Assembly (NCBI RefSeq): GCF_000372725.1
Contig: NW_005201287.1
Location: 899,081 to 963,080 of the forward strand
Length of the DNA: 64,000 bases
Direction: 5' to 3'
From: Emiliania huxleyi CCMP1516
Lineage: Eukaryota
A model generated the notes under the pieces. It had not been told where the DNA came from. It did not search any database and was given only the letters and a program-made list of their open reading frames with translations. Positions within the stretch are counted from its first letter, which is position 1, and the number at the start of each line of letters is the position of its first letter. Below, piece by piece: positions 1 through 64,000 of the stretch. The translations under genes and the position numbers were made by a program.

Positions 1-121
1 TGTACTCCATGATCTTGTGCTCGCCTGCCGTCGCGGCGGGGAGGCGGGCGAGGCACGCTTCAGCGCCGCCGCCGCCGGAAGGGCTCTTCGGGCGAGAGAG
101 GGAGGGGGGAGAGGCGGTCTC

Positions 122-158
<37 letters not shown>

Positions 159-790
159 GGGGAGGCTTGTCGCTCGCCTTCGCCCGGCACCGATCCGTCC
201 GAGAGGACGACCTTGATGCCGCGCCAGCCGGGGTCCGTGCTCAGCTTGAGGTGGATGAAGGCGCGCAGGTGCTGCGCCAGCCGGTCCATGAAGGGCGTGC
301 CCGGAGTGATGACGTTCGAGTCAAAGGCGCGCCCCTCCTTGCGGGCCGGCACCTCGCGCCCCTCCGCCTCCCACTCGCCCCGCAGCCGCTCCTCCTCCGC
401 CTCCTTCTCCGCCGCCTCCTGCGCCGAGCGAAAGCGCCGCGCGCGCTGCTGGTTCATCTTGGCGCGCGGCGCCACACCGTCGATCGCCATGAAGAGCAGC
501 TTGCGCGGCCGCGCGGCGGCAAAGACGCGCTCGAGGTAGTCGGTGACGGCGAGGTTCATGTCGTCCTCCGTCTCGGGCGGCGGCCGGTTCTCCGGGTGCG
601 ACGCCGGGTGGATGATGCCATTCATGTCGAGGAACAGGTTGTCGAACTCCACTCCGTTCGGGTTCGCGCGGCTCGTGTCGACAGGCACCTTCTCGCCGGC
701 CTCGTTCCAGGTGGGGCGGTCCTCGATGCAGTCGCTGACAACCTTGGGATACTTGGTCACGAGCCACTTGTAGAATGCGGGGACGCCCAT
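1..790 (-). CDS. XRN2: 5'-3' exoribonuclease (XRN2/Rat1 type), 5' part; runs off window
   Basis: Manual translation MGVPAFYKWL..KYP..EFDNLFLDMNGIIHP..MAIDGVAPRAKMNQQRARRFR..FDSNVITPGTPFM..VPGEG|EHKIMEY; GC-AG intron 25-177. Confidence 0.92.
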
Positions 791-900
791 CTTTTCTGAC
801 ACGGGCGCAGTGCTCCCACAGCGAGGCGAACTGCCGCGACGAGTGCCGCGGCCTCCTGTGAGAAGAGAAATCGCGGCTAACGGCCTTCCAAAATCTGCTG

Positions 901-1683
901 GTGCAGGTGTCGGCCCTAAAAAGAAAAACTCACGGCGCGTCGGATGGCGGCCGCGGCGGCACACGCCACCGCCTCCGTACTCCAATTTTCGTGTTCGTGC
1001 GTAGCATCACCTGCGCTGCACATGCACGGCGCGTGCTCGGCCTCGGCGACGCTGGACTTGACGCTTCTGTGATCAAGCAGGCGTGGCGACGGAGCGCTCT
1101 CGCGACCCACCCCGACCGTGGAGGCACCGCGGCCCAGTTCCGTGAGGTCAACCTGGCGTACGAGCTGCTGCGGCAGCACGCCTCGTCGGCCGGCGGCTGC
1201 GGCGGGGCGGCAGCAGGCCGGGCCCACGCCGCGCCCGGAGGCGCCGAGTGGGACGAGGAGGCGTTTCGGGAGTGGCATCGGCGGGCGATGGAGGAGGAGG
1301 AGGCCGAGGAGCGGCGGCGCTGGCAGGAAGAGGTGGACTCGATTCCTCGCTTCTTTACCTGGCGGCTCGGCTTGCGCATCCTCGTCGGCGCTCTGCTCTT
1401 CCGCGGCCTCGTCGTGGCGGCGTGGATACACCTACCGAACGAGAACCACGAGGCGAGCCCGCCCTCTCGCCCGCACCACCTGCGCTCTCCCCGTTCACAG
1501 CCAAGCTTGCTCGCCCAGGCCAACGCCCCGTACACCCGTCTGATGACGGCGCTGGAGGAGCACCCTGACAATCGGACAGCGGTGCTCGAGGGGCGCATCA
1601 AGGCTCGGCGTAGCTTAGCGACGGCTGAAGGCCGGCCAGGAGCCGAGGTTGGCCAGACTCGGGGCAACGGGGCGCCTGGGTGA
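901..1683 (+). CDS. DnaJ-domain protein with predicted TM helix (start uncertain)
   Basis: VLGL..IKQAWRRSALATHPDRGG..FREVNLAYELL (HPD motif); hydrophobic ILVGALLFRGLVVAAWI. Confidence 0.75.
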   Translation: MQVSALKRKTHGASDGGRGGTRHRLRTPIFVFVRSITCAAHARRVLGLGDAGLDASVIKQAWRRSALATHPDRGGTAAQFREVNLAYELLRQHASSAGGCGGAAAGRAHAAPGGAEWDEEAFREWHRRAMEEEEAEERRRWQEEVDSIPRFFTWRLGLRILVGALLFRGLVVAAWIHLPNENHEASPPSRPHHLRSPRSQPSLLAQANAPYTRLMTALEEHPDNRTAVLEGRIKARRSLATAEGRPGAEVGQTRGNGAPG

Positions 1684-1948
1684 CTCGGTGGGCAATCAGG
1701 TCACAATTGTGCGTGTACGCGTGTGGGGACTGGGCTCTGTTTTTGGGGGGCACGGTAGGGGTGTCGCGTGTCGGTTTGTGAGAGTCTTCTTGTCGGTTTG
1801 TCGAAAGTCGAAAGATTGTGTGCATCGTGGAGACTCGCCCTCAGACCGTGTGTGTGTGCACTCTCGTGTGGCTGTGACTTGTGTGGGAAGTAGCACTGCA
1901 CAGCGAAAACCGAAATAAAGAGAACGTGTCATGCGCGGGGACACGCGG

Positions 1949-2431
1949 CTTAGGGGACCCCTAGGCTTAAAAGGGTGGGCCCTGGGGCGCCTGCGGCTTA
2001 AACGGCTTAAAACTTGCCTAGGCAAGTTTTAAGAGCTGCTGGGCCGCCGATTCCTTAAACGGTCTTAAACGGTCAAACGACTCGGCAGCCTCCCCGCGCC
2101 CTTAAACGCGATCACACCATGAATGGTCTATACTCAAAACTTGCCGACGGGCGGCGAAAGCTCTTCGCTCGGCCCCGAGAGCGCTTCGCTCTCTGCCGCC
2201 CGCCCGCCCGCTCGCTCGCCCGCCCGCCCGCCAGCCTCCCCGCGCTTAAACGCTCTAAATGGCTCAAATGGCTCAGGTTGGGCGCGGTGTGCGATTCTCT
2301 TAAATGGTCTCTTAAATGGGAGCGGCAGCATGGGCCCAATCTCTTAAACGCACCGAGGCGGCTCTGGAGCCGCCAATCTCTTAAAAGGTCTTAAAAAAAT
2401 CCGGCCCTCAGAACCCTAGGGGTCCCCTAAG
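1949..2431. mobile_element. MITE with 17-bp TIRs and 8-bp TSD
   Basis: TIRs cttaggggacccctagg / cctaggggtcccctaag; TSD acacgcgg at 1941-1948 and 2432-2439; many internal cttaaa motifs. Confidence 0.85.
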
Positions 2432-2439
2432 ACACGCGG

Positions 2440-3363
2440 CATGGGCTCTGGGGGGAGGCGGGGGCCCTGGAGGGTATCCATGCGGGGGGGAGATGGGGTC
2501 CCATGGCCCGCCGCAGGCGCCGATTTTTTCGGCACTTTTTTCTTTTTTGCGCGATTTTTTACTTGTTTCATGGGAATTCGCTGTACTTGCAGCATGCTAT
2601 CACGCCTTGCGACAGCCTGTCGGCGCTGCTGACCGTGCCATGCTGCACAATTGACCACCTGCATAGCTCGCGGCCTTAGTATCAAGCATTCAGTGACGAC
2701 CTGATCCTACGGTCAGTAGGAAGGTGTCCTTCTATCGTGTGCACGCTTCTGACGCAATGCGCGTCACAGACTGCCTCGGCGACTGGCTGCTGGCACTCTC
2801 GAGGCTATGCCTACACAGCCTCGCGCGCATGGGCAGTCAAGAGGGACCATGCACTTTCTCAGGACAGCGCCGGTGCCTCTCTCTTGGACCGGCAAACGTG
2901 GTGGTCTCGTGTCACCAATGTGGGACCAGTGCGGCATCGCGCCATCGACAGCTCTGAACTGCGCCTCACCACTGACCGGGAAGGCCGCCAAGTGGGCCAG
3001 CACCGGTCACACATTGTGGCAGCAGTCAGCAGTTGTCTGATAGCTAGAGCAGCAGCGTCAGGGTCGCAGGGTCGGATCGTGTCAAGCCTCTCGCCCGGCC
3101 GGCCACGTGCAGACGTCGGCCTGTCTGCTGTCTGGAGTGATCTGTCGGCGGTCAGTACGACCGATCAGGTTGGAGGTTTCTCATGATTGGAGGGTCTATC
3201 TGTGTGTACTCCTCGAGATCTCTCCAAATCTGCCCTCTGATTAACCTAGCTTAATCGGGAAGTTGGTGCTAGTAGAGACTAGTAGAGCCGGAGCCCCGTT
3301 TCCGCACACTGCGGCGCGGCGCACGGTGCCTCCGGGGGCCCCCGCCTCCCCCCAGAGGGCATG
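2440..3363. mobile_element. Putative non-autonomous TIR element
   Basis: Imperfect ~33-bp inverted repeats catgggctctggggggaggcggggggccc... / ...gggcccccgcctccccccagagggcatg; no TSD seen. Confidence 0.5.
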
Positions 3364-3611
3364 GGGTGCATGTCGTGGGGTTGCGGTGGGGCAACAATGA
3401 GGTGCCCGTCTCACCATGTCTGTGAGGTTACCCCGTATACCCGCGGGACTGCACTCCAAGTGCTCAAAGTGCTCATGACTCATGTGTGCGTTCTCAAAAT
3501 ACATGCATACTCGTGCACTCTCGCTCTGCAAGTCCATGTGACACGTCTCTCCTCCACCTCGTGACCTCTCGCTCCGCACGCCACGCTCGTGTGGCTCCAT
3601 ATCTCCACCTC

Positions 3612-4545
3612 TCACCGGGCATGGACCCAGTCGCAGAGGTGCCACATCTCGAGTCGCTTGCGCAGCTCCTCGTCGGCGGCCTTCGCAGCGGCCATGCTAG
3701 GCGGCGACCTCGCCGTTGGGCTCGAGCCCAAGTCGCCGCTCGCCCGCCGCGCCCGCCCCGCCACGCCCTTCCGGGCGACGACGCCTGCTATCGTGCCCGT
3801 CTCCCCCATGCCCCAGCTCGAGGAGGCGCCCGCCGCCGCCCCGAAGCCGGGGTAGCACGTCTTGTAGATCTCACGCACGACCATGTGCAGATCCGGAGGC
3901 GTGGCGGTCTTCTCGCTCGCCCAGGAGCCCATCTCCTCCGCCGCAGCCCGGTAGGACCGGTGGCTTATCGCGCCGCCATCCCTCGCCGCGGCGAGTTGGA
4001 CGAGCTCGCACACGGCCCCGTACTTGAGCCGGCTTGACAGCCGCCGGTCGGGCACAAACTCGCCACGGTCGGCGTGGACCGCCCCAAGCTCGGCGAGGAA
4101 AGGATAGCGGCCGCTACGGTGGTCGAGCAGCTTCTGCCAGGCCCGGTCCGCTTCCAAGTACAGGCCGGCCCGAACGCGCAGGGCGTAGCGCCAGCGCGGC
4201 TCCTTCAGCCGCAGCGGGCGCGACCACCGCGCCGGCAGTCGGTCGACGATCGGAAGCCAGAGCAGATCGTCGTGAGCGACAAGCTCAAACGCCCTGGACA
4301 CGCGTGCGCACGAGCAGAGATCGGCGCCGCCGACGAAATCGAGAATGGCAAACACGGCGTCGGTTGAGAGGCTGAGCAGTGTCGGCGGAGCCGTCGCCTC
4401 GAGCTTCTCGAGCTCCTCGAGCATCTGCTGCGCCGCCGCGAGCTGCTGCTCCGCCGCCTCGACTTGCTGCTCGGTCGGCTGCTGCTCCGCCTCGACTTGC
4501 TGCTCGGTCGGCTGCTGCTCCGCCTCGACTTGCTGCTCGGAACCC
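3612..4545 (-). CDS. F-box protein with N-terminal 33-bp (EQQVEAEQQPT) repeats; start uncertain
   Basis: LLSLSTDAVFAILDFVGGADLCSCARVSRAFELVAHDDLLW is an F-box signature. Confidence 0.75.
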
Positions 4546-4610
4546 AGCTGAATCCGGCATTAAACTGGAAAAGAAATCGCGCCCGGTAGCAAGATGAAAA
4601 GTGTTACCGA

Positions 4611-4683
4611 AATCCCTGTGTGGTGGCGGCGTGCCGTCCTCCCATCCCTCCCTTGGGTTGCCTGTTTTCTTTCTTTCTTTTTT
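4611..4683 (+). mobile_element. 5'-truncated non-LTR retroposon copy, (CTTT)n tail
   Basis: Shared core aatccctgtgtggtggcggcgtgccgtcctccc; 12-bp TSD aagtgttaccga at 4599-4610 and 4684-4695. Confidence 0.85.
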
Positions 4684-4754
4684 AAGTGTTACCGAGCAAG
4701 CGGCTGCGGTTATAGCAGACAGGCGCAGGCTACACCAGAAAATAGGCATGTGGG

Positions 4755-5165
4755 CAGGTGTATATTATTTTTGCGTGGGGCGGACATCATGCCGGGGTAG
4801 GTAGGTAGGGTCTGGGCCCTCCCGTCGGGTTTTTCCCTCTCTTCACGCTGGAATTTTCACAGCAGAAAAAGAAATTTTCCCCGGAAATCACGATGTCAAC
4901 CCTCCCCAAATGGGTGATCTGATGCTTGTAGGGCTTGAGAGTGGCCTGCCATGTCACAGGAAGGACTGTGGTTGCAGGATAGTACCACCAACCATCACTC
5001 TAGTTGGTATAGTACCCCACCTTCACCCATCCTGTGATTTCTTTTTTAGTTTCCCATAAGTAAGGTAGGTAGGTAGGTAGGTAGGTAGGGGCACCGCAGC
5101 GGCCGGTCAGGTTTTTCCAGAATTTCAGCATGATGTCCGCCCCACGCAAAAATAAACGCCACCTG
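4755..5165. mobile_element. MITE with CAGG-starting TIRs and 7-bp TSD (P-superfamily-like)
   Basis: ~38-bp TIRs caggtg..ttatttttgcgtggggcggacatcatgc; TSD atgtggg at 4748-4754 and 5166-5172. Confidence 0.8.
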
Positions 5166-5198
5166 ATGTGGGGGTGATGGGGTGTACCCGTTACCGCG

Positions 5199-6334
5199 TT
5201 AGATCACGACGCCGGCGGAAACACCATCTTGACGGCCTCCCCCGACCCGCCTGCCTCCGCCTCGACCCTGCGGAACTCGCTCAGGCGCTGCTCGTCCTCC
5301 TGCAGCCGCTGTTGCAGGTTCTGCAGCTGCAGCTTGTCGCGGCTGACCCGCAGCTCCGCGCGCTCCCGCTGCTCCGTCACCTATTCCAGCGGGAGATCCG
5401 TGAGCGGACAAGCGCAAGCGAGGGGCGCGCGCTGCGGTCTCGGCAACCGTCAGCGGCGCCGGTGCCAGCTTGCGCGGAGCCGCCGCAGGCTCTGCCGGCG
5501 CCTGCTGCGGCTGCTGCGCCGGTGCCGCCCGCCCGCTGGAGGCGGAGGGCGCGATGAGGATGCGTGTCGTCACGCGCGGCGGCGTCGGAGCAGGAGGCGG
5601 CGGCGGCGGCGTGAGCGCCGTGCCGAGCCCGAAGCCGAGGCTGCCCGCGAGGATCGCAGCACCGAGTGCAGCGACCGCCTGCTGCGGGAGCGCAAGAGGC
5701 AGCGCAAGCTGCTGCTGCAACGCGCCGCCTCCGCCTGCAGCGGCGGCTCCGCCCACGCCGCTGTCCGCCTCCGCCACGGCAGGGGCGGCACCTAGGCTTG
5801 ACGGGGTCGGGTCAGAGCGGACGACGGCAGGCCTCTGACTCTGCCTCACGGCGCACCGCCGCTGCGCGAGAGCTCATAGATGGTCCCGCCGACCGCCTCG
5901 ATGTAGCCGGGCTCGGTGCGAGGGTCGGAGGCGAGCCGTCCCTCGCACGCAACCGTGAGCCAGACCGTCGAGCTGTCGCCATCAAGGTGGCCCGTGTAGC
6001 GGCCGTCTCCCAGCCGGCTCCAGTCCTCCAGCACGCGCGGCTGGCGGCCCACCACGGTCGCGCCCAGCTCGCGGAGGCGGCGCTCGCACTCCTCGGGCGT
6101 CCTGCCCGCGAGTTCGGGCGTAGACGCCGTGAGTGCGCTCCAGAAGGTGGCCTGGCTGCCGCCTCGGCCGACGGTGAACTGCGGCGCCCGGTCCTGCAGC
6201 GCCCAGTCCTCTTGCGGGGCCCACGATGTCAGCTCACAGAGGATCGTGGTGGGAGCGCGCAGCAGCGGTGGCCGAAAGGCTCCTAGCAGCACGAACACGG
6301 TGCCGCCAATCTGTGTTCCGATCACGTGGCGCAT
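5199..6334 (-). CDS. Hypothetical protein, probably spliced, with signal-like N-terminus, TM segment and coiled-coil C-terminus
   Basis: Coding-like ORFs 5846-6334 (WAPQEDWALQD..FWSAL) and 5199-5849; exon structure unresolved. Confidence 0.5.
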
Positions 6335-6514
6335 GGGCGATCACGGCTGCACGGTGTTGAACACCACTTGATAGGCGCGACGTTCACCTGAGAGGCAAAC
6401 AGAGGTCGAGCGGAATCGCTGCCCCCACTCCAAGTGCTCCCCTCGTGCCCCGAATCGCTTCCCAGCAAAAGGAGATTCTCGCCACACAGCTTCTCTCATC
6501 ACAGCACACTGGCA

Positions 6515-6770
6515 GAAGAGAACGACGCGACAGAGGAGGAAGTGACAAGGGAGAGAACGACGAGAGTGGGACGACCGCGAGGTGGCATGAAGGTTGCAGC
6601 GAGAATCGGCGAGAGACTGCGAAGAGAGATAGGAAGAGGCAGACTCCCTAGCGCCTAGGGTGGGCGACGGCTAGCGCACCACACACCTCTCCTTAAAATC
6701 CCTGTGTGGTGGCGGCGTGCCGTCCTCCCATCCCTCCCTTGGCTTGTCTGTTTTCTTTCTTTCTTTCTTT
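6515..6770 (+). mobile_element. Non-LTR retroposon copy, same family as 4611-4683
   Basis: Same 3' core plus (CTTT)n tail; TSD acactggca at 6506-6514 and 6771-6779. Confidence 0.85.
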
Positions 6771-7294
6771 ACACTGGCACGAAAAAGAGAAAGGCCGCGT
6801 CGGCGCCGCGTGTTCTCGCGCGTCACCGTCTCCGCGCGCGGTTTTGAGCGGGCCGCCCCGCCCCCGGCCGACCGGGACCGCAATCCAACGGCAACGCGCA
6901 AGAAGAAGTTGGCGGTTAAAAATCTCTCTCCGACCGCTCGTTAACGATATGCTTCATCCTCCACAAAAGACCCCTCTATCTAGGTAAAAATACGAGACGC
7001 TATGGCGACGCAGCCACGCTAGAGTGTAGAGAGAGCGACGGGCTCGATCGGCCGCGGCGGGGACCGCCGGCGAGAGCGAATAAGAGTCGGTCCGCGAGAG
7101 AGCTCACGCGTCATGAGGGCGCTACCCCTAGTCTACAGCCTCGCGCCATCACGCGAGGTCCAGAGGCGGCCGCAGCGCCTCCACAGAGGTGGCGGCGCGG
7201 CGGCGGCGCCCTTAATACATCCTCCGCCATGCGCCCAGCCCGAGCCAGCCCACGGGGAAGAGCTCGCTGGGAGAGGAGCGGCGGGAAGAGCTCG

Positions 7295-8328
7295 TCATGT
7301 TGAGGGCACGGGGCTGCCGCTCGGTCCGCAAGCGTCGGCGATCGCGTCGGGCGGCGGGCCCTTTTGCAGCTGCAGCTTGACGAGGAGCGCAGGAGGCAGC
7401 AGCGGCCGCAGCAGCGACCAGGCGCAGGCAAAGGCGGGCGGTGTGTTGACGACGAGCGTCTTGGCGAGGAAGTCCGGGTAGTAGGCCTGCATCACCCGCG
7501 ACAGCTCCGCCGTGCAGAGCCGCGCCTCCTTCGAGAGGTGGAAGCGGCGCAGCCCGGACACGTCCATCACCAGCGTGAAGGCGGGCGAGGACTGCGTGAG
7601 GCAGAGCGTGCGGATCGCGGCCTCCTGCATCGCTATCCGCCAGCGGACGAAGCGGTTCACGTCGGCGAGCGCCTGCGCGGGCGGCGGCGCCTCGATGTCG
7701 CGAGGCCGCGCGGGGAGGAGGGCACAGCGCTGCGGGAGAGGCGAAGCGGCGAGCAGAGCTAGGCAGAGGCGGAGGTAGGCGTGCGGCGGCGCGTGCGGCG
7801 GCGGGAACGCAGCGAGTGCGGCGGCTAGAGGCGAGGCGCAACGGAGGCGTCGGGGACGGGGAAGGGGGAGCGGCGGGTGCGCACCGCTCGGCCGGGAAGC
7901 GTGGCGAGGACGAGGGGTCCCGCGCCCGCCTTGCCGATGATCTTGTCGAGCGGCATGCCCTCCCCAAAATTGCTCATCGAGCTCAGCTCGTCCACCCTGT
8001 TCTCCCTCCGCCACCGAAGCGTGCCCTGTAGCATCCTGCGCGCGTCGTCCACGCACCACCTCCGCGCGCGGAGAAACTGCCGCAGAAGGGGCGCGCCGCT
8101 CTCGCCAGTGAGCGGCACGCCCCACAGCGACGCATCGCCCAGCCCCGACGCCGTCAGAGCCTCGCGCAGCGCTTGCACAGCTGACCCCTCGTCAGAAGGT
8201 CCCGCTCGCGCTGGCCTCATTAGCGCCGCACTTGCCGCCGCGGGCGCGACGCTGGCGGATCGGCGCAGGAGCGCCCCGGCCAGCAGCACCTTGGGAAGCA
8301 GCTTGACTAGGGCCGGTACGGCGATCAT
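7295..8328 (-). CDS. CRAL-TRIO/SEC14 lipid-binding protein (spliced)
   Basis: LLRQFLRARRWCVDDARRMLQGTLRWRRE; LVMDVSGL..MQAYYPDFLAKTLVVNTPPAFACAWSLLRPLL. Confidence 0.85.
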
Positions 8329-8580
8329 AGGTGACGAGACAAACCGGAGGAAGGCCGATTCTCGCCTCGTTATTTGCCGGGCGATGCCCTGCCGGGCCCA
8401 TTAGGGATCCGCAAAAAGAAAAAAACTCTTGACCCAGACGGAAAAAGGAGAAAACGATTTCAATTCTGCCGTCCGCGCCTTTTCGTGTACTTGATTGTAA
8501 CGTTTTGCCGTTGCTCCATCGCTCGCCAGTGCAGCGGCGGCGCAGCCACAAAAACCTGCCTGACAGCAGCAGGAAGAGGG

Positions 8581-10398
8581 ATGCGTCACGCAGCCGCGCG
8601 GCGGCTGCCGCTGCTCCTGGTCCTGCTGTTGCTCGCGGAATCCACCGGCAACCGATGCGCCTTTCCCACCACCGCCGCCTCCTCCGAGACTGCAGAGGCC
8701 GCCGCCTCCGAGACTGCAGAGGCTCCTCTGCCGCGCCGGTGGGTCCCGCCGCCGCCGCACGGGCCGGTCTGCAAAGACTGCCCGAGCATCGTCTTTAGCC
8801 TCACCGACGACCAGGACGTGGAGCTGGGCGGCTGGACGCCGATGGTGAAAACGCAATCGCTGCTGCAGGGCGACGGCAACGGCGCGATGCTCACGAGCTG
8901 GCGCGTCCACACACCAATCTGCTCTCCGAGCCGCTCACAGACCGTCTCCGGCCGTTACTTCCACAACATCAAATCGACGCTCGCGGTGCCACCGGCCAAG
9001 GTGCAACCGGCGGCGACGGGGCACGTCAACGGCAGCGTGTACACCAACGCCACCTTCGGGGCGCACCTGCGCGCGCAGAGGGGGTACAACGTGGCCATCT
9101 TTGGCAAGGCCAACTTCAACACGAGGGAGGGCTTCGACCGCTGGTTCCAGGGCGCCTTTCTCGGGTACGGTGGCGGCTTTGAGGACGACGAGTCTCCAGA
9201 CTTTGCATATCGCGCGGCACCGAGCGAGTACGCCACCTCGCTCCTGGGCAACAAGTCGGTCGAGTGGATCCGCCGCCCCAACGTGACGGGCAGCGCAGCG
9301 GCAGGCCGGCCCTTCTTCCTCTACTTTGCGCCACATTGCCCACACACGCCCGCGATGCCCGCCGCATGGTACAAGGACGCGTGCGCCGGCGTGCGGTCGC
9401 CCCGAACGCCAGCGTACAACCACAGCAACGCCGGCTTCCACGCGCTGGTGGCGACGCAGCCTCCCATCTCGGACGTGGAGGCGACGCTGATCGACGACCT
9501 CGCCCGGCGGCGCTGCCAGTGCCTACTCTCCGTCGACGATGCGCACGCGGCGCTGGTTGTGGCGGTCAAGGAGGCGCGCCGGTGGGAGTCGACGTACTGG
9601 GTCGTCACGTCCGACCACGGGTACAACCTGGGCCATCATCGGCTGCCGAGCAACAAGTTCCTCCTCTACGACCACACGCTCCGCGTCCCGATGCTCGTGC
9701 GCGGGCCGGGAATCGCCGCCGGCGACAACCCCGTCCTCGGCACCAACGTCGACTACGCTCCCACCTTCCTCGGCCTCGCCGGCCTCGCGACGCCCGCCGC
9801 GATGGACGGGCGCTCCCTCCTCCCGATGCTTGTGCCCGAGGCGCGCGAGGGCGAGCTGCCCGCGCCGACCCGACGCCACGTCCGCGCAGAGCGAGCGGCC
9901 CTCTCGCGCCGGCCGTGGCGCGCGGAGCAGTTCTTTCAATACTACACTCAGGGCGGTCCCTCGCCGTACCACCCGCAGGGCTGCCCGCAGACACCGGGCT
10001 TCAAGCCGTGCGAGGGCTGGGCGCCGGGCTCGTCGAGCGAGCCCAACAACTCGCCCGGCGATCTGAACCAGTGCGGGTTCCCGGAGCACGAGGCGCTGCG
10101 CGGCACGGTCCGGCCGCTCGACGACTACTCGAACACGTACATCGGGCTGCACTGCCCCGGCTGCATCCCGGGCGACGCCAGCGAGTACAAGTACGGCGAG
10201 TACCAGTATGTGTGCTCGAGCGAGGAGATTGTTGCCCGGCGCTGCTTCAGCTCGATCGACACGTACCAACTCTTCAACATGTCCGCCGACCCATACGAGC
10301 TCCACAACGTCTACGCCTCCGCGCCGCCGCCGATCCTCGCCGCGCTCAAGGCGAGGCTTCGGAGGTACTACCCGTGCCGGGGAGCCGCATGTCCTTGA
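8581..10398 (+). CDS. Secreted S1 sulfatase (N-acetylglucosamine-6-sulfatase-like)
   Basis: Signal peptide; LTDDQD, CSPSR (CxPxR FGly motif), PHCPH, TSDHGY, NVDYAPT, DPYELHN. Confidence 0.92.
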   Translation: MRHAAARRLPLLLVLLLLAESTGNRCAFPTTAASSETAEAAASETAEAPLPRRWVPPPPHGPVCKDCPSIVFSLTDDQDVELGGWTPMVKTQSLLQGDGNGAMLTSWRVHTPICSPSRSQTVSGRYFHNIKSTLAVPPAKVQPAATGHVNGSVYTNATFGAHLRAQRGYNVAIFGKANFNTREGFDRWFQGAFLGYGGGFEDDESPDFAYRAAPSEYATSLLGNKSVEWIRRPNVTGSAAAGRPFFLYFAPHCPHTPAMPAAWYKDACAGVRSPRTPAYNHSNAGFHALVATQPPISDVEATLIDDLARRRCQCLLSVDDAHAALVVAVKEARRWESTYWVVTSDHGYNLGHHRLPSNKFLLYDHTLRVPMLVRGPGIAAGDNPVLGTNVDYAPTFLGLAGLATPAAMDGRSLLPMLVPEAREGELPAPTRRHVRAERAALSRRPWRAEQFFQYYTQGGPSPYHPQGCPQTPGFKPCEGWAPGSSSEPNNSPGDLNQCGFPEHEALRGTVRPLDDYSNTYIGLHCPGCIPGDASEYKYGEYQYVCSSEEIVARRCFSSIDTYQLFNMSADPYELHNVYASAPPPILAALKARLRRYYPCRGAACP

Positions 10399-10648
10399 AA
10401 CTGTGCGTCCCAGGAGAAGGACTCCAACCTGCGGACGCTCAAGTACCACGAGCTGTATGAGCGGTGTGACCGCACGCGCAATCTCAGTCACAGCTCGACC
10501 AGCCAATCACGCCCAACTCGCCCGATAGGCTGTTCGACCAATTCTCAAGAGAAGACCAACCCACGGCACTTCTACAACGTGCTCCTTCTCGCTGCCTTCG
10601 TGCACATCATCGCGGTCGATACCTCAATCTGCGAGACACCCAATGGCC

Positions 10649-10790
10649 CAGGTGGCGTTTATTTTTGCTTGGGCGGCACTCATGACGGGGTAGGTAGGAT
10701 AGGTCTGGGCTGTTTTCCCCTCTCTTCAAGCTTGAATTTTCACAGCAGAAAAAGAAATTTTCGGTCTGTAACGACGTTGATATCCCCCCG
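10649..10790. mobile_element. Truncated left end of the 4755-5165 MITE family
   Basis: caggtggcgtttatttttgc..ggtaggtagg..gaattttcacagcagaaaaagaaatttt is shared. Confidence 0.7.
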
Positions 10791-10830
10791 GGGTTTAGGC
10801 CGCAGGCTGGACGGCAGGTAGATCTAAGGC

Positions 10831-12519
10831 ATGGAGACGCCCACGCTCTCCGCGTACGAACGGGAGCGACTCGAGAACATCCGGCAGAACCAAGCTGCCC
10901 TCGCCTCTCTCGGTCTCGTCGATAGCGTTCTCATCTCCCCCTTCAAGCGCAAGTCGGCGGCAAAGAAGGTGAGGGCAGCAAAGAAGGTAGCTCGGCCGAG
11001 CTCGTCGCGGTCTGCGCTCCTCGAGACAAAGGCCAAGGAGGCGCATCAGCGGCTTCGCATCGAGCGCGAGCGGGCCGAGGCGCAGCGCGAGCGGGCTGAG
11101 GCGCAGCGCCAGGCCCGCAGGCAGGCGCAAAAGGAGAAGGCGCGGGCTGCTGAGGTGGCGAGGCGGCTCCGCGAAGTGGAGCAGGCTGGGATCGCCACGC
11201 TGCGCCGCGCTGCGGCCGCGGAAGCCCACCTCAAGCGCGTCGCTGCGGCACGGGAGAGGGCGGAGCAGGCGCGAGAGCAGCGGGTGGCTGCGGCGAGGGC
11301 GCGGGCAACTGCGAGGGAGGAGGAGCGCCGGCAGTCGCGGGATGAGGCAGGCCAGCGCAGCGCCGCAACCCGCTTCCGCGCAGCATGCCGCTCTGGGCGA
11401 TCGCAGCGTGCCAGCAAGCGCGCACGCATGGCCTTGCGCGCGTTGCAGCTCGGCACCGAGCTGCCCCTCCCCACCACGCGAGGACTCTGCGCGACGCCGG
11501 GCTGCTCGCTGCCCGACTTCCACTTCGGGCCGTGCACCTGCCACGCGGTGGGGCGCGCGCGCGTGAGCCGCCAGCGCGTCGCCTACGAGGACCGAGGCTC
11601 CTCCGGCGAGGAGAGCGACTCCGAGGACTACGTGCCCGTGCACCGCCGCTCGGACGAGGAGGAGCCGCCGAACTCGACTGCGGGACGCGCGGCCCGCGCT
11701 GCTCGGCGCAGCGCCATCCGGATCGTGTGCGCGCCGTGCGAGGCGCCGGTGGCCGAGGAGGCAGCGGCACGGGAGGAGAAGAAGGAGGCGGCACGGGAGG
11801 AGATTGCGGCGTTGCCAGAGGAGGAGGGAGAGGAGGAGGAGGGAGAGGAGGGGGAGGCAGAGGAGGAGGAGGCAGAGGAGGACGAGGAGGCAGAGGAGGA
11901 CGAGGCCGCGGAGGAGAGGGAGCGGGCGGCGCTCCTCGCGATGCTCGCGCAGATGCGCACAGAGGGCCACCCGCTCCTCGGTGCCCGCGTTGCGGTGCGG
12001 CACAGCGGGTCGGTGGTGCTGGGAGAGGTCACGCGATGGCTGCCGGCCGACGAGGAGGACGGCGCGCTCTTCCGAGTCGTGCACGACGACGGCGACGAGG
12101 AGGACCTCGAGGAGGAGGAGCTGGAGGAGGCGCGCGAGCTGTACAGCTTGGTGCAGCAGGAGCGGGCGATGCGCACCGACCACGCCGCTGTCGGCCGGCG
12201 CGTCGTGCGAACCTTCCCGCGCGGGCCGGTCCTCGCCACGGTGGCAAAGTGGCTGCCGCCGGACGGGGAGGACGGCGCGCTCTTCCGGGTCGTGCACGAC
12301 GACGGCGACGAGGAGGACCTCGAGGAGGAGGAGTACCGCCAGGCCCTCGCCGACTACCGCAACCTGCTCCGTGTGGGCAAGGGCGAGGCCAAGCGGGCCG
12401 CTTCCGTTGCGGCGGAGAGCAAGGCGTCGCCGGGGCCACCTGCCGCACGGGCGATGCCTCCACCGCCGTGCGAGGCGAGGTCGACGCGGGCCGCTGCGTC
12501 GCGGGGCTCCCGCGGCTAG
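10831..12519 (+). CDS. Probable chromatin protein with two Tudor-like domains
   Basis: LSAYERERLENIRQNQAALASLGL N-terminus; CATPGCSLPDFHFGPC; acidic tract; WLP..EDGALFRVVHDDGDEEDLE twice. Confidence 0.75.
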   Translation: METPTLSAYERERLENIRQNQAALASLGLVDSVLISPFKRKSAAKKVRAAKKVARPSSSRSALLETKAKEAHQRLRIERERAEAQRERAEAQRQARRQAQKEKARAAEVARRLREVEQAGIATLRRAAAAEAHLKRVAAARERAEQAREQRVAAARARATAREEERRQSRDEAGQRSAATRFRAACRSGRSQRASKRARMALRALQLGTELPLPTTRGLCATPGCSLPDFHFGPCTCHAVGRARVSRQRVAYEDRGSSGEESDSEDYVPVHRRSDEEEPPNSTAGRAARAARRSAIRIVCAPCEAPVAEEAAAREEKKEAAREEIAALPEEEGEEEEGEEGEAEEEEAEEDEEAEEDEAAEERERAALLAMLAQMRTEGHPLLGARVAVRHSGSVVLGEVTRWLPADEEDGALFRVVHDDGDEEDLEEEELEEARELYSLVQQERAMRTDHAAVGRRVVRTFPRGPVLATVAKWLPPDGEDGALFRVVHDDGDEEDLEEEEYRQALADYRNLLRVGKGEAKRAASVAAESKASPGPPAARAMPPPPCEARSTRAAASRGSRG

Positions 12520-13396
12520 GCAGCCTGCGTAGCACGGCGAGGCGCTTCCCGGGGAAACCTGTCCTTTGACAGTCCGCTCTAGCGGACTGGCCAATCCCCG
12601 GGTGCGTCATGCTAGCCTCGCCGCATGTTGTGCCCACGTCGTAGCCGCCTGAAGCGCGCCAGGGCGGGAATAGGATTGTGTAGGGACTATAGGGTCGGCC
12701 CCGCGCTTACCCCGCGCCGTGTATAATCTCGACGAGATCGAGAGCCGAGAGCGTCGTCTCGTTCTCCAGCGTGTCGCGGTCTTTTTGTGCATGAGCTGGC
12801 GCGCGACTGGTGTGTACATTCTGTACAAGTGTGCGTGTGTCCACGCACAGGTTGAGTGGCAGCCTTGCTTTCTATGTAGCGTGTGTACGAGGAGTGGATT
12901 GTCAAGTGCGAGAAGTACCGTATAGTGTATAGAAAAAACTTAAGACAGAACCGAGCTCCGAGGTGTCGGGGACAGCGGCGAACGTGCCTCTCATTTGGAT
13001 TTGTCTATTGCAGCGGCCTCCAAAGTGCTTTAAGGGCGCGGCGCTGCATTGGGGCTGCGGTTGAGGCGGTGTTCCCCATCCGCATGGGTGAATTTGAGGG
13101 GAGTTAAAGTGAGGATTCGGTTTGACGGTGAGCGACGGTGTTTGCTGTTTCTTCCCCTGGGCGCGATAAAAGCGAGTTTTTCTTCTCTTGAGAGAGAGAG
13201 ATAAACCTCTGACTTTTTATGTTCACCCCGGCTAGTCGCCGACCACCCACATAGAACCCTGCACAAAGATCGCACGGGCGGGGACCTGTTCCATTTTACC
13301 CATCTCCTAGTAAAGGTGTCCGTTTTTATTTTGTTTATTTGTTTATTTTTCCAACTCTTTGTTTTATTTATGTTCACACAGAGTGCATGTGATATT

Positions 13397-14140
13397 TCAT
13401 CCAAGAGAGTCCGATGGGGATGGCGACGTTGTGACTGGCAGTGCGTAGTCGTCCGCTAGATCTGGCAGCATGTAATCGCCGCTCGACGATGATAACGACG
13501 ACGAGGAGGTCGAGGAGGAGGAGGAGGAGGAGGAAGTCGAGGAGGAGGAGGAGGTCGAGGAGGAGGAGGTGGAGGTGGAGGAGGAGGAGCAAGTGCACGA
13601 CCTGGAGGAGCCCTGCGCGTTGGTATTGCACGTTGAAACGCAATTCCTTCCTTCACACTCTCGCTTGAAGCGCTCGCAGTCTGAGAGAGTTGGTCTCGTT
13701 GTTGATGGCAACTGCGGCCTGTCTGGCGGCTTAGGCCTCTCCGGCATATCTTCTGATTGAGGCCGCTCCGGCATATCTTGTGGCCGAGGCTGCGCTGGCC
13801 TGTCTGGTGGCGGGGGACGCTCTGTGCCGCCACCTGGTGGCTCTGCGCGCCCAGGGCCCCCAGGGCAGAAGCTCTTCTTCCCTGCCCACACTTCTGCCGC
13901 AAAAACAGCGTCGGCAAGGCGAAAGAAGCCGTCGCCATCAAAGTCGCCACTCCTGCACGGCGTAGCATCTGGCGTGTCTCCCCACTCCTGCTTCCCCGCC
14001 CACACTTCTGCGACATACACTGCATCGGCAAGGCGAAAGAAGCCGTCGCCGTCAAAGTCTGGCGACAGAGGGCATGGGCATGGCTGAGGCTGTGCGGTCT
14101 TGAAGGCAGGGATGACCGAGAGCAGACGCTGCATCAGCAA
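13397..14140 (-). CDS. Dockerin-like (paired EF-hand-like) protein with Pro-, Cys- and Ser-rich tail; possibly 5'-incomplete
   Basis: DFDGDGFFRLADAV(Y/F)xAEVWAGK twice. Confidence 0.55.
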   Translation of the reverse strand: MLMQRLLSVIPAFKTAQPQPCPCPLSPDFDGDGFFRLADAVYVAEVWAGKQEWGDTPDATPCRSGDFDGDGFFRLADAVFAAEVWAGKKSFCPGGPGRAEPPGGGTERPPPPDRPAQPRPQDMPERPQSEDMPERPKPPDRPQLPSTTRPTLSDCERFKRECEGRNCVSTCNTNAQGSSRSCTCSSSSTSTSSSSTSSSSSTSSSSSSSSTSSSSLSSSSGDYMLPDLADDYALPVTTSPSPSDSLG

Positions 14141-14264
14141 GTCGGTAGCCCGTCACACCAATCCTCGCACCCACAACGTCGCACCGCCTCAGTCAGTACC
14201 AGGCAGGTCAGTCGTACGAGAACGTACGAGCTCGTACGTTTTCCGGCGCCCGGGCGTAACCACT

Positions 14265-16158
14265 CGTCTTCTGATAAACGCAGTATGGAAGATACAAAGA
14301 GACGGAGGAGCAACGAGCGCCCTGGCGTGAGCCGAAGACACTCCCTCCGTAGACACTGATCACACACGGGTGGGACAGGGTGGGTCACAACAACGAGGCA
14401 CGAGAGCGTGCTCGACAGAGCGACAACGCAGCGCACTGCCGTCCAGTCGGCGAAGGGACGGCTGCTGCGCAAAGTGATCAGTTCTAATGAATGTACCGGG
14501 GCCCAACGGATAGATGAATCCGGGGCACCCTCCGCTCGAATCCCTGGCCGGGGGTTCGAGGTGGCCCCCACCCTGGGGCCTCCCATCAAAGGGACTGCGG
14601 CAGAAGACGCCCAATCTTGCACAAGTGCAAGAACCATACGTCTTCTGATAAACGCAGTATGGAAGATACAAAGAGACGGAGGAGCAACGAGCGCCCTGGC
14701 GTGAGCCGAAGACACTCCCAACTGCGCTCCGTCACCGGTGTCGCGGTCTCCCCCACTGAGGGCGATCTGCGGGGGGGAGTCGCGCCGCCGGCATGTATCT
14801 GTGCAACTGTGTTTTTGCCTTGTCCCGTTTGATGGAGCAAAGTCACGGGCCGCCCGCGCTTAAGGCGGTCGCGCCAGGCGCGGGCGGCGACGGGGGCGTT
14901 GGCCGAGGCAGCGCACGGAGCAGGGAGTCGAGCGTCGGCGCCTTGGCTGCAATAGCGCGCGAGCAACGCTGCTCGGCCACTCGGTCGCGCGCCGCGGCGG
15001 TCCCGCCCACATACTCGGCGCGAGTCTCAACCTCCGCAGAGTAGTTCTGAAAGGAGTTGGTCCTCAGGCAGGCCGGGAAACTTGCGCGGGTAGTCTTCAA
15101 CATGCTGAGCACATGCCGAGAGAGCAGGGCGGGATGCCCATCGCTCGCTCGCGGAGTGATGTGACCAGCGGCGGCGGCGAGCGAGGCAGCCCCCACGACG
15201 GCGCTCCCCATGGGATCGACGCGCGCCGCCGCCGTGAAGACGGGCCCCAAGCAGCGGGTCATGTCAGACAGGGCTGCGAACGGGACGTCGGCCGTAGGGT
15301 CGCAAAGAGCCCCGACCGTCGCGTACTGCAAGAAGTCGACGGCCTTCGCTTCTGCAGATGGCGCTGGTCCCAAGGGCACGATAGCCTCGGAGTACCCCAA
15401 ATCGCCCCACTGCAGATAGAGCTCGGGCACCGGGATTTGGCGGGAGTGCAGAGCCTGGATGCACACCGTACGGAACGCATCCTCATCCACGTGCACCGTG
15501 CTGAAAACGCCGAGGTCGGACAAGGCACCGAGGATGCGGCGCCAGGCCGCGGCCAATACGGCCAGCCGCAAGACGCTGAGCCTGTCAAAGTGGGTGGCCA
15601 CAGCGGGCTCGGGCTCACTGAAGGCGAGCAGCGCACTGATGGCGACCCACTGCGGAATCTGGACCCACGACGGTTGCATCCCCGGAGGAGGAGGGGGCAG
15701 CTGGAGGAGGGCCGGATTGCCCACCACAGACCACGGAATGAAGCGCAGGGTAGAGCCTACCACTGTTGAGTCGACGGGTATCACCAGTGGCTTTGCGGGA
15801 TCGGGGTGCTGCTCGGCCGGAATGCTGAGCTCGGCGGCAGTGAGGTCTGGCATCGCGGCGCCGGTCGTCTCGTCGAGGGCTACCTCTCGACTCTACTCCC
15901 GTGTCACAACAACGAGGCACGAGAGCGTGCTCGACAGAGCGACAACGCAGCGCACTGCCGTCCAGTCGGCGAAGGGACGGCTGCTGCGCAAAGTGATCAG
16001 TTCTAATGAATGTACCGGGGCCCAACGGATAGATGAATCCGGGGCACCCTCCGCTCGAATCCCTGGCCGGGGGTTCGAGGTGGCCCCCACCCTGGGGCCT
16101 CCCATCAAAGGGACTGCGGCAGAAGACGCCCAATCTTGCACAAGTGCAAGAACCATAC
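14265..16158 (-). mobile_element. Non-autonomous split-direct-repeat (Ngaro/PAT-like) retroelement
   Basis: 256-bp repeat at 15903-16158 and 14384-14639; 81-bp repeat at 14639-14719 and 14265-14345; order on minus strand A1-ORF-B1-A2-B2. Confidence 0.78.
14843..15853 (-). CDS. 336-aa element ORF1 (gag position), probably C-terminally deleted
   Basis: Intronless ORF starting 50 nt inside repeat A1; no RT or recombinase motifs seen. Confidence 0.55.
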   Translation of the reverse strand: MPDLTAAELSIPAEQHPDPAKPLVIPVDSTVVGSTLRFIPWSVVGNPALLQLPPPPPGMQPSWVQIPQWVAISALLAFSEPEPAVATHFDRLSVLRLAVLAAAWRRILGALSDLGVFSTVHVDEDAFRTVCIQALHSRQIPVPELYLQWGDLGYSEAIVPLGPAPSAEAKAVDFLQYATVGALCDPTADVPFAALSDMTRCLGPVFTAAARVDPMGSAVVGAASLAAAAGHITPRASDGHPALLSRHVLSMLKTTRASFPACLRTNSFQNYSAEVETRAEYVGGTAAARDRVAEQRCSRAIAAKAPTLDSLLRALPRPTPPSPPAPGATALSAGGP

Positions 16159-16320
16159 CGCCCCCACTCCTGCCGCCCATCCAAGCTACTTAATGTGGGT
16201 TTTTTGTTTCTCTTTTTCCCAGTGAATTCTTTAATCGAGGCGGCCCTGCGATCGCGCACACCTCGCTACCCAACGCGGCCAAAGGATATCCACCTCGAGA
16301 ACCTCGAGAGAGGCGGCCCA

Positions 16321-18801
16321 ATGGCCAGCATCGGCCTGGCCACCTCGGAAGCGCTGGTACGCGAGCTGCACAGCCGTCACTATGATTGGGAGGTGCTCGA
16401 GCGCGCTGGGCTAAGCTTTAGCAAACTCCGGCATATTGAGCTGCTCACATACCTGAGGCGGGACGCGCCGCGTTTCCGTGAGATACTGAACTCGAGCTCT
16501 CTCGGCCTGAGCGCCTTCGACACGACGCTGCTCCTCCGCACACTTAGCCGGCGACCCGACCTCGCGGCTGCGCTGCGAGAGACGGGCCTCGGTGCAGGCA
16601 GTGACTTTCAGTGCACCTTCGATGAGTCACCACGCGACGGCGGGTGCCAGATCAAGTGCGATGGGCGCAGCTGCGAGCGCGCGCAGGCCAAGTGCCGCTC
16701 GCTTGGCCACTGCGTCTCGGTCGACGTCAACCGCGACAAAACGTGGGCGACGCTCAAGTCGCTTCAGGCCGTCCTGCCGCCGCCGTAGGATTGCCACCGT
16801 CAATCTATTCTCATCATCAATCGTGTCGGCGCAGGTCTTCATGCCGCTGCCGCCGCCGGCGTGCGAGGGCTACGCGTTTGAGGCAAACGGCAGCGCGGCG
16901 GTGCCCATCGACGCGCCGCTCTCGCTCTCCTTCGACGACCTCCCGGTCGGCCCAGGCGGGCTCGGCTTGCCGCAAGAGGAGTGGTGCTACCGCGACACGC
17001 CCGTGCAGCCGCCGCCCGACAACGGCAGGTGGCGCCGCCCCTCTGCCCGGAGCACTCCCGCACACGCCGCTCCGCCTCTTCCCGCCAGATCGGACCTCTT
17101 CCCGCCAACTCTGGACTGATGCACAGCCGCCACGCACGGAGCCAGCCCCCTGCGCCTTCCCCCCCCTGTGCCCACACCCGCCCTCCCGGTGTGCCAACCC
17201 TCCCCCCCCTTGACCGCAGGTGCACGCTGCAGACGTGCTTCGACCTCGAGCGCTGCCAGCCGCGAGCCGGAGAGACGGAGGCGTCGGCGCTGCGGCTGTA
17301 CATCGACACGCCAAAGCCGGCGACGCACGACATGGAGCGGTGGCCGACGTGCATGCGGCAGACGCTGCGCGCTGGCGTGACGGACGAGGCGGAGGGGCGC
17401 TTGCCTCGTCACCCCTGCAGGCGCCTTCCACGAACCTTCTCTGCACCTTCCTATAGGCGGAGGGCGCCTGCCTCGTCATCCCCACTGTCAACATCAACTG
17501 CGAGTGGGACGTCTGCGACCCGGCGACGCACTCGCGGCTGCGGGCGATGCCATCGTGGCGCGGCACCGGCCACAACCACATCTTTTGGGACTACATGGAC
17601 CCCCCCCCAATCAAGTCCGGCCCCGAGGGGGCAAGTTCTTCCTCCCCGCCCCCGGCCCCTCCCCCCCCCCCCCCCCGCCACCCCTCCCCCTCCTCCCCAC
17701 CCTCCCCGCCACCCCTCCCCGCCACCCCTCCCCGCCACCCCTCCCCGCCACCCCCGCCACCCCCGCCCGCACACGGCTCTGTCCCCCCTCCCCCCCCCCT
17801 GCCGCTCCTTCCCAAGGCTCTCTTCCTCAAGACGTCGATGCGCCTCTCCGACTACCGCCCCGGCTTCGACCTGCCCGCGCCGCTGCTCCCGAATGGAGAG
17901 ACCCCGCACTCGCCCGCCGCCCAGCCTCCCCCCACTCGCAGCCTCCCCCCACTCGCCCCGTGGGCCCTCGGACTCGTGAGCCCTCGGACTCGCTCCCCCC
18001 CCCCCACAGGAGAGGCGGCGCGCGTCTCGCCCGCCGAGCTGGCGGCGGCGCGCGGCCGGCGCAGCCTGCTCGCCTCCTTCAAGGGCGTGTGCCAGAGCAG
18101 CTCGCGCCGCCCACAGCTCGCCAAGCTGCACAACGGGCGCGACCTCACCATGGCGTGCTCTTTAATTAATGGCTCATCGTTAATTAGTTAATTAATCAGG
18201 CGCGACCTCATCATGGTGTGCACCAACGGAGGAGGCCGCCGCAGCGCGCAGCACTGGGACTACAAGACGCTGATGCTCTCCTCCGTCTTCTCTGTCGCGC
18301 CTGCGGGCAACGGGCTCCACTCGTTCCGTCTGGCGGAGGCGATCTTCTTCGGGTCGATCCCGGTGGCCGTCGACGACGAGGGGACGCGTCTGGCGCGAGA
18401 TGTGCCTGAGCTTGCCCGGGGCCTTCCCGTAGGTGATCGTCGACGACGAGGTGACCCTCCCCTTTTGCAGCGTGCTCGACTGGCGCCGCTTCTCGGTCCG
18501 GATCCGGCAGAGCCAGGTGAGCCAGCTGCCGCAGCTGCTGCGCGCCATCCCGCCCGCCGAGGTTGCGAGGATGCAGACGCGGCTCGCGGAGGTGAAGCGA
18601 AAGTACTTCCTCTTCCCCTTCAACACCGCGATGGCCATTCTGCATCTGCGCGTGAGGGAGGCGCAGCGAGCCGCCGCCAAGGGGGACGGCGGCGGAGGTG
18701 GCGGCGGCGGCGGCGGAGGTGGCGGCGGCGGCGGCGGCAGGGGCAGGCGGCGGCGGCGCGGCAGGGGGCGGCGGCGACGGCCAGCCGAGGTCGATTTGTA
18801 A
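16321..18801 (+). CDS. Exostosin-family (GT47) glycosyltransferase, about 8 exons
   Basis: WRGTGHNHIFWD, LLASFKG, YKTLMLSSVFSVAPAGNGLHSFRLAEAIFFGSIP|VIVDDEVTLPFCSVLDW. Confidence 0.88.
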
Positions 18802-19511
18802 AGATGCCTCTCATGACTTGAGTCACAATCAGTGAGTGCGGCGTCGGCCGTCGCGCCTGAGTGCGGTTTGTCTATACCTGTGGAGATGGCTCCAGAGAGA
18901 GCAACTCAGCTCTCTCCCCGGTTGCCCCCGGACCCGCGCGCCCGTACGGGGGTCGCGGTCGGCCGCGGGCCGCGGCGTAAAACGCACACATCTCCTTTTC
19001 GCGCGAGAGAGACTGGAGAGGCCTTTTGTTTACCGATATATATTGATTGCTTTTTATTTCGTTTTTACATTTTAGTCTTTTAGAAGGGGACCTGTTCCTT
19101 TTTACCCATCTCACAGTAGAGGAAGAGGAAGTAAGAGGTGTCCGTTTTTATTTTTCCGATTTATTTACGTTTTAGACATTAGCTCGAGTGCGAAGACCGA
19201 AGAGGGTAACATCTCACACGGACGAGACGATGTGCGCGAAGCTAGGCGCGAAGGGTGTGATCGTGTGTGTACGAGAGATGGACGACCCCATTTGCCACCC
19301 GAGGCGCCAGGCGGCTATAGCATTTCGCAAGCACACATCATGTCTCACAGCTTCACAGGCGTTTCTCCGCAGGGCCCCTCTTCGGGGCTTCCTCGCGAGG
19401 CTCCCCCCCCCCCCCCCCCCCATCCCGCAGCCCCCTCCCCTCCCGCCCACCCACGCATGCACCCTCCGAGAGCCGGCGCCCTCTCGTCAAGCCTCGCCCC
19501 GCCGGCGCCCC

Positions 19512-20613
19512 TCAGTCCTGGCACTGGGCGACTGCCTTGTCCTGAATCATGCCCATCGCGTGCATGCCGTTGTCGACGTAGAGCGTGACGCCCGTCACGG
19601 CGCCGAAGAGCGGGGAGAGCAGGCAGCACGCGGTCTGGCCGACGTCGTCCGAGTAGAGGTCCTTGGCGAGCGGCGCGTTCGCCTTGCAATAGTCGATGCC
19701 GACCTCGATGAAGGACTTCTTGTCGCTCTTGGAGATGGCGGAAGCGGCGCGCGACTTGAGCGGGCCGGCGGAGATGGTGTTGACGGCGATGTTGTACTTG
19801 CGGCCCGCCTCCCACGCGAGCACGCGCCTAGGCACAGGCTCCGCCAGCCTCGGGCAAGCCCTCGCGGGGAAGCGTCTCGCGCGGCGGTCTCGCGCGTGTC
19901 GCTCTCGAGCGCCGCCTTGGCAGAGGACATGCCTCCGCCGTACCCCGGGATCACCTGAGGACGGGTCGTGGGCGGGTCGTGCAGGGGCGAGCACACACAC
20001 GTGTCGGCGTGCCCGCGGCGTGCGTCCCGCCTTCTCCGAAGCGATGTACGTGAGCGAGAGGACCGAGCCGCCCTCATTCATGATCGGCCCAAACTTCGAC
20101 ACGAGCGAGACGAGCGAGTACGAGGAGGCGGAGGCGGCGGCGAGGTAGCCCGCGCGCGACGTCTCCAGCAGCGGCTTCTGCACCTCGGGCCCGTTGGCGA
20201 GGGAGTGGACCAGGATGTCGATCTTGCCTATCCGCCGCCAGGGCGTGTGAAGAGACGCCGCTCACGGCCGGCGGCGGGTCAGAGGGGCGGGTCGTGCCGT
20301 AGTCGGCCTTGACAGCCTCGGCAGTCTCCTCGATGGAGAAGCCGTCGAGGCCAGCGTACCTAGGACGGGCCCGACGGCTGTCGCGGCTCGTGGCGGAGTG
20401 TGTCGTGGCGATGGCGTCTCTGGTGCTGTGGAAGAGCAGCGAGGGAGAGGGGCCCCGCGCGCCGCTTGTTGGAGAGGACGTCCTCGGGCACGTCCGCCTT
20501 GGTGTCGAAGACAGCGTCGAGAGGGTAGATCTTCTCAATCACCATCTTGGAGCCGTCGTCCAGAATCATGTCCTGACGACACAGCGAGGCGGCGGGTGAG
20601 GGGTTGTCGACGA

Positions 20614-20645
<32 letters not shown>

Positions 20646-21112
20646 CGGCGGCCTCGTCAAACTTGCCCGAGGCGAGCGACTTTTGGAAGATGCCGAGCAC
20701 GGGCGGCCAGGTGCCGACGGTGATCTTGCAGCCGGCGTTGGCGAGCGCCTGCCGCAGGAGGGAGAACCGACCCTGGCTCAGTCCAGATCACGTCGAGGCG
20801 CTGGCGGTGAGTGGGGGTCCCAAGCAGTGTGAGGCTTCCTCCCACGAGGCGGAGAGGGCGACCCCTCCGCGAAACGGAACGCGGTGAAGCGCGGTGCACC
20901 TTGCAGATGGCCCATCCGTAGCCGGTGGAGTCAGCCACGCCAGCAACAAACGCCGTCTTTCCGGTCAGGTCGACGGACATGCCCATCAGCGGCTCCGCAG
21001 CGACGCGCGAGGCCTCCGAGAAGCGGCTCTGCGTGGCAACGCGGCCCTGTAGTGCGCCGCCGGCGCCGAGGGTGTAGCCGCTCACGGCGGTGGCACAGAG
21101 GAAGAGCGACAT
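19512..21112 (-). CDS. fabI: Plastid enoyl-ACP reductase (multi-exon)
   Basis: Targeting presequence; [78 protein letters not shown]. Confidence 0.95.
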
Positions 21113-22387
21113 CGAGCGGCGAGGCCGGAGGAGCAGCGAGCTCTGCAGACAGAAGCGAGATGCACAAGCGAACCTCCATACAGCCGTGAAAGAGCGAACG
21201 CACTCCAAGAACCACAACGCACTCTCTCACATGACAAGCGATCCACATAGGAATCTTCCCCGTTTCGGCCTGCCTGGCTCCGGAAGCGGTCACTCCCGAC
21301 AAAACTGTGTCGAAAACTCACTTCGATCTTCGAAGCCGGACGGAATTTCCGAGCGACGGCGACGGGTGAGGTGACAGCCCGCCAGTGACAGGAACGAAGG
21401 AACGTGCACGAGAATTGTGCGGACAGACCATTTCAAGTGTGCCAAGAAATAAAGAAAGAAAGAAGGCGTATACCTCGGACCGTATAGGCCAACCAACCAA
21501 GGAAGATCCGTCCTAGGAGGGGTGAACGCTGAACGGCACACAAAAAACAAAAGGCCCCTCTCGCAAAACACACAAAGGAGTCCTCCTACGGGAATGTACG
21601 TAAGAGCCACATACACCGAGAGAGAGAGACCTGCTTCTCCACGAGACATTCGGCGGCGGCTTCTATACTCGCCGCCTGCAGTTGCAAAGATCAACCGCCT
21701 TGCGCGCAAGGCTCACAACGCTCGGGCGTTGACCGCACCGCGTACCCTCCCCACTCCCGCCTCTCATTTGTGTCACACCACGCGGAACGCATCTCCATTG
21801 CTTCGGTGAAGGGGGTGAACCCTAGGGTGAACCGCGCCATCCTCGATCGCCGTGCAAAGCTCGCTTCCGAGCTCTCACGCCGCGCGTAGGGCCCTTAGGG
21901 GCCTAGAGAACACAACCCCCTCTCCCTTTTCTCCCAGTAAGCTAAAAGTACACCGAGAGATAGTACGTACACCGAAAAAGGCGGCGCCAGAGCACTTGGA
22001 GCACTTGGTTGGAGTGCAGTCATCAACCGCACATCCAGGGCCGGGGAGCTGAGTGAAGCGCACCCAGCGGGCCGGATGATTGGGATCGGGTTGCGGGCAA
22101 GAGAGCCCTAGCCCTGGGGGGTGCGCGGTCGCAGGGCCATAACACGGGTCTCCGAGGGTTAGTACCGCGCTCCGGGTTTCCCCTAGCAGCAGAACGCACC
22201 CTCTCTCTACTCGGAGCTAGTGGACACGACACTAGCTACTGATACGAGAATACGTACCGCCCCCACGCAACTACTTGAAGATAATACGAGAATACGCCGC
22301 TGCGAGACGCCTATAAGAAACATGGCGCTCCTTTTTCGCCCTTCCTTGGGACTTGTCGCGTCGTCGTGCGTCCTAGTCAGCAGCAAC

Positions 22388-22939
22388 ATGCTCGCGAGCG
22401 TCCTCTGTTGCCTACTCGCTGCGCCGATTCCGCGGTCGCTGATCCCATTCGTCGAGCCGCCCGCCGACCTGTCTCAAATCCCGCTCAGCCACCTGGAGCC
22501 TAACCTTGCAGCAGCGGAGCAGCCGGCCGAGAGGTCGCTGATCCCATTCGTCGAGCCGCCCGCCGACCTGTCTCAAATCCCGCTCAGCCACCTGGAGCCT
22601 AACCTTGCAGCAGCGGAGCAGCCGGCCGAGAGGTCGCTGATCCCATTCGTCGAGCCGCCCGCCGACCTGTCTCAAATCCCGCTCAGCCACCTGGAGCCTA
22701 ACCTTGCAGCAGCGGAGCAGCCGGCCGAGAGGTCGCTGATCCCATTCGTCGAGCCGCCCGCCGACCTGTCTCAAATCCCGCTCAGCCACCTGGAGCCTAA
22801 CCTTGCAGCAGCGGAGCAGCCGGCCGAGAGGTCGCTGATCCCATTCGTCGAGCCGCCCGCCGACCTGTCTCAAATCCCGCTCAGCCACCTCGAGCCCAAG
22901 GGCAACCCTGCAGCAGCAGCACCAGCAGCGTGGCCTTGA
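22388..22939 (+). CDS. Small putatively secreted protein made of 33-aa tandem repeats
   Basis: MLASVLCCLLAAP followed by ~4.7 x RSLIPFVEPPADLSQIPLSHLEPNLAAAEQPAE. Confidence 0.6.
   Translation: MLASVLCCLLAAPIPRSLIPFVEPPADLSQIPLSHLEPNLAAAEQPAERSLIPFVEPPADLSQIPLSHLEPNLAAAEQPAERSLIPFVEPPADLSQIPLSHLEPNLAAAEQPAERSLIPFVEPPADLSQIPLSHLEPNLAAAEQPAERSLIPFVEPPADLSQIPLSHLEPKGNPAAAAPAAWP
22434..22897 (+). repeat. 99-bp near-perfect tandem repeat, ~4.7 copies
   Basis: Units start at 22434, 22533, 22632, 22731 and 22830. Confidence 0.95.
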
Positions 22940-23390
22940 GGTGAGTGACATTGAGAAGGAGACTTAGCTCCCGGACGAGCGACTCTGAGCGAGCTCTGAA
23001 TGAATGAACGAGTCGTCGCACTCCTCGCTATGCCATTACACGAGGCTGATGCGCTGGGGCGAGCGGCCGGCCCTGTGCGGCTGTGCGTTCGCCCGTCGGC
23101 GTCGCCGCGGCCCGCGCACACGCACAACCCGCGCGCCTCCCACATGCGCATGCCAGCGCGTACGTCCGAAAGCGCGTTACGTGTGTTTTCGATGCTGGTG
23201 CGGTTACGTCTATTAGATGTGCATTAAAACTGCGGTCTATAGCGCGCCGCGAGACACATACACCCCTATCGGCACTGGTCCCCGAGACCCTCAGGGCCTG
23301 GGACAGCCATACGGCCGACGCTCCACCCGCCCACCTCCTGCCCTTCGGCACAAACGACAGCTAACGATACAGTCTCTGGGCCCCGGTCGG

Positions 23391-23717
23391 TCAGCCGCCG
23401 CCTTCCGAGGGAGGTTTGTAGGTCCCTTCGCGCCATGACTGTTGGACTTCCGGGGGCAGCTCCGCTAGCCGCGCCTCGACCGTACGCTTGCAATCCTGAA
23501 ACTGCAGCACGGCGCATGAGCCGAAAAACAGGCCAACCACGGCTAGGTTGCGCTGCAGCGGGTTGGCGTGCACATTCTCCCAAAATGTTTTCCAGAAGTT
23601 CGCCTCCGCGTTGCTCTGCGCCGCTGTGCCTATGTCTGACGGGCAAGCCGCTGGTGGCTGCTTCTGCGGTCGTGGTGCACGGCGAACGCCGCGGAGCGCG
23701 CGGCGTTGAGCGCCCAT
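23391..23717 (-). CDS. Small hypothetical membrane protein
   Basis: ORF with hydrophobic segment NLAVVGLFFGSCAVL. Confidence 0.45.
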   Translation of the reverse strand: MGAQRRALRGVRRAPRPQKQPPAACPSDIGTAAQSNAEANFWKTFWENVHANPLQRNLAVVGLFFGSCAVLQFQDCKRTVEARLAELPPEVQQSWREGTYKPPSEGGG

Positions 23718-23834
23718 GGAGGTGGTGGCTGGCGCAGCAAGAACCGCGACAAGAACGCCGGGGCGACCGCTGGGCGAGCGGTCGCTAAAAAAGAATTTTG
23801 AATCGCGAACTCGAGCGAGGGGCCAAAATATGCC

Positions 23835-24180
23835 GCGAGGAGGGCAGAGCTGCGACGAAAGGCGAGAGAAGAAGCGAGAGCAAGGGACCGGCAGGCGGCG
23901 GCGTCGCAGGACGAGGCAGAGGAGAGCGACGCGACAGAGGAAGAAGCGATACAAGAGAGAGAATGACGAGAGTGGGACGACCGCGAGGTGGCATGAAGGC
24001 TGCAGCGAGAATCGGCGGAGAGACTGCGAAGATATAGGAAGAGGCGGACGCCTTGGAGGGGGGGTGGGCGACGGCTAGCGCATCACACCCCTCTCGTCCT
24101 TAAAAATCCCTGTGTGGTGGCGGCGTGCCGTCGGCTCCCCTCCCTCCCTTGGGCTGTCCGATTTCTTTCTTTCTTTTATC
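23835..24180 (+). mobile_element. Longer copy of the (CTTT)n retroposon family; 5' boundary approximate
   Basis: Colinear with 6515-6770 and extends further 5'; TSD not seen. Confidence 0.75.
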
Positions 24181-27100
24181 TTTACGTCCCTGTGTTTTAT
24201 CAGTAATTAGAATTAAATGATAGAGATACCTCACATGTACATTGTACGCTATACAACGTAGGCCCTGAGACGCACTCACGTACTGCGTTCCACCCGCCCT
24301 AACTGGTAGCGTTTGTGTTTTACGTCAATGGCTGCACACCCTGACGCGGTCCACGCAGGCGTGTTTTCTGACGGCCGACCGTCAGTGCACGGAGTTGCCC
24401 GTTCTCCGACTGCCCCGGCTAGTTCCAGGGTTCGTCGGGAGTGACCCCTTCGCCGCCCAGGACCTGGCGCGGGTGGGTTGGGGGGGCTCGCTGCAGGGAA
24501 GGGCTGTGTAAGAAGCCGATCCCCGTGCAAACCCTGTCAGCTTTCCTCCCGCTGTGATTCTGTGTGAGCTCTGTGTCTTGATTGGCCAACAATATACCTA
24601 AAACCCTGTCAGCAATCCAGGAAAGAAAGTGGAAAACAGAGAAGGGAAACGAGGGATGGAACGTGGGCAGGGTATTCACCTGCACGAGCAGGATTTTGCG
24701 CGGCGCACTTGGAGCACTTGGAGTGCAGTCAGTAACCTCACATCCAGGGCCGGGGAGCTGAGAAGCGCATCCAGCGGGCCGGATGATCGGTATCGGGCTA
24801 TTTGCTCAAAATTCTTCTTTTTGGCCCGGCAGGCGAGCCGGGGCGTGGATGACAGCTAGCTGGCAACAGAGCGCTCTGCGTGGCATGCCTCTTCCCGGCG
24901 CCCTCGCCGCCGCCACACCGAGCCCGCCGCCTCTTTTGACTTTTCATTGTTACGACCTTCGAAGTGCGAATCTATGCGCGTTAGATTGTTAGCAGTACCA
25001 AAATGTTGTTGCGCGTTAGCGGACACGGCAGCGTCGACCGCACGGCCTACTCGCCCAAGTCCTCGCTCTCTTTTATGTCCCACCATGCAGAGCGCATCTC
25101 TCTCTCTGTTGTGCGAGGAGTGAACCGCGCCATTCGCTCTCACCTGGCGACCCTGTCTGCACGTCTATTGGAGAGGATGTACAGGCTCATCTATGGCAAA
25201 GGATCAAAGGGGGATCGCGGTGGCGGGGACGGGGGAGCGGGGGCGGGGGAAGCGGCGGTGAGGGCGGCAAGGGGCTTGGCCGGCGATACACATCGGGGTC
25301 GGGCGTCGATGGCGGCGGTCAAGAAGCGAGGCGAGGCGGCGGCGAGCGGTGGCGAGCGGTGCTATCCAGGTGCAGCGGAGGAGGATCGGGGGCGGGCGCG
25401 CACGATGATCATGGTCTCGGCCGTGGTGGGCGCCATTTTGCTGTATTTACGGAGGAACGCCGACGACCGTGCAGGGTGGTGTGATTGCTGTAGTGCTCGT
25501 TTGCAAGCGCCGGCGATGAGCAGCCGCGGCGGGCAGCGCGCTCTGCGTTTGCCGGTCTTCCCGCAGCTTCTCGCCACTGCGCTCAGCGCGCTCCTTCTCC
25601 TTGCACGGCTCGCAGCGCGGCGGGATCTAGTGGGCGCGCCACTGGCGTGGGCACCACCATTGACGGCGCCGGCCATAGTCCGACGTCTCTCACGCGCGGC
25701 GGGCGATGGCGATCTGTCGGCGGCGGTGCGCGTACAGTACAGCGACTGCAGCTACGCAGTATGGGCGGTCACGCCGCTCTCCCGCCGTTGGGAGGGCGTG
25801 GAGCGCGCGCCGCCGTTGCGGACGCAGCTGCGCAGGTGCGAGGAGGTGCGGAGCCGGGCCGCTGGGCCGCCCTACATCTCGGCAATGCCGCCGACTCCGC
25901 TCTCTGTGGTGGCGAGGCGCCTCAAGCCTCTGCAATAACCTGAATTCCCGCACCTGGGCCGCGCGGACAGTGTGCACCCTCGCAACAGACTGTACGGGGT
26001 GACGTTCAGTGTGCGGACATATGTGGGACTCAGGCTACATCCGTCTCGGCGGCACGTACGCTTTGCGCGCCGCGCCGGCTGTCCCATTTATCACGGCCGC
26101 GCACTGAAGTGTGTGCACATCGGTTGGGCCCCGAGAGCTCCGCGAGACCGTCAGAGAGCGCGCGCGAGGGGGCGGGCGGGTCCGAGAGCGAGACGGAGTC
26201 GGAGAGATCGTGCACGTGGAGTGCGAGTGGCCTTGAGACTTGAGTCGCGCGCGGTCGCAGCGCGGTGCTATTGTAATTAAGTTTAGTCCCCATTACGTAC
26301 ATACACAAAAAACCTCGGACATTTTACGAACTCCTTGGCGACGTGCGCGTCGCGTCGCCAAGGCTCTGCGACCTCGGTCGTACAATCGGCGACCTCGGTC
26401 GCACAACCGGCCGGATGCGCGGGTTTTCAGCCAGGTTCCCGCGCACCGGCCACGAACTCGACTCGCACAGCAAAAAAATCCGGTGCTCGCGCGCTGCTCC
26501 CACGCTTGACCACACACTCGCTGCACTGCTCAAAGCCAACCCTATCTCACTGGCCGCCTCCAACACTGTCCCGCGCGTCTCGCGCCCCAACTGACAACTC
26601 ATCATTGTCCCTCGGACACCACTCTCCAGCCGCGCTACCTTCGCCCACCTACCGCTCTCGCATGACATCTCGACAACCCTCATATCTCCAGGCCCAAGAC
26701 TCCTAACCACTGCCCCTGCTCGCCCAGGACCACGAAGCGCCGCCCGCGCGCCCATTGACCCCCCAATCAGCCCTCTTGCTGTCCCTCAATCCCCACCCGC
26801 CAGATGTACTGCCCTCGCCCACCCAATACTCCCACCCTCCTGACCCGGACAGTCCAGGTACAGGAAAAGCGGGGAGCGGGGCCCGATCCAAGGAGCACCC
26901 CGTCGGCCCGGGAGGGCTGTGAATTTCGGCGCGAGCGGAAGGCTGCCTGCAGACGCTCAGCCCCCGGCTGAGCTGCCGAATCCTCCCGGCTAATCCCCTG
27001 ACCTGCCGCCTGAAACGGGACGACATTACACCACCTCACACACACTCCCCCCTCAGGGCTAAGCAGTGCGCAAGTCCACCCGAACTCTAGGCGAGGCGTC

Positions 27101-27432
27101 GACCACTCCTTCGGAATAGCTCTGTCAGTGGCTGCACTAGACGCCCAGAGATGGCGCGCGGCGCGGGCGGATGACTGCGGAAGAGAAAATGCGGAGAGGC
27201 TAGCTCGCAGGTAGATGTGCTCAGCCAAGGGTAGGGGATGAGGGGAATGTGTCAGTGTGGGGGGTGCACCAACCGCAGAGCGTTGTGTTTTGCCTTTAAG
27301 ACTTGAACAGTTTTTTTTTCCCATTACGTACATGTGGTTGTAAGACACATCAGGAGTCACAAGGAGGGGGGTCTGGGTGTGATGCCGCGGCGCCGCGCTA
27401 AAACAACACACGCGCTGCATATCGCAAAAGGC

Positions 27433-28164
27433 TCAGAAGCGCAGCTTCTGGAAGAACCACTTGTTCTTGCCTGACGCGAGCGAGGCGGCGTACTTCTCCT
27501 CCAGCGACTTTTTCACCTCCTTGCGGCACGACTGCCTAGCAGTCGGGTTGCTGCTGCCCACAATGTCCGCCGTGACGACCGACTTCAAGTCGACGTCCAT
27601 CGTGTACCGGGTCGGCATCACGTGGTTGTAGTTGACGCTCTTGATGAAGGGCTTGATCTGCGGGCGGCGCGGCGCGGCGGTCGGCCGGGCGGGGGCGGAG
27701 ATCGCAAGGGCGCTGGAGGAGAATCCCCCCCTCCCTGTGCAGAGGCTGCAGCGCCGCTTCCGCCGCCCCCAACCCACCGCCGCTTCTCTGCACTCCGACG
27801 ACGAGTGGCCCGCGGGAGAGCGCACGAGGCTGCCGCCAATCCCGGTGGGCGGCGAGCAGCGAGCCGTGCTGCAACGACTGAGCAGCCGCAGCGGCGCCGT
27901 CCCGCCTCGCCCTGCTGCGTCTGCGGGGCACTGGGCGGCGCGCACCCGCGAGCGCTTCGTCCTCTTCTTCTCCGACATCTTCTTGGTGACCTTGAGGGGG
28001 TACTTCATGATGCCCGCGACCAGGCAGTGGCCGTACGGCCGGTCAGCAGTGCCGTCGTCAAAGGTCTTGACGATGACCGCCTTCTTGCCGGCCATACGAC
28101 CATTCAGCAGCAGCACAACCTTGCCAGCCTTGAGGAACTTGGGCGTCTTCTTGGCCTCAGACAT
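27433..28164 (-). CDS. RPL27: 60S ribosomal protein L27 (eL27)
   Basis: KFLKAGKVVLLLNGRMAGKKAVIVK..RPYGHCLVAGI..|IKPFIKSVNYNHVMPTRY..KNKWFFQKLRF; intron 27658-27945. Confidence 0.97.
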   Translation of the reverse strand: MSEAKKTPKFLKAGKVVLLLNGRMAGKKAVIVKTFDDGTADRPYGHCLVAGIMKYPLKVTKKMSEKKRTKRSRVRAAQCPADAAGRGGTAPLRLLSRCSTARCSPPTGIGGSLVRSPAGHSSSECREAAVGWGRRKRRCSLCTGRGGFSSSALAISAPARPTAAPRRPQIKPFIKSVNYNHVMPTRYTMDVDLKSVVTADIVGSSNPTARQSCRKEVKKSLEEKYAASLASGKNKWFFQKLRF

Positions 28165-29246
28165 GGCACCCTGTGAGGGGGGCCGGGAGCGGAGCCTGAG
28201 ACGGCAGCGTGCGCAAAGAAAATCCACGCCGACGCTGCGCGCAGAGCGCTGGCAGTCTGATGCCGGCAGTCGACCCGTGCGACTGCCGTCCGCGGCTGGC
28301 GGCTGGCGGCTGGCGCGCAGAGCGCAAGGCGCGGCCCGCACAGCCACGCACGGCCTCTCGCGTCGAGAGTGGGGTGGCGCGGGGCGCGTGCGGTGGCGAG
28401 AGGGGCAGCTCTGCCTGCAAGCGCGAGAGCACGAGGCGATGTTTGTTCACAGCCTCCGCGGGGGGGCGTCGTTCCCACGTTGGTTCACAAAACGCACACC
28501 GAACAGAAGCTATCCCTTTTTTTGATTGATGTTCTGTCTCTGCACTCTGCTGTGTCTCCGTTAAGGGCAACGCTCGCCCGTCTTGGCGGGATGGCGACAG
28601 GCTGCTGGGTCGGCGCTCGTCTCGCGGGGCGTCGCGGGGCGCCGCCCCGGGGCTCGGAGCACGGAGGGTAGGAGCGCGCGGCGCCCCTTGGCCGCCACTC
28701 GAATGTTGGCCGCCCCCGCGATCAAATACCCAAGGTGACGATGCTTAGTGTCGCTGCTACTGCTACTTTGGTACCACCTCGCGCATAGTGCATAGATAGA
28801 AGTCAGCGACGAGGCGACCAGATGGACCATGGGTGAGTTCACCCTGCCGCCCTGGCGATCTGGATGGACGCGGGAGTGTCGTGTCATGTCGTGCTGGCGG
28901 CCGTAGCAGCGACCAGCGTCCGGATGGCTCGTGGGCCGTCACGGAAGCTCAAAACAAAACTCTCACAGTGATTTGGGCTCGGCAGCTTGTCAGCCCTCAG
29001 CCGAAGCTGGAGCCGGTCCTCCCGTGCCGAGAGCCTTCATGCCTTCTTCTCTCTACAGCGTACAGGTGTGTGTGGTGTGGGAGGTGCGTACCGTAGTGTA
29101 GCCGCAATCTTGTTCTTGAGGGCCTTGGACGGGATGATAGCAACCTCCTGCACACAAACGCTTGTTTGTCGGAAGTCCACTTTACGATGAGGAAAAAAAA
29201 GCGTCGACCCGGAGGGCCAGGGCGGGAGCGGCGCCTGGCACTACCC

Positions 29247-32200
29247 ATGGTCCCCCACAACTATTCAGCAGATCTTCCTCAGCGTATGCACTCTCGGCGT
29301 TCGCACCCGCTCTTTGGAGCGCTCTCCATCGAGGAGACCCGCGTCGAGGAGCGCATCCGCACGCTCGCGCTCTGCATAATGGCGGCCGCAGTCCTCGGAG
29401 CCACGCTGGCCTACCTCCGAGCGGTGCTGGTGCCGCTGGTGCTCGCCTCGGCGACGAGGTATCTGCTGGCCTTCCCGGTCGATCTGCTCACGCGCCGGCC
29501 GATGGGGTGCTTCGGCGTCGAGCTCTGCGCGCAGCCCGTCCACGAGCCCGACGCGCCGCTTGTCGTGCGCTGCCTCTCGGAGCTCTTCTGCCGGCTGGTG
29601 CTTCCGCGGCCGCTGGCGGTGCTGGTGACGCTCGGCGTCACGGGGCTAGCGTGCAGCTATATCGGAGTGCTCCTCATGGACTCGCTGCGCACCTTCTCCG
29701 CTCGGGCCGACACGTACTCGGAGCAGGCGCCGTCTCGCGTCCGGGAGAGGAGGGAGGAGAGGAGGGGGCCCGGGGGTAAGGGCGCGGCGGCTGCACCGGA
29801 CTTGTGCGCCCGCAGGTGCGGCGGCTCATCGACGGCGTGCTCGCCTGGCTGGACGGGCTCGAGTTGGACTCGCTCCCTCCGCTGAGGCGCCTCGGGGAGA
29901 CTGCACACCGCCGGCACGCACACGGCTAGCTTCACTGTGAGATGGCTTGACCCCTCCAGGCTCGAGAAGCTGCACCAGCTGGTCGGGCAGGCGCGATGCC
30001 TCACTCTAGGGCGGCGGCTCCGCGGCGAGCCCGGGACTCTGTCTCTCTCTGCCACCTGCCACCTGCCGCGCTGCTGCTGCTAGCCCGCCCTCGCGTCCGC
30101 CGCCCTGCTGCTGCGCTCCCTCCCCACAGCAAGCTGTGTGGGTCTCGCCCCTCTGTCCGCCCGCGGGAGGAGTGACCGCCCCCCCCCCCCCTCCCCTCCT
30201 CCCCCTCGCCAGGTCCCCCTCACCGGCCTGGTCATGTCGGTCGTGGAAGGGATGCTCTCGCTCCTGTCCAACATGCTCCTCGTCCTCCTCTTCACCGTCT
30301 ACCTGATGCTGGGGAGGCGAGACACTTCCGAGACACTTCCGAGACACTTCACCATCTACCTGATGCTGGGGAGGCGGGCACACACCACACGCCCCACACC
30401 ACACACGCCTCACACCACACACGCCGCACAGTCCACACGCCGCACGCACCCCCCCACCTCCCCCCCACCGCCCCACCGCCCCGGCCCGCCTCGCCCCCTG
30501 CGGAAGGGACGCGCGCGACGGGCTGCCTGCGGACGACGTGCTGCACAAGGTCGACGACCGCACCCGCGCCTTCATCCGCGGGAAGGTCTCCCTCTCTCTG
30601 CTGGTCGGCGGGCTCACCGCGCTCGTCCTCTGGTGCGCACTCCCTCGCGGCCGTCGGCCGGTCCTCGGTCCGCAGGCCGCCTGGTCACGCACACACGGTG
30701 CGGGCAGGTCGATCAACCTCGAGCTGTGGCTCCTGTTCGCCGTCCTCGCTTTCCTCCTCAACTTCATACCGAACATCGGCGCCGTCGTCGCCACGCTGCT
30801 GCCGCTGCCCGTCGCCGCTTTCGACCCGGGACAGACCTCCCTCTCCGTCTTCCTCTCCTTTGCACTCCCGATGGGGGCGCGCCCCTCCCCCTCTTGCCCT
30901 CGCCCCTCGCCCCTCGCCCTCTGCCCGCGCTCCCTCTCCTCCCCTCCTTCCCCAATTCCCCCCCCCCCCCCCCCCACACTCCCCCCCCCCCCCACACTCC
31001 AGGTCCACCTCGCCGTCGGGTCCGTCCTTGAGCCGCTCATCTTCGGCAGCACACCCTCCCGCCTCGCGTGGCCACCCGCGCCATGTCCGCGACGCGTCCG
31101 GCACGTGTCCCGCAGGCAACTCGCTCGACCTGCACCCGGTGGTGGTCCTCCTCTCCCTCATGATGTGGGGCACCATCTGGGGCGTGCCCGGGCTCGTGCT
31201 CGCCGTGCCGCTCACCGCAATCATGCGCATCCACCTCGCACACATCGACCACCCGCTGCCGCGCTACCTCGCGCGCGTGCTCGTCGGGAGGGAGGAGCGC
31301 GCCCCTCACACCCCCCGCTTTCCCCCTCACACGCGTCCCTGACACGTCACTGACACGTCCCCTGGCACGTCCCTGACACGTCCCTGGCACGTCCCTCCAG
31401 GTGCGGCGCGACCCGCTGCTCGGCTCCGACGCGGGGTCGACTCTCGGAGACGGTGCCGCCTCACGCACGCGCTCGCTCAGCTGGAGCCCCGTGCTCAACC
31501 CCCCTATCCCTTTTCTTTTCTTGTGCCTCATTCTATTTTTCAATTTTAATCATTTCATANNNNNNNNNNNNNNNNNNNNNNNNNNNNNNNNNNNNNNNNN
31601 NNNNNNNNNNNNNNNNNNNNNNNNNNNNNNNNNNNNNNNNNNNNNNNNNNNNNNNNNNNGCGTGGGGGTCCGTCCTTGAGCCGCTCATCTTCGGCAGCAC
31701 ACCCTCCCGCCTCGCGTGGCCACCCGCGCCATGTCCGCGACGCGTCCGGCACGTGTCCCGCAGGCAACTCGCTCGACCTGCACCCGGTGGTGGTCCTCCT
31801 CTCCCTCATGATGTGGGGCACCATCTGGGGCGTGCCCGGGCTCGTGCTCGCCGTGCCGCTCACCGCAATCATGCGCATCCACCTCGCACACATCGACCAC
31901 CCGCTGCCGCGCTACCTCGCGCGCGTGCTCGTCGGGAGGGAGGAGCGCGCCCCTCACACCCCCCGCTTTCCCCCTCACACGCGTCCCTGACACGTCACTG
32001 ACACGTCCCCTGGCACGTCCCTGACACGTCCCTGGCACGTCCCTCCAGGTGCGGCGCGACCCGCTGCTCGGCTCCGACGCGGGGTCGACTCTCGGAGACG
32101 GTGCCGCTTTAGGCAGGGGCTGGTTAAGCGGGAGCCCGGTGTTAAACCCCCCCCCACCCCCCCCCCCCCCCCCGCCCCCCGATCACGGCCGCAGGCTCGA

Positions 32201-32472
32201 CGACTGTCGATGACGGCTCCGACCTCGCCTCTCTGCCCGGCTCCACCTTTGACAGCGGCGGCGAGGAGATGGGCGCGCACGGGGCGCACGGCGGCAGCCC
32301 GCCGCTTGGGCTCGACGAGGATGGCGAGGAGGAGGAGGCGGACGCGGGAGAGGAGGTTGGGCTGCTCGGCGGCACGGGCAGAAGTCCCCCACGCGGCGGC
32401 GCGCGGGGAGCAGCGCGCGACCTGAAAGGGTTGTTTGGCAGCAGATCGCTGCAACGAGGAGACCTTGTGTGA
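29247..32472 (+). CDS. AI-2E (UPF0118) family transporter, multi-exon, spans the gap
   Basis: FLLNFIPNIGAVVA, LEPLIFG, LHPVVVLLSLMMWGTIWGVPGLVLAVPLTA. Confidence 0.85.
31560..31659. other. Assembly gap flanked by a duplicated ~440-bp overlap
   Basis: 100 N; ~31018-31458 is repeated at ~31666-32107. Confidence 0.95.
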
Positions 32473-32939
32473 CGAGCCGCGAGCGCGTATTCCTTTGGCC
32501 CTGCCGCCCCGCACATTGTGGCCGTGTATTGTGTTGTTTGAGAGAGGCTGTTCTCCAAATATTAAAAGCGGAGAGCTTCGTCTTTACACTGCCTCACTGG
32601 CTCACTGGGTCCGTCTGCCGTCTCCTTGTACGTTACACCGGTCACCCCGCGGTACACCCGCCACACCCCCCGGCCCCGCCCCGCCGAGCGCCGCGTGTGT
32701 TTGACCCCAACAGCTCCCAATTTCAGTCTGTGCACTGCACACATATGGTGCAGGAGACTCTCTCTGCGCGGGGTGGGTAGCGTAGCACAAACATCACTCA
32801 CGCGCGGTTCTACGCGAATGCTGGGTTTACGGTCCAGACACGGCACGCGACCTCGAGCCTCGAGGCGGGGCGCGAGAGCCGCTTACGGTTATGTGGCACG
32901 ACCGGGTGATGCCATCAACAGCCAAGTCGCGTGGCTAAG

Positions 32940-35900
32940 TTAAGGCACAGGCTCGCAGTGAGCAGGGCACTCCTTGGGACGAGACGCGAAGAGAAGCCGC
33001 CGAGTCGCGAGGCACCCGGGCGGACAGTCGCCTCGAAGTGGGGACGACGGTGGCGGCGGCGACGCCAACACCCCTGCCTTCTTGGAAACGTACATCTGCA
33101 CCTCCGCTGGCTCGCCGATGATGTACATGGTGGATGCATCCTTCATCACGATGCCCTCGGGCTGTGCGCCTTGCAACTTGAGCGGGCCGCTGAGCAGCTT
33201 GCCGCTGAGGTCGCTCGTAAAGACCGTTGCAGGGCCGATGCTTCCGTCGTCGATGCCCTCATGCGAGACAAAGATAAGCGAACGGCTCTTGTAGTCGTAC
33301 GTCATGCCTGCAATGTCCGTGGCCACGCCCGAGAGAAGCGCCTGCTCGTCATTTCGGATGGATGACGAGTGCGATTGAATGCGGAGCTAAATGAGAGCCA
33401 CCGCACGCGAGGAGAGAGAGAGGAGAGGTGGGAAGGCAGCGCGCCTGATCGGAGGTCGTGTCGAACACCTCGCCGCTGGCAAGACGCGGCGGGCCGCTGA
33501 AGAGAAGTACTGTCTCGCGCGTGCGCATGTCCACGCGCAGCACGCGCATCGGCAGCTCCTCGGTGAGCGTGTAAAAGAAGCCCGCCGGGTCGTAGGCGAC
33601 GCCCTCGAGGCCACGGTTCGTGGACTTGGCGTCGTCCACAAGGCTGACGGCGTACATGTCCTCCGGCGGCACCGCCGCGTAGTCGACGGTCGCCTCGACC
33701 ACCACGCCATCTGCTGCCCCCATCAGAGGGAGCGTGATGAGAACGAGGTTTAGCCGGCCCTCTTCAGTGACGACGAGCCGCACGCCCGTCGACGTCTTCT
33801 CGACCAGGGCAAGGCCCTCGACGTCGTCGAAGCCGTCCATCCGCACCATGCGCATGAGCTTCGGCGGCGAGGAAGGGGTCGGCAGCGTGTACTCGAAGAG
33901 GCGGACGAGCTTCTCGTCGCCCTTTGCAACGTCGCTATTGAGCGGGTTGTTGTTGCAGAAGATGATCGAGTCGATGTCGCCCGCGCCGCCCGGTATGATC
34001 GCCACGCCGGAGAGGTCCTCTGCTTTGCTGCTCTCCGATAGATCCCATTGCTCGACAAACTCGAACGTGCTCACATCCACTGCCGGCGTGGTGGGGTGAA
34101 AGGGCGGCGGCGGCGGATTTGGTGGCGCCTTTGGCGCCGGTGGAGGGCTCGGCGGAGACGGGAGCGACGGTGGTGCAGGCGAAGGCACGTCGAGGTCCAC
34201 AAACGGGTTGGCCACGCCGAGCGTGCGCTCGTCGAAGACCACAAACACCGCGCTCTCGGCCCAGTTTATTCGGCCGAGGGACTGGGCGGCGGTCGGGTTG
34301 TTGCCGAGGGCGTCGTTCCAGACGCCAGTGCGATCGACGATCATGTCCGCCGTCACGTTCCCCTCTGCCGACGAGAAGAGCACCACGTCGTCCGTATTGC
34401 CGTTGCCGAAGCCGAAGCCGCAGCCCTCCAAGTACGACGCCACCACCGCGCCCGCCGCGTCGAACGTGAAGGCCTTCTCGCCCTTGCACACGACCAGGTA
34501 GCCATGCGCCGGGATCTCCGCCGGGCACGAGCCCTGGCCCAGCACGAGCGCCTTGCCCGCCGCCACCTCGGCCGGCAAGTCGGACACGATGCCCAAATCG
34601 GGCGAGCTGGACGAGTCGTCGAGCGCCATGCCCGCCACGGAGGACGGCGCTCCCACAACGTTGACCAGCTCGACCCAGTCCTCGCCCGCGCAGAGGTCGG
34701 TCTCACTTCCCTGGTTGGTCACCTCGTTGATCAGCACGGCCGAGCTGCGCGGCGCGAGCAGCACGCGAGTGGGCACATGCACGGGCATGTGCATGCATGA
34801 TGCGTGGGCGTGGGCGTGGGCGTGTGCATGACGTGTGCATGTGCATGGACATGGACATGGGCGTGCGAGTGTGCGTGTGCCTGATCCAGGTGGCCGGCGC
34901 GTTGGGTGCGCCAAGCGTGCGCAGGTTGAACACGGCAAACTCGCCGGCGCCATTGCGGCCGAGGGACTGGGCGGCGGTCGGGTTGTTGCCGAGGGCGTCG
35001 TTCCAGACGCCAGTGCGATCGACGATCATGTCCGCCGTCACGTTCCCCTCTGCCGACGAGAAGAGCACCACGTCGTCCGTATTGCCGTTGCCGAAGCCGA
35101 AGCCGCAGCCCTCCAAGTACGACGCCACCACCGCGCCCGCCGCGTCGAACGTGAAGGCCTTCTCGCCCTTGCACACGACCAGGTAGCCATGCGCCGGGAT
35201 CTCCGCCAGGCACGAGCCCTGGCCCAGCACGAGCGCCTTGCCCGCCGCCACCTCGGCCGGCAAGTCGGACACGATGCCCAAATCGGGCGAGCTGGACGAG
35301 TCGTCGAGCGCCATGCCCGCCACGGAGGACGGCGCTCCCACAACGTTGACCAGCTCGACCCAGTCCTCGCCCGCGCAGAGGTCGGTCTCACTTCCCTGGT
35401 TGGTCACCTCGTTGATCAGCACGGCCGAGCTGCGCGGCGCGAGCAGCACGCGAGTGGGCACATGCACGGGCATATGCATGCATGATGCGTGGGCGTGGGC
35501 GTGGGCGTGTGCATGACGTGTGCATGTGCATGGACATGGGCGTGCGAGTGTGCGTGTGCCTGATCCAGGTGGCCGGCGCGTTGGGTGCGCCAAGCGTGCG
35601 CAGGTTGAACACGGCAAACTCGCCGGCGCCATTGCGGCCGAGGGACTGGGCGGCGGTCGGGTTGTTGCCGAGGGCGTCGTTCCAGACGCCAGTGCGATCG
35701 ACGATCATGTCCGCCGTCACGTTCCCCTCTGCCGACGAGAAGAGCACCACGTCGTCCGAATTGCCGTTGCCGAAGCCGAAGCCGCAGCCCTCCAAGTACG
35801 ACGCCACCACCGCGCCCGCCGCGTCGAACGTGAAGGCCTTCTCGCCCTTGCACACGACCAGGTAGCCATTCGCCGGGATCTCCGCCGGGCACGAGCCCTG

Positions 35901-36849
35901 GCCCAGCACGAGCGCCTTGCCCGCCGCCACCTCGGCCGGCAAGTCGGACACGATGCCCAAATCGGGCGAGCTGGACGAGTCGTCGAGCGCCATGCCCGCC
36001 ACGGAGGACGGCGCTCCCACAACGTTGACCAGCTCGACCCAGTCCTCGCCCGCGCAGAGGTCGGTCTCACTTCCCTGGTTGGTCACCTCGTTGATCAGCA
36101 CGGCCGAGCTGCGCGGCGCGAGCAGCACGCGAGTGGGCACATGCACGGGCATATGCATGCATGATGCGTGGGCGTGGCCGTGGCGTGTGCATGTGCATGG
36201 ACATGGGCGTGCGAGTGTGCGTGTGCCTGATCCAGGTGGCCGGCGCGTTGGGTGCGCCAAGCGTGCGCAGGTTGAACACGGCGAACTCGCCGGCGCCATT
36301 GCGGCCGAGGGACTGGGCGGCGGTCGGGTTGTTGCCGAGGGCGTCGTTCCAGACGCCAGTGCGATCGACGATCATGTCCGCCGTCACGTTCCCCTCTGCC
36401 GACGAGAAGAGCACCACGTCGTCCGTATTGCCGTTGCCGAAGCCGAAGCCGCAGCCCTCCAAGTACGACGCCACCACCGCGCCCGCCGCGTCGAACGTGA
36501 AGGCCTTCTCGCCCTTGCACACGACCAGGTAGCCATGCGCCGGGATCTCCGCCGGGCACGAGCCCTGGCCCAGCACGAGCGCCTTGCCCGCCGCCACCTC
36601 GGCCGGCAAGTCGGACACGATGCCCAAATCGGGCGAGCTGGACGAGTCGTCGAGCGCCATGCCCGCCACGGAGGACGGCGCTCCCACAACGTTGACCAGC
36701 TCGACCCAGTCCTCGCCCGCGCAGAGGTCGGTCTCACTTCCCTGGTTGGTCACCTCGTTGATCAGCACGGCCGAGCTGCTCAGACGCCGCATGCCGACTG
36801 CGGCGTTAAGGAACATCAAGAGGAGGCTGACTGGTACGGTCGTCGTCAT
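32940..36849 (-). CDS. Secreted protein: 4 lamin-tail-like domains, Pro linker and SdiA-regulated/YjiK-like beta-propeller
   Basis: Signal peptide; VLINEV..DWVELVN..GYLVV..SLGR four times; DLSGVA, DVEGLA, NRGLEGVAYD, QPEGIV. Confidence 0.78.
34270..36778 (-). repeat. Four near-identical ~670-685-bp exon(+intron) units
   Basis: Exons differ by few substitutions; introns differ mainly in short-repeat copy number. Confidence 0.95.
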
Positions 36850-38924
36850 GGTGGAGGCTCGCACCGGAGCACACGTCCCGTCGGTAATCATCATCCGCCT
36901 CCTTTGCTCCGTCGGCGATTTGGGTTCGACGAACTGTTTTCTCTTCTTCTGTTTGAGAGAGGCTTGCATTTTAAGAATTCTTCTGTGGGTTGCACTGGGA
37001 TAGGGTCGATTCCGCACTCAAGAACAACAAAACTTGAGTGTTTGGTATTTACGATCTATTGCGCTCATCAACGCGAACAATTATTGTTTACGATCTCCCG
37101 CTAACGGATCTTTCTTACCCCACCTACCTTTCTCTTTCTACCTGTATCTCTCTTTCAGGTATCTTCGGCGCCATGCACGGTTGTCAGGGTGCAAAACAAA
37201 AACAAATCTCTCCCCCTTTCCGAGTCTGCAGTCTGTCAGAGCGTCAGTCACTCGGCTCTCGGGTCATCGGAGCCTGTTCAACCTCTCGTTTTTTTTCGGT
37301 TTCGCGAACTTTCGGGGCACCTTGAGCACTTGAGCACTGGAGAGGGTCGATTCCGCATGGTACGGGACCCCTCGATCGTCTCGCCCTCCCTCACTGGTGT
37401 TTTGTTTGTTGTGTTCATTGGGGGGGGTCATAACAAACACGGTACAGGATCGAGGTGCACGCTGCTGAAGCAGTGTCACCTCATTAGATTAGAGATTCTC
37501 TCTCCTCATTAGCTGTTCAGACATAGTTGGTGTCGAGGTGTCGAGGCCAGGGCTCAGATCGTATTTTAGTCTTGTCCTGCCCAGACCATGGCTCAGACTT
37601 TAACCCTTTCGCGTCATAACGCTCCTGGAGAGCAAATCTCGATATATCTCCAGTCGTAGCGGTGGAACTTTTTTTTGGCTCGGTCAATTATTTAGCCATA
37701 TATGAGAGGATCACGGCACAGTGTCGTTTGAGTCGACAGTAACTCTCCCACAGCCCACGTAACTCCGTCTTTTTCAGGCACCCGGAGCCCTCCGCGGCCG
37801 CTTCTACGCCGGCGAAGCACCATCAAGCTGCTGTACGGCCCCGGCATCGCCTCCCCCGGCTTAGCTCTCAGTCAAGATATTGTGCACATGGGCGGCCTCT
37901 ACAATATACTCACTGACACTGAACCTCCCAGAGCTCGTCCCGGTCCGTCACGGCCATCCTCGTCCTCCGGCGGGCCCCCGGCCGCGGCGCGGTGCGGCGG
38001 CGTCACAAATCCGACCACAGAGCACCGGGACGCGGTCGGGCGATCTGAGGCCCAACTAGGCGTATGCATTGCCCATCCAGGGCTATCACCTGGACCTATC
38101 AACAGGCGCCTGCGGCGCCGTGCTCAGGAGTTGGTTTTCACTCGCTCGAAATGTGTACGTAAAAGGGTTAAGACTTAAGTTGTTAAGAGTCAACAAAAAA
38201 GAAAGCAAAGGCGATCCAACGAAAAGAAAAACCTTCCATACGTGTTTGTGCTCCTCCTTCGCTGTCCCATCTCCTCATCTCTTTCCCGCCTGGGCGGGGC
38301 GGCGGGTGGGCGCGCGGTGCGGAGCGGCGTGTGCGTGTGTGTGACTGCGACAAGGGACCATTGGGGTTTGTATTATTACCGGTAACAACGATGGCGCTTT
38401 CAACTCCCCTCCCTCCCTCTCTAGCTCTCTCCTCTCCCTCCCCACTCACTAGAATGCAGCAGCCACCGCACACCTGAAAGCCTTGCTTGGTTACGGTCTT
38501 CTTGTCCCCAGCTGTGGCAGCGTGAAAGTCCGGCTCTTGCTCGAGTGAGGCTTAAGGTGAACTGCGGTCATCACCTGGTGCAACGAAGCAAGATAGGAGC
38601 CAGATCCTCTGCCCACAGCCCTCTTCTCATCTACATTGCCCCGGGCAACTGCAACAGCCTCCACGTTGCCAAGTGCCCACACCTTTGATCCATCTCCGAG
38701 AGTGAAAAGCACAGCAATGTCGTCGTCGTCGAGGCCCCCACCAGGCCCCCACAAAGCCTGCGCGCAGCCTGCGCGTTCCAACCTGTCCCCTCTCGGAGCC
38801 TCATGTGTTCTACTGTGGAGCAGTGTGCTGTGGGGAGAGCTAGGGGAGAGGCGAGGATGGTTTCATTGGTTACAGCAGCTCTGCTATTGAGTATAGCCCT
38901 ATAGCCCCGCGCTAGCCACACGGA

Positions 38925-39057
38925 CGCTCGACACCGCTCGACACCTTGCGCCACGCAACTCGACACCCGCTCGACACCTCGACACCCTCGACACCCCTCG
39001 ACACCCCTCGACACCCCTCGACACCCCTCGACACTGGCAACCAAGCATGGTCTCAGC
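38925..39057. mobile_element. TIR-element end with (tcgacacc) subterminal repeats
   Basis: Repeat array ending ..tctcag; related gtgtcgag..ctcag end at 37529-37557. Confidence 0.45.
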
Positions 39058-40609
39058 CTCGACAGGCCTCAAGACGGCCAAGCACGTGCCGGACGGCATG
39101 CGGGAGCGAGTCAACGATGCGAGGCTCGAGCTCGGAATAGCGGACCTTCTCTTCAAGGTGGCGGGCCGAAAGCGACCGCGAGCGAGCGAAATCGAACGGC
39201 TCTTTCGGTAGCGCTGGTCCTCGGTTCGTGGCCGCGCTGCCATAGACTGAGCCCACGCCGGCGCGACAGCTGTGAGTCCCAGTGGGTGTCGTGAGTGTGA
39301 CCTGTGCGCTGTGGCTGTGCGCGTCTCTTTTGGTCCTTTATTTACGACGATATCTAGGAGGCCTCTCTTACAGACCATGGCTCACTTAAGTGTAAGAAAG
39401 AAAGAAAGTAAACGCGCAGAACTGCACACTCCAGAAGTGGCAAGTGCTCTCCAAGACCAAAAGTTTGAGGAAGAGGATTGAGCGTGCGGGTGCGCCCCGT
39501 CGCCCGTGCGCTGCTGCGCAATGCGCAGCCCAAGGCCAAGCTAGGGCTGGGGGGAGGACAGATAGAGGGCCCAACTTCAGAATCGTGCTTTTTTGGTTAG
39601 GGACCAAAGCGCGAAGGACCAACGCCGAGGCTGGAGGAGATAACGTCAAGGCTAGAGGAGATGGGGCGGGACGGTGGTGGGAAGGGAGGGGCACGGCGGA
39701 ACGACCCCCTCAGAGGCGGCGGGCGGGCGCCCACAGATCTAGAGATAACAAACGCTCGCTCGGCCCCACCAAGTGCCCCACCGGCCGAGCGTGACGCACG
39801 TGACACACAGCCCCGCCGTCCACGAAAAGCGCAGTCGACGAACCTGAATGCGAGCCGTGATTTTGTTGGTGGCTAAGTTATGAGCATACTACATTGCCAC
39901 CTGGATTGTGCGCGCGGAGCGCGCCGGCCCTTACGCGCAGACTCTAGAGCGATATGAATCCGATAGGTTGCCCGCGCACGGAGCGGCGGGAGAGCGCTGG
40001 CTATGCGGGTGAGCTGAGGGAGGTGCGAGAGCTGGGCCGGAGCTAAGGGCCATTACCAGAAATCGCATCTAGCCCTCCTCAACCCCTCAAATAACGCTTT
40101 CTTCGGCGCCAGCAGACTTCGGGCCGCGCGCCGGGCCGCGGACTGGCGGGGCATGTGGCGGGGGGTGCGCGGGTGCGGCTGCGGCGCGTGCGGCGCTTTC
40201 GCGCCGCCTGACACCGCTCTTTGAGCGCGTGTCATACCGGCGCCTCGTCGCACATGATTTGGTCTTTGTCGCACATGACTGAAAGACCCGCAACTTCACG
40301 TGGCTCTAGACAACACCATCAACACCGGCGTGAAAATATTTGAGTGTTGGACATCTTGCGGGAGTACATACCTTAAGGTACGAGGTACATTTGTGGCGTG
40401 TCTCCAGATGCGAGCAGCACCGGCGCGAACTGTGACGGAGCCTGCACGGAAAAACGTTGGGCTCTGCTCAGTAACTCGTGGTATCGTAAGATCCAGGGCC
40501 TGGAGTGTCATCCGGAGTGAAGGGGTCGACGTTTGCCGCCAGATGACGTCGCGGCGCCATGCTGATGGCCTTCGCAGACCTGCACAGACGCGATGGTGAG
40601 AGCAGGAGG

Positions 40610-41344
40610 CTACCGCCCGCATACGGCACACAGGTACAGATGGCGTTTCATCGATACGACAGCATCTATTGGGCCCTGCGAATTCTGCGAGCGGATGCGG
40701 TAGCCCACCTTTGGGTAGACACGCCCTTGGAAAGTCAGCGGCGACCGCCCCGCTGCCCTCCCCTCAGGAGCCTCATCTTCCTCAGGCTGCGGTGCCGGCA
40801 ATCTCCGGAGCTCAGACCTTAACCATGCTAACCGAGCGTCGCACTCTGCGGCAGTGAGTGAAGTGGACAAAAGGTGAGATGGTGAGCGTTTGCTCTCGTC
40901 CATCCGATATGCTGCTCCTCCCCTCGCAACATGCGCCAGCGCCGCAGAGTACTGCAACCACTGCGCCGCGAAATCGTCACGCCTAGCACCCAGCGACGCC
41001 TCGTCGGCCATTGCAGGGATGCATGCACTGACCGCGAGCTCCTCGCTTTGATCGTGAAACGAACGAGGAGCCCCGGGCTCTGAAATTCACAACGAACATT
41101 AAGAGCGTGCTCGACAGAGCGACAGCGCAGCGCACTGCATGCCGTCCGATCGGCGGAGGGTTGGCAGCTGCGCCAAGTGATGAATTGAAGGTACCGGGGC
41201 CCCGATGGATGAATCCAGGGCACCCTCTGCTCGAAGCCCCAGGCTTGGGGTTCGAGGTGGCAGCGGCCCCCATCCAGGAGCCGCCCATCAAAGGGACTGC
41301 GGCAGAAGACGCCCCGATCGCCCAATGTTGCTGCGCGAGATACG
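40610..41344 (-). mobile_element. Degenerate relative of the 14265-16158 element
   Basis: 41102-41314 is homologous to repeat A; an ORF starts ~90 nt downstream at 41011. Confidence 0.55.
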
Positions 41345-41361
41345 TTTCTGCCGGAGCGTTT

Positions 41362-42273
41362 TCTATCTCTTAAGTGCCGGCCAGAAGATCCGCCCTGGGA
41401 TCTTCGGCGCAGGGCGCCGTCACCGGCCCCATGAGCCGCCTGCGAGGCCATTCAGTGCTCATGTGGCACGGCCTGAGCAGGCCTAGCAATGCCTCGGCGA
41501 CCGGCGCCCAGAATTGTTGGTGCTGGCCAGCAACGTGGCCGGCGAGTGCCGTCGTTGCATTGGTGGCGACCACCGCAGAAGCGGTCAGCAGGTGGGAAGG
41601 CATCGCTCTCTTTGTAAGGATATTGTCCGTATTCATTGTCTGGTCAATACTTCTGCCTGGATGGCACCTGTGTGCCCAACATGGCGACCCTCGGCCTCCC
41701 TCGTGAGTCCACCTCACGCTGATCATTCTCGTCGCTAGCTCAAGCCGAGAAGTGGTCCGCCGACACCAGGAGGAGCGCAACCATCATGGCTGCAGCCTCA
41801 GACTGACCGGGTTAGGTCATATCACCGGCGTGGTGGCCCAGAAGTGCGACATTTGCTGCCCGCAGAGCGCTAGCAGCCCACTAGCCGGCACGTCTGTGCG
41901 TCGTGCGGGGCTGAACTTCAGGCACGCTGCACGCGGCTTATCGTGGAGAAGAGCTCAACCCCGGCCAGTGAGTGATGGATCTGATCATAATCAATCCCTA
42001 CTGTGCTGGGGGGCTCACAGATCAGCCGTTCAGAGCTCTGATATTGGTTCCCGGCAGAAGATCCTCTAGAGGATCTTCTGCGTCGGCCAAAAAACCGTGT
42101 TCAAACGAGACACAATGACCCAACAATGACCCCCACGGCCAGCCCGGACATGCAGCCGACCCGGCCTGGCCAGCTGGGCCATCGGGGCGGCCGCCATCGG
42201 CCGTAGGACCGCGCTGCGGTGCCGAAAGGGGCTGGAAGATCCGCCCTGGGATCTTCGGCACTTAAGAGATAGA
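41362..42273. mobile_element. Non-autonomous TIR element
   Basis: 18-bp inverted ends tctatctcttaagtgccg; gaagatcc..ggatcttc palindromes at ~41385, ~42057 and ~42235. Confidence 0.6.
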
Positions 42274-42407
42274 GCTGCCTTTGGAAAAAGCAAAAGAAAA
42301 GATACTACGCTCTCGCACTCGCTCGTCGCCATCGGCCATCGCCCCGGCATCTAGTTCGTTGAATTCTAGTTCGGTCGCAGCTTCGCTCACCGGTCGCTCG
42401 AGACTGC

Positions 42408-43416
42408 ATGCCGCTTTCCACGGTCAGCAAGCTCATCGCGGTCTCATCGTGCAAGGGTGGCGTTGGCAAGTCGACCGTCGCCCTCGAGCTCGCATATCAC
42501 CTGCGCCGTCGTGGCCACCGAGTCGGGCTCTTTGATGCCGACGTGCACGGCCCTTCGTTGCCGACGCAGATTCCGCTCGGCGATGTGCGCCTCACGCTGG
42601 CGGCGGACGGTCGGTCGGTGCAGCCACTGGAGCATGGCGGCGTGCAGCTCATGTCCTTTGGCTGGTTCAGCCGGCTCTGGTCGAGGCGGCCGGCAGCCGA
42701 GATTCGCGTGCGTGGGCCGCTTGCCACCAACCTGCTGCAGACGACGCAGTGGGGCGATCTCGACTACTTACTCATCGACTCGCCGCCAGGCACGGGCGAC
42801 ATCCCCAGCCAAATCGCGAGGCTGCCGCTTCACGGGGCGGTGGCCGTCACGACTCCCTCTCGGCTCTCCGTCGTCGACGTCGTGCGAGGCAGCTTGTTCC
42901 TTCGCCCGACTCAAAAGCAAAGAGACCCACTGATAATCAATTAAGTCCCAAACAGGCATCCTCTTCCTCCGCCGCCTCGGCGTGCCTGTGCTCGCGCTGG
43001 TCGAAAACATGGCCTCCTTCCGCTGCGACGGGTGTGGAAAGGACCATTATCCGTTCGGGCGCGGACACGCCGCCGGCGTGCTCGCCGACGTAGCCGCCGC
43101 CGAGGCGACCGACCCTCCGCCGGCCATCCCAACCTTTGCGCTGCCCATCGTCCCGGACCTCGGCGGCGCGAGCGGCGACTCCTCTGCCGCGCCGCGGCTT
43201 GACGGTGCATCCGCTCCGCTCGAGAGCAGTTTGGACGCACTCGCCGATGCGCTGGATCGCGCCACTTGTGGCGACCCGCCCGCGCTGCTGCCGCACCAGC
43301 TCGCCTTCCACGAGGTGCCGCATTGGCCAACGGAGATGGCGATGGCGGAGTATGTCGAGCAGAGAGTATCGGGGTCCGTGCAGAGCACCCAAAACGAGCA
43401 CTTGCGCGGAACGTAG
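42408..43416 (+). CDS. Mrp/NBP35/HCF101-family P-loop Fe-S scaffold ATPase
   Basis: SSCKGGVGKST, DADVHGPSLP, WGDLDYLLIDSPPGTGD, VENMASFRCDGC; intron 42889-42955. Confidence 0.92.
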
Positions 43417-43490
43417 AGTAACGTAATTTAGTTGCGCGCCGGATTTCTTTTCTCATCCATGCTGGCCCGGTGACTGACTGACTGACATCC

Positions 43491-44803
43491 ATGCTGGCGG
43501 TCTTGTCGGCAACTGCCCTACCCGCCGAGCCGCCGTCGGCAACAGCAGCTGCCGTACCAGGACTAATCGTCGACACCGATATTGGCGGCGGCGGCTGTCG
43601 GGATGTTGATGACGTCGGCGCCCTCGGCGTAGCGAATGCTCTGGCCGACAGCGGCGTTGTTAATCTGCTGGGTGTCGTGCAGAATACACAGGCGACCAAC
43701 TCAACGGGTGTTATCAGCGTGGTGCAGCGCTATTACAGCCGCACTATCCCCACCGGGGTCTACCGCGGCTCCGGCCTCCGAGACCTCGCCGCACTCCCGT
43801 ACGTGGCCGACATCGTGGCGCGCTGGCCGTCGCCGGTGCGAAATTCGTCGCAGGCGGGCTCGGCCGTCAAGCTGTACCGCCACCTGCTCGCGGGACAGCC
43901 GGACCGATCGGTGGCCGTCGCCTCCATCGGGCTCCTCACAAACCTAGCGGCGCTCTTCCAGTCCTCCGCCGACAAGCACAGTGAACCTTTTCTCCGGCGC
44001 GGCAAACTCTGCTGGTCCGGCTCCTCATCGGCCCCTCCTCTCCCGCAGGTCCGCTCAGCGGCCTCTCGCTCTTCGGGCAGAAGGTCTTTCGGCTCGCCAT
44101 CATGGGCGGGCGCTACCCGTCCAGCAAAGGGCAGCGCTGCGAGTGCAACTTCTGCGCCGCCGCGTGGGGTGCCTCGAGAGCTGCCCCTCGCCCGCTCCCC
44201 GAACTGCGGGAGCTGCCCTCGCCCGCTCAGCGGCGCGCTCTCCCCGACGTCAGGCGGCATCGACCACCGAGCAGCGGTGCAGGCCTCCGCGCACGTGGTC
44301 GAGCGGCTGCCCGCGGGCGTGGACGTCGTCTTCAGCGGCCTCGAGGTGCGGCGGAGCACGGCATCGTCAACACCGTCCTTACTGTTCTGTGATTGCTCTC
44401 ACCGTCCCTCGAGGTGGGGCTGAGGGTCGTCACCGGCGCGGCGCTCTCGACGTGCGCGCCGGCCGCTTCGCCGCTGCGTCAGGCTTACGTCGACTACGGC
44501 GGCGGAGTAGACCGAGGGCGCTACTCGTGGGACCTCATCACGACGCACGTCGCCGCAGCCGGTGGCCTGCCGGGCGTGAGGCGCTGCTCGGACTGCGGCG
44601 GCGTCAACGTCGTGGACGCGTCCTCGGGCGCCAACGCGTGGAGGCGCGGCCCAGCCGCCAACCAGACCTACCTCGTCCTGGAGGACGCGGCCGACGCGCA
44701 ACGGGTGATCGACCGACTGCTCTGCCAGCCGCCGCGGCTGGGTGCAAGCGCGCCCAACGACGTTCCCTTTGCTGCTTTTGCACGAGCCGGTCCCATCGAG
44801 TGA
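43491..44803 (+). CDS. Inosine/uridine-preferring nucleoside hydrolase family protein (4 exons)
   Basis: IVDTDIGGGGCRDVDDVGAL, SIGLLTNLAAL, IMGG, ECNF, SWDL. Confidence 0.88.
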
Positions 44804-45105
44804 CATATGAGTGAGTGTGTGAGACTGTGTGAGAGAACAAGAGAGAGAGCTGTGTCGGCCTGTGCGGCCGACCGTGCGTGGTGACTGGTGTGGTCTAGTC
44901 GTGGTGTGTGCGGTGGGCTCGACGAGCTGTGTGGCGCACCGCGCGAGCCGTACGCGGTATCTTGTATTATATGTAGGTGAATCCTACACCTACGCTCAGT
45001 ACTCTCTCTAGATGCACCGCAATATTAGATACGGTTATTACCGATCTCGCATGGTGGGCAGCATGCACCGTGTACTACAACTCTCCAAGAAGAAGAAAAA
45101 GGGCC

Positions 45106-46230
45106 TCACTGCCCGCCCACGACGAGCGCCGCCGTCGGGACGCGGCCGCGCAGGTAGAAGAGTGGGTAGGCCTTTGCGCCGAGCGTGCACGGCAGATTGG
45201 TGATGACTGCCTGCGGCGCCGCCCCCTCCTCGGCGTGCGAGTAGACCCACGGCACCGTCGCGGCCAGCTCGGCGGGCAGCATGCCGTTGAAGGGCGGCGG
45301 GTGCCCCTGCGTCGAGACGGCGAGCTTCACCTCGCTCCCGTCCCGGAGCCGGACCGGCGTCCCCTCCTCGACGCCGCCGCCGCGCTGCCGCTTGGCGGCC
45401 GGCCCTCCGCCTCTCGCCGCGTCGAGCAGCAGCCGGAGCAGGTCGGCGACCTTCATCAGCAGCGAGTCGGCGAGGTAGTCGGCGCCGGGCACCTGCGGGA
45501 CACGTCCGTGACATGTCCGGGACGCGTGAGGGGCATGTCCTGGAGACGGAGAGGGGGGGGCGTCGCTCGCCCCCTCCGCGAGCCGCTGGCCGCAAAACTC
45601 GAGCTCGATCTCGTGCTGCACGGGCGCGAGCCGCGCCGCCTGCGCGAGGGAGGCGAGTGGAGGGGCGGTCGTCAAGGGGCTGAATCGCGGCGCGGGGAGC
45701 CGAGGCGGCGCGGGGAGCCGAGGCGGGTGTGCGGCGGCGGCTGCGAGGAGCGGCGAGCCCGGTCCGGCCGCCTGCTCGGTCGGCCCCTGGTTGACTCGCG
45801 TGAGCTCAAAGGCGAACATGCCCTTGTGCACAAAGCTGACGCGCCGCTTCCGGCGCCAGAGCACCACGTCCGAGTCGTCGCGCGGCGCCTCAAACTCGGA
45901 GGAGATGGCGAAGCGGACCGCGTGCCTGCACTGGGCGGTCGCCTGCACGAGAAGCGGCTGCACCGACTTGCCCTTGCGCAAAAAGGTGCGCTGCTGGGTG
46001 GCCACGTCGATCGTCTCGCGCACGCCCGTCGCGTGCATCAAGTCGATCGTCTCGTGCTCAGCCGGTGTGTTGGACCAGCCCCGGTTGCGCCAGAGCGAGG
46101 CCATCACAGCCTCGAAGCCCGCCTGGTCCACGTCCTTGACGCGCGCCTCGACCTCCATCCTCGGGTCGCGGCGGTGCTGCTCGAACCACTGCAGCAGCAC
46201 GTGGCGGGCCTCGCGGGCGAGGTACTCCAT
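45106..46230 (-). CDS. Triphosphate tunnel metalloenzyme (CYTH / mRNA triphosphatase-like)
   Basis: EVEAR, VRFAISSE, RRKRRVSF, FELTRV, HEIELE; two probable introns. Confidence 0.72.
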   Translation of the reverse strand: MEYLAREARHVLLQWFEQHRRDPRMEVEARVKDVDQAGFEAVMASLWRNRGWSNTPAEHETIDLMHATGVRETIDVATQQRTFLRKGKSVQPLLVQATAQCRHAVRFAISSEFEAPRDDSDVVLWRRKRRVSFVHKGMFAFELTRVNQGPTEQAAGPGSPLLAAAAAHPPRLPAPPRLPAPRFSPLTTAPPLASLAQAARLAPVQHEIELEFCGQRLAEGASDAPPSPSPGHAPHASRTCHGRVPQVPGADYLADSLLMKVADLLRLLLDAARGGGPAAKRQRGGGVEEGTPVRLRDGSEVKLAVSTQGHPPPFNGMLPAELAATVPWVYSHAEEGAAPQAVITNLPCTLGAKAYPLFYLRGRVPTAALVVGGQ

Positions 46231-46379
46231 GTCTGTGCGAGCGTAAGCGCGGAAAGAGAAGAAAATTAAAGCGCCATGAGCTGGGTCCATTGAACAGGCG
46301 AACTTTTTGTTTTTTACCCCAGCTGGCCCGCTTTTTGTTCTTCTGTGGCCCTCAGCATGTACGAGCCAACCACACAGCG

Positions 46380-46855
46380 CTGGAGTCGCTCGCCGCGGCC
46401 CTCACAGCCCTTGCTGTTGGTGGCTACTGGGGCTGGAGGTACCTCGTAGACGCGCTCGGCCTGACTAGCGGCTGGGCGCACGCGACGCTGGCCGGATATA
46501 CCGCGGCACGACGCGATGCTTTCCCATCGTGCTGGTTGCTGCCTCCATGGTTGGCACGATGGCCGCCGGCCGGCTTGCTGCTGCTGCTGCTGCAGGCATG
46601 GCAGCGAGCAGACGCGGCTGCTCCACCCACCCCTGCGACACGGAGGGGGGAGCCCCTCGACAGGAGCCACAGGGGCCGTACCCTTGCGCTGTGCTGCAGA
46701 CCGCGCACCCGGAAGCGCTTCTTGAGGATGCACAAGGCCACCCCACGCACACCGTGCACGTGGGACGGCCGAGTCTAGACTTGCTGGTCCGGGCAGCGGC
46801 GGCGCAAGCCGAGACGCGCCATTTGGCGGTGGCGGCGTGCGGACCGGCCGTGCTG
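46380..46855 (+). pseudogene. C-terminal fragment of a ferric reductase/NOX NAD-binding domain
   Basis: VHVGRPSLDLL..LAVAACGPAVL; frame break; no room for an N-terminus before 46230. Confidence 0.45.
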
Positions 46856-46952
46856 GTAAGGCTACCGGTACCTGCGCTCGCAGTACCCGCCGTCGTCGCC
46901 CGCTCACCCGTTTCACCGCAACGAGTTTTCGCTGCCCGGCTCGTCACGCCGC

Positions 46953-47264
46953 ATGTCCTCCGGCCCCTTCGTTCGCCACATAAAAGAGCTCGAGGCGCGC
47001 TGCCGAGGCGAGCCGCGCCGCGGGCCAGCCTTCTCCTGGTTTGACGATGACTCTGACCTCCTCGCGTCAGCCAAGGCGCGGCACCTGCAGTACCATCGCC
47101 GCACTGGCCCTGGTGTGGCAGGCGAGGGGGAGGAGGAGGAGGAGGAGGAGGAGGAGATGCAGGCGGCGCTGCGTGCCTCACGCCTGGCGGAGGCTGACGA
47201 GCGTGCCGCACACGAGGCGGCGGATTTGGATGCGGCACTCGAGTTGTCCCGACAGGTGTATTGA
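46953..47264 (+). CDS. Small ORF with two UIM-like motifs
   Basis: EEEMQAALRASR and DLDAALELSR. Confidence 0.4.
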   Translation: MSSGPFVRHIKELEARCRGEPRRGPAFSWFDDDSDLLASAKARHLQYHRRTGPGVAGEGEEEEEEEEEMQAALRASRLAEADERAAHEAADLDAALELSRQVY

Positions 47265-47362
47265 GAAGTGTCATGTGTGCAGCGTGTGGTCTGCCTTTAC
47301 TCCAGTACGTGGTCGGAATTGGTCAGACCTCGCAGCATGAAGAGTAGCATGAAAGCACACGA

Positions 47363-48544
47363 CTAACCCTGACCGGTACCTCCAAAACCAAATGTGCTCC
47401 CCGCCGATGAGCCCCACAATCCCGGCACGTAGGCGGTGGCGGCGCGAAACTCGTCGATGCGCGGCGCGCAGAGCACGCGCGCGCCCACGCGCTCCTCGAG
47501 CGCGGCGAGGTCGCACAGCAGCCGCACGGCGCCCGCGCGGTACACTGCCGCGTCGACGGCCGTCATCGCGTCAAGGCGTCGCAGCGTGCTGGCGGGGAGC
47601 TCGGACAGCCGGAGCCGGCGCTGCTTGTGCTGGCCCGGGTTGCTGATGTGCGCCCGCTTCGACCCGCCGCCGGGACCGCCCTCGCCCCCCTCTCCTGGCT
47701 CACGCCCGCTGGCCGCTCGACTGGAGACGGAGCCGGACAGAGGCGACCACGCCGCGCCGGCCGCACCCTGGCCGGCGGCGCAGAGGCAGCGGGGCGGGAG
47801 GGCGCCCTTGAGGCGGTACTCTGCGAGGCAGAGCGACTCGTCGAGCAGCTCGAGCAGCCCGATGAAGTCGGCGCTGTGCACCGCCGCCACCGCGGCACCT
47901 CGCGGAGGCGTCGCGTCGGCGGCGCGGCCTCCGGCGTGGTGCGCGCAGGGTGCGCTGCAGGTGCGGACGTAGTCGGCGTTCCACTGCGGGTCGGAGCAAG
48001 TGAGCGTGCGCGCGACCATGTTGAGCGGGTTGTACCCCCAAAAGTCCCCGTGTGCCGGCGCCCAGCCCTCGCCAAAGTGAGCCGCCCAGAGGCCGATCCC
48101 TTCTGCCAGCCCGCCGGTGCCGTTGCCCCAAGGGTAGCCCGCCGCCCGCCGCCGCGCGACCCTGCCCGAGTGGGCCCCGTGCAGATACATGGACAGCACG
48201 TGCGCGCGAGGGTGGCGCAAAAAGACGATGTTGATGCGCGACGGGTGCACAAACGGAGGGTAGCACTGCTCCGCGCCGCCGACCGGCGCCCTGAGCTTCT
48301 GCAGCTCGGCGCGGACGGAGCGTCCGCCCGTCTTTGCGATGTGCGTCATGTGCAACACCCGAGTAGAGTTCACCCACGAGCTGAGCCTTCCGCTGCCGCT
48401 GCGCTCGCCGCGGCCAGCACCGGTCGACTCTGCATACGCGAGGATATTTGGGTGCGCCGGCGCCCGGCGCGGCGCAACCTCGCGGTGGTGCGCAGCGAAG
48501 GCTTGCAGGTCCTCGCATGCGGCTGCCCACTGCATCAGGCACAC
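47363..48544 (-). CDS. Sulfotransferase (family 2-like)
   Basis: HMTHIAKTGGRS (5'-PSB loop), FLRHPRAHVLSMY (3'-PB), FIGLLELLDESL, DAAVY. Confidence 0.8.
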   Translation of the reverse strand: MCLMQWAAACEDLQAFAAHHREVAPRRAPAHPNILAYAESTGAGRGERSGSGRLSSWVNSTRVLHMTHIAKTGGRSVRAELQKLRAPVGGAEQCYPPFVHPSRINIVFLRHPRAHVLSMYLHGAHSGRVARRRAAGYPWGNGTGGLAEGIGLWAAHFGEGWAPAHGDFWGYNPLNMVARTLTCSDPQWNADYVRTCSAPCAHHAGGRAADATPPRGAAVAAVHSADFIGLLELLDESLCLAEYRLKGALPPRCLCAAGQGAAGAAWSPLSGSVSSRAASGREPGEGGEGGPGGGSKRAHISNPGQHKQRRLRLSELPASTLRRLDAMTAVDAAVYRAGAVRLLCDLAALEERVGARVLCAPRIDEFRAATAYVPGLWGSSAGSTFGFGGTGQG

Positions 48545-48618
48545 CCACTGCGTTAGTCAGGTGTTCAAGAGCGTGTTGCCTCGCTGAAAAGAATTTTACT
48601 GGAATTTGAGAGCAAGGC

Positions 48619-51047
48619 TCTCCTTAGAGCCAGTTTTTGCCACTTCGGTTAGCTCTTGTGGGTCCGATATCGAGACCCAAATATCTGACCCCGGAAATAG
48701 AGGCCATGAGAGCAGTTTTTGCCAATGCTTCGCCTTCGGGGTCTCTAATAAAGCCTGCGCCCGACGGGGCAATCCAAGCGCAGGCCCCGCACGCGGCCCT
48801 GCTGCCATCCCGTCGGCTGAAATCGACCAGGCCCATCGCCGTGGGCCGAACGACGCACCGGCCGATTGTTTGAGCAATGGCCTGTGCTGCGGCCATCTCG
48901 GACGTTCAAGCGGCGCCAGCCAGCGGCTCGGCCGCGCATCCTTCACACACGCCGCCACGACCGGGATGAGAGGGCCCGGTGTCGAGCCCTGGTGCGAGCT
49001 TCATGTGAGGGGCGGCTGTGGCCACAGCAGGTCCACCAGATGGATCTCAAAAGCTTGCCGTCGGCGTGCTGTCGTGGCGGTGCCCGACACGCATTGAGAG
49101 GAGCCGAGAAAAGCAGCGGGTGTGGGGCTTCCACGGCTGCCAAGTGGTGGTCCATGACCATTCTGAGCAGGGCTGTGCTTTGGTGGGGCTGTGCTTGAGC
49201 ATGTGTGAACTGGGAGTGCGTGCCGGCGGTGTCTGTGGGTGAAACAGGCGTGTGTGAGGCTGCAAGAGCCGTGGTATGAGCCAGAGTGAGCTTCATCACC
49301 CAAAGTAAGGACGGTGATAGAGATTCCGAGATCCTACAGAGGGAAGAGAATGGTGAAGACGAGGCGCAAACGAGAGGGCAGACGCGAGAGAAGGTGAGCA
49401 AAGGAAAAAACGCTTAGTGGCAGATGCATACCCGGAGACAAGGTCATACGCGGACTCTCCAGCCTCTCGGCTCACCACCTCGCCTTCTCTGTTGCTCTCC
49501 AGGCCCAGGCCCATCCGTAGCAAGCCTGAGGTGTCTGAAACCACACTTATCTTGGGTCTTCAAGCCCACACCGGCTCGTGATGCCACGGAGAGGGCTCGA
49601 GATTGTCCCCGGTAGACCCCATCCGAGGCGATTGCGAGGGCATTACGGAGGTCATTATCGGCGCCAACGACCGCGATATGTCCCGTCCCGCAGCCCTCAT
49701 GCACCAGGGTCATGGGTGCAGTCATAATATGTAGGCCTTCTCTCCCACAGTTTTGAGCAATAGCCGCAAACAACGCTTTTTGGCACTTGCATCGTGACAA
49801 GGTCACCCGCGGACTCTCCAGCCTCTCAGCTCACCACCTCGCCTTCTCTGTTGCTCTCCAGGCCCAGGCCTATCAGTAGCAGGCCTGAGGTGTCTGAAAC
49901 CGCACTCAACTCGGGTCTTCAAGCCCACACCGGCTCGTGGTGCCAAGGAGAGGGCTCGAGATTGTCCCCGGTAGACCCCATCCGAGGCGATTGCGAGGGC
50001 TTTCCGGAGGTTATCATCGGCGCCAACGACCGCGATACGTCCCGTCCCGCAGCCCTCATGCACCAGAGTCATGGGTACAGTCATAATATGTAGGCCTTCT
50101 CTCCCACAGTTTTGAGCAATAGCCGCAAACAACGCTTTTTGGCACTTGCATCTCGTGTGAACACGCACACCGGCCATGCCGACGAAGCGGCTTCCCAGCT
50201 CGCCAGCTCGCCTTCTCTGTCGCTCTCCTGGCCCAGGCCCATCAGGATCAACCCTGGGCTGTCCCAGACCGTCCTTACTTTGGGTGATGAAGCTCACTCT
50301 GGCTCATACCACGGCTCTTGCAGCCTCACACACGCCTGTTTCACCCACAGACACCGCCGGCACGCACTCCCAGTTCACACATGCTCAAGCACAGCCCCAC
50401 CAAAGCACAGCCCTGCTCAGAATGGTCATGGACCACCACTTGGCGACCCAGGTAGCCTCTGGCTCGCCACTGCACTCGGCTCCTCTGCAGCGGTCTCGGG
50501 CTCTCCCCACGACAGCACGCCGACGGCAGCTTTGACGTCCATCTGGTGAACCTGCTGTGGCCACAGCCGCCCCTCACATGAAGCTCGCACCAGGGCTCGA
50601 CACCGGGCCCGCTCATCCCGGTCGTGGCGGCGTGTGTGAAGGATGCGCGGCCGAGCCGCTGGCTGGCGCCGCTTGAACGTCCGAGATGGCCGCAGCACAG
50701 GCCACGCGTCGCGCCGCCGGCCAAGCCCAGCCTCTCGGCGGACCCCGGCCGTGCCAGAGGCAGCCCAGGTGGCGCGTGGAGCCGCGGCTCGGCGCTGGGA
50801 GCGCGCACGGACAAATGTGAGACGCAGCGCGACCCTAAGGAAAATTAGGCGCGGGCGCCGGGCAACGCAGTGGCAAGCAAACCTTTGATTTTGAAGCAAG
50901 GTCTGATATTTGGGTCTCGGATTTCAAGATTAGAGACCCCTGGAGAGCTAACGAAGTGGCAAAAACAGGCTCTTAAAATCCCTGTGTGGTGGCGGCGTGC
51001 CGTCCTCCCATCCCTCCCTTGGGTTGTCTGTTTTCTTTCTTTCTTTT
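48619..51047 (+). mobile_element. Short (CTTT)n retroposon copy split by the foldback element
   Basis: tctcctta|aaatccctgtgtgg..ttcttt; TSD agcaaggc at 48611-48618 and 51048-51055. Confidence 0.8.
48627..50972. mobile_element. Foldback-type non-autonomous element with TTA TSD (PIF/Harbinger-like)
   Basis: TIR gagcc(a/t)gtttttgccacttcg; TTA at 48624-48626 and 50973-50975; inverted arms ~48880-49315 / ~50267-50703; internal tandem duplication ~49437-49793 / ~49796-50152. Confidence 0.85.
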
Positions 51048-51129
51048 AGCAAGGCAGACGGCAGCGGCGTCTCAGAACGAGGCCGAGGAGAGCGATGAGT
51101 CAGAGGATGAAACAGCAGGGGAGAGAACG

Positions 51130-51998
51130 CTGAGGGAGGGTGTAGAGGATGTAGAGTGTAGAGCGCTGTAGAGCTGTAGAGATGTAGAGCGCTGGAGAGC
51201 GCTGTAGAGCTGTAGAGCTCTACATCCGGCGCGTGACGTTGTGAGTCGCCTGTAGAGCGATGTAGAGCGCGATTTTGCTGTAGAGTTTGTTGTAGACTCT
51301 ACAGCCAAACCGCCGGGAAGGCAGTGACTCAAAGAGGTCGAGCCGCGCTAATGGGGTGTCTCCGAGCTTACTGGAGCTCTGATGGACAGCCCTGACTATC
51401 CCTGACACACAGAGAGTCACTCTGACGGCACACAACACCCTATGACTGCGTCATGACCAGCCTGCCATGCGTCGCCAGTGCCGCATTCGTCGCTGTGCTT
51501 CTTTAGCAGGCGGTGGACTGTCGGCTGCGAGGACGGTCGCATTTGCGCGAGGCGAGGCGAGCATTCAGACGCGTTGCATGCGCCATGACTCGCGCCAGCG
51601 CGTGCGGGAGCTCCTGGCTGAGCGTTGAGTCCAGGCGAGTTGCGCTGGCCACTATCGCTACGCCGAGCCGAGCTGACGCGCCGAGGCGCCGGCCAGTCGC
51701 AGCCGTGAGGCATGCCACAGCAGCAGAGGCACCTCCCACCCATTGGGCGGGCAGACAGAAGGCTAGGGCAGCACTGGCAAGTGCAACGCGCCTCATGTCG
51801 GAGAGCGACCGTGCCTCGTTCGCCGCTTATGATGTAGAGTTTGTTGTAGAGATTTCACGTTGTAGAGCGCCTCTACATCGCTCTACAGGCGACTCACATC
51901 GTCACGCGGCGGATGTAGAGCTCTACAGCTCTACAGCGCTCTCCAGCTCTACAGCTCTACAGCGCTCTACACTCTACATCCTCTACACCCTCCCTCAG
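51130..51998. mobile_element. MITE with CTGAGGGAGGG TIRs, tgtagag subterminal repeats and 8-bp TSD
   Basis: TSD agagaacg at 51122-51129 and 51999-52006. Confidence 0.9.
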
Positions 51999-52465
51999 AG
52001 AGAACGAGGACGAGAGTGAGAAGAACGAGAGGTGGCATGAAGGTCGCTGCGAGAATTGGTGAGAAACTGCGAACAGAGATAGGAAGAGGTTGACGCCCGA
52101 GGGTGGGCGACGGCTAGCACCACACCCCTCTCCTTAAGGTTCCCCGGGCCACTTTCGGGGGGCAAACCCTGCCCGGCCCCTAGAACCCCAGGTAAGGCCC
52201 AGGTGTGGCCTAGGGCATCAGAAGGGACCAAGAGGAGTCCAGTCTGAGCCATAGAGCCCATGTCTTTGCCCCCGAAGGTCGCGTTCAAATGCCCGGAACG
52301 GCCGTCTCAGTGGTGTCCGGCCGGCGCGATCACCGAGCTGTGACGCTCAGGGAAGCCTGATGAGGTGCTGGTTTCTTTGGCCAGGGCTGGCCTACGGCCC
52401 GTGCTGGATCAGCTGAGCAAGGTTTGGGGAGAATCCTATAGTAGGATCTTCAGATATTTTGACGG

Positions 52466-53392
52466 ATGACCAAAATCAGTCGTTCCTCTGTGCTCTTTGC
52501 AGCATGCCTCGATGAGCTGCGGCACGCGAGGGAGCAACAGCCTGCGCATGACGAGCCAGCACGACCTGAACAGGCAGCAAGGGTGGCTATCCCATCGCCA
52601 GCGGGGCCGCCCGCTGCAGCGCCAGCAAAGCAACCCACCGCGCCAGCGCAACCCACCGCCGCGCCAGCAAAGCAACCCATCGCCGCGCCAGCAAAGGCCG
52701 CATCGTCATCGAAGCCGCCGGTCGCCAAGCCAGCACCTGGAGGGACGGATTTGCCAAAGAGAGCCCCTCCGCCCCCTCCACCGCCACGGGGAGGGGAGGC
52801 GGCGAGCTCGGTGTCCGCTAAGGCAGCAACGTTTAAGGTCAAGAGCCCTCCGGAGAGAGCGCCACCGCCGCCCCCTCCGCGGCGCAAGAGTCTGCAGCCT
52901 CCCGCAGCGTCAAACGGTGCGCTCAAGCTTCTACAGACGCTTCCGCCGCCAATGGAGCGTGGCAAGCTCCCGCCGCGCAAATTCGGCAAAGCGGCTCCAA
53001 CGGAGAGCCGGGACGAGGTGGCTGCAATTCTCGCGGCAGCAGCGGACGCGGCTAGCGCGGGCGAGTTCGAGCTCGGCTTGCGCGGCTTCTTGCGCGCGTT
53101 TGAGGTCACTCGCTCCGCGCCGCTGGTGCTCTCTGCGGCCAACATGCACCTCCAGCTTGGGGAGCTCAACGCTGCGCAGGGGCTATGCACGGCGCTGCGC
53201 GAGCAGGGGGCGGTGGGGCTGTCGGCAGAGCAACTCGCGATGCTCTCGAGCAAGGAGAGCGAGATCCAAACCGCGCAGAGGGTGGCGAAAACCGGAGCCG
53301 CTACCGCAGGCTCCGGCCGAAGCGCAACGGCGTGGCAGCAGAAGCTACAACGCGCAAAATTGGACGCCGAGCGACGGCGGGGAGGGGCGTGA
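52466..53392 (+). CDS. Pro/Ala-rich protein with TPR-like helices
   Basis: AGEFELGLRGFLRAFEV..LSAANMHLQLGELNAAQGL. Confidence 0.55.
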   Translation: MTKISRSSVLFAACLDELRHAREQQPAHDEPARPEQAARVAIPSPAGPPAAAPAKQPTAPAQPTAAPAKQPIAAPAKAASSSKPPVAKPAPGGTDLPKRAPPPPPPPRGGEAASSVSAKAATFKVKSPPERAPPPPPPRRKSLQPPAASNGALKLLQTLPPPMERGKLPPRKFGKAAPTESRDEVAAILAAAADAASAGEFELGLRGFLRAFEVTRSAPLVLSAANMHLQLGELNAAQGLCTALREQGAVGLSAEQLAMLSSKESEIQTAQRVAKTGAATAGSGRSATAWQQKLQRAKLDAERRRGGA

Positions 53393-53762
53393 CCTCGCTG
53401 GACACGGCGCTGAGATATGTCACGATACACGAACGCTATGCTCTTGAGAAAAAACATGTCGAGTTACACACCCTGTGAACAGAGCAGAATAGACCAGTGT
53501 TCGAAAAGGTGGCGGACAGTCACGTCACCGACACACAAAGGGTACACACAGAACACGACACGTGTGCACAGTGAGTCACGCACATGCACACACACACAGG
53601 GTCAGAGAACACGCGACACGTGCAGGGGACTGCGGACTCGTCAAACTGCTCTCCATACACAATCACAAAGTCTATACATCGAGAGAGTAAGCTAAAAGTA
53701 CATGTACATGTGTTAGGGGAGGATACAATGGTGGTTGCTTGCAGCGGCTTCTGTGCCCCTGC

Positions 53763-55240
53763 TCAGATGTCCCAGTAGCTGTCGCTCTGGCCCTCGCGAT
53801 CCCCGCCCTCGAAGAAATCGGCGATGGCGTCAGCGACGTCGTGGTTGGTCGGGGTTGGCCAGAGGCGCAGCACATTGGGCTCGGCGTCGATCGTGATGAG
53901 CGAGTACGTCTTGACGAGGGCGGCGGTGAGCCTCGCCGCCAGCTCCTCGCTCGCAAACTCGACGTGCAGCAGCGGGAAGAGGGGGCGCAGCTGGTACTCC
54001 ACCTCCTCGGGGATAGCGCTCTCGAGCCGTTGGGCGAAGGTGTTGAAGCAGCGGCGGCGGAAGGCGGTGTACTCGCGCGCGAAGAGGAGGAAGCCGAGCG
54101 TGGGGCTCTCTGGGATGCTGGTCACGGGCGCGTGCTTGATCAGTGGGTGAGCGCCCCCGGCCACGGTCACGGCGAGGCCCGTCTCCGCCGCCCGTTCGGC
54201 GCAGCACTCCAGCGGCGCATCGTCGACGAAGAGCAGGCTCGAGAGGCCGAAATCCTTGAAAGAGGACTGCACGAGCCCAAAGGCGGAGGAGAGCAGCGCA
54301 GCCACGCCGTCGGGAGGCGCGTCGGCGCGCAGGTCGAGCACCTCGCGGCTCATCACGCAGCCCGAGAGCGCGGCGTCCACAAAGACGTGCGGCGTGGCGC
54401 CCTGCGCCGACACGTGCCCGAGGAGCCCCTGAAACCACGCGAGCTCTGTCGCGCGGCCAGAGACGGTGTTGGCGAGCGTGAAGACGGCCACCACAAAGTC
54501 GCCGTCGCGCAGCCTCAGACCGTGGGCGTCGTCGCTCCCGACGGCGACAGGGCAGTGGTGCAGGTAAGGGTGCGTCTCGTAGCTGTTCATGATGTTGCGC
54601 CAGCAGTAGTGCGCATCGGAGGGGACCAGCAGCCGGATCGGCCGCTCCCGCTGCTCCGCCTCGACGGCGAGGAGGGAGACGAAGGCCTACACCCGCACGA
54701 ACGTCTTGCGGGGGCGAGAAGGGCATTGTGGGGCGCAGCAAAAGAAGACGCCTCAATCGACTTGGTGGTGGACGGGAAGAGCTCAAAGTGGCATGTGGGG
54801 CCGGAACGGAAGAAGTCGTTGCAGACCGAGTCGAAGAAGGCAGGCTCCTTGATGAGGCACGCGTTTGAAAGCTGGAGCCGTCCCCCGGTGGTGCCGCCCG
54901 CGTTGTTCATAAGCGATCCGGCACGCATCCGCTGCAGCATCTCGGTCACCTCGGCGGGCACACGGCACTGTACGCTGAGGTACGTGATGAAGATATCGAG
55001 GACCGCCTGCTGGTTGAGTACAGGGACGCCATGGTTGCGCCGCAGCAGCTCCTGGCCCTGGGCGAAGCGGTCAAACAGAGTTCGGCAGAGTTCGATCCGG
55101 CTGCCAGGCTTTGCTGCGGGAGGCGCAACCGCGAGAGGTGCGGTGGTGGCCGCGGCCAGGCCGACGACGGCAGAGACAGGTGTCTGCGAAAGCCTCAGGC
55201 GAGAGTCAACGGCGAGGCAGAGGACGGACCACATCGACAC
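53763..55240 (-). CDS. Divergent group II PLP-dependent decarboxylase-like protein
   Basis: MNNAG, STTKSIE|AF, SDAHYCW, FTLANTVSG, VFVDAALSG, QSSFKDFG in the expected order. Confidence 0.6.
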
Positions 55241-55400
55241 ACGTCCTGTCGGGGCTCTAGTCTAGTCGTTGCCGGGTGGGTGGGACAGGGCGCGAATGGC
55301 CGATCGTTTGATATTTTATTGTCGCCACCAGGCCGCGAGGCCGGTGAATGCAGAAATGCCCTAAGGAGACCGGGCCCCGAAAACGATGCGCTTCGGCGGT

Positions 55401-57096
55401 TAGTGGTGCACTAACCTCTCCCAACACCTCCCCACACCTCCCCACACCTCCCCACATCTCCCCACATCTCCCTCTCCCCACATCTCCCCACACACATCTC
55501 CCCACATCTCCCCACATCTCCCCACATCTCCCCACATCTCCCCACACCTCCCCACACCTCCACACATCTCCCCACACCTCCCCACACCTCCCCACATCTC
55601 CCCACACCTCCCCACACCGGCTTCGGCCACCGAGTCTCCCCACACCTCCACACACCTCCTTGGGGCAAACGTAGATTTCCTGCCCAGCGTAAGGATATTT
55701 CTTTCATTTATTTCGTCTTTATTTCGTGCCCCACCACGGCAAATTTGCGAGAAATTTCTTCGCCCTCAAGTTTCGCCCCTTTCCGTTTCGCCCATGTTGG
55801 ACACCCATGTTGGACCAGGCACCGTGCGGGCCTGCCGTGCCTTGCTTGAGCCGGCAGGCCCGCGCGGCAGTGATGGTGCGCCTCCGCGGAGAGGCTGACG
55901 CTGGTCATCGGTCAGCGGTCAGCGGTCATCGGTCACCGGTCAAGCAGGTCATCGGGCGTCAGTGTCATTCAGGCGTCAGTGTCATTCGCGTCAACCTTGC
56001 CACCAAAACCCACGCCAATCTCAACCTTCGAAAGCAATGAGCGACGACGACATGGACACGGAGTACCTCGCCACCCTGCAAGGTGCCGCTGCCGGCGATT
56101 CCGCACCGCAGGAGGAGACAACCATCCAGTCTGCGCCTGCCTCGCCAGTGCGAACCGAGGAAGCGCTGGAAGGCATCCAAGTTCCCGGCGTGGGCGGAGG
56201 CGGCGCAGATCATCTTCGCGTTCACGCCCAACTCAGCCGCGGCGGAGCGTGTGTTCTCCATGCTCAAGTCAATGTTCGGCGACCAACAAATGGAGACCAT
56301 GGCAGATATCATCCAGACGGCCTTAATGCTCCGCATCAACGAGCGCCGCGTGGGCTGAGTGAGCACAGTATGATTGGGAACAGTACTCGTATATGAATAG
56401 TAGGATCTTGTCACAGGTATGGTAAATTTCCGGAAATTTCTCCTTCCGAACAAGCCTGTCATATTTCTCAAAATATTTCGGGAAATCTACGTTTGCCCCC
56501 AACACCTCCACACACCTCCACACATCTCCTCACACCTCCCCACACCTCCACACATCTCCCCACACCTCCACACACCTCCACACATCTCCCCACACCTCCC
56601 CACACCTCCCCACACCTCCCCACACCTCCCCACACCTCCCCACACCGGCTTCGGCCACCGAGGCTTCGGCCACCGAGGCTTCGGCCAACGAGGCTTCGGC
56701 CAACGATATTATTACTGCTCCACTCAGCCCCCCCCCCCCCCCCCCGCCCCCGCACTCGCACTTGCACTCGCACTCGCACTCGCACTCGCGCTCTGCCCCC
56801 CCGCGTACCCGCTGCCCGCGCCCCTTCTCCCCTCACCCTCCGCCCTCCCTTCCCCGCGGCCCAACCCGTCCTTCAAGGCTTCGGCCACTGAGGCTTTGGC
56901 CACCGAGGCTTCGGCCAACGAGGCTTCGGCCAACGAAAAAAAAATCCTCGCGCCCTCCGCCCGCCCTTGCCTCCGCCCAGCCCTCCGCCCTCCGCTCTCG
57001 CCCTCCGCCCCTGCCCTGGCCGGCCTGGGTGGCATCTCTTCATCTTCACGCGCCAAGTGGAAGGGAAGTGGACGGGGCCCTGAGCCGACCTAGCCC
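55401..57096 (+). mobile_element. hAT-derived deletion element with (ccccacacct)n and ggcttcggcca repeats; ends uncertain
   Basis: hAT C-terminal dimerisation motif FPAWAEAAQIIFAFTPNSAAAERVFSMLK at ~56160-56358. Confidence 0.7.
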
Positions 57097-57706
57097 TAAA
57101 CGGAATGGGGCGCCCAACACGTGCCCGGATTACCGTGCCCCTTGCACGCCGGGCACGGCCTTTCGGTTCGTGAAGGGTCGGTGCGTGTCGTGCCCCCCTC
57201 GCCTTGGTGAGCAGTCACATCCGTGCTCCCCACCATCTCCATCGCCTGGTCTGCGAATGCTTATCAGCCACGAAAGGAGAGCGTGGCCGAGGGTTGCATA
57301 GACTCGATCGCAAGATCCCAGAAAGGCACCTCCGCCTCTGGACAGGGTGGCCCGCACTAATCGACCCCTGTTAAGTGACTCGTTCGCTTACCACCCACTG
57401 TGATTTTGTGTGAGCTCTGTGTCTTCCTTTGCCAACAACATACCTACAACTAACCTCCGAGAAACCCTTCGGGTCGCTCCTCATTCATCGCAAACCCTGT
57501 CAGCAGGGTCCTCCTACGGGAATGTACGTAAGAGCTTCATACACTGAAAAAAGGGTTTAATATAACAAAATAAAAGTTTTCAAAAGGGGCGCAAGTTACG
57601 CGGCGAGGGAAAAGGGAGCAAAGAGGGGCAGCAAAAAGGAAAAATAAAAATCAACCGCGGCGGAACCTTCGTGGAACTCTGTTCTCCTCTGCACCCCTTC
57701 GGAGGC

Positions 57707-58056
57707 ATGCTTTTCGCTGCTGGATTCGCGTTCGCCCTCGCTCCCGAGCCTCACCTCGGCAGCAGCCGGCGAGCTGTCCTCTCCTCGTCGGCCGCGCTTG
57801 CCGCCGCAGCGATATCTCCAGTGGCGCCTGCCTTCGCTCAGTACGGGGCACTCGAAGACAAGGCGCAAAGCTACGACGCTGCTGTCAAGAATACCGACGG
57901 AGACCCTGCGCTCTATATGCCCTATGCGAAGGTTGTCTCGAAGGGCTCTACCTCCGCGAAGGCACACGCACACCACCCACTCACTCACTCCCCGACTCAC
58001 TCACTCAATCAATCAAACAATCTAACATGCACGGCCCGGACACAGACACAGACACA

Positions 58057-58129
<73 letters not shown>

Positions 58130-58462
58130 CCAACCTCGTGAGCGCGTTAGGTCATGGTGTCCCTCCCGTCGCCTGGCCCACTCTCGAACAACGACTACAT
58201 CGACCTCATCTGGCTCAAGACCGCGCAGTTTGACAAGCAGGAGAATGCGGGCGGGACCAACAAGGACCGCGTCTTCCCCGGCCTGATTGCTGCTGCCGGC
58301 GAGTTCAAGCCCAACGGTTCCCCAGTCAAGGGCGCGGCCACCGCTTCGGCCTCCAAGTCCGAGCCCGTCTTCACGGCACGGGTCAAGACCGGCCTGACGG
58401 TCTACCCCGTCGTACACTCGGCGGCGGGGTACGTCTGGGAGGGCGCCCCAATCACCTTGTGA
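57707..58462 (+). CDS. Putative thylakoid-lumen protein
   Basis: Signal peptide plus twin-Arg SRRAVL..APAFA; (CA)n-filled GC-AG intron ~57962-58150. Confidence 0.7.
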
Positions 58463-58707
58463 GACGACCACACTGCTCTAGAGCCGCCGCCCGCGGTCTC
58501 GTGAGCGGTGCCGCGAGTCGCGCTCGGCGCGGCGGCACCGCACCGCCGGTAGGCCCGCGCGGCCGGCGCTGTTCCTTATTACTTATTAGCAAGTTCTTTA
58601 GGTGTGTGTGTGTGTGTATACCGAATACCGTAGCTGAAAGCAGGAAACAATATTGTCAAAAGATATGACGTGATATACGCGCGACGACGTGCGCACGCCG
58701 TCAGCCA

Positions 58708-61700
58708 TCATGAGGGCAACTTGACCGCCGCGATGGCCTCCTTTTTGAACTCGACGCGGAGCGCGAGGATCGCGCGCGCCTCGGCGGCGGAGAGGCGGAG
58801 CCCGCCGTCCGCCCACAGCTCGGCGAGCTCCGCCTCTCGCTCGAGGGAGAGCAGCGCCGTCACCTGGGTGAGCCTCGCGGTGTGCCCCCGCACGGAACGG
58901 CTCGAGAGGGCGCCGAGGCGGCCCGTGAGCGCGCGCACGTCGCGCTCGAACTGCAGCGCGCCGAACATGTCCACCCGCTTCGTGAGGAGCAGCGCCTCGA
59001 TCCGCTGCGCGCAGTGGCTGAGCAGCTTGCCGAGCAGCGCCTGGAGCCGGGGGGGGGAGAGGGGCGGCGTGTCGGTCGGGGGCGCCGCGCCCCCTGCCAT
59101 CGGTAGAGTGGTGCGCGGAGAGGGCGCGCCTCGGCATTGTCGGCGGAGAGGCCGCTTCGCACCGACGCCATCGCCGCCTCGAGCTCGCCGACGAGCGGGC
59201 CGACGAGCGAGGCGGACTCGGCGGCGGCGAGCGCCTCGTCCGAGCCGAGCACGTACGACCTGTACCCGGGAGAGGCGGAGAGGCGTCGGCAGGGGGGCCT
59301 CCTCCCAGGGGGGGCCTCCTCCCGGAAGCGCGCAGCGAGCGGGGTCGGCGGCACCGGTCCCTCAGCGCGTCGAGGCGCGGCTTGAGGCGCGGCGTCAGCG
59401 AGGCGCAGAGCTGGTCGAGGCCCTCCTCGAGCGCAGCAGACAGCTTGGCGTCCGCCTCAACCTTGGCCGCCTGTCGGGGCACGCAGAGTCCGTGAGCCGC
59501 GTCTCTTCGCAGCTCCTCGCCCGCGCCTCGCGCTTGGTCGCCTCGAGCGACGCTGCGACCGCCTCCATCGCCGGCGCGGGCAGCTCGCGCGCGCACGCCT
59601 CCTCGGCGCCGCGCCACAGCCGAGGCGCGCACGAGAGGCTCAGCTGCAGCCCGTTGAGCGCGCGCAGCGTCGCGGGCAGGCGCGAGGCGGCGGTGCCGAT
59701 CGCCGAGCCGGCGGCCGACACGGCGGTGCCCATCGCGCCGGAGACACACGCGGACGCGGCGGTCCCCACCATGGTGCATGCCGTCCCCTGCGTCGCCTCG
59801 GCCACCATGGCGTGCGCCGAGGCGAGAGCAGCGCCCGCCAGCTTGGCGGAGACGGACAGCACGAGCTGCGACGAGAGCGCGTCGAGCAGGAGGCCGCCGA
59901 GCAGCGTCGCCGCCTGCGCCACCGCCGCCGCGGCGACGGCGCCATCGCACGAGTTCGCCGCGCGCAGCAGGTGGCGCTGCAGGACGTAGTACACCGAGTC
60001 GATCAGCTCCGACTTGGAGGCGTCGCCGGACGAGTCTTCGCTCATCGCGCCGCCTGCAGAGGGCAAGGCCAGGCAGTTTTGGGCTGTGGCGGAGCTCGCG
60101 GGACCGTCGCGAGGGGCGAGAGCGGCGAGAGCGGTGAGGGCGGCGAAGGCGGCGAGAGCAGGGCGGCGAAAGCGGCCTGTCGCTCCGCGCACGCCGCTCG
60201 TCGCGGCCGCGCCCGCGCCGCCGCCCGCAGCGCCGCCCACCGCAGCCGCCTCCTCCTCGAGGGCGGCGTCGAGCCGGATGGCTTTGATGGTGGCCGCCCA
60301 CGCGTACTGCGACGAAAGCGCCTCCAGCGCGCGCCGCAGCTCGAGGAAACCCTCCGTGCCGCCCAGCGTGGCGGGGGAGGCGGGAGGGCGGGCGGAGGGG
60401 GTGCGGGCAGCCGACGGGGCGAGGAAAGGGGCCGCGTATGCGTCGTACTGCGCGGCGCCGCGCAGCAGCCCCGTCAGCTCATCGAGCAGCCTACGAGTCG
60501 CGAGGTCTCGAGGCGTGAGCCCCTCGAGGGTGGGCGAGGGGGCAGCTGAGCCCCGCGGCGAGGGGCCGTTCGCAGCCGAGCGCCTCCGCCTCCGCGTCTG
60601 GGGCAACCTACTCCGCAGCCGGCGAGCCTCACCGGGGGAGGGGGAGGGCCAGGGCCTCCCCGGCGCGGCAGCCTCGGGGAGGGAGCCCGCGACGGGAGGG
60701 GCGCTCATCCGGCGGGCGGCGGCGGCGGAGCGGGTGCGGAGCTGCGCAGCGGCGGAGTACTGCGCGGCGAGCTCGGACCTATTTGTACGCGAGTGGTGGG
60801 CGGCGCGGCGTGAGGGCGGGGGAGGGGCGGGGGCGGAGAAGGGAGAGCGCCGGGAGGGCGGAGAAGGAGAGGGCGGTGGACCGCGGGAAGGGAAGAGGGC
60901 GGGGGAGGGGGAGGGGGAGGGAGGCACCCGAGTGAGAGAGAGCACGCATACAGCTCGAGGCACAAACCACGCGCCTCCTCCGCTGCCGCCGCCGCCTCCT
61001 CCTCCGCTGCCCCTGCTGCTGCGTGGTCGCCCTTACCACCGCTCGGCCCTGCCCCGGCGGCAGCGGCGGCGGCCGTCGGCCCGAGCGCCTGCGTCACTCC
61101 GCCGAGCGCCTCCGCCGTCGCCCGCAGCAGCCGCGCGAGGCGGGCGGGCAGGACGGCGAGCGCCTTCTCCTCCTCCTCCGCCGCCGTCGGCAGCGCGGCC
61201 GCCTCCACGCGCGCGCGGCAGAAGGCGGAGAGGGAGGATCGCCCCTCCGCCGGAGAGCCGAGCCGAGCGAGCAGCGAGACGAACCGGCAGACGGCAGGCA
61301 GCGCCTTGTCTGCGAGCCCGTCCGCGAGTCCCGCCCGCACGGCGCTCTCCACCCGCGCGTGAGCCGCCTCCGCCCGCGCGCGCGTCTGCGGCTCGATGGC
61401 GCTGCCCGCCGCGCGGACCGAGGAGAGGGCGCCTTGCGCGTGCGCCGCCGCCGCCTGAGAGGGAGGGTGCGGGAAAGGGTCAGCGAAAGGGCTTTGGCAG
61501 ACTCAGGCTCTGGGACGGGGCGTGTGGACGGGGGCTTGTCGGGCGGCAGGGCCGCGGGCTCTCGCGACGTGGGGAGCAGCGCCAGTGGTGATGCCCAGTG
61601 GTGAGGGCCAGTGGTGAGGGCCAGCGGTGAGGGCCAGCGGTGAGGGCCAGCGGTGATGCCGCGCGCCTCGAAGTTGCCGCTCGAGAGGGCGGCGTCGGCC

Positions 61701-62441
61701 GCCGCCTCCGCCGCGTCAAGCTCGAGCAGCCTCTCGACGAGAGAGAGCCGCGCCGCCGCCTCTGCGCGCCTCGCCTCGAGGGCGGCGAGCGCGGCGGCCG
61801 AGTCGGCGACGAGCGCCGCCGTCGCTGCAGACTCGGTGCCGAGCTTGCCGAGGGCTGCGCCGATGCGAGCGCCCTCGTCCGTCGCCTGCGGGGGAGACAC
61901 TCCGCGTGTGTCGGACGAGGCGTGAGTGCCGAAGCGAGCGCACGCTGCTAGTTGCCTGCTGCAGGGCCGGGAGCGCGGCGGTCGTAGCGCGCATCGCCTC
62001 GGCCCGGAGGCTACGCAGCTCGGCCTCGACGGACGCTTCGGCCGAGTCGAGTGCGCCGAGCGCCGAGCTGATCGCCTCGAGGTCGAGCTCCTCCGGGTCG
62101 AGCGCCTCGGCGCTCAGCTCGACCTGCTCCGCCGCCGCCTCCGCGCTGCCGCCCGGCTCTGCCGCAGCCGTTGATCCACGGAACGACGAGTGGTCGTCGC
62201 CGTCGAGTTCAGCTTGCCCGCCACTCTCCTCTGCCGCCGCCTCCCGCAGCAGCAACGCCTCCAGCGCCTTGTCGAGGGCCGCCGGAGAGGCGCATGCCGA
62301 GGCGAGCGCACGGGCAGCCGAAGCGGTGGCGCTGCGCGGCGCGCCGGCACGAGCAGTCACTGAGGTGAGCGTCCCTTTGGGCGCGACGCCGACGGTGCTC
62401 GTCGCCAGTGAAGCCTCGACTGCCGCGGACAGCGCTGGCAT
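58708..62441 (-). CDS. COG4: Conserved oligomeric Golgi complex subunit 4 (multi-exon; start uncertain)
   Basis: IDSVYYVLQR; FGALQFERDVRAL..RLTQVTALLSLE..RLSAAEARAILALRVEF. Confidence 0.82.
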
Positions 62442-62837
62442 GCCGATCAGGAACCACCACCACGGGGATGTCGTGTCGGTGAATGCTTCGCGGATGCGCG
62501 CCAACTCTACGATCCTGCCTGTTTGAGCCACCCCGAGAAGAGGGTAGACGTATGTGCAGTGTGCAGATGGCCGAATTGACTTTTTGCTCTGGTTTTAAGG
62601 CCCTGTTGGCTGTTGCACGTGTGCCTTACACACATGATCTCTCAACCGCAGGACCTTGGCTGGCGCAGAGTCCTTTGGCGCGGGCTCTCTCGGCTACGGG
62701 ACGGGCCCCAGGTTCGGCTGAGGGCTGACAAGTTGACAAGCTGCCGCGGGCCCAAATCACGGGAAGGGCAAAAAAACGACCAAGCACCGAGTTTGTAGGC
62801 CGGACCACGGCGCGTCGCGCCCATACCACAGACGCGT

Positions 62838-63377
62838 ATGCTCTCTCTCGCCATCCTCGCGCCGCTGTCGTGGCCACCGGACCCGCCATCGCTGCCGCCG
62901 CGTCCGCCGCCGGCGCTGCCGACCTGCACCGGCGGCGCGTTTAAGCAAGAGGAACGCAGGGCTTTTGAGGTGTTGGCACGCCTGCTTGGGCGAATGCAGC
63001 GGTCTTGTATCTCCAGACGGAGAAGAAAGCCCGAACCCCGACCAGGGCGCGTTCTCTGGCGCGGGATCAAGGGGGTCGAGGCGCCAGAAAGGTTCGTCTC
63101 GAGAGGCGGGACTGAGCTGGCGCCGATGTCTACGACATCGGATCTGCGGGTCGCCGTGCGATATGCCAGAGGCGTATCGAAGTCGCTCATTTTCATGTTG
63201 CGCGTCGACAACTTCATGCAAGAGGGCGCTGACCTGGCGTTCCTCTCTGCGTTCCCGCAGGAGCGCGAATTCCTGTACCCGCCCCTGACCTTTCTGGCGC
63301 CGCTCAAGACCCACCACCTTCGACACGACGGGACTCAGTACACTATCCTTGAGGTAGTTCCTCACTACCCTTCTTGA
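62838..63377 (+). CDS. Mono-ADP-ribosyltransferase (R-S-E clade) domain; 5' end unclear
   Basis: LWRG, MSTT, SAFPQEREFLYPP. Confidence 0.75.
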   Translation: MLSLAILAPLSWPPDPPSLPPRPPPALPTCTGGAFKQEERRAFEVLARLLGRMQRSCISRRRRKPEPRPGRVLWRGIKGVEAPERFVSRGGTELAPMSTTSDLRVAVRYARGVSKSLIFMLRVDNFMQEGADLAFLSAFPQEREFLYPPLTFLAPLKTHHLRHDGTQYTILEVVPHYPS

Positions 63378-64000
63378 CTCTTCTTCTTCTCTCCACCGGG
63401 CACCCCACATGAGCGCATCCAACCACTCCTCTACTCGTCTCAAAGTTCATGCCGCGCTCGAGGCAGTCGCCAGTCGCTCTCTTAGTACTCGCACTGCGTA
63501 GAGCCGCGTTGCGCGTACAGTTCTTGACTTCGCACAGTGTTACGGTAGTTAGAGTGACACACTGTTTTACTTTTAGAGAGCACACACAGCGAATGGAGAG
63601 TGTGGACTGTCTATTCGCTCTCTCTCGGCGCGTGTGCTTGAAAAAGCGGTGTACGTAACGAGACGTGTGTCACAAAAATTGCTAGTGTACGTGGACGGTG
63701 TGCATACACACAGCTCACAAGCCAACACGGACGTCGTGTCCTGACGAAACGGTTAATTCTAGCTCCCCCGACGCAGCACAGGCGGCTTGGTCACCCAAAG
63801 CTGCCCTGCACTATCCCTATCGACCAGCGGAGTGCTCCCGGCGGCCCACAAGTGGCCCGCGTGCCGGCGGTGCGTGTGGACGCTCTGCCAATGGGACTCG
63901 CGCGCAATACCATGCCAGCGACTGCGCGGCACGACAACCGGCGCCCGGGCAAGTAAGCGCGACGCGCTGCCGGGCGCGTAGCCGCCGCCGCGGGCGGCGG

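What the first reader, a model, noticed from the sequence alone, without database searches (positions are those of the whole stretch)
16768..18455. 'Echo' introns: the intron 5' end is a degenerate copy of the next exon's 5' end (five cases in the GT47 gene)
Seen, intron start vs next exon start: 16768-16834 gccgtcctgccgccgccg vs gtcttcatgccgctgccg (14/18); 17389-17456 gcggaggggcgcttgcctcgtcacccc vs gcggagggcgcctgcctcgtcatcccc (~24/27); 18137-18199 gcgcgacctcaccatggcgtgc vs gcgcgacctcatcatggtgtgc (20/22); 18363-18432 gtggccgtcgacgacgaggggac vs gtgatcgtcgacgacgaggtgac (20/23); 17896-18009 gagag..ctcgcccgccg in both (weaker). Similarity starts at the splice site and stops after ~20-27 nt. Four of these introns are 63-70 nt. 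Inference: either intron birth by short duplication or staggered-break repair at proto-splice sites, or repair templated by spliced mRNA that overwrites intron 5' ends. Either route could explain the many GC donors here, because the donor would copy the exon's first bases. I do not know whether this has been described.
Basis: partly seen in the sequence, partly recalled or inferred. Interest (0 to 1): 0.88.

Follow-up and report, generated by a model that had tools for sequence, protein, structure and literature searches.

The report
Algal introns copying the next exon
In the bloom-forming alga Emiliania huxleyi, many real, spliced introns begin with a worn 12-28-letter copy of the exon that follows them, likely the scar left when each intron was born by a short local DNA duplication, which would make intron birth without transposons countable across a whole genome.

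Summary
Confirmed and wider than reported. RNA contigs of two studies splice all seven introns of the GT47 gene, and independent DNA carries the echoes. The five echoes (14/18, 25/28, 21/27, 20/22, 20/23) beat mismatched pairs (p 0.0008-0.006). Across 37 introns of the window the echo persists outside this gene (p 0.0002; 0.014 in three whole genes not chosen for echoes); the 3' mirror test is negative. New: 36 of 37 downstream exons start with G and 33 with GT/GC; echoes are strongest in the shortest, AT-richer introns. Orthologues in other lineages lack these introns; one has a parallel gain with its own echo. Best reading: birth scars, a 20-30 bp duplication around a G|GY site plus about 40-50 nt of filler, the copy serving as donor. 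Geometry resembles Daphnia break-repair introns and Introner target-site donors, but repeats are longer and no shared element was found. Copying only partly explains GC donors. Ten paper searches found no description; this scan noted single look-alike cases in other genomes. Evidence rests on one 64 kb window.

The parts
16321..18802 (+). Exostosin/GT47 glycosyltransferase gene, 8 exons (16321-16767, 16835-17028, 17220-17388, 17457-~17630, 17817-17895, 18010-18136, 18200-18362, 18433-18802)
   Evidence: Pfam PF03016 hits below the curated cut-off on the last two exons; 78% identity over 531 aa to P0003; RNA joins
16768..16834 (+). Intron 1, GC-AG, 67 nt; first 18 nt echo 16835-16852 (14/18); body 49% GC; same site holds an independent intron in L006
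17029..17219 (+). Intron 2, GT-AG, 191 nt; 7-nt exact repeat across the junction, no long echo
17389..17456 (+). Intron 3, GC-AG, 68 nt; first 27 nt echo 17457-17483 (25 of 28 columns)
17631..17816 (+). Intron 4, about 186 nt, start inferred; an 8-nt word shared with the next exon, not significant; window sequence unreliable just upstream
17896..18009 (+). Intron 5, GA-AG, 114 nt; GA donor equals GA exon start; first 24 nt echo 18010-18036 (21 of 27 columns); internal tandem repeats
18137..18199 (+). Intron 6, GC-AG, 63 nt; first 22 nt echo 18200-18221 (20/22); 41-nt remainder, body 26% GC, unrelated to flanking exons
18363..18432 (+). Intron 7, GT-AG, 70 nt; first 23 nt echo 18433-18455 (20/23); the echo is followed by a 9-nt copy of upstream exon sequence at about -36
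42889..42955 (+). Echo intron (14/18) in an Mrp/NBP35-like gene (name recalled from motifs); DNA run X7 has the exon's base at 42902
   Evidence: RNA joins in X11, X12
44346..44413 (+). Intron with 9/11 echo plus a 7-nt copy of the upstream exon end (both sides), nucleoside-hydrolase-like gene (name recalled)
   Evidence: RNA join in X14 only
45640..45771 (-). Intron with gapped echo and 9-nt exact junction repeat, CYTH-like gene (name recalled)
   Evidence: RNA joins in X11, X12, X14
45493..45570 (-). Intron with weaker echo (anchored score 8), same gene
59471..59541 (-). Echo intron (14/18), COG4 gene
   Evidence: placed by transcript-derived protein P0035
60608..60672 (-). Echo intron (15 of 20 columns), COG4 gene
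29887..29959 (+). Intron with gapped echo and a remainder resembling the upstream exon, AI-2E transporter gene
   Evidence: placed by P0041 and P0040
25..177 (-). Intron with 11/12 echo inside a PGEGEHKI motif (XRN exonuclease motif, recalled); placed by that motif only
19828..19895 (-). Intron with 9/12 echo in an enoyl-ACP-reductase-like gene (name recalled); its five other introns show weak or no echo

Best explanation
These are genuine spliced introns whose first 12-28 bases are worn copies of the next exon's start, likely birth scars: a repair or replication event likely duplicated about 20-30 bp of coding DNA starting at a G|GT or G|GC site and put about 40-50 nt of other sequence ending in AG between the copies, so that the first copy would serve as the donor and splicing restores the original reading frame. 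Shown: splicing, the repeats, their one-sidedness, GY exon starts, absence in orthologues. Inferred: staggered-break repair with filler as the enzymatic route; afterwards the intronic copy drifts (biased to GC, which turns GT donors to GC) and the intron lengthens by internal repeats until only the G|GY remains.
For: RNA joins at 18 introns. Echo in 37 introns: matched 4.84 vs mismatched 1.98, p 2e-5; outside GT47 (n=30) p 0.0002; ENR+AI-2E+COG4 whole genes (n=22) p 0.014, within-gene permutation 0.02; mirror test p 0.2-0.8. 36 of 37 next exons start G, 33 GY, against 18% GY in exons; 35 of 37 upstream exons end in G. Echo score falls with intron length (rho -0.53, p 0.0007; outside GT47 -0.44, p 0.014) and with GC of the intron body (rho -0.42, p 0.009; outside GT47 p 0.058). 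Genomic orthologues L001/L002 (78% aa, nearest), L003, L005, L008/L009 are uninterrupted over most or all seven sites. Echoes carry the window lineage's bases where it differs from L001, and the changes lie on the intron side. L006 has an intron at the intron-1 site with an exact 16-nt copy of its own next exon, while its sister L005 (82% nt) has none. X7 keeps the exon base at 42902. Daphnia neointrons show the same geometry with 4-12 bp repeats and frequent parallel gains (PMC4202315, passages).
Against: Only 37 introns of one window; 24 of them score below 6 and cannot be told from chance singly. The 42.3-48.6 kb stretch was chosen because I had seen candidates there. No intron-less allele was seen in three DNA runs (one table cut), so birth was not caught. 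The nearest orthologue is distant (78% nt), and its lineage looks intron-poor, so loss there is possible. AG|G exon starts could be a spliceosome preference. Intron 7, the Mrp-like intron and AI-2E intron 2 hint at a longer whole-segment duplication, though the pooled test falls to p 0.07-0.15 with stricter nulls. The source of the filler was not found.
Confidence: 0.55

Rival explanations
1. Whole-segment tandem duplication (Rogers model): a 55-70 bp exonic stretch spanning the site was doubled, the intron was first (next-exon start + previous-exon end), and its 3' part was later remodelled into branch point, pyrimidine tract and AG.
For: In 6 of 9 strong-echo introns a 6-8 nt match to the upstream exon at -29 to -44 follows the echo, implying units of 57-73 nt, close to intron length; Fisher p 0.007 against other genes. 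Intron 7 p 0.01-0.016 alone; AI-2E intron 2 remainder ranks first of 37; 44346-44413 copies 7 nt of the upstream exon end. Supplementary Fig. S9 legend of PMC4028052 records a 9-nt upstream-side repeat at one junction.
Against: Post hoc; p 0.07 (same-locus null) and 0.11 (shuffled) pooled. Last 20-30 nt of introns do not resemble the upstream exon. Intron 6 keeps 20/22 in the echo but its remainder is 26% GC and unrelated.
Confidence: 0.2
2. Spliced mRNA or cDNA templates repair and overwrites the 5' end of existing introns with the next exon's start, renewing old introns.
For: Explains the one-sidedness (overwriting the 3' end would destroy the acceptor) and a ready-made 3' end; intron 1 shares its position with a distant relative, each with its own echo. 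Transcripts can steer end-joining in yeast and human cells (PMC11390984, abstract only).
Against: Six of seven sites are empty in every orthologue that covers them, and the shared site is empty in L001, L003, L005, L007, L008; a chance shared site is plausible with 20 AGGY and 79 GGY sites in the gene. Does not produce GY exon starts in 33 of 37 or AT-rich bodies unlike the other introns.
Confidence: 0.12
3. Introner-like or retro-type elements inserted with unusually long target-site duplications, the donor co-opted from the duplication.
For: Same geometry as Symbiodinium Introners (PMC9860276, passages); Introners exist in another haptophyte genus (same paper); remainders of the strongest cases are of similar length (41-49 nt); a few intron bodies share 20-45 nt motifs.
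Against: No end-to-end family among 153 pairs of 18 short introns; remainders differ in GC from 26 to 78%; reported duplications are 3-9 bp, here 12-28 and variable.
Confidence: 0.08
4. Chance in GC-rich repetitive DNA plus splice-site preference, or selection to keep the echo.
For: Short repeats are common in this window; an intron-blind scan did not single out AG-flanked repeats (5 seen, 3.6 expected).
Against: Permutation, within-gene and offset controls; echoes contain frameshifts and amino-acid-changing substitutions, so they are not kept as code.
Confidence: 0.05

Closest known systems
Intron gain by staggered double-strand-break repair, Daphnia pulex (PMC4202315 passages; PMC3443670 passages)
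   Same: Direct repeat of an exon end at the opposite end of a new intron, unique inserts, parallel gains at one site, internal repeats that lengthen young introns.
   Different: Repeats there are 4-12 bp in 33 cases; here 12-28 nt, almost only on the donor side, and introns appear fixed, not polymorphic, in the runs seen.
Tandem genomic duplication (Rogers model; ATP2A1, PMC3265369 opening text; potato RdRp, PMC4974935 abstract)
   Same: Intron start resembles the downstream exon; donor comes from duplicated coding sequence; protein unchanged.
   Different: The model needs AG|GT in the exon and an intron 3' part copied from the upstream exon; here the site is G|GY, often without AG, and the 3' part is mostly unrelated. 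Known cases are isolated; here 9 of 37 introns are clear cases.
Introners with 5' splice site co-opted from the target-site duplication (Symbiodinium; PMC9860276 passages; PMC11282704 part 2 of 5)
   Same: Donor made from duplicated gene sequence, acceptor brought by the insert, GC-AG borders common.
   Different: Duplications of 3-9 bp and repeated element bodies; here long, variable repeats and no shared body in the window.
GC-AG introns of E. huxleyi (PMC4028052 passages, supplements 1 and 6 text)
   Same: 56-65% GC donors (24 of 37 here); figure legends note junctions that can slide by 4-12 bases.
   Different: The paper ascribes GC donors to genome GC content; 'direct repeat', 'downstream exon' and 'intron gain' do not occur in its main text.

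Membership tests
Staggered-break (NHEJ) neointrons, Daphnia type | [quoted passage not shown] | tested here: met
   longer (12-28 nt) than the 4-12 bp in PMC4202315
Staggered-break (NHEJ) neointrons, Daphnia type | Intron absent from outgroup orthologues | tested here: met
   L001/L002, L003, L005, L008/L009 uninterrupted; only distant outgroups available
Staggered-break (NHEJ) neointrons, Daphnia type | Unique inserted filler | tested here: met
   no family in 153 pairs, no source in the window; genome-wide not testable
Staggered-break (NHEJ) neointrons, Daphnia type | Presence/absence polymorphism within the species | tested here: inconclusive
   no intron-less allele in DNA runs X6, X8, X7 or L012; contigs drop rare variants and one table was cut
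Tandem genomic duplication (Rogers) | Intron 5' part copies the downstream exon | tested here: met
Tandem genomic duplication (Rogers) | Intron 3' part copies the upstream exon | tested here: not met
   mirror p 0.2-0.8; single hints only
Tandem genomic duplication (Rogers) | AG|GT(GY) present in the exon at the site | tested here: inconclusive
Introner elements | Many introns share one element sequence | tested here: not met
   window only: 18 short introns, 153 pairs
Introner elements | Short fixed-length target-site duplication (3-9 bp) | tested here: not met
   repeats 12-28 nt, variable
Introner elements | One splice site co-opted from duplicated gene sequence | tested here: met
   33 of 37 exons start GY; GA donor matches GA exon start
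Introner elements | Terminal inverted repeats | not tested
   no dedicated search was run
mRNA-templated overwriting of old introns | Echo on introns whose position is ancient and shared | tested here: not met
   GT47 only: 6 of 7 sites unshared; the shared one is absent in L006's sister L005

The most novel reading that the evidence does not exclude
Most introns of E. huxleyi, and perhaps of other haptophytes, were made by one transposon-free route: 20-30 bp local duplications with filler that turn any G|GY in coding DNA into a donor. Every intron then carries an echo of an age-dependent strength, which gives a built-in clock for tens of thousands of intron births and explains the AG|GY exon starts and part of the GC-donor majority. 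A stranger version (rewriting from spliced mRNA) is not excluded either, at about 0.1.
Probability: 0.4. Interest if true: 0.87.

Novelty: new variant of a known kind. Interest (0 to 1): 0.72.

Why it matters
How introns arise without transposons is an open question: a review counted only 5 gains tied to break repair and 188 to tandem duplication across all species (PMC3443670, Table 1 passage). Here about a quarter of introns in one ordinary window (9 of 37) carry a clear scar and nearly all carry its minimal form. If this holds genome-wide, E. huxleyi, with many strains and close sister species sequenced (recalled), would let one date intron births, measure repeat and filler lengths, and follow how a new donor and acceptor mature. 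It also offers a partial cause for the GC-donor majority and warns that aligners and gene finders misplace junctions here (the NCBI COG4 model P0036 differs from the transcript-derived P0035 at several junctions).

Tried and rejected
No whole genome is held for this window, so no genome-wide test. Assembly artefact: rejected. Alternative junction placement: rejected, one canonical cut per skip. Intron-blind scans for AG-flanked repeats are swamped by other repeats and show nothing alone. Shared element family: only short motifs shared. Source of the intron-6 filler: no exact 24-nt match in viral contigs, no 13-mer elsewhere in the window; weak tests. GT47 relatives in viral contigs: none; in prokaryote genomes one 35% match, unrelated to the question. 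Upstream-exon continuation after the echo: significant against other genes, not against stricter nulls. Faster divergence at +2..+6 than beyond: 14 of 61 vs 22 of 157, p 0.15. Left out of the 37 for want of transcript support: COG4 introns 1-2, candidates near 1455-1518, 7727-7885, 54686-54760 and the 33-37 kb repeat gene. The 9-nt echo of L007 may be partly a shared donor motif, since L010's intron starts alike. Li 2009 and Huff 2016 were not held and are not relied on.

Full report
Setting. Two genes of the window match records named Emiliania huxleyi CCMP1516 at 100% (P0036; P0039). No whole genome is held, so everything below rests on this 64 kb window, seven sequencing runs laid as contigs, and 15 metagenome loci. 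The names GT47, COG4 and AI-2E come; enoyl-ACP reductase (ENR), Mrp, nucleoside hydrolase, CYTH, RPL27 and XRN are my recollection from motifs.

The observation. The gene at 16321-18802 has seven introns. RNA contigs of two studies skip all seven, each with one canonical G..AG placement, and homologous proteins run across the junctions in frame. DNA contigs of two other runs cross the introns without joints, and L012 has the same echoes, so the repeats are in the organism's DNA. The five echoes are 14/18, 25 of 28 columns, 21 of 27, 20/22 and 20/23, ranking at p 0.006, 0.0008, 0.0045, 0.0008 and 0.0008 among 1332 mismatched pairs.

Is it general? I assembled 37 introns: 18 with listed RNA joins, 1 from contig-length arithmetic (table 8), 14 from a spliced alignment of P0035 (a transcript record) and P0041 (transcript origin inferred), 2 more placed by hand from P0041, and 2 from recalled conserved motifs. 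Candidates without such support were left out (see Tried and rejected). Nine of 37 reach a score that 2.3% of mismatched pairs reach; 4 of 30 outside GT47. The mirror test (intron end against upstream exon end) is negative in every set (p 0.2-0.8), as are offset controls.

36 of 37 downstream exons begin with G and 33 with GT or GC, against 18% GY in exon interiors; 35 of 37 upstream exons end in G, 19 in AG. The one exon not starting with G follows the RPL27 intron, which has no echo. So nearly every junction reads G|GY...AG|GY. Echo strength falls with intron length (rho -0.53) and with GC content of the body (rho -0.42; outside GT47 p 0.058); the strongest cases are 63-71 nt with remainders of about 41-53 nt, three of them AT-rich (26, 41, 49% GC) where echo-less introns are about 70-84% GC and full of internal repeats. 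Differences run from exon A/T to intron G/C (19 of 64 sites) far more than the reverse (8 of 167). Donor +2 follows exon +2 in 21 of 32 cases (p 0.13); 8 of 15 GT-starting exons have GC donors. Copying therefore feeds, but does not alone explain, the GC donors.

Comparative evidence (GT47 only). Of 15 loci, L012 is the same species; L001/L002 (78% aa, nearest in the tree), L005 and L008/L009 are uninterrupted over all seven sites and L003, L004 over the parts they cover; L001 and L005 carry neighbouring genes and so are genomic. Where the window differs from L001, the echoes of introns 6 and 7 carry the window's bases, and the echo-exon differences lie on the intron side: the copies were made after the split. 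L006 has three introns, one at exactly the intron-1 site and holding an exact 16-nt copy of its own next exon; its sister L005 (82% nt) has none, nor do L007 or L008 at that site. Two gains are simpler than four or more losses, and a shared site is not improbable with 20 AGGY sites in the gene. L007, L010 and L014 each have one intron at other sites, with 9-nt, offset 7-nt and no echo. No intron-less allele appeared in X6, X8 or X7; X7 has the exon's base at 42902 inside the Mrp-like echo, as expected of a decaying copy.

Mechanism. The echoes are best read as birth scars (about 0.83 for all birth routes together). I commit to duplication of about 20-30 bp with an unrelated filler, as staggered-break repair gives (0.55): the left copy starts at G|GY and becomes the donor, the filler supplies branch point and the A of AG, and the frame is restored exactly. 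The one-sidedness follows if a loose donor is easy to borrow from GC-rich exons and an acceptor is not (inference). The chief rival is a whole 55-70 bp tandem duplication with later remodelling (0.2): the echo is followed by 6-8 nt of upstream exon in 6 of 9 strong cases (p 0.007), but this drops to p 0.07-0.15 under stricter nulls and only intron 7 stands alone. Overwriting from spliced mRNA (0.12) fits the asymmetry but not the GY starts, the AT-rich bodies or the empty orthologues. A transposon with long target-site duplications (0.08) lacks a family among 153 pairs. The enzymes involved are not shown.

What is known. Daphnia neointrons have 4-12 bp exon-terminal repeats and frequent parallel gains (PMC4202315, passages). 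The Rogers model and its tests are in PMC3443670 (passages), PMC3265369 (opening text) and PMC4974935 (abstract). Introners with donors co-opted from 3-9 bp duplications are in PMC9860276 (passages; 'huxleyi' and 'Emiliania' do not occur in its main text) and PMC11282704 (part 2 of 5). PMC3443670 also warns that 5-bp repeats flank old and new Drosophila introns equally; the permutation controls here address that. For E. huxleyi, PMC4028052 reports 56-65% GC donors, ascribes them to GC content, and its supplementary legends mention junctions that slide by 4-12 bases without interpreting them; its splice-site logos and five other supplements were not seen and may show the AG|GY pattern. Ten searches found no description of such echoes in haptophytes; the library lacks most subscription papers, including the genome paper's text, so absence is not proven. 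Other papers opened (PMC11347168, PMC3488318, 10.1101/2021.10.25.465678, PMC11453091: passages; PMC11390984: abstract) added only background. This scan's notes hold single look-alike cases in other genomes and nothing on this one.

Verdict. Real, more than chance, not confined to one gene; a new variant of known duplication-based intron gain, notable for repeat length and prevalence. Interest 0.72; it would be higher with a genome-wide test.

Noticed in passing
L006:125-190 and L006:554-656: Two of the three lineage-specific introns of L006 end in telomere-like CCCTAA runs that contain a CTAAC branch-point word and finish in CAG; telomere-type sequence as filler would be a ready-made intron 3' end.
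   Followed up: no
window 17550-17630: The window differs from two RNA and two DNA runs at about ten bases before the poly-C intron 4; likely a sequencing error in the assembly that garbles about ten codons.
   Followed up: partly
window 15903-16158, 14384-14639, 41102-41314: A 256-bp dispersed repeat (100% and 81% copies) lies just upstream of the GT47 ORF, which lacks the 70-100 N-terminal residues of its homologues; possible truncation or a missed first exon.
   Followed up: partly
window 30317-30506: AI-2E intron 4 contains a 30-nt copy of the upstream exon end plus its donor, 57 nt downstream: a spare exon end.
   Followed up: no
window 31016-31410 and 31668-32110: The end of the AI-2E gene is present twice on either side of the 100-N gap; probably an assembly overlap or second haplotype.
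   Followed up: no
window 45493-45570, 31046-31115, 31295-31400; L007:197-351: Unrelated introns share short GACAYGTCC / CCTGACATG-like repeat units near their 3' ends, also in another species; possibly branch-point-bearing minisatellites.
   Followed up: partly
window 34230-36780 (- strand): A gene built of about 660-680 bp near-identical units, each apparently with its own repeated intron.
   Followed up: no
window 22435-22900: An ORF made of almost five near-perfect 99-bp repeats.
   Followed up: no
window 30633-30707: Protein P0040 reads through this 75-nt in-frame intron, suggesting retention or a mis-called gene in that record.
   Followed up: no
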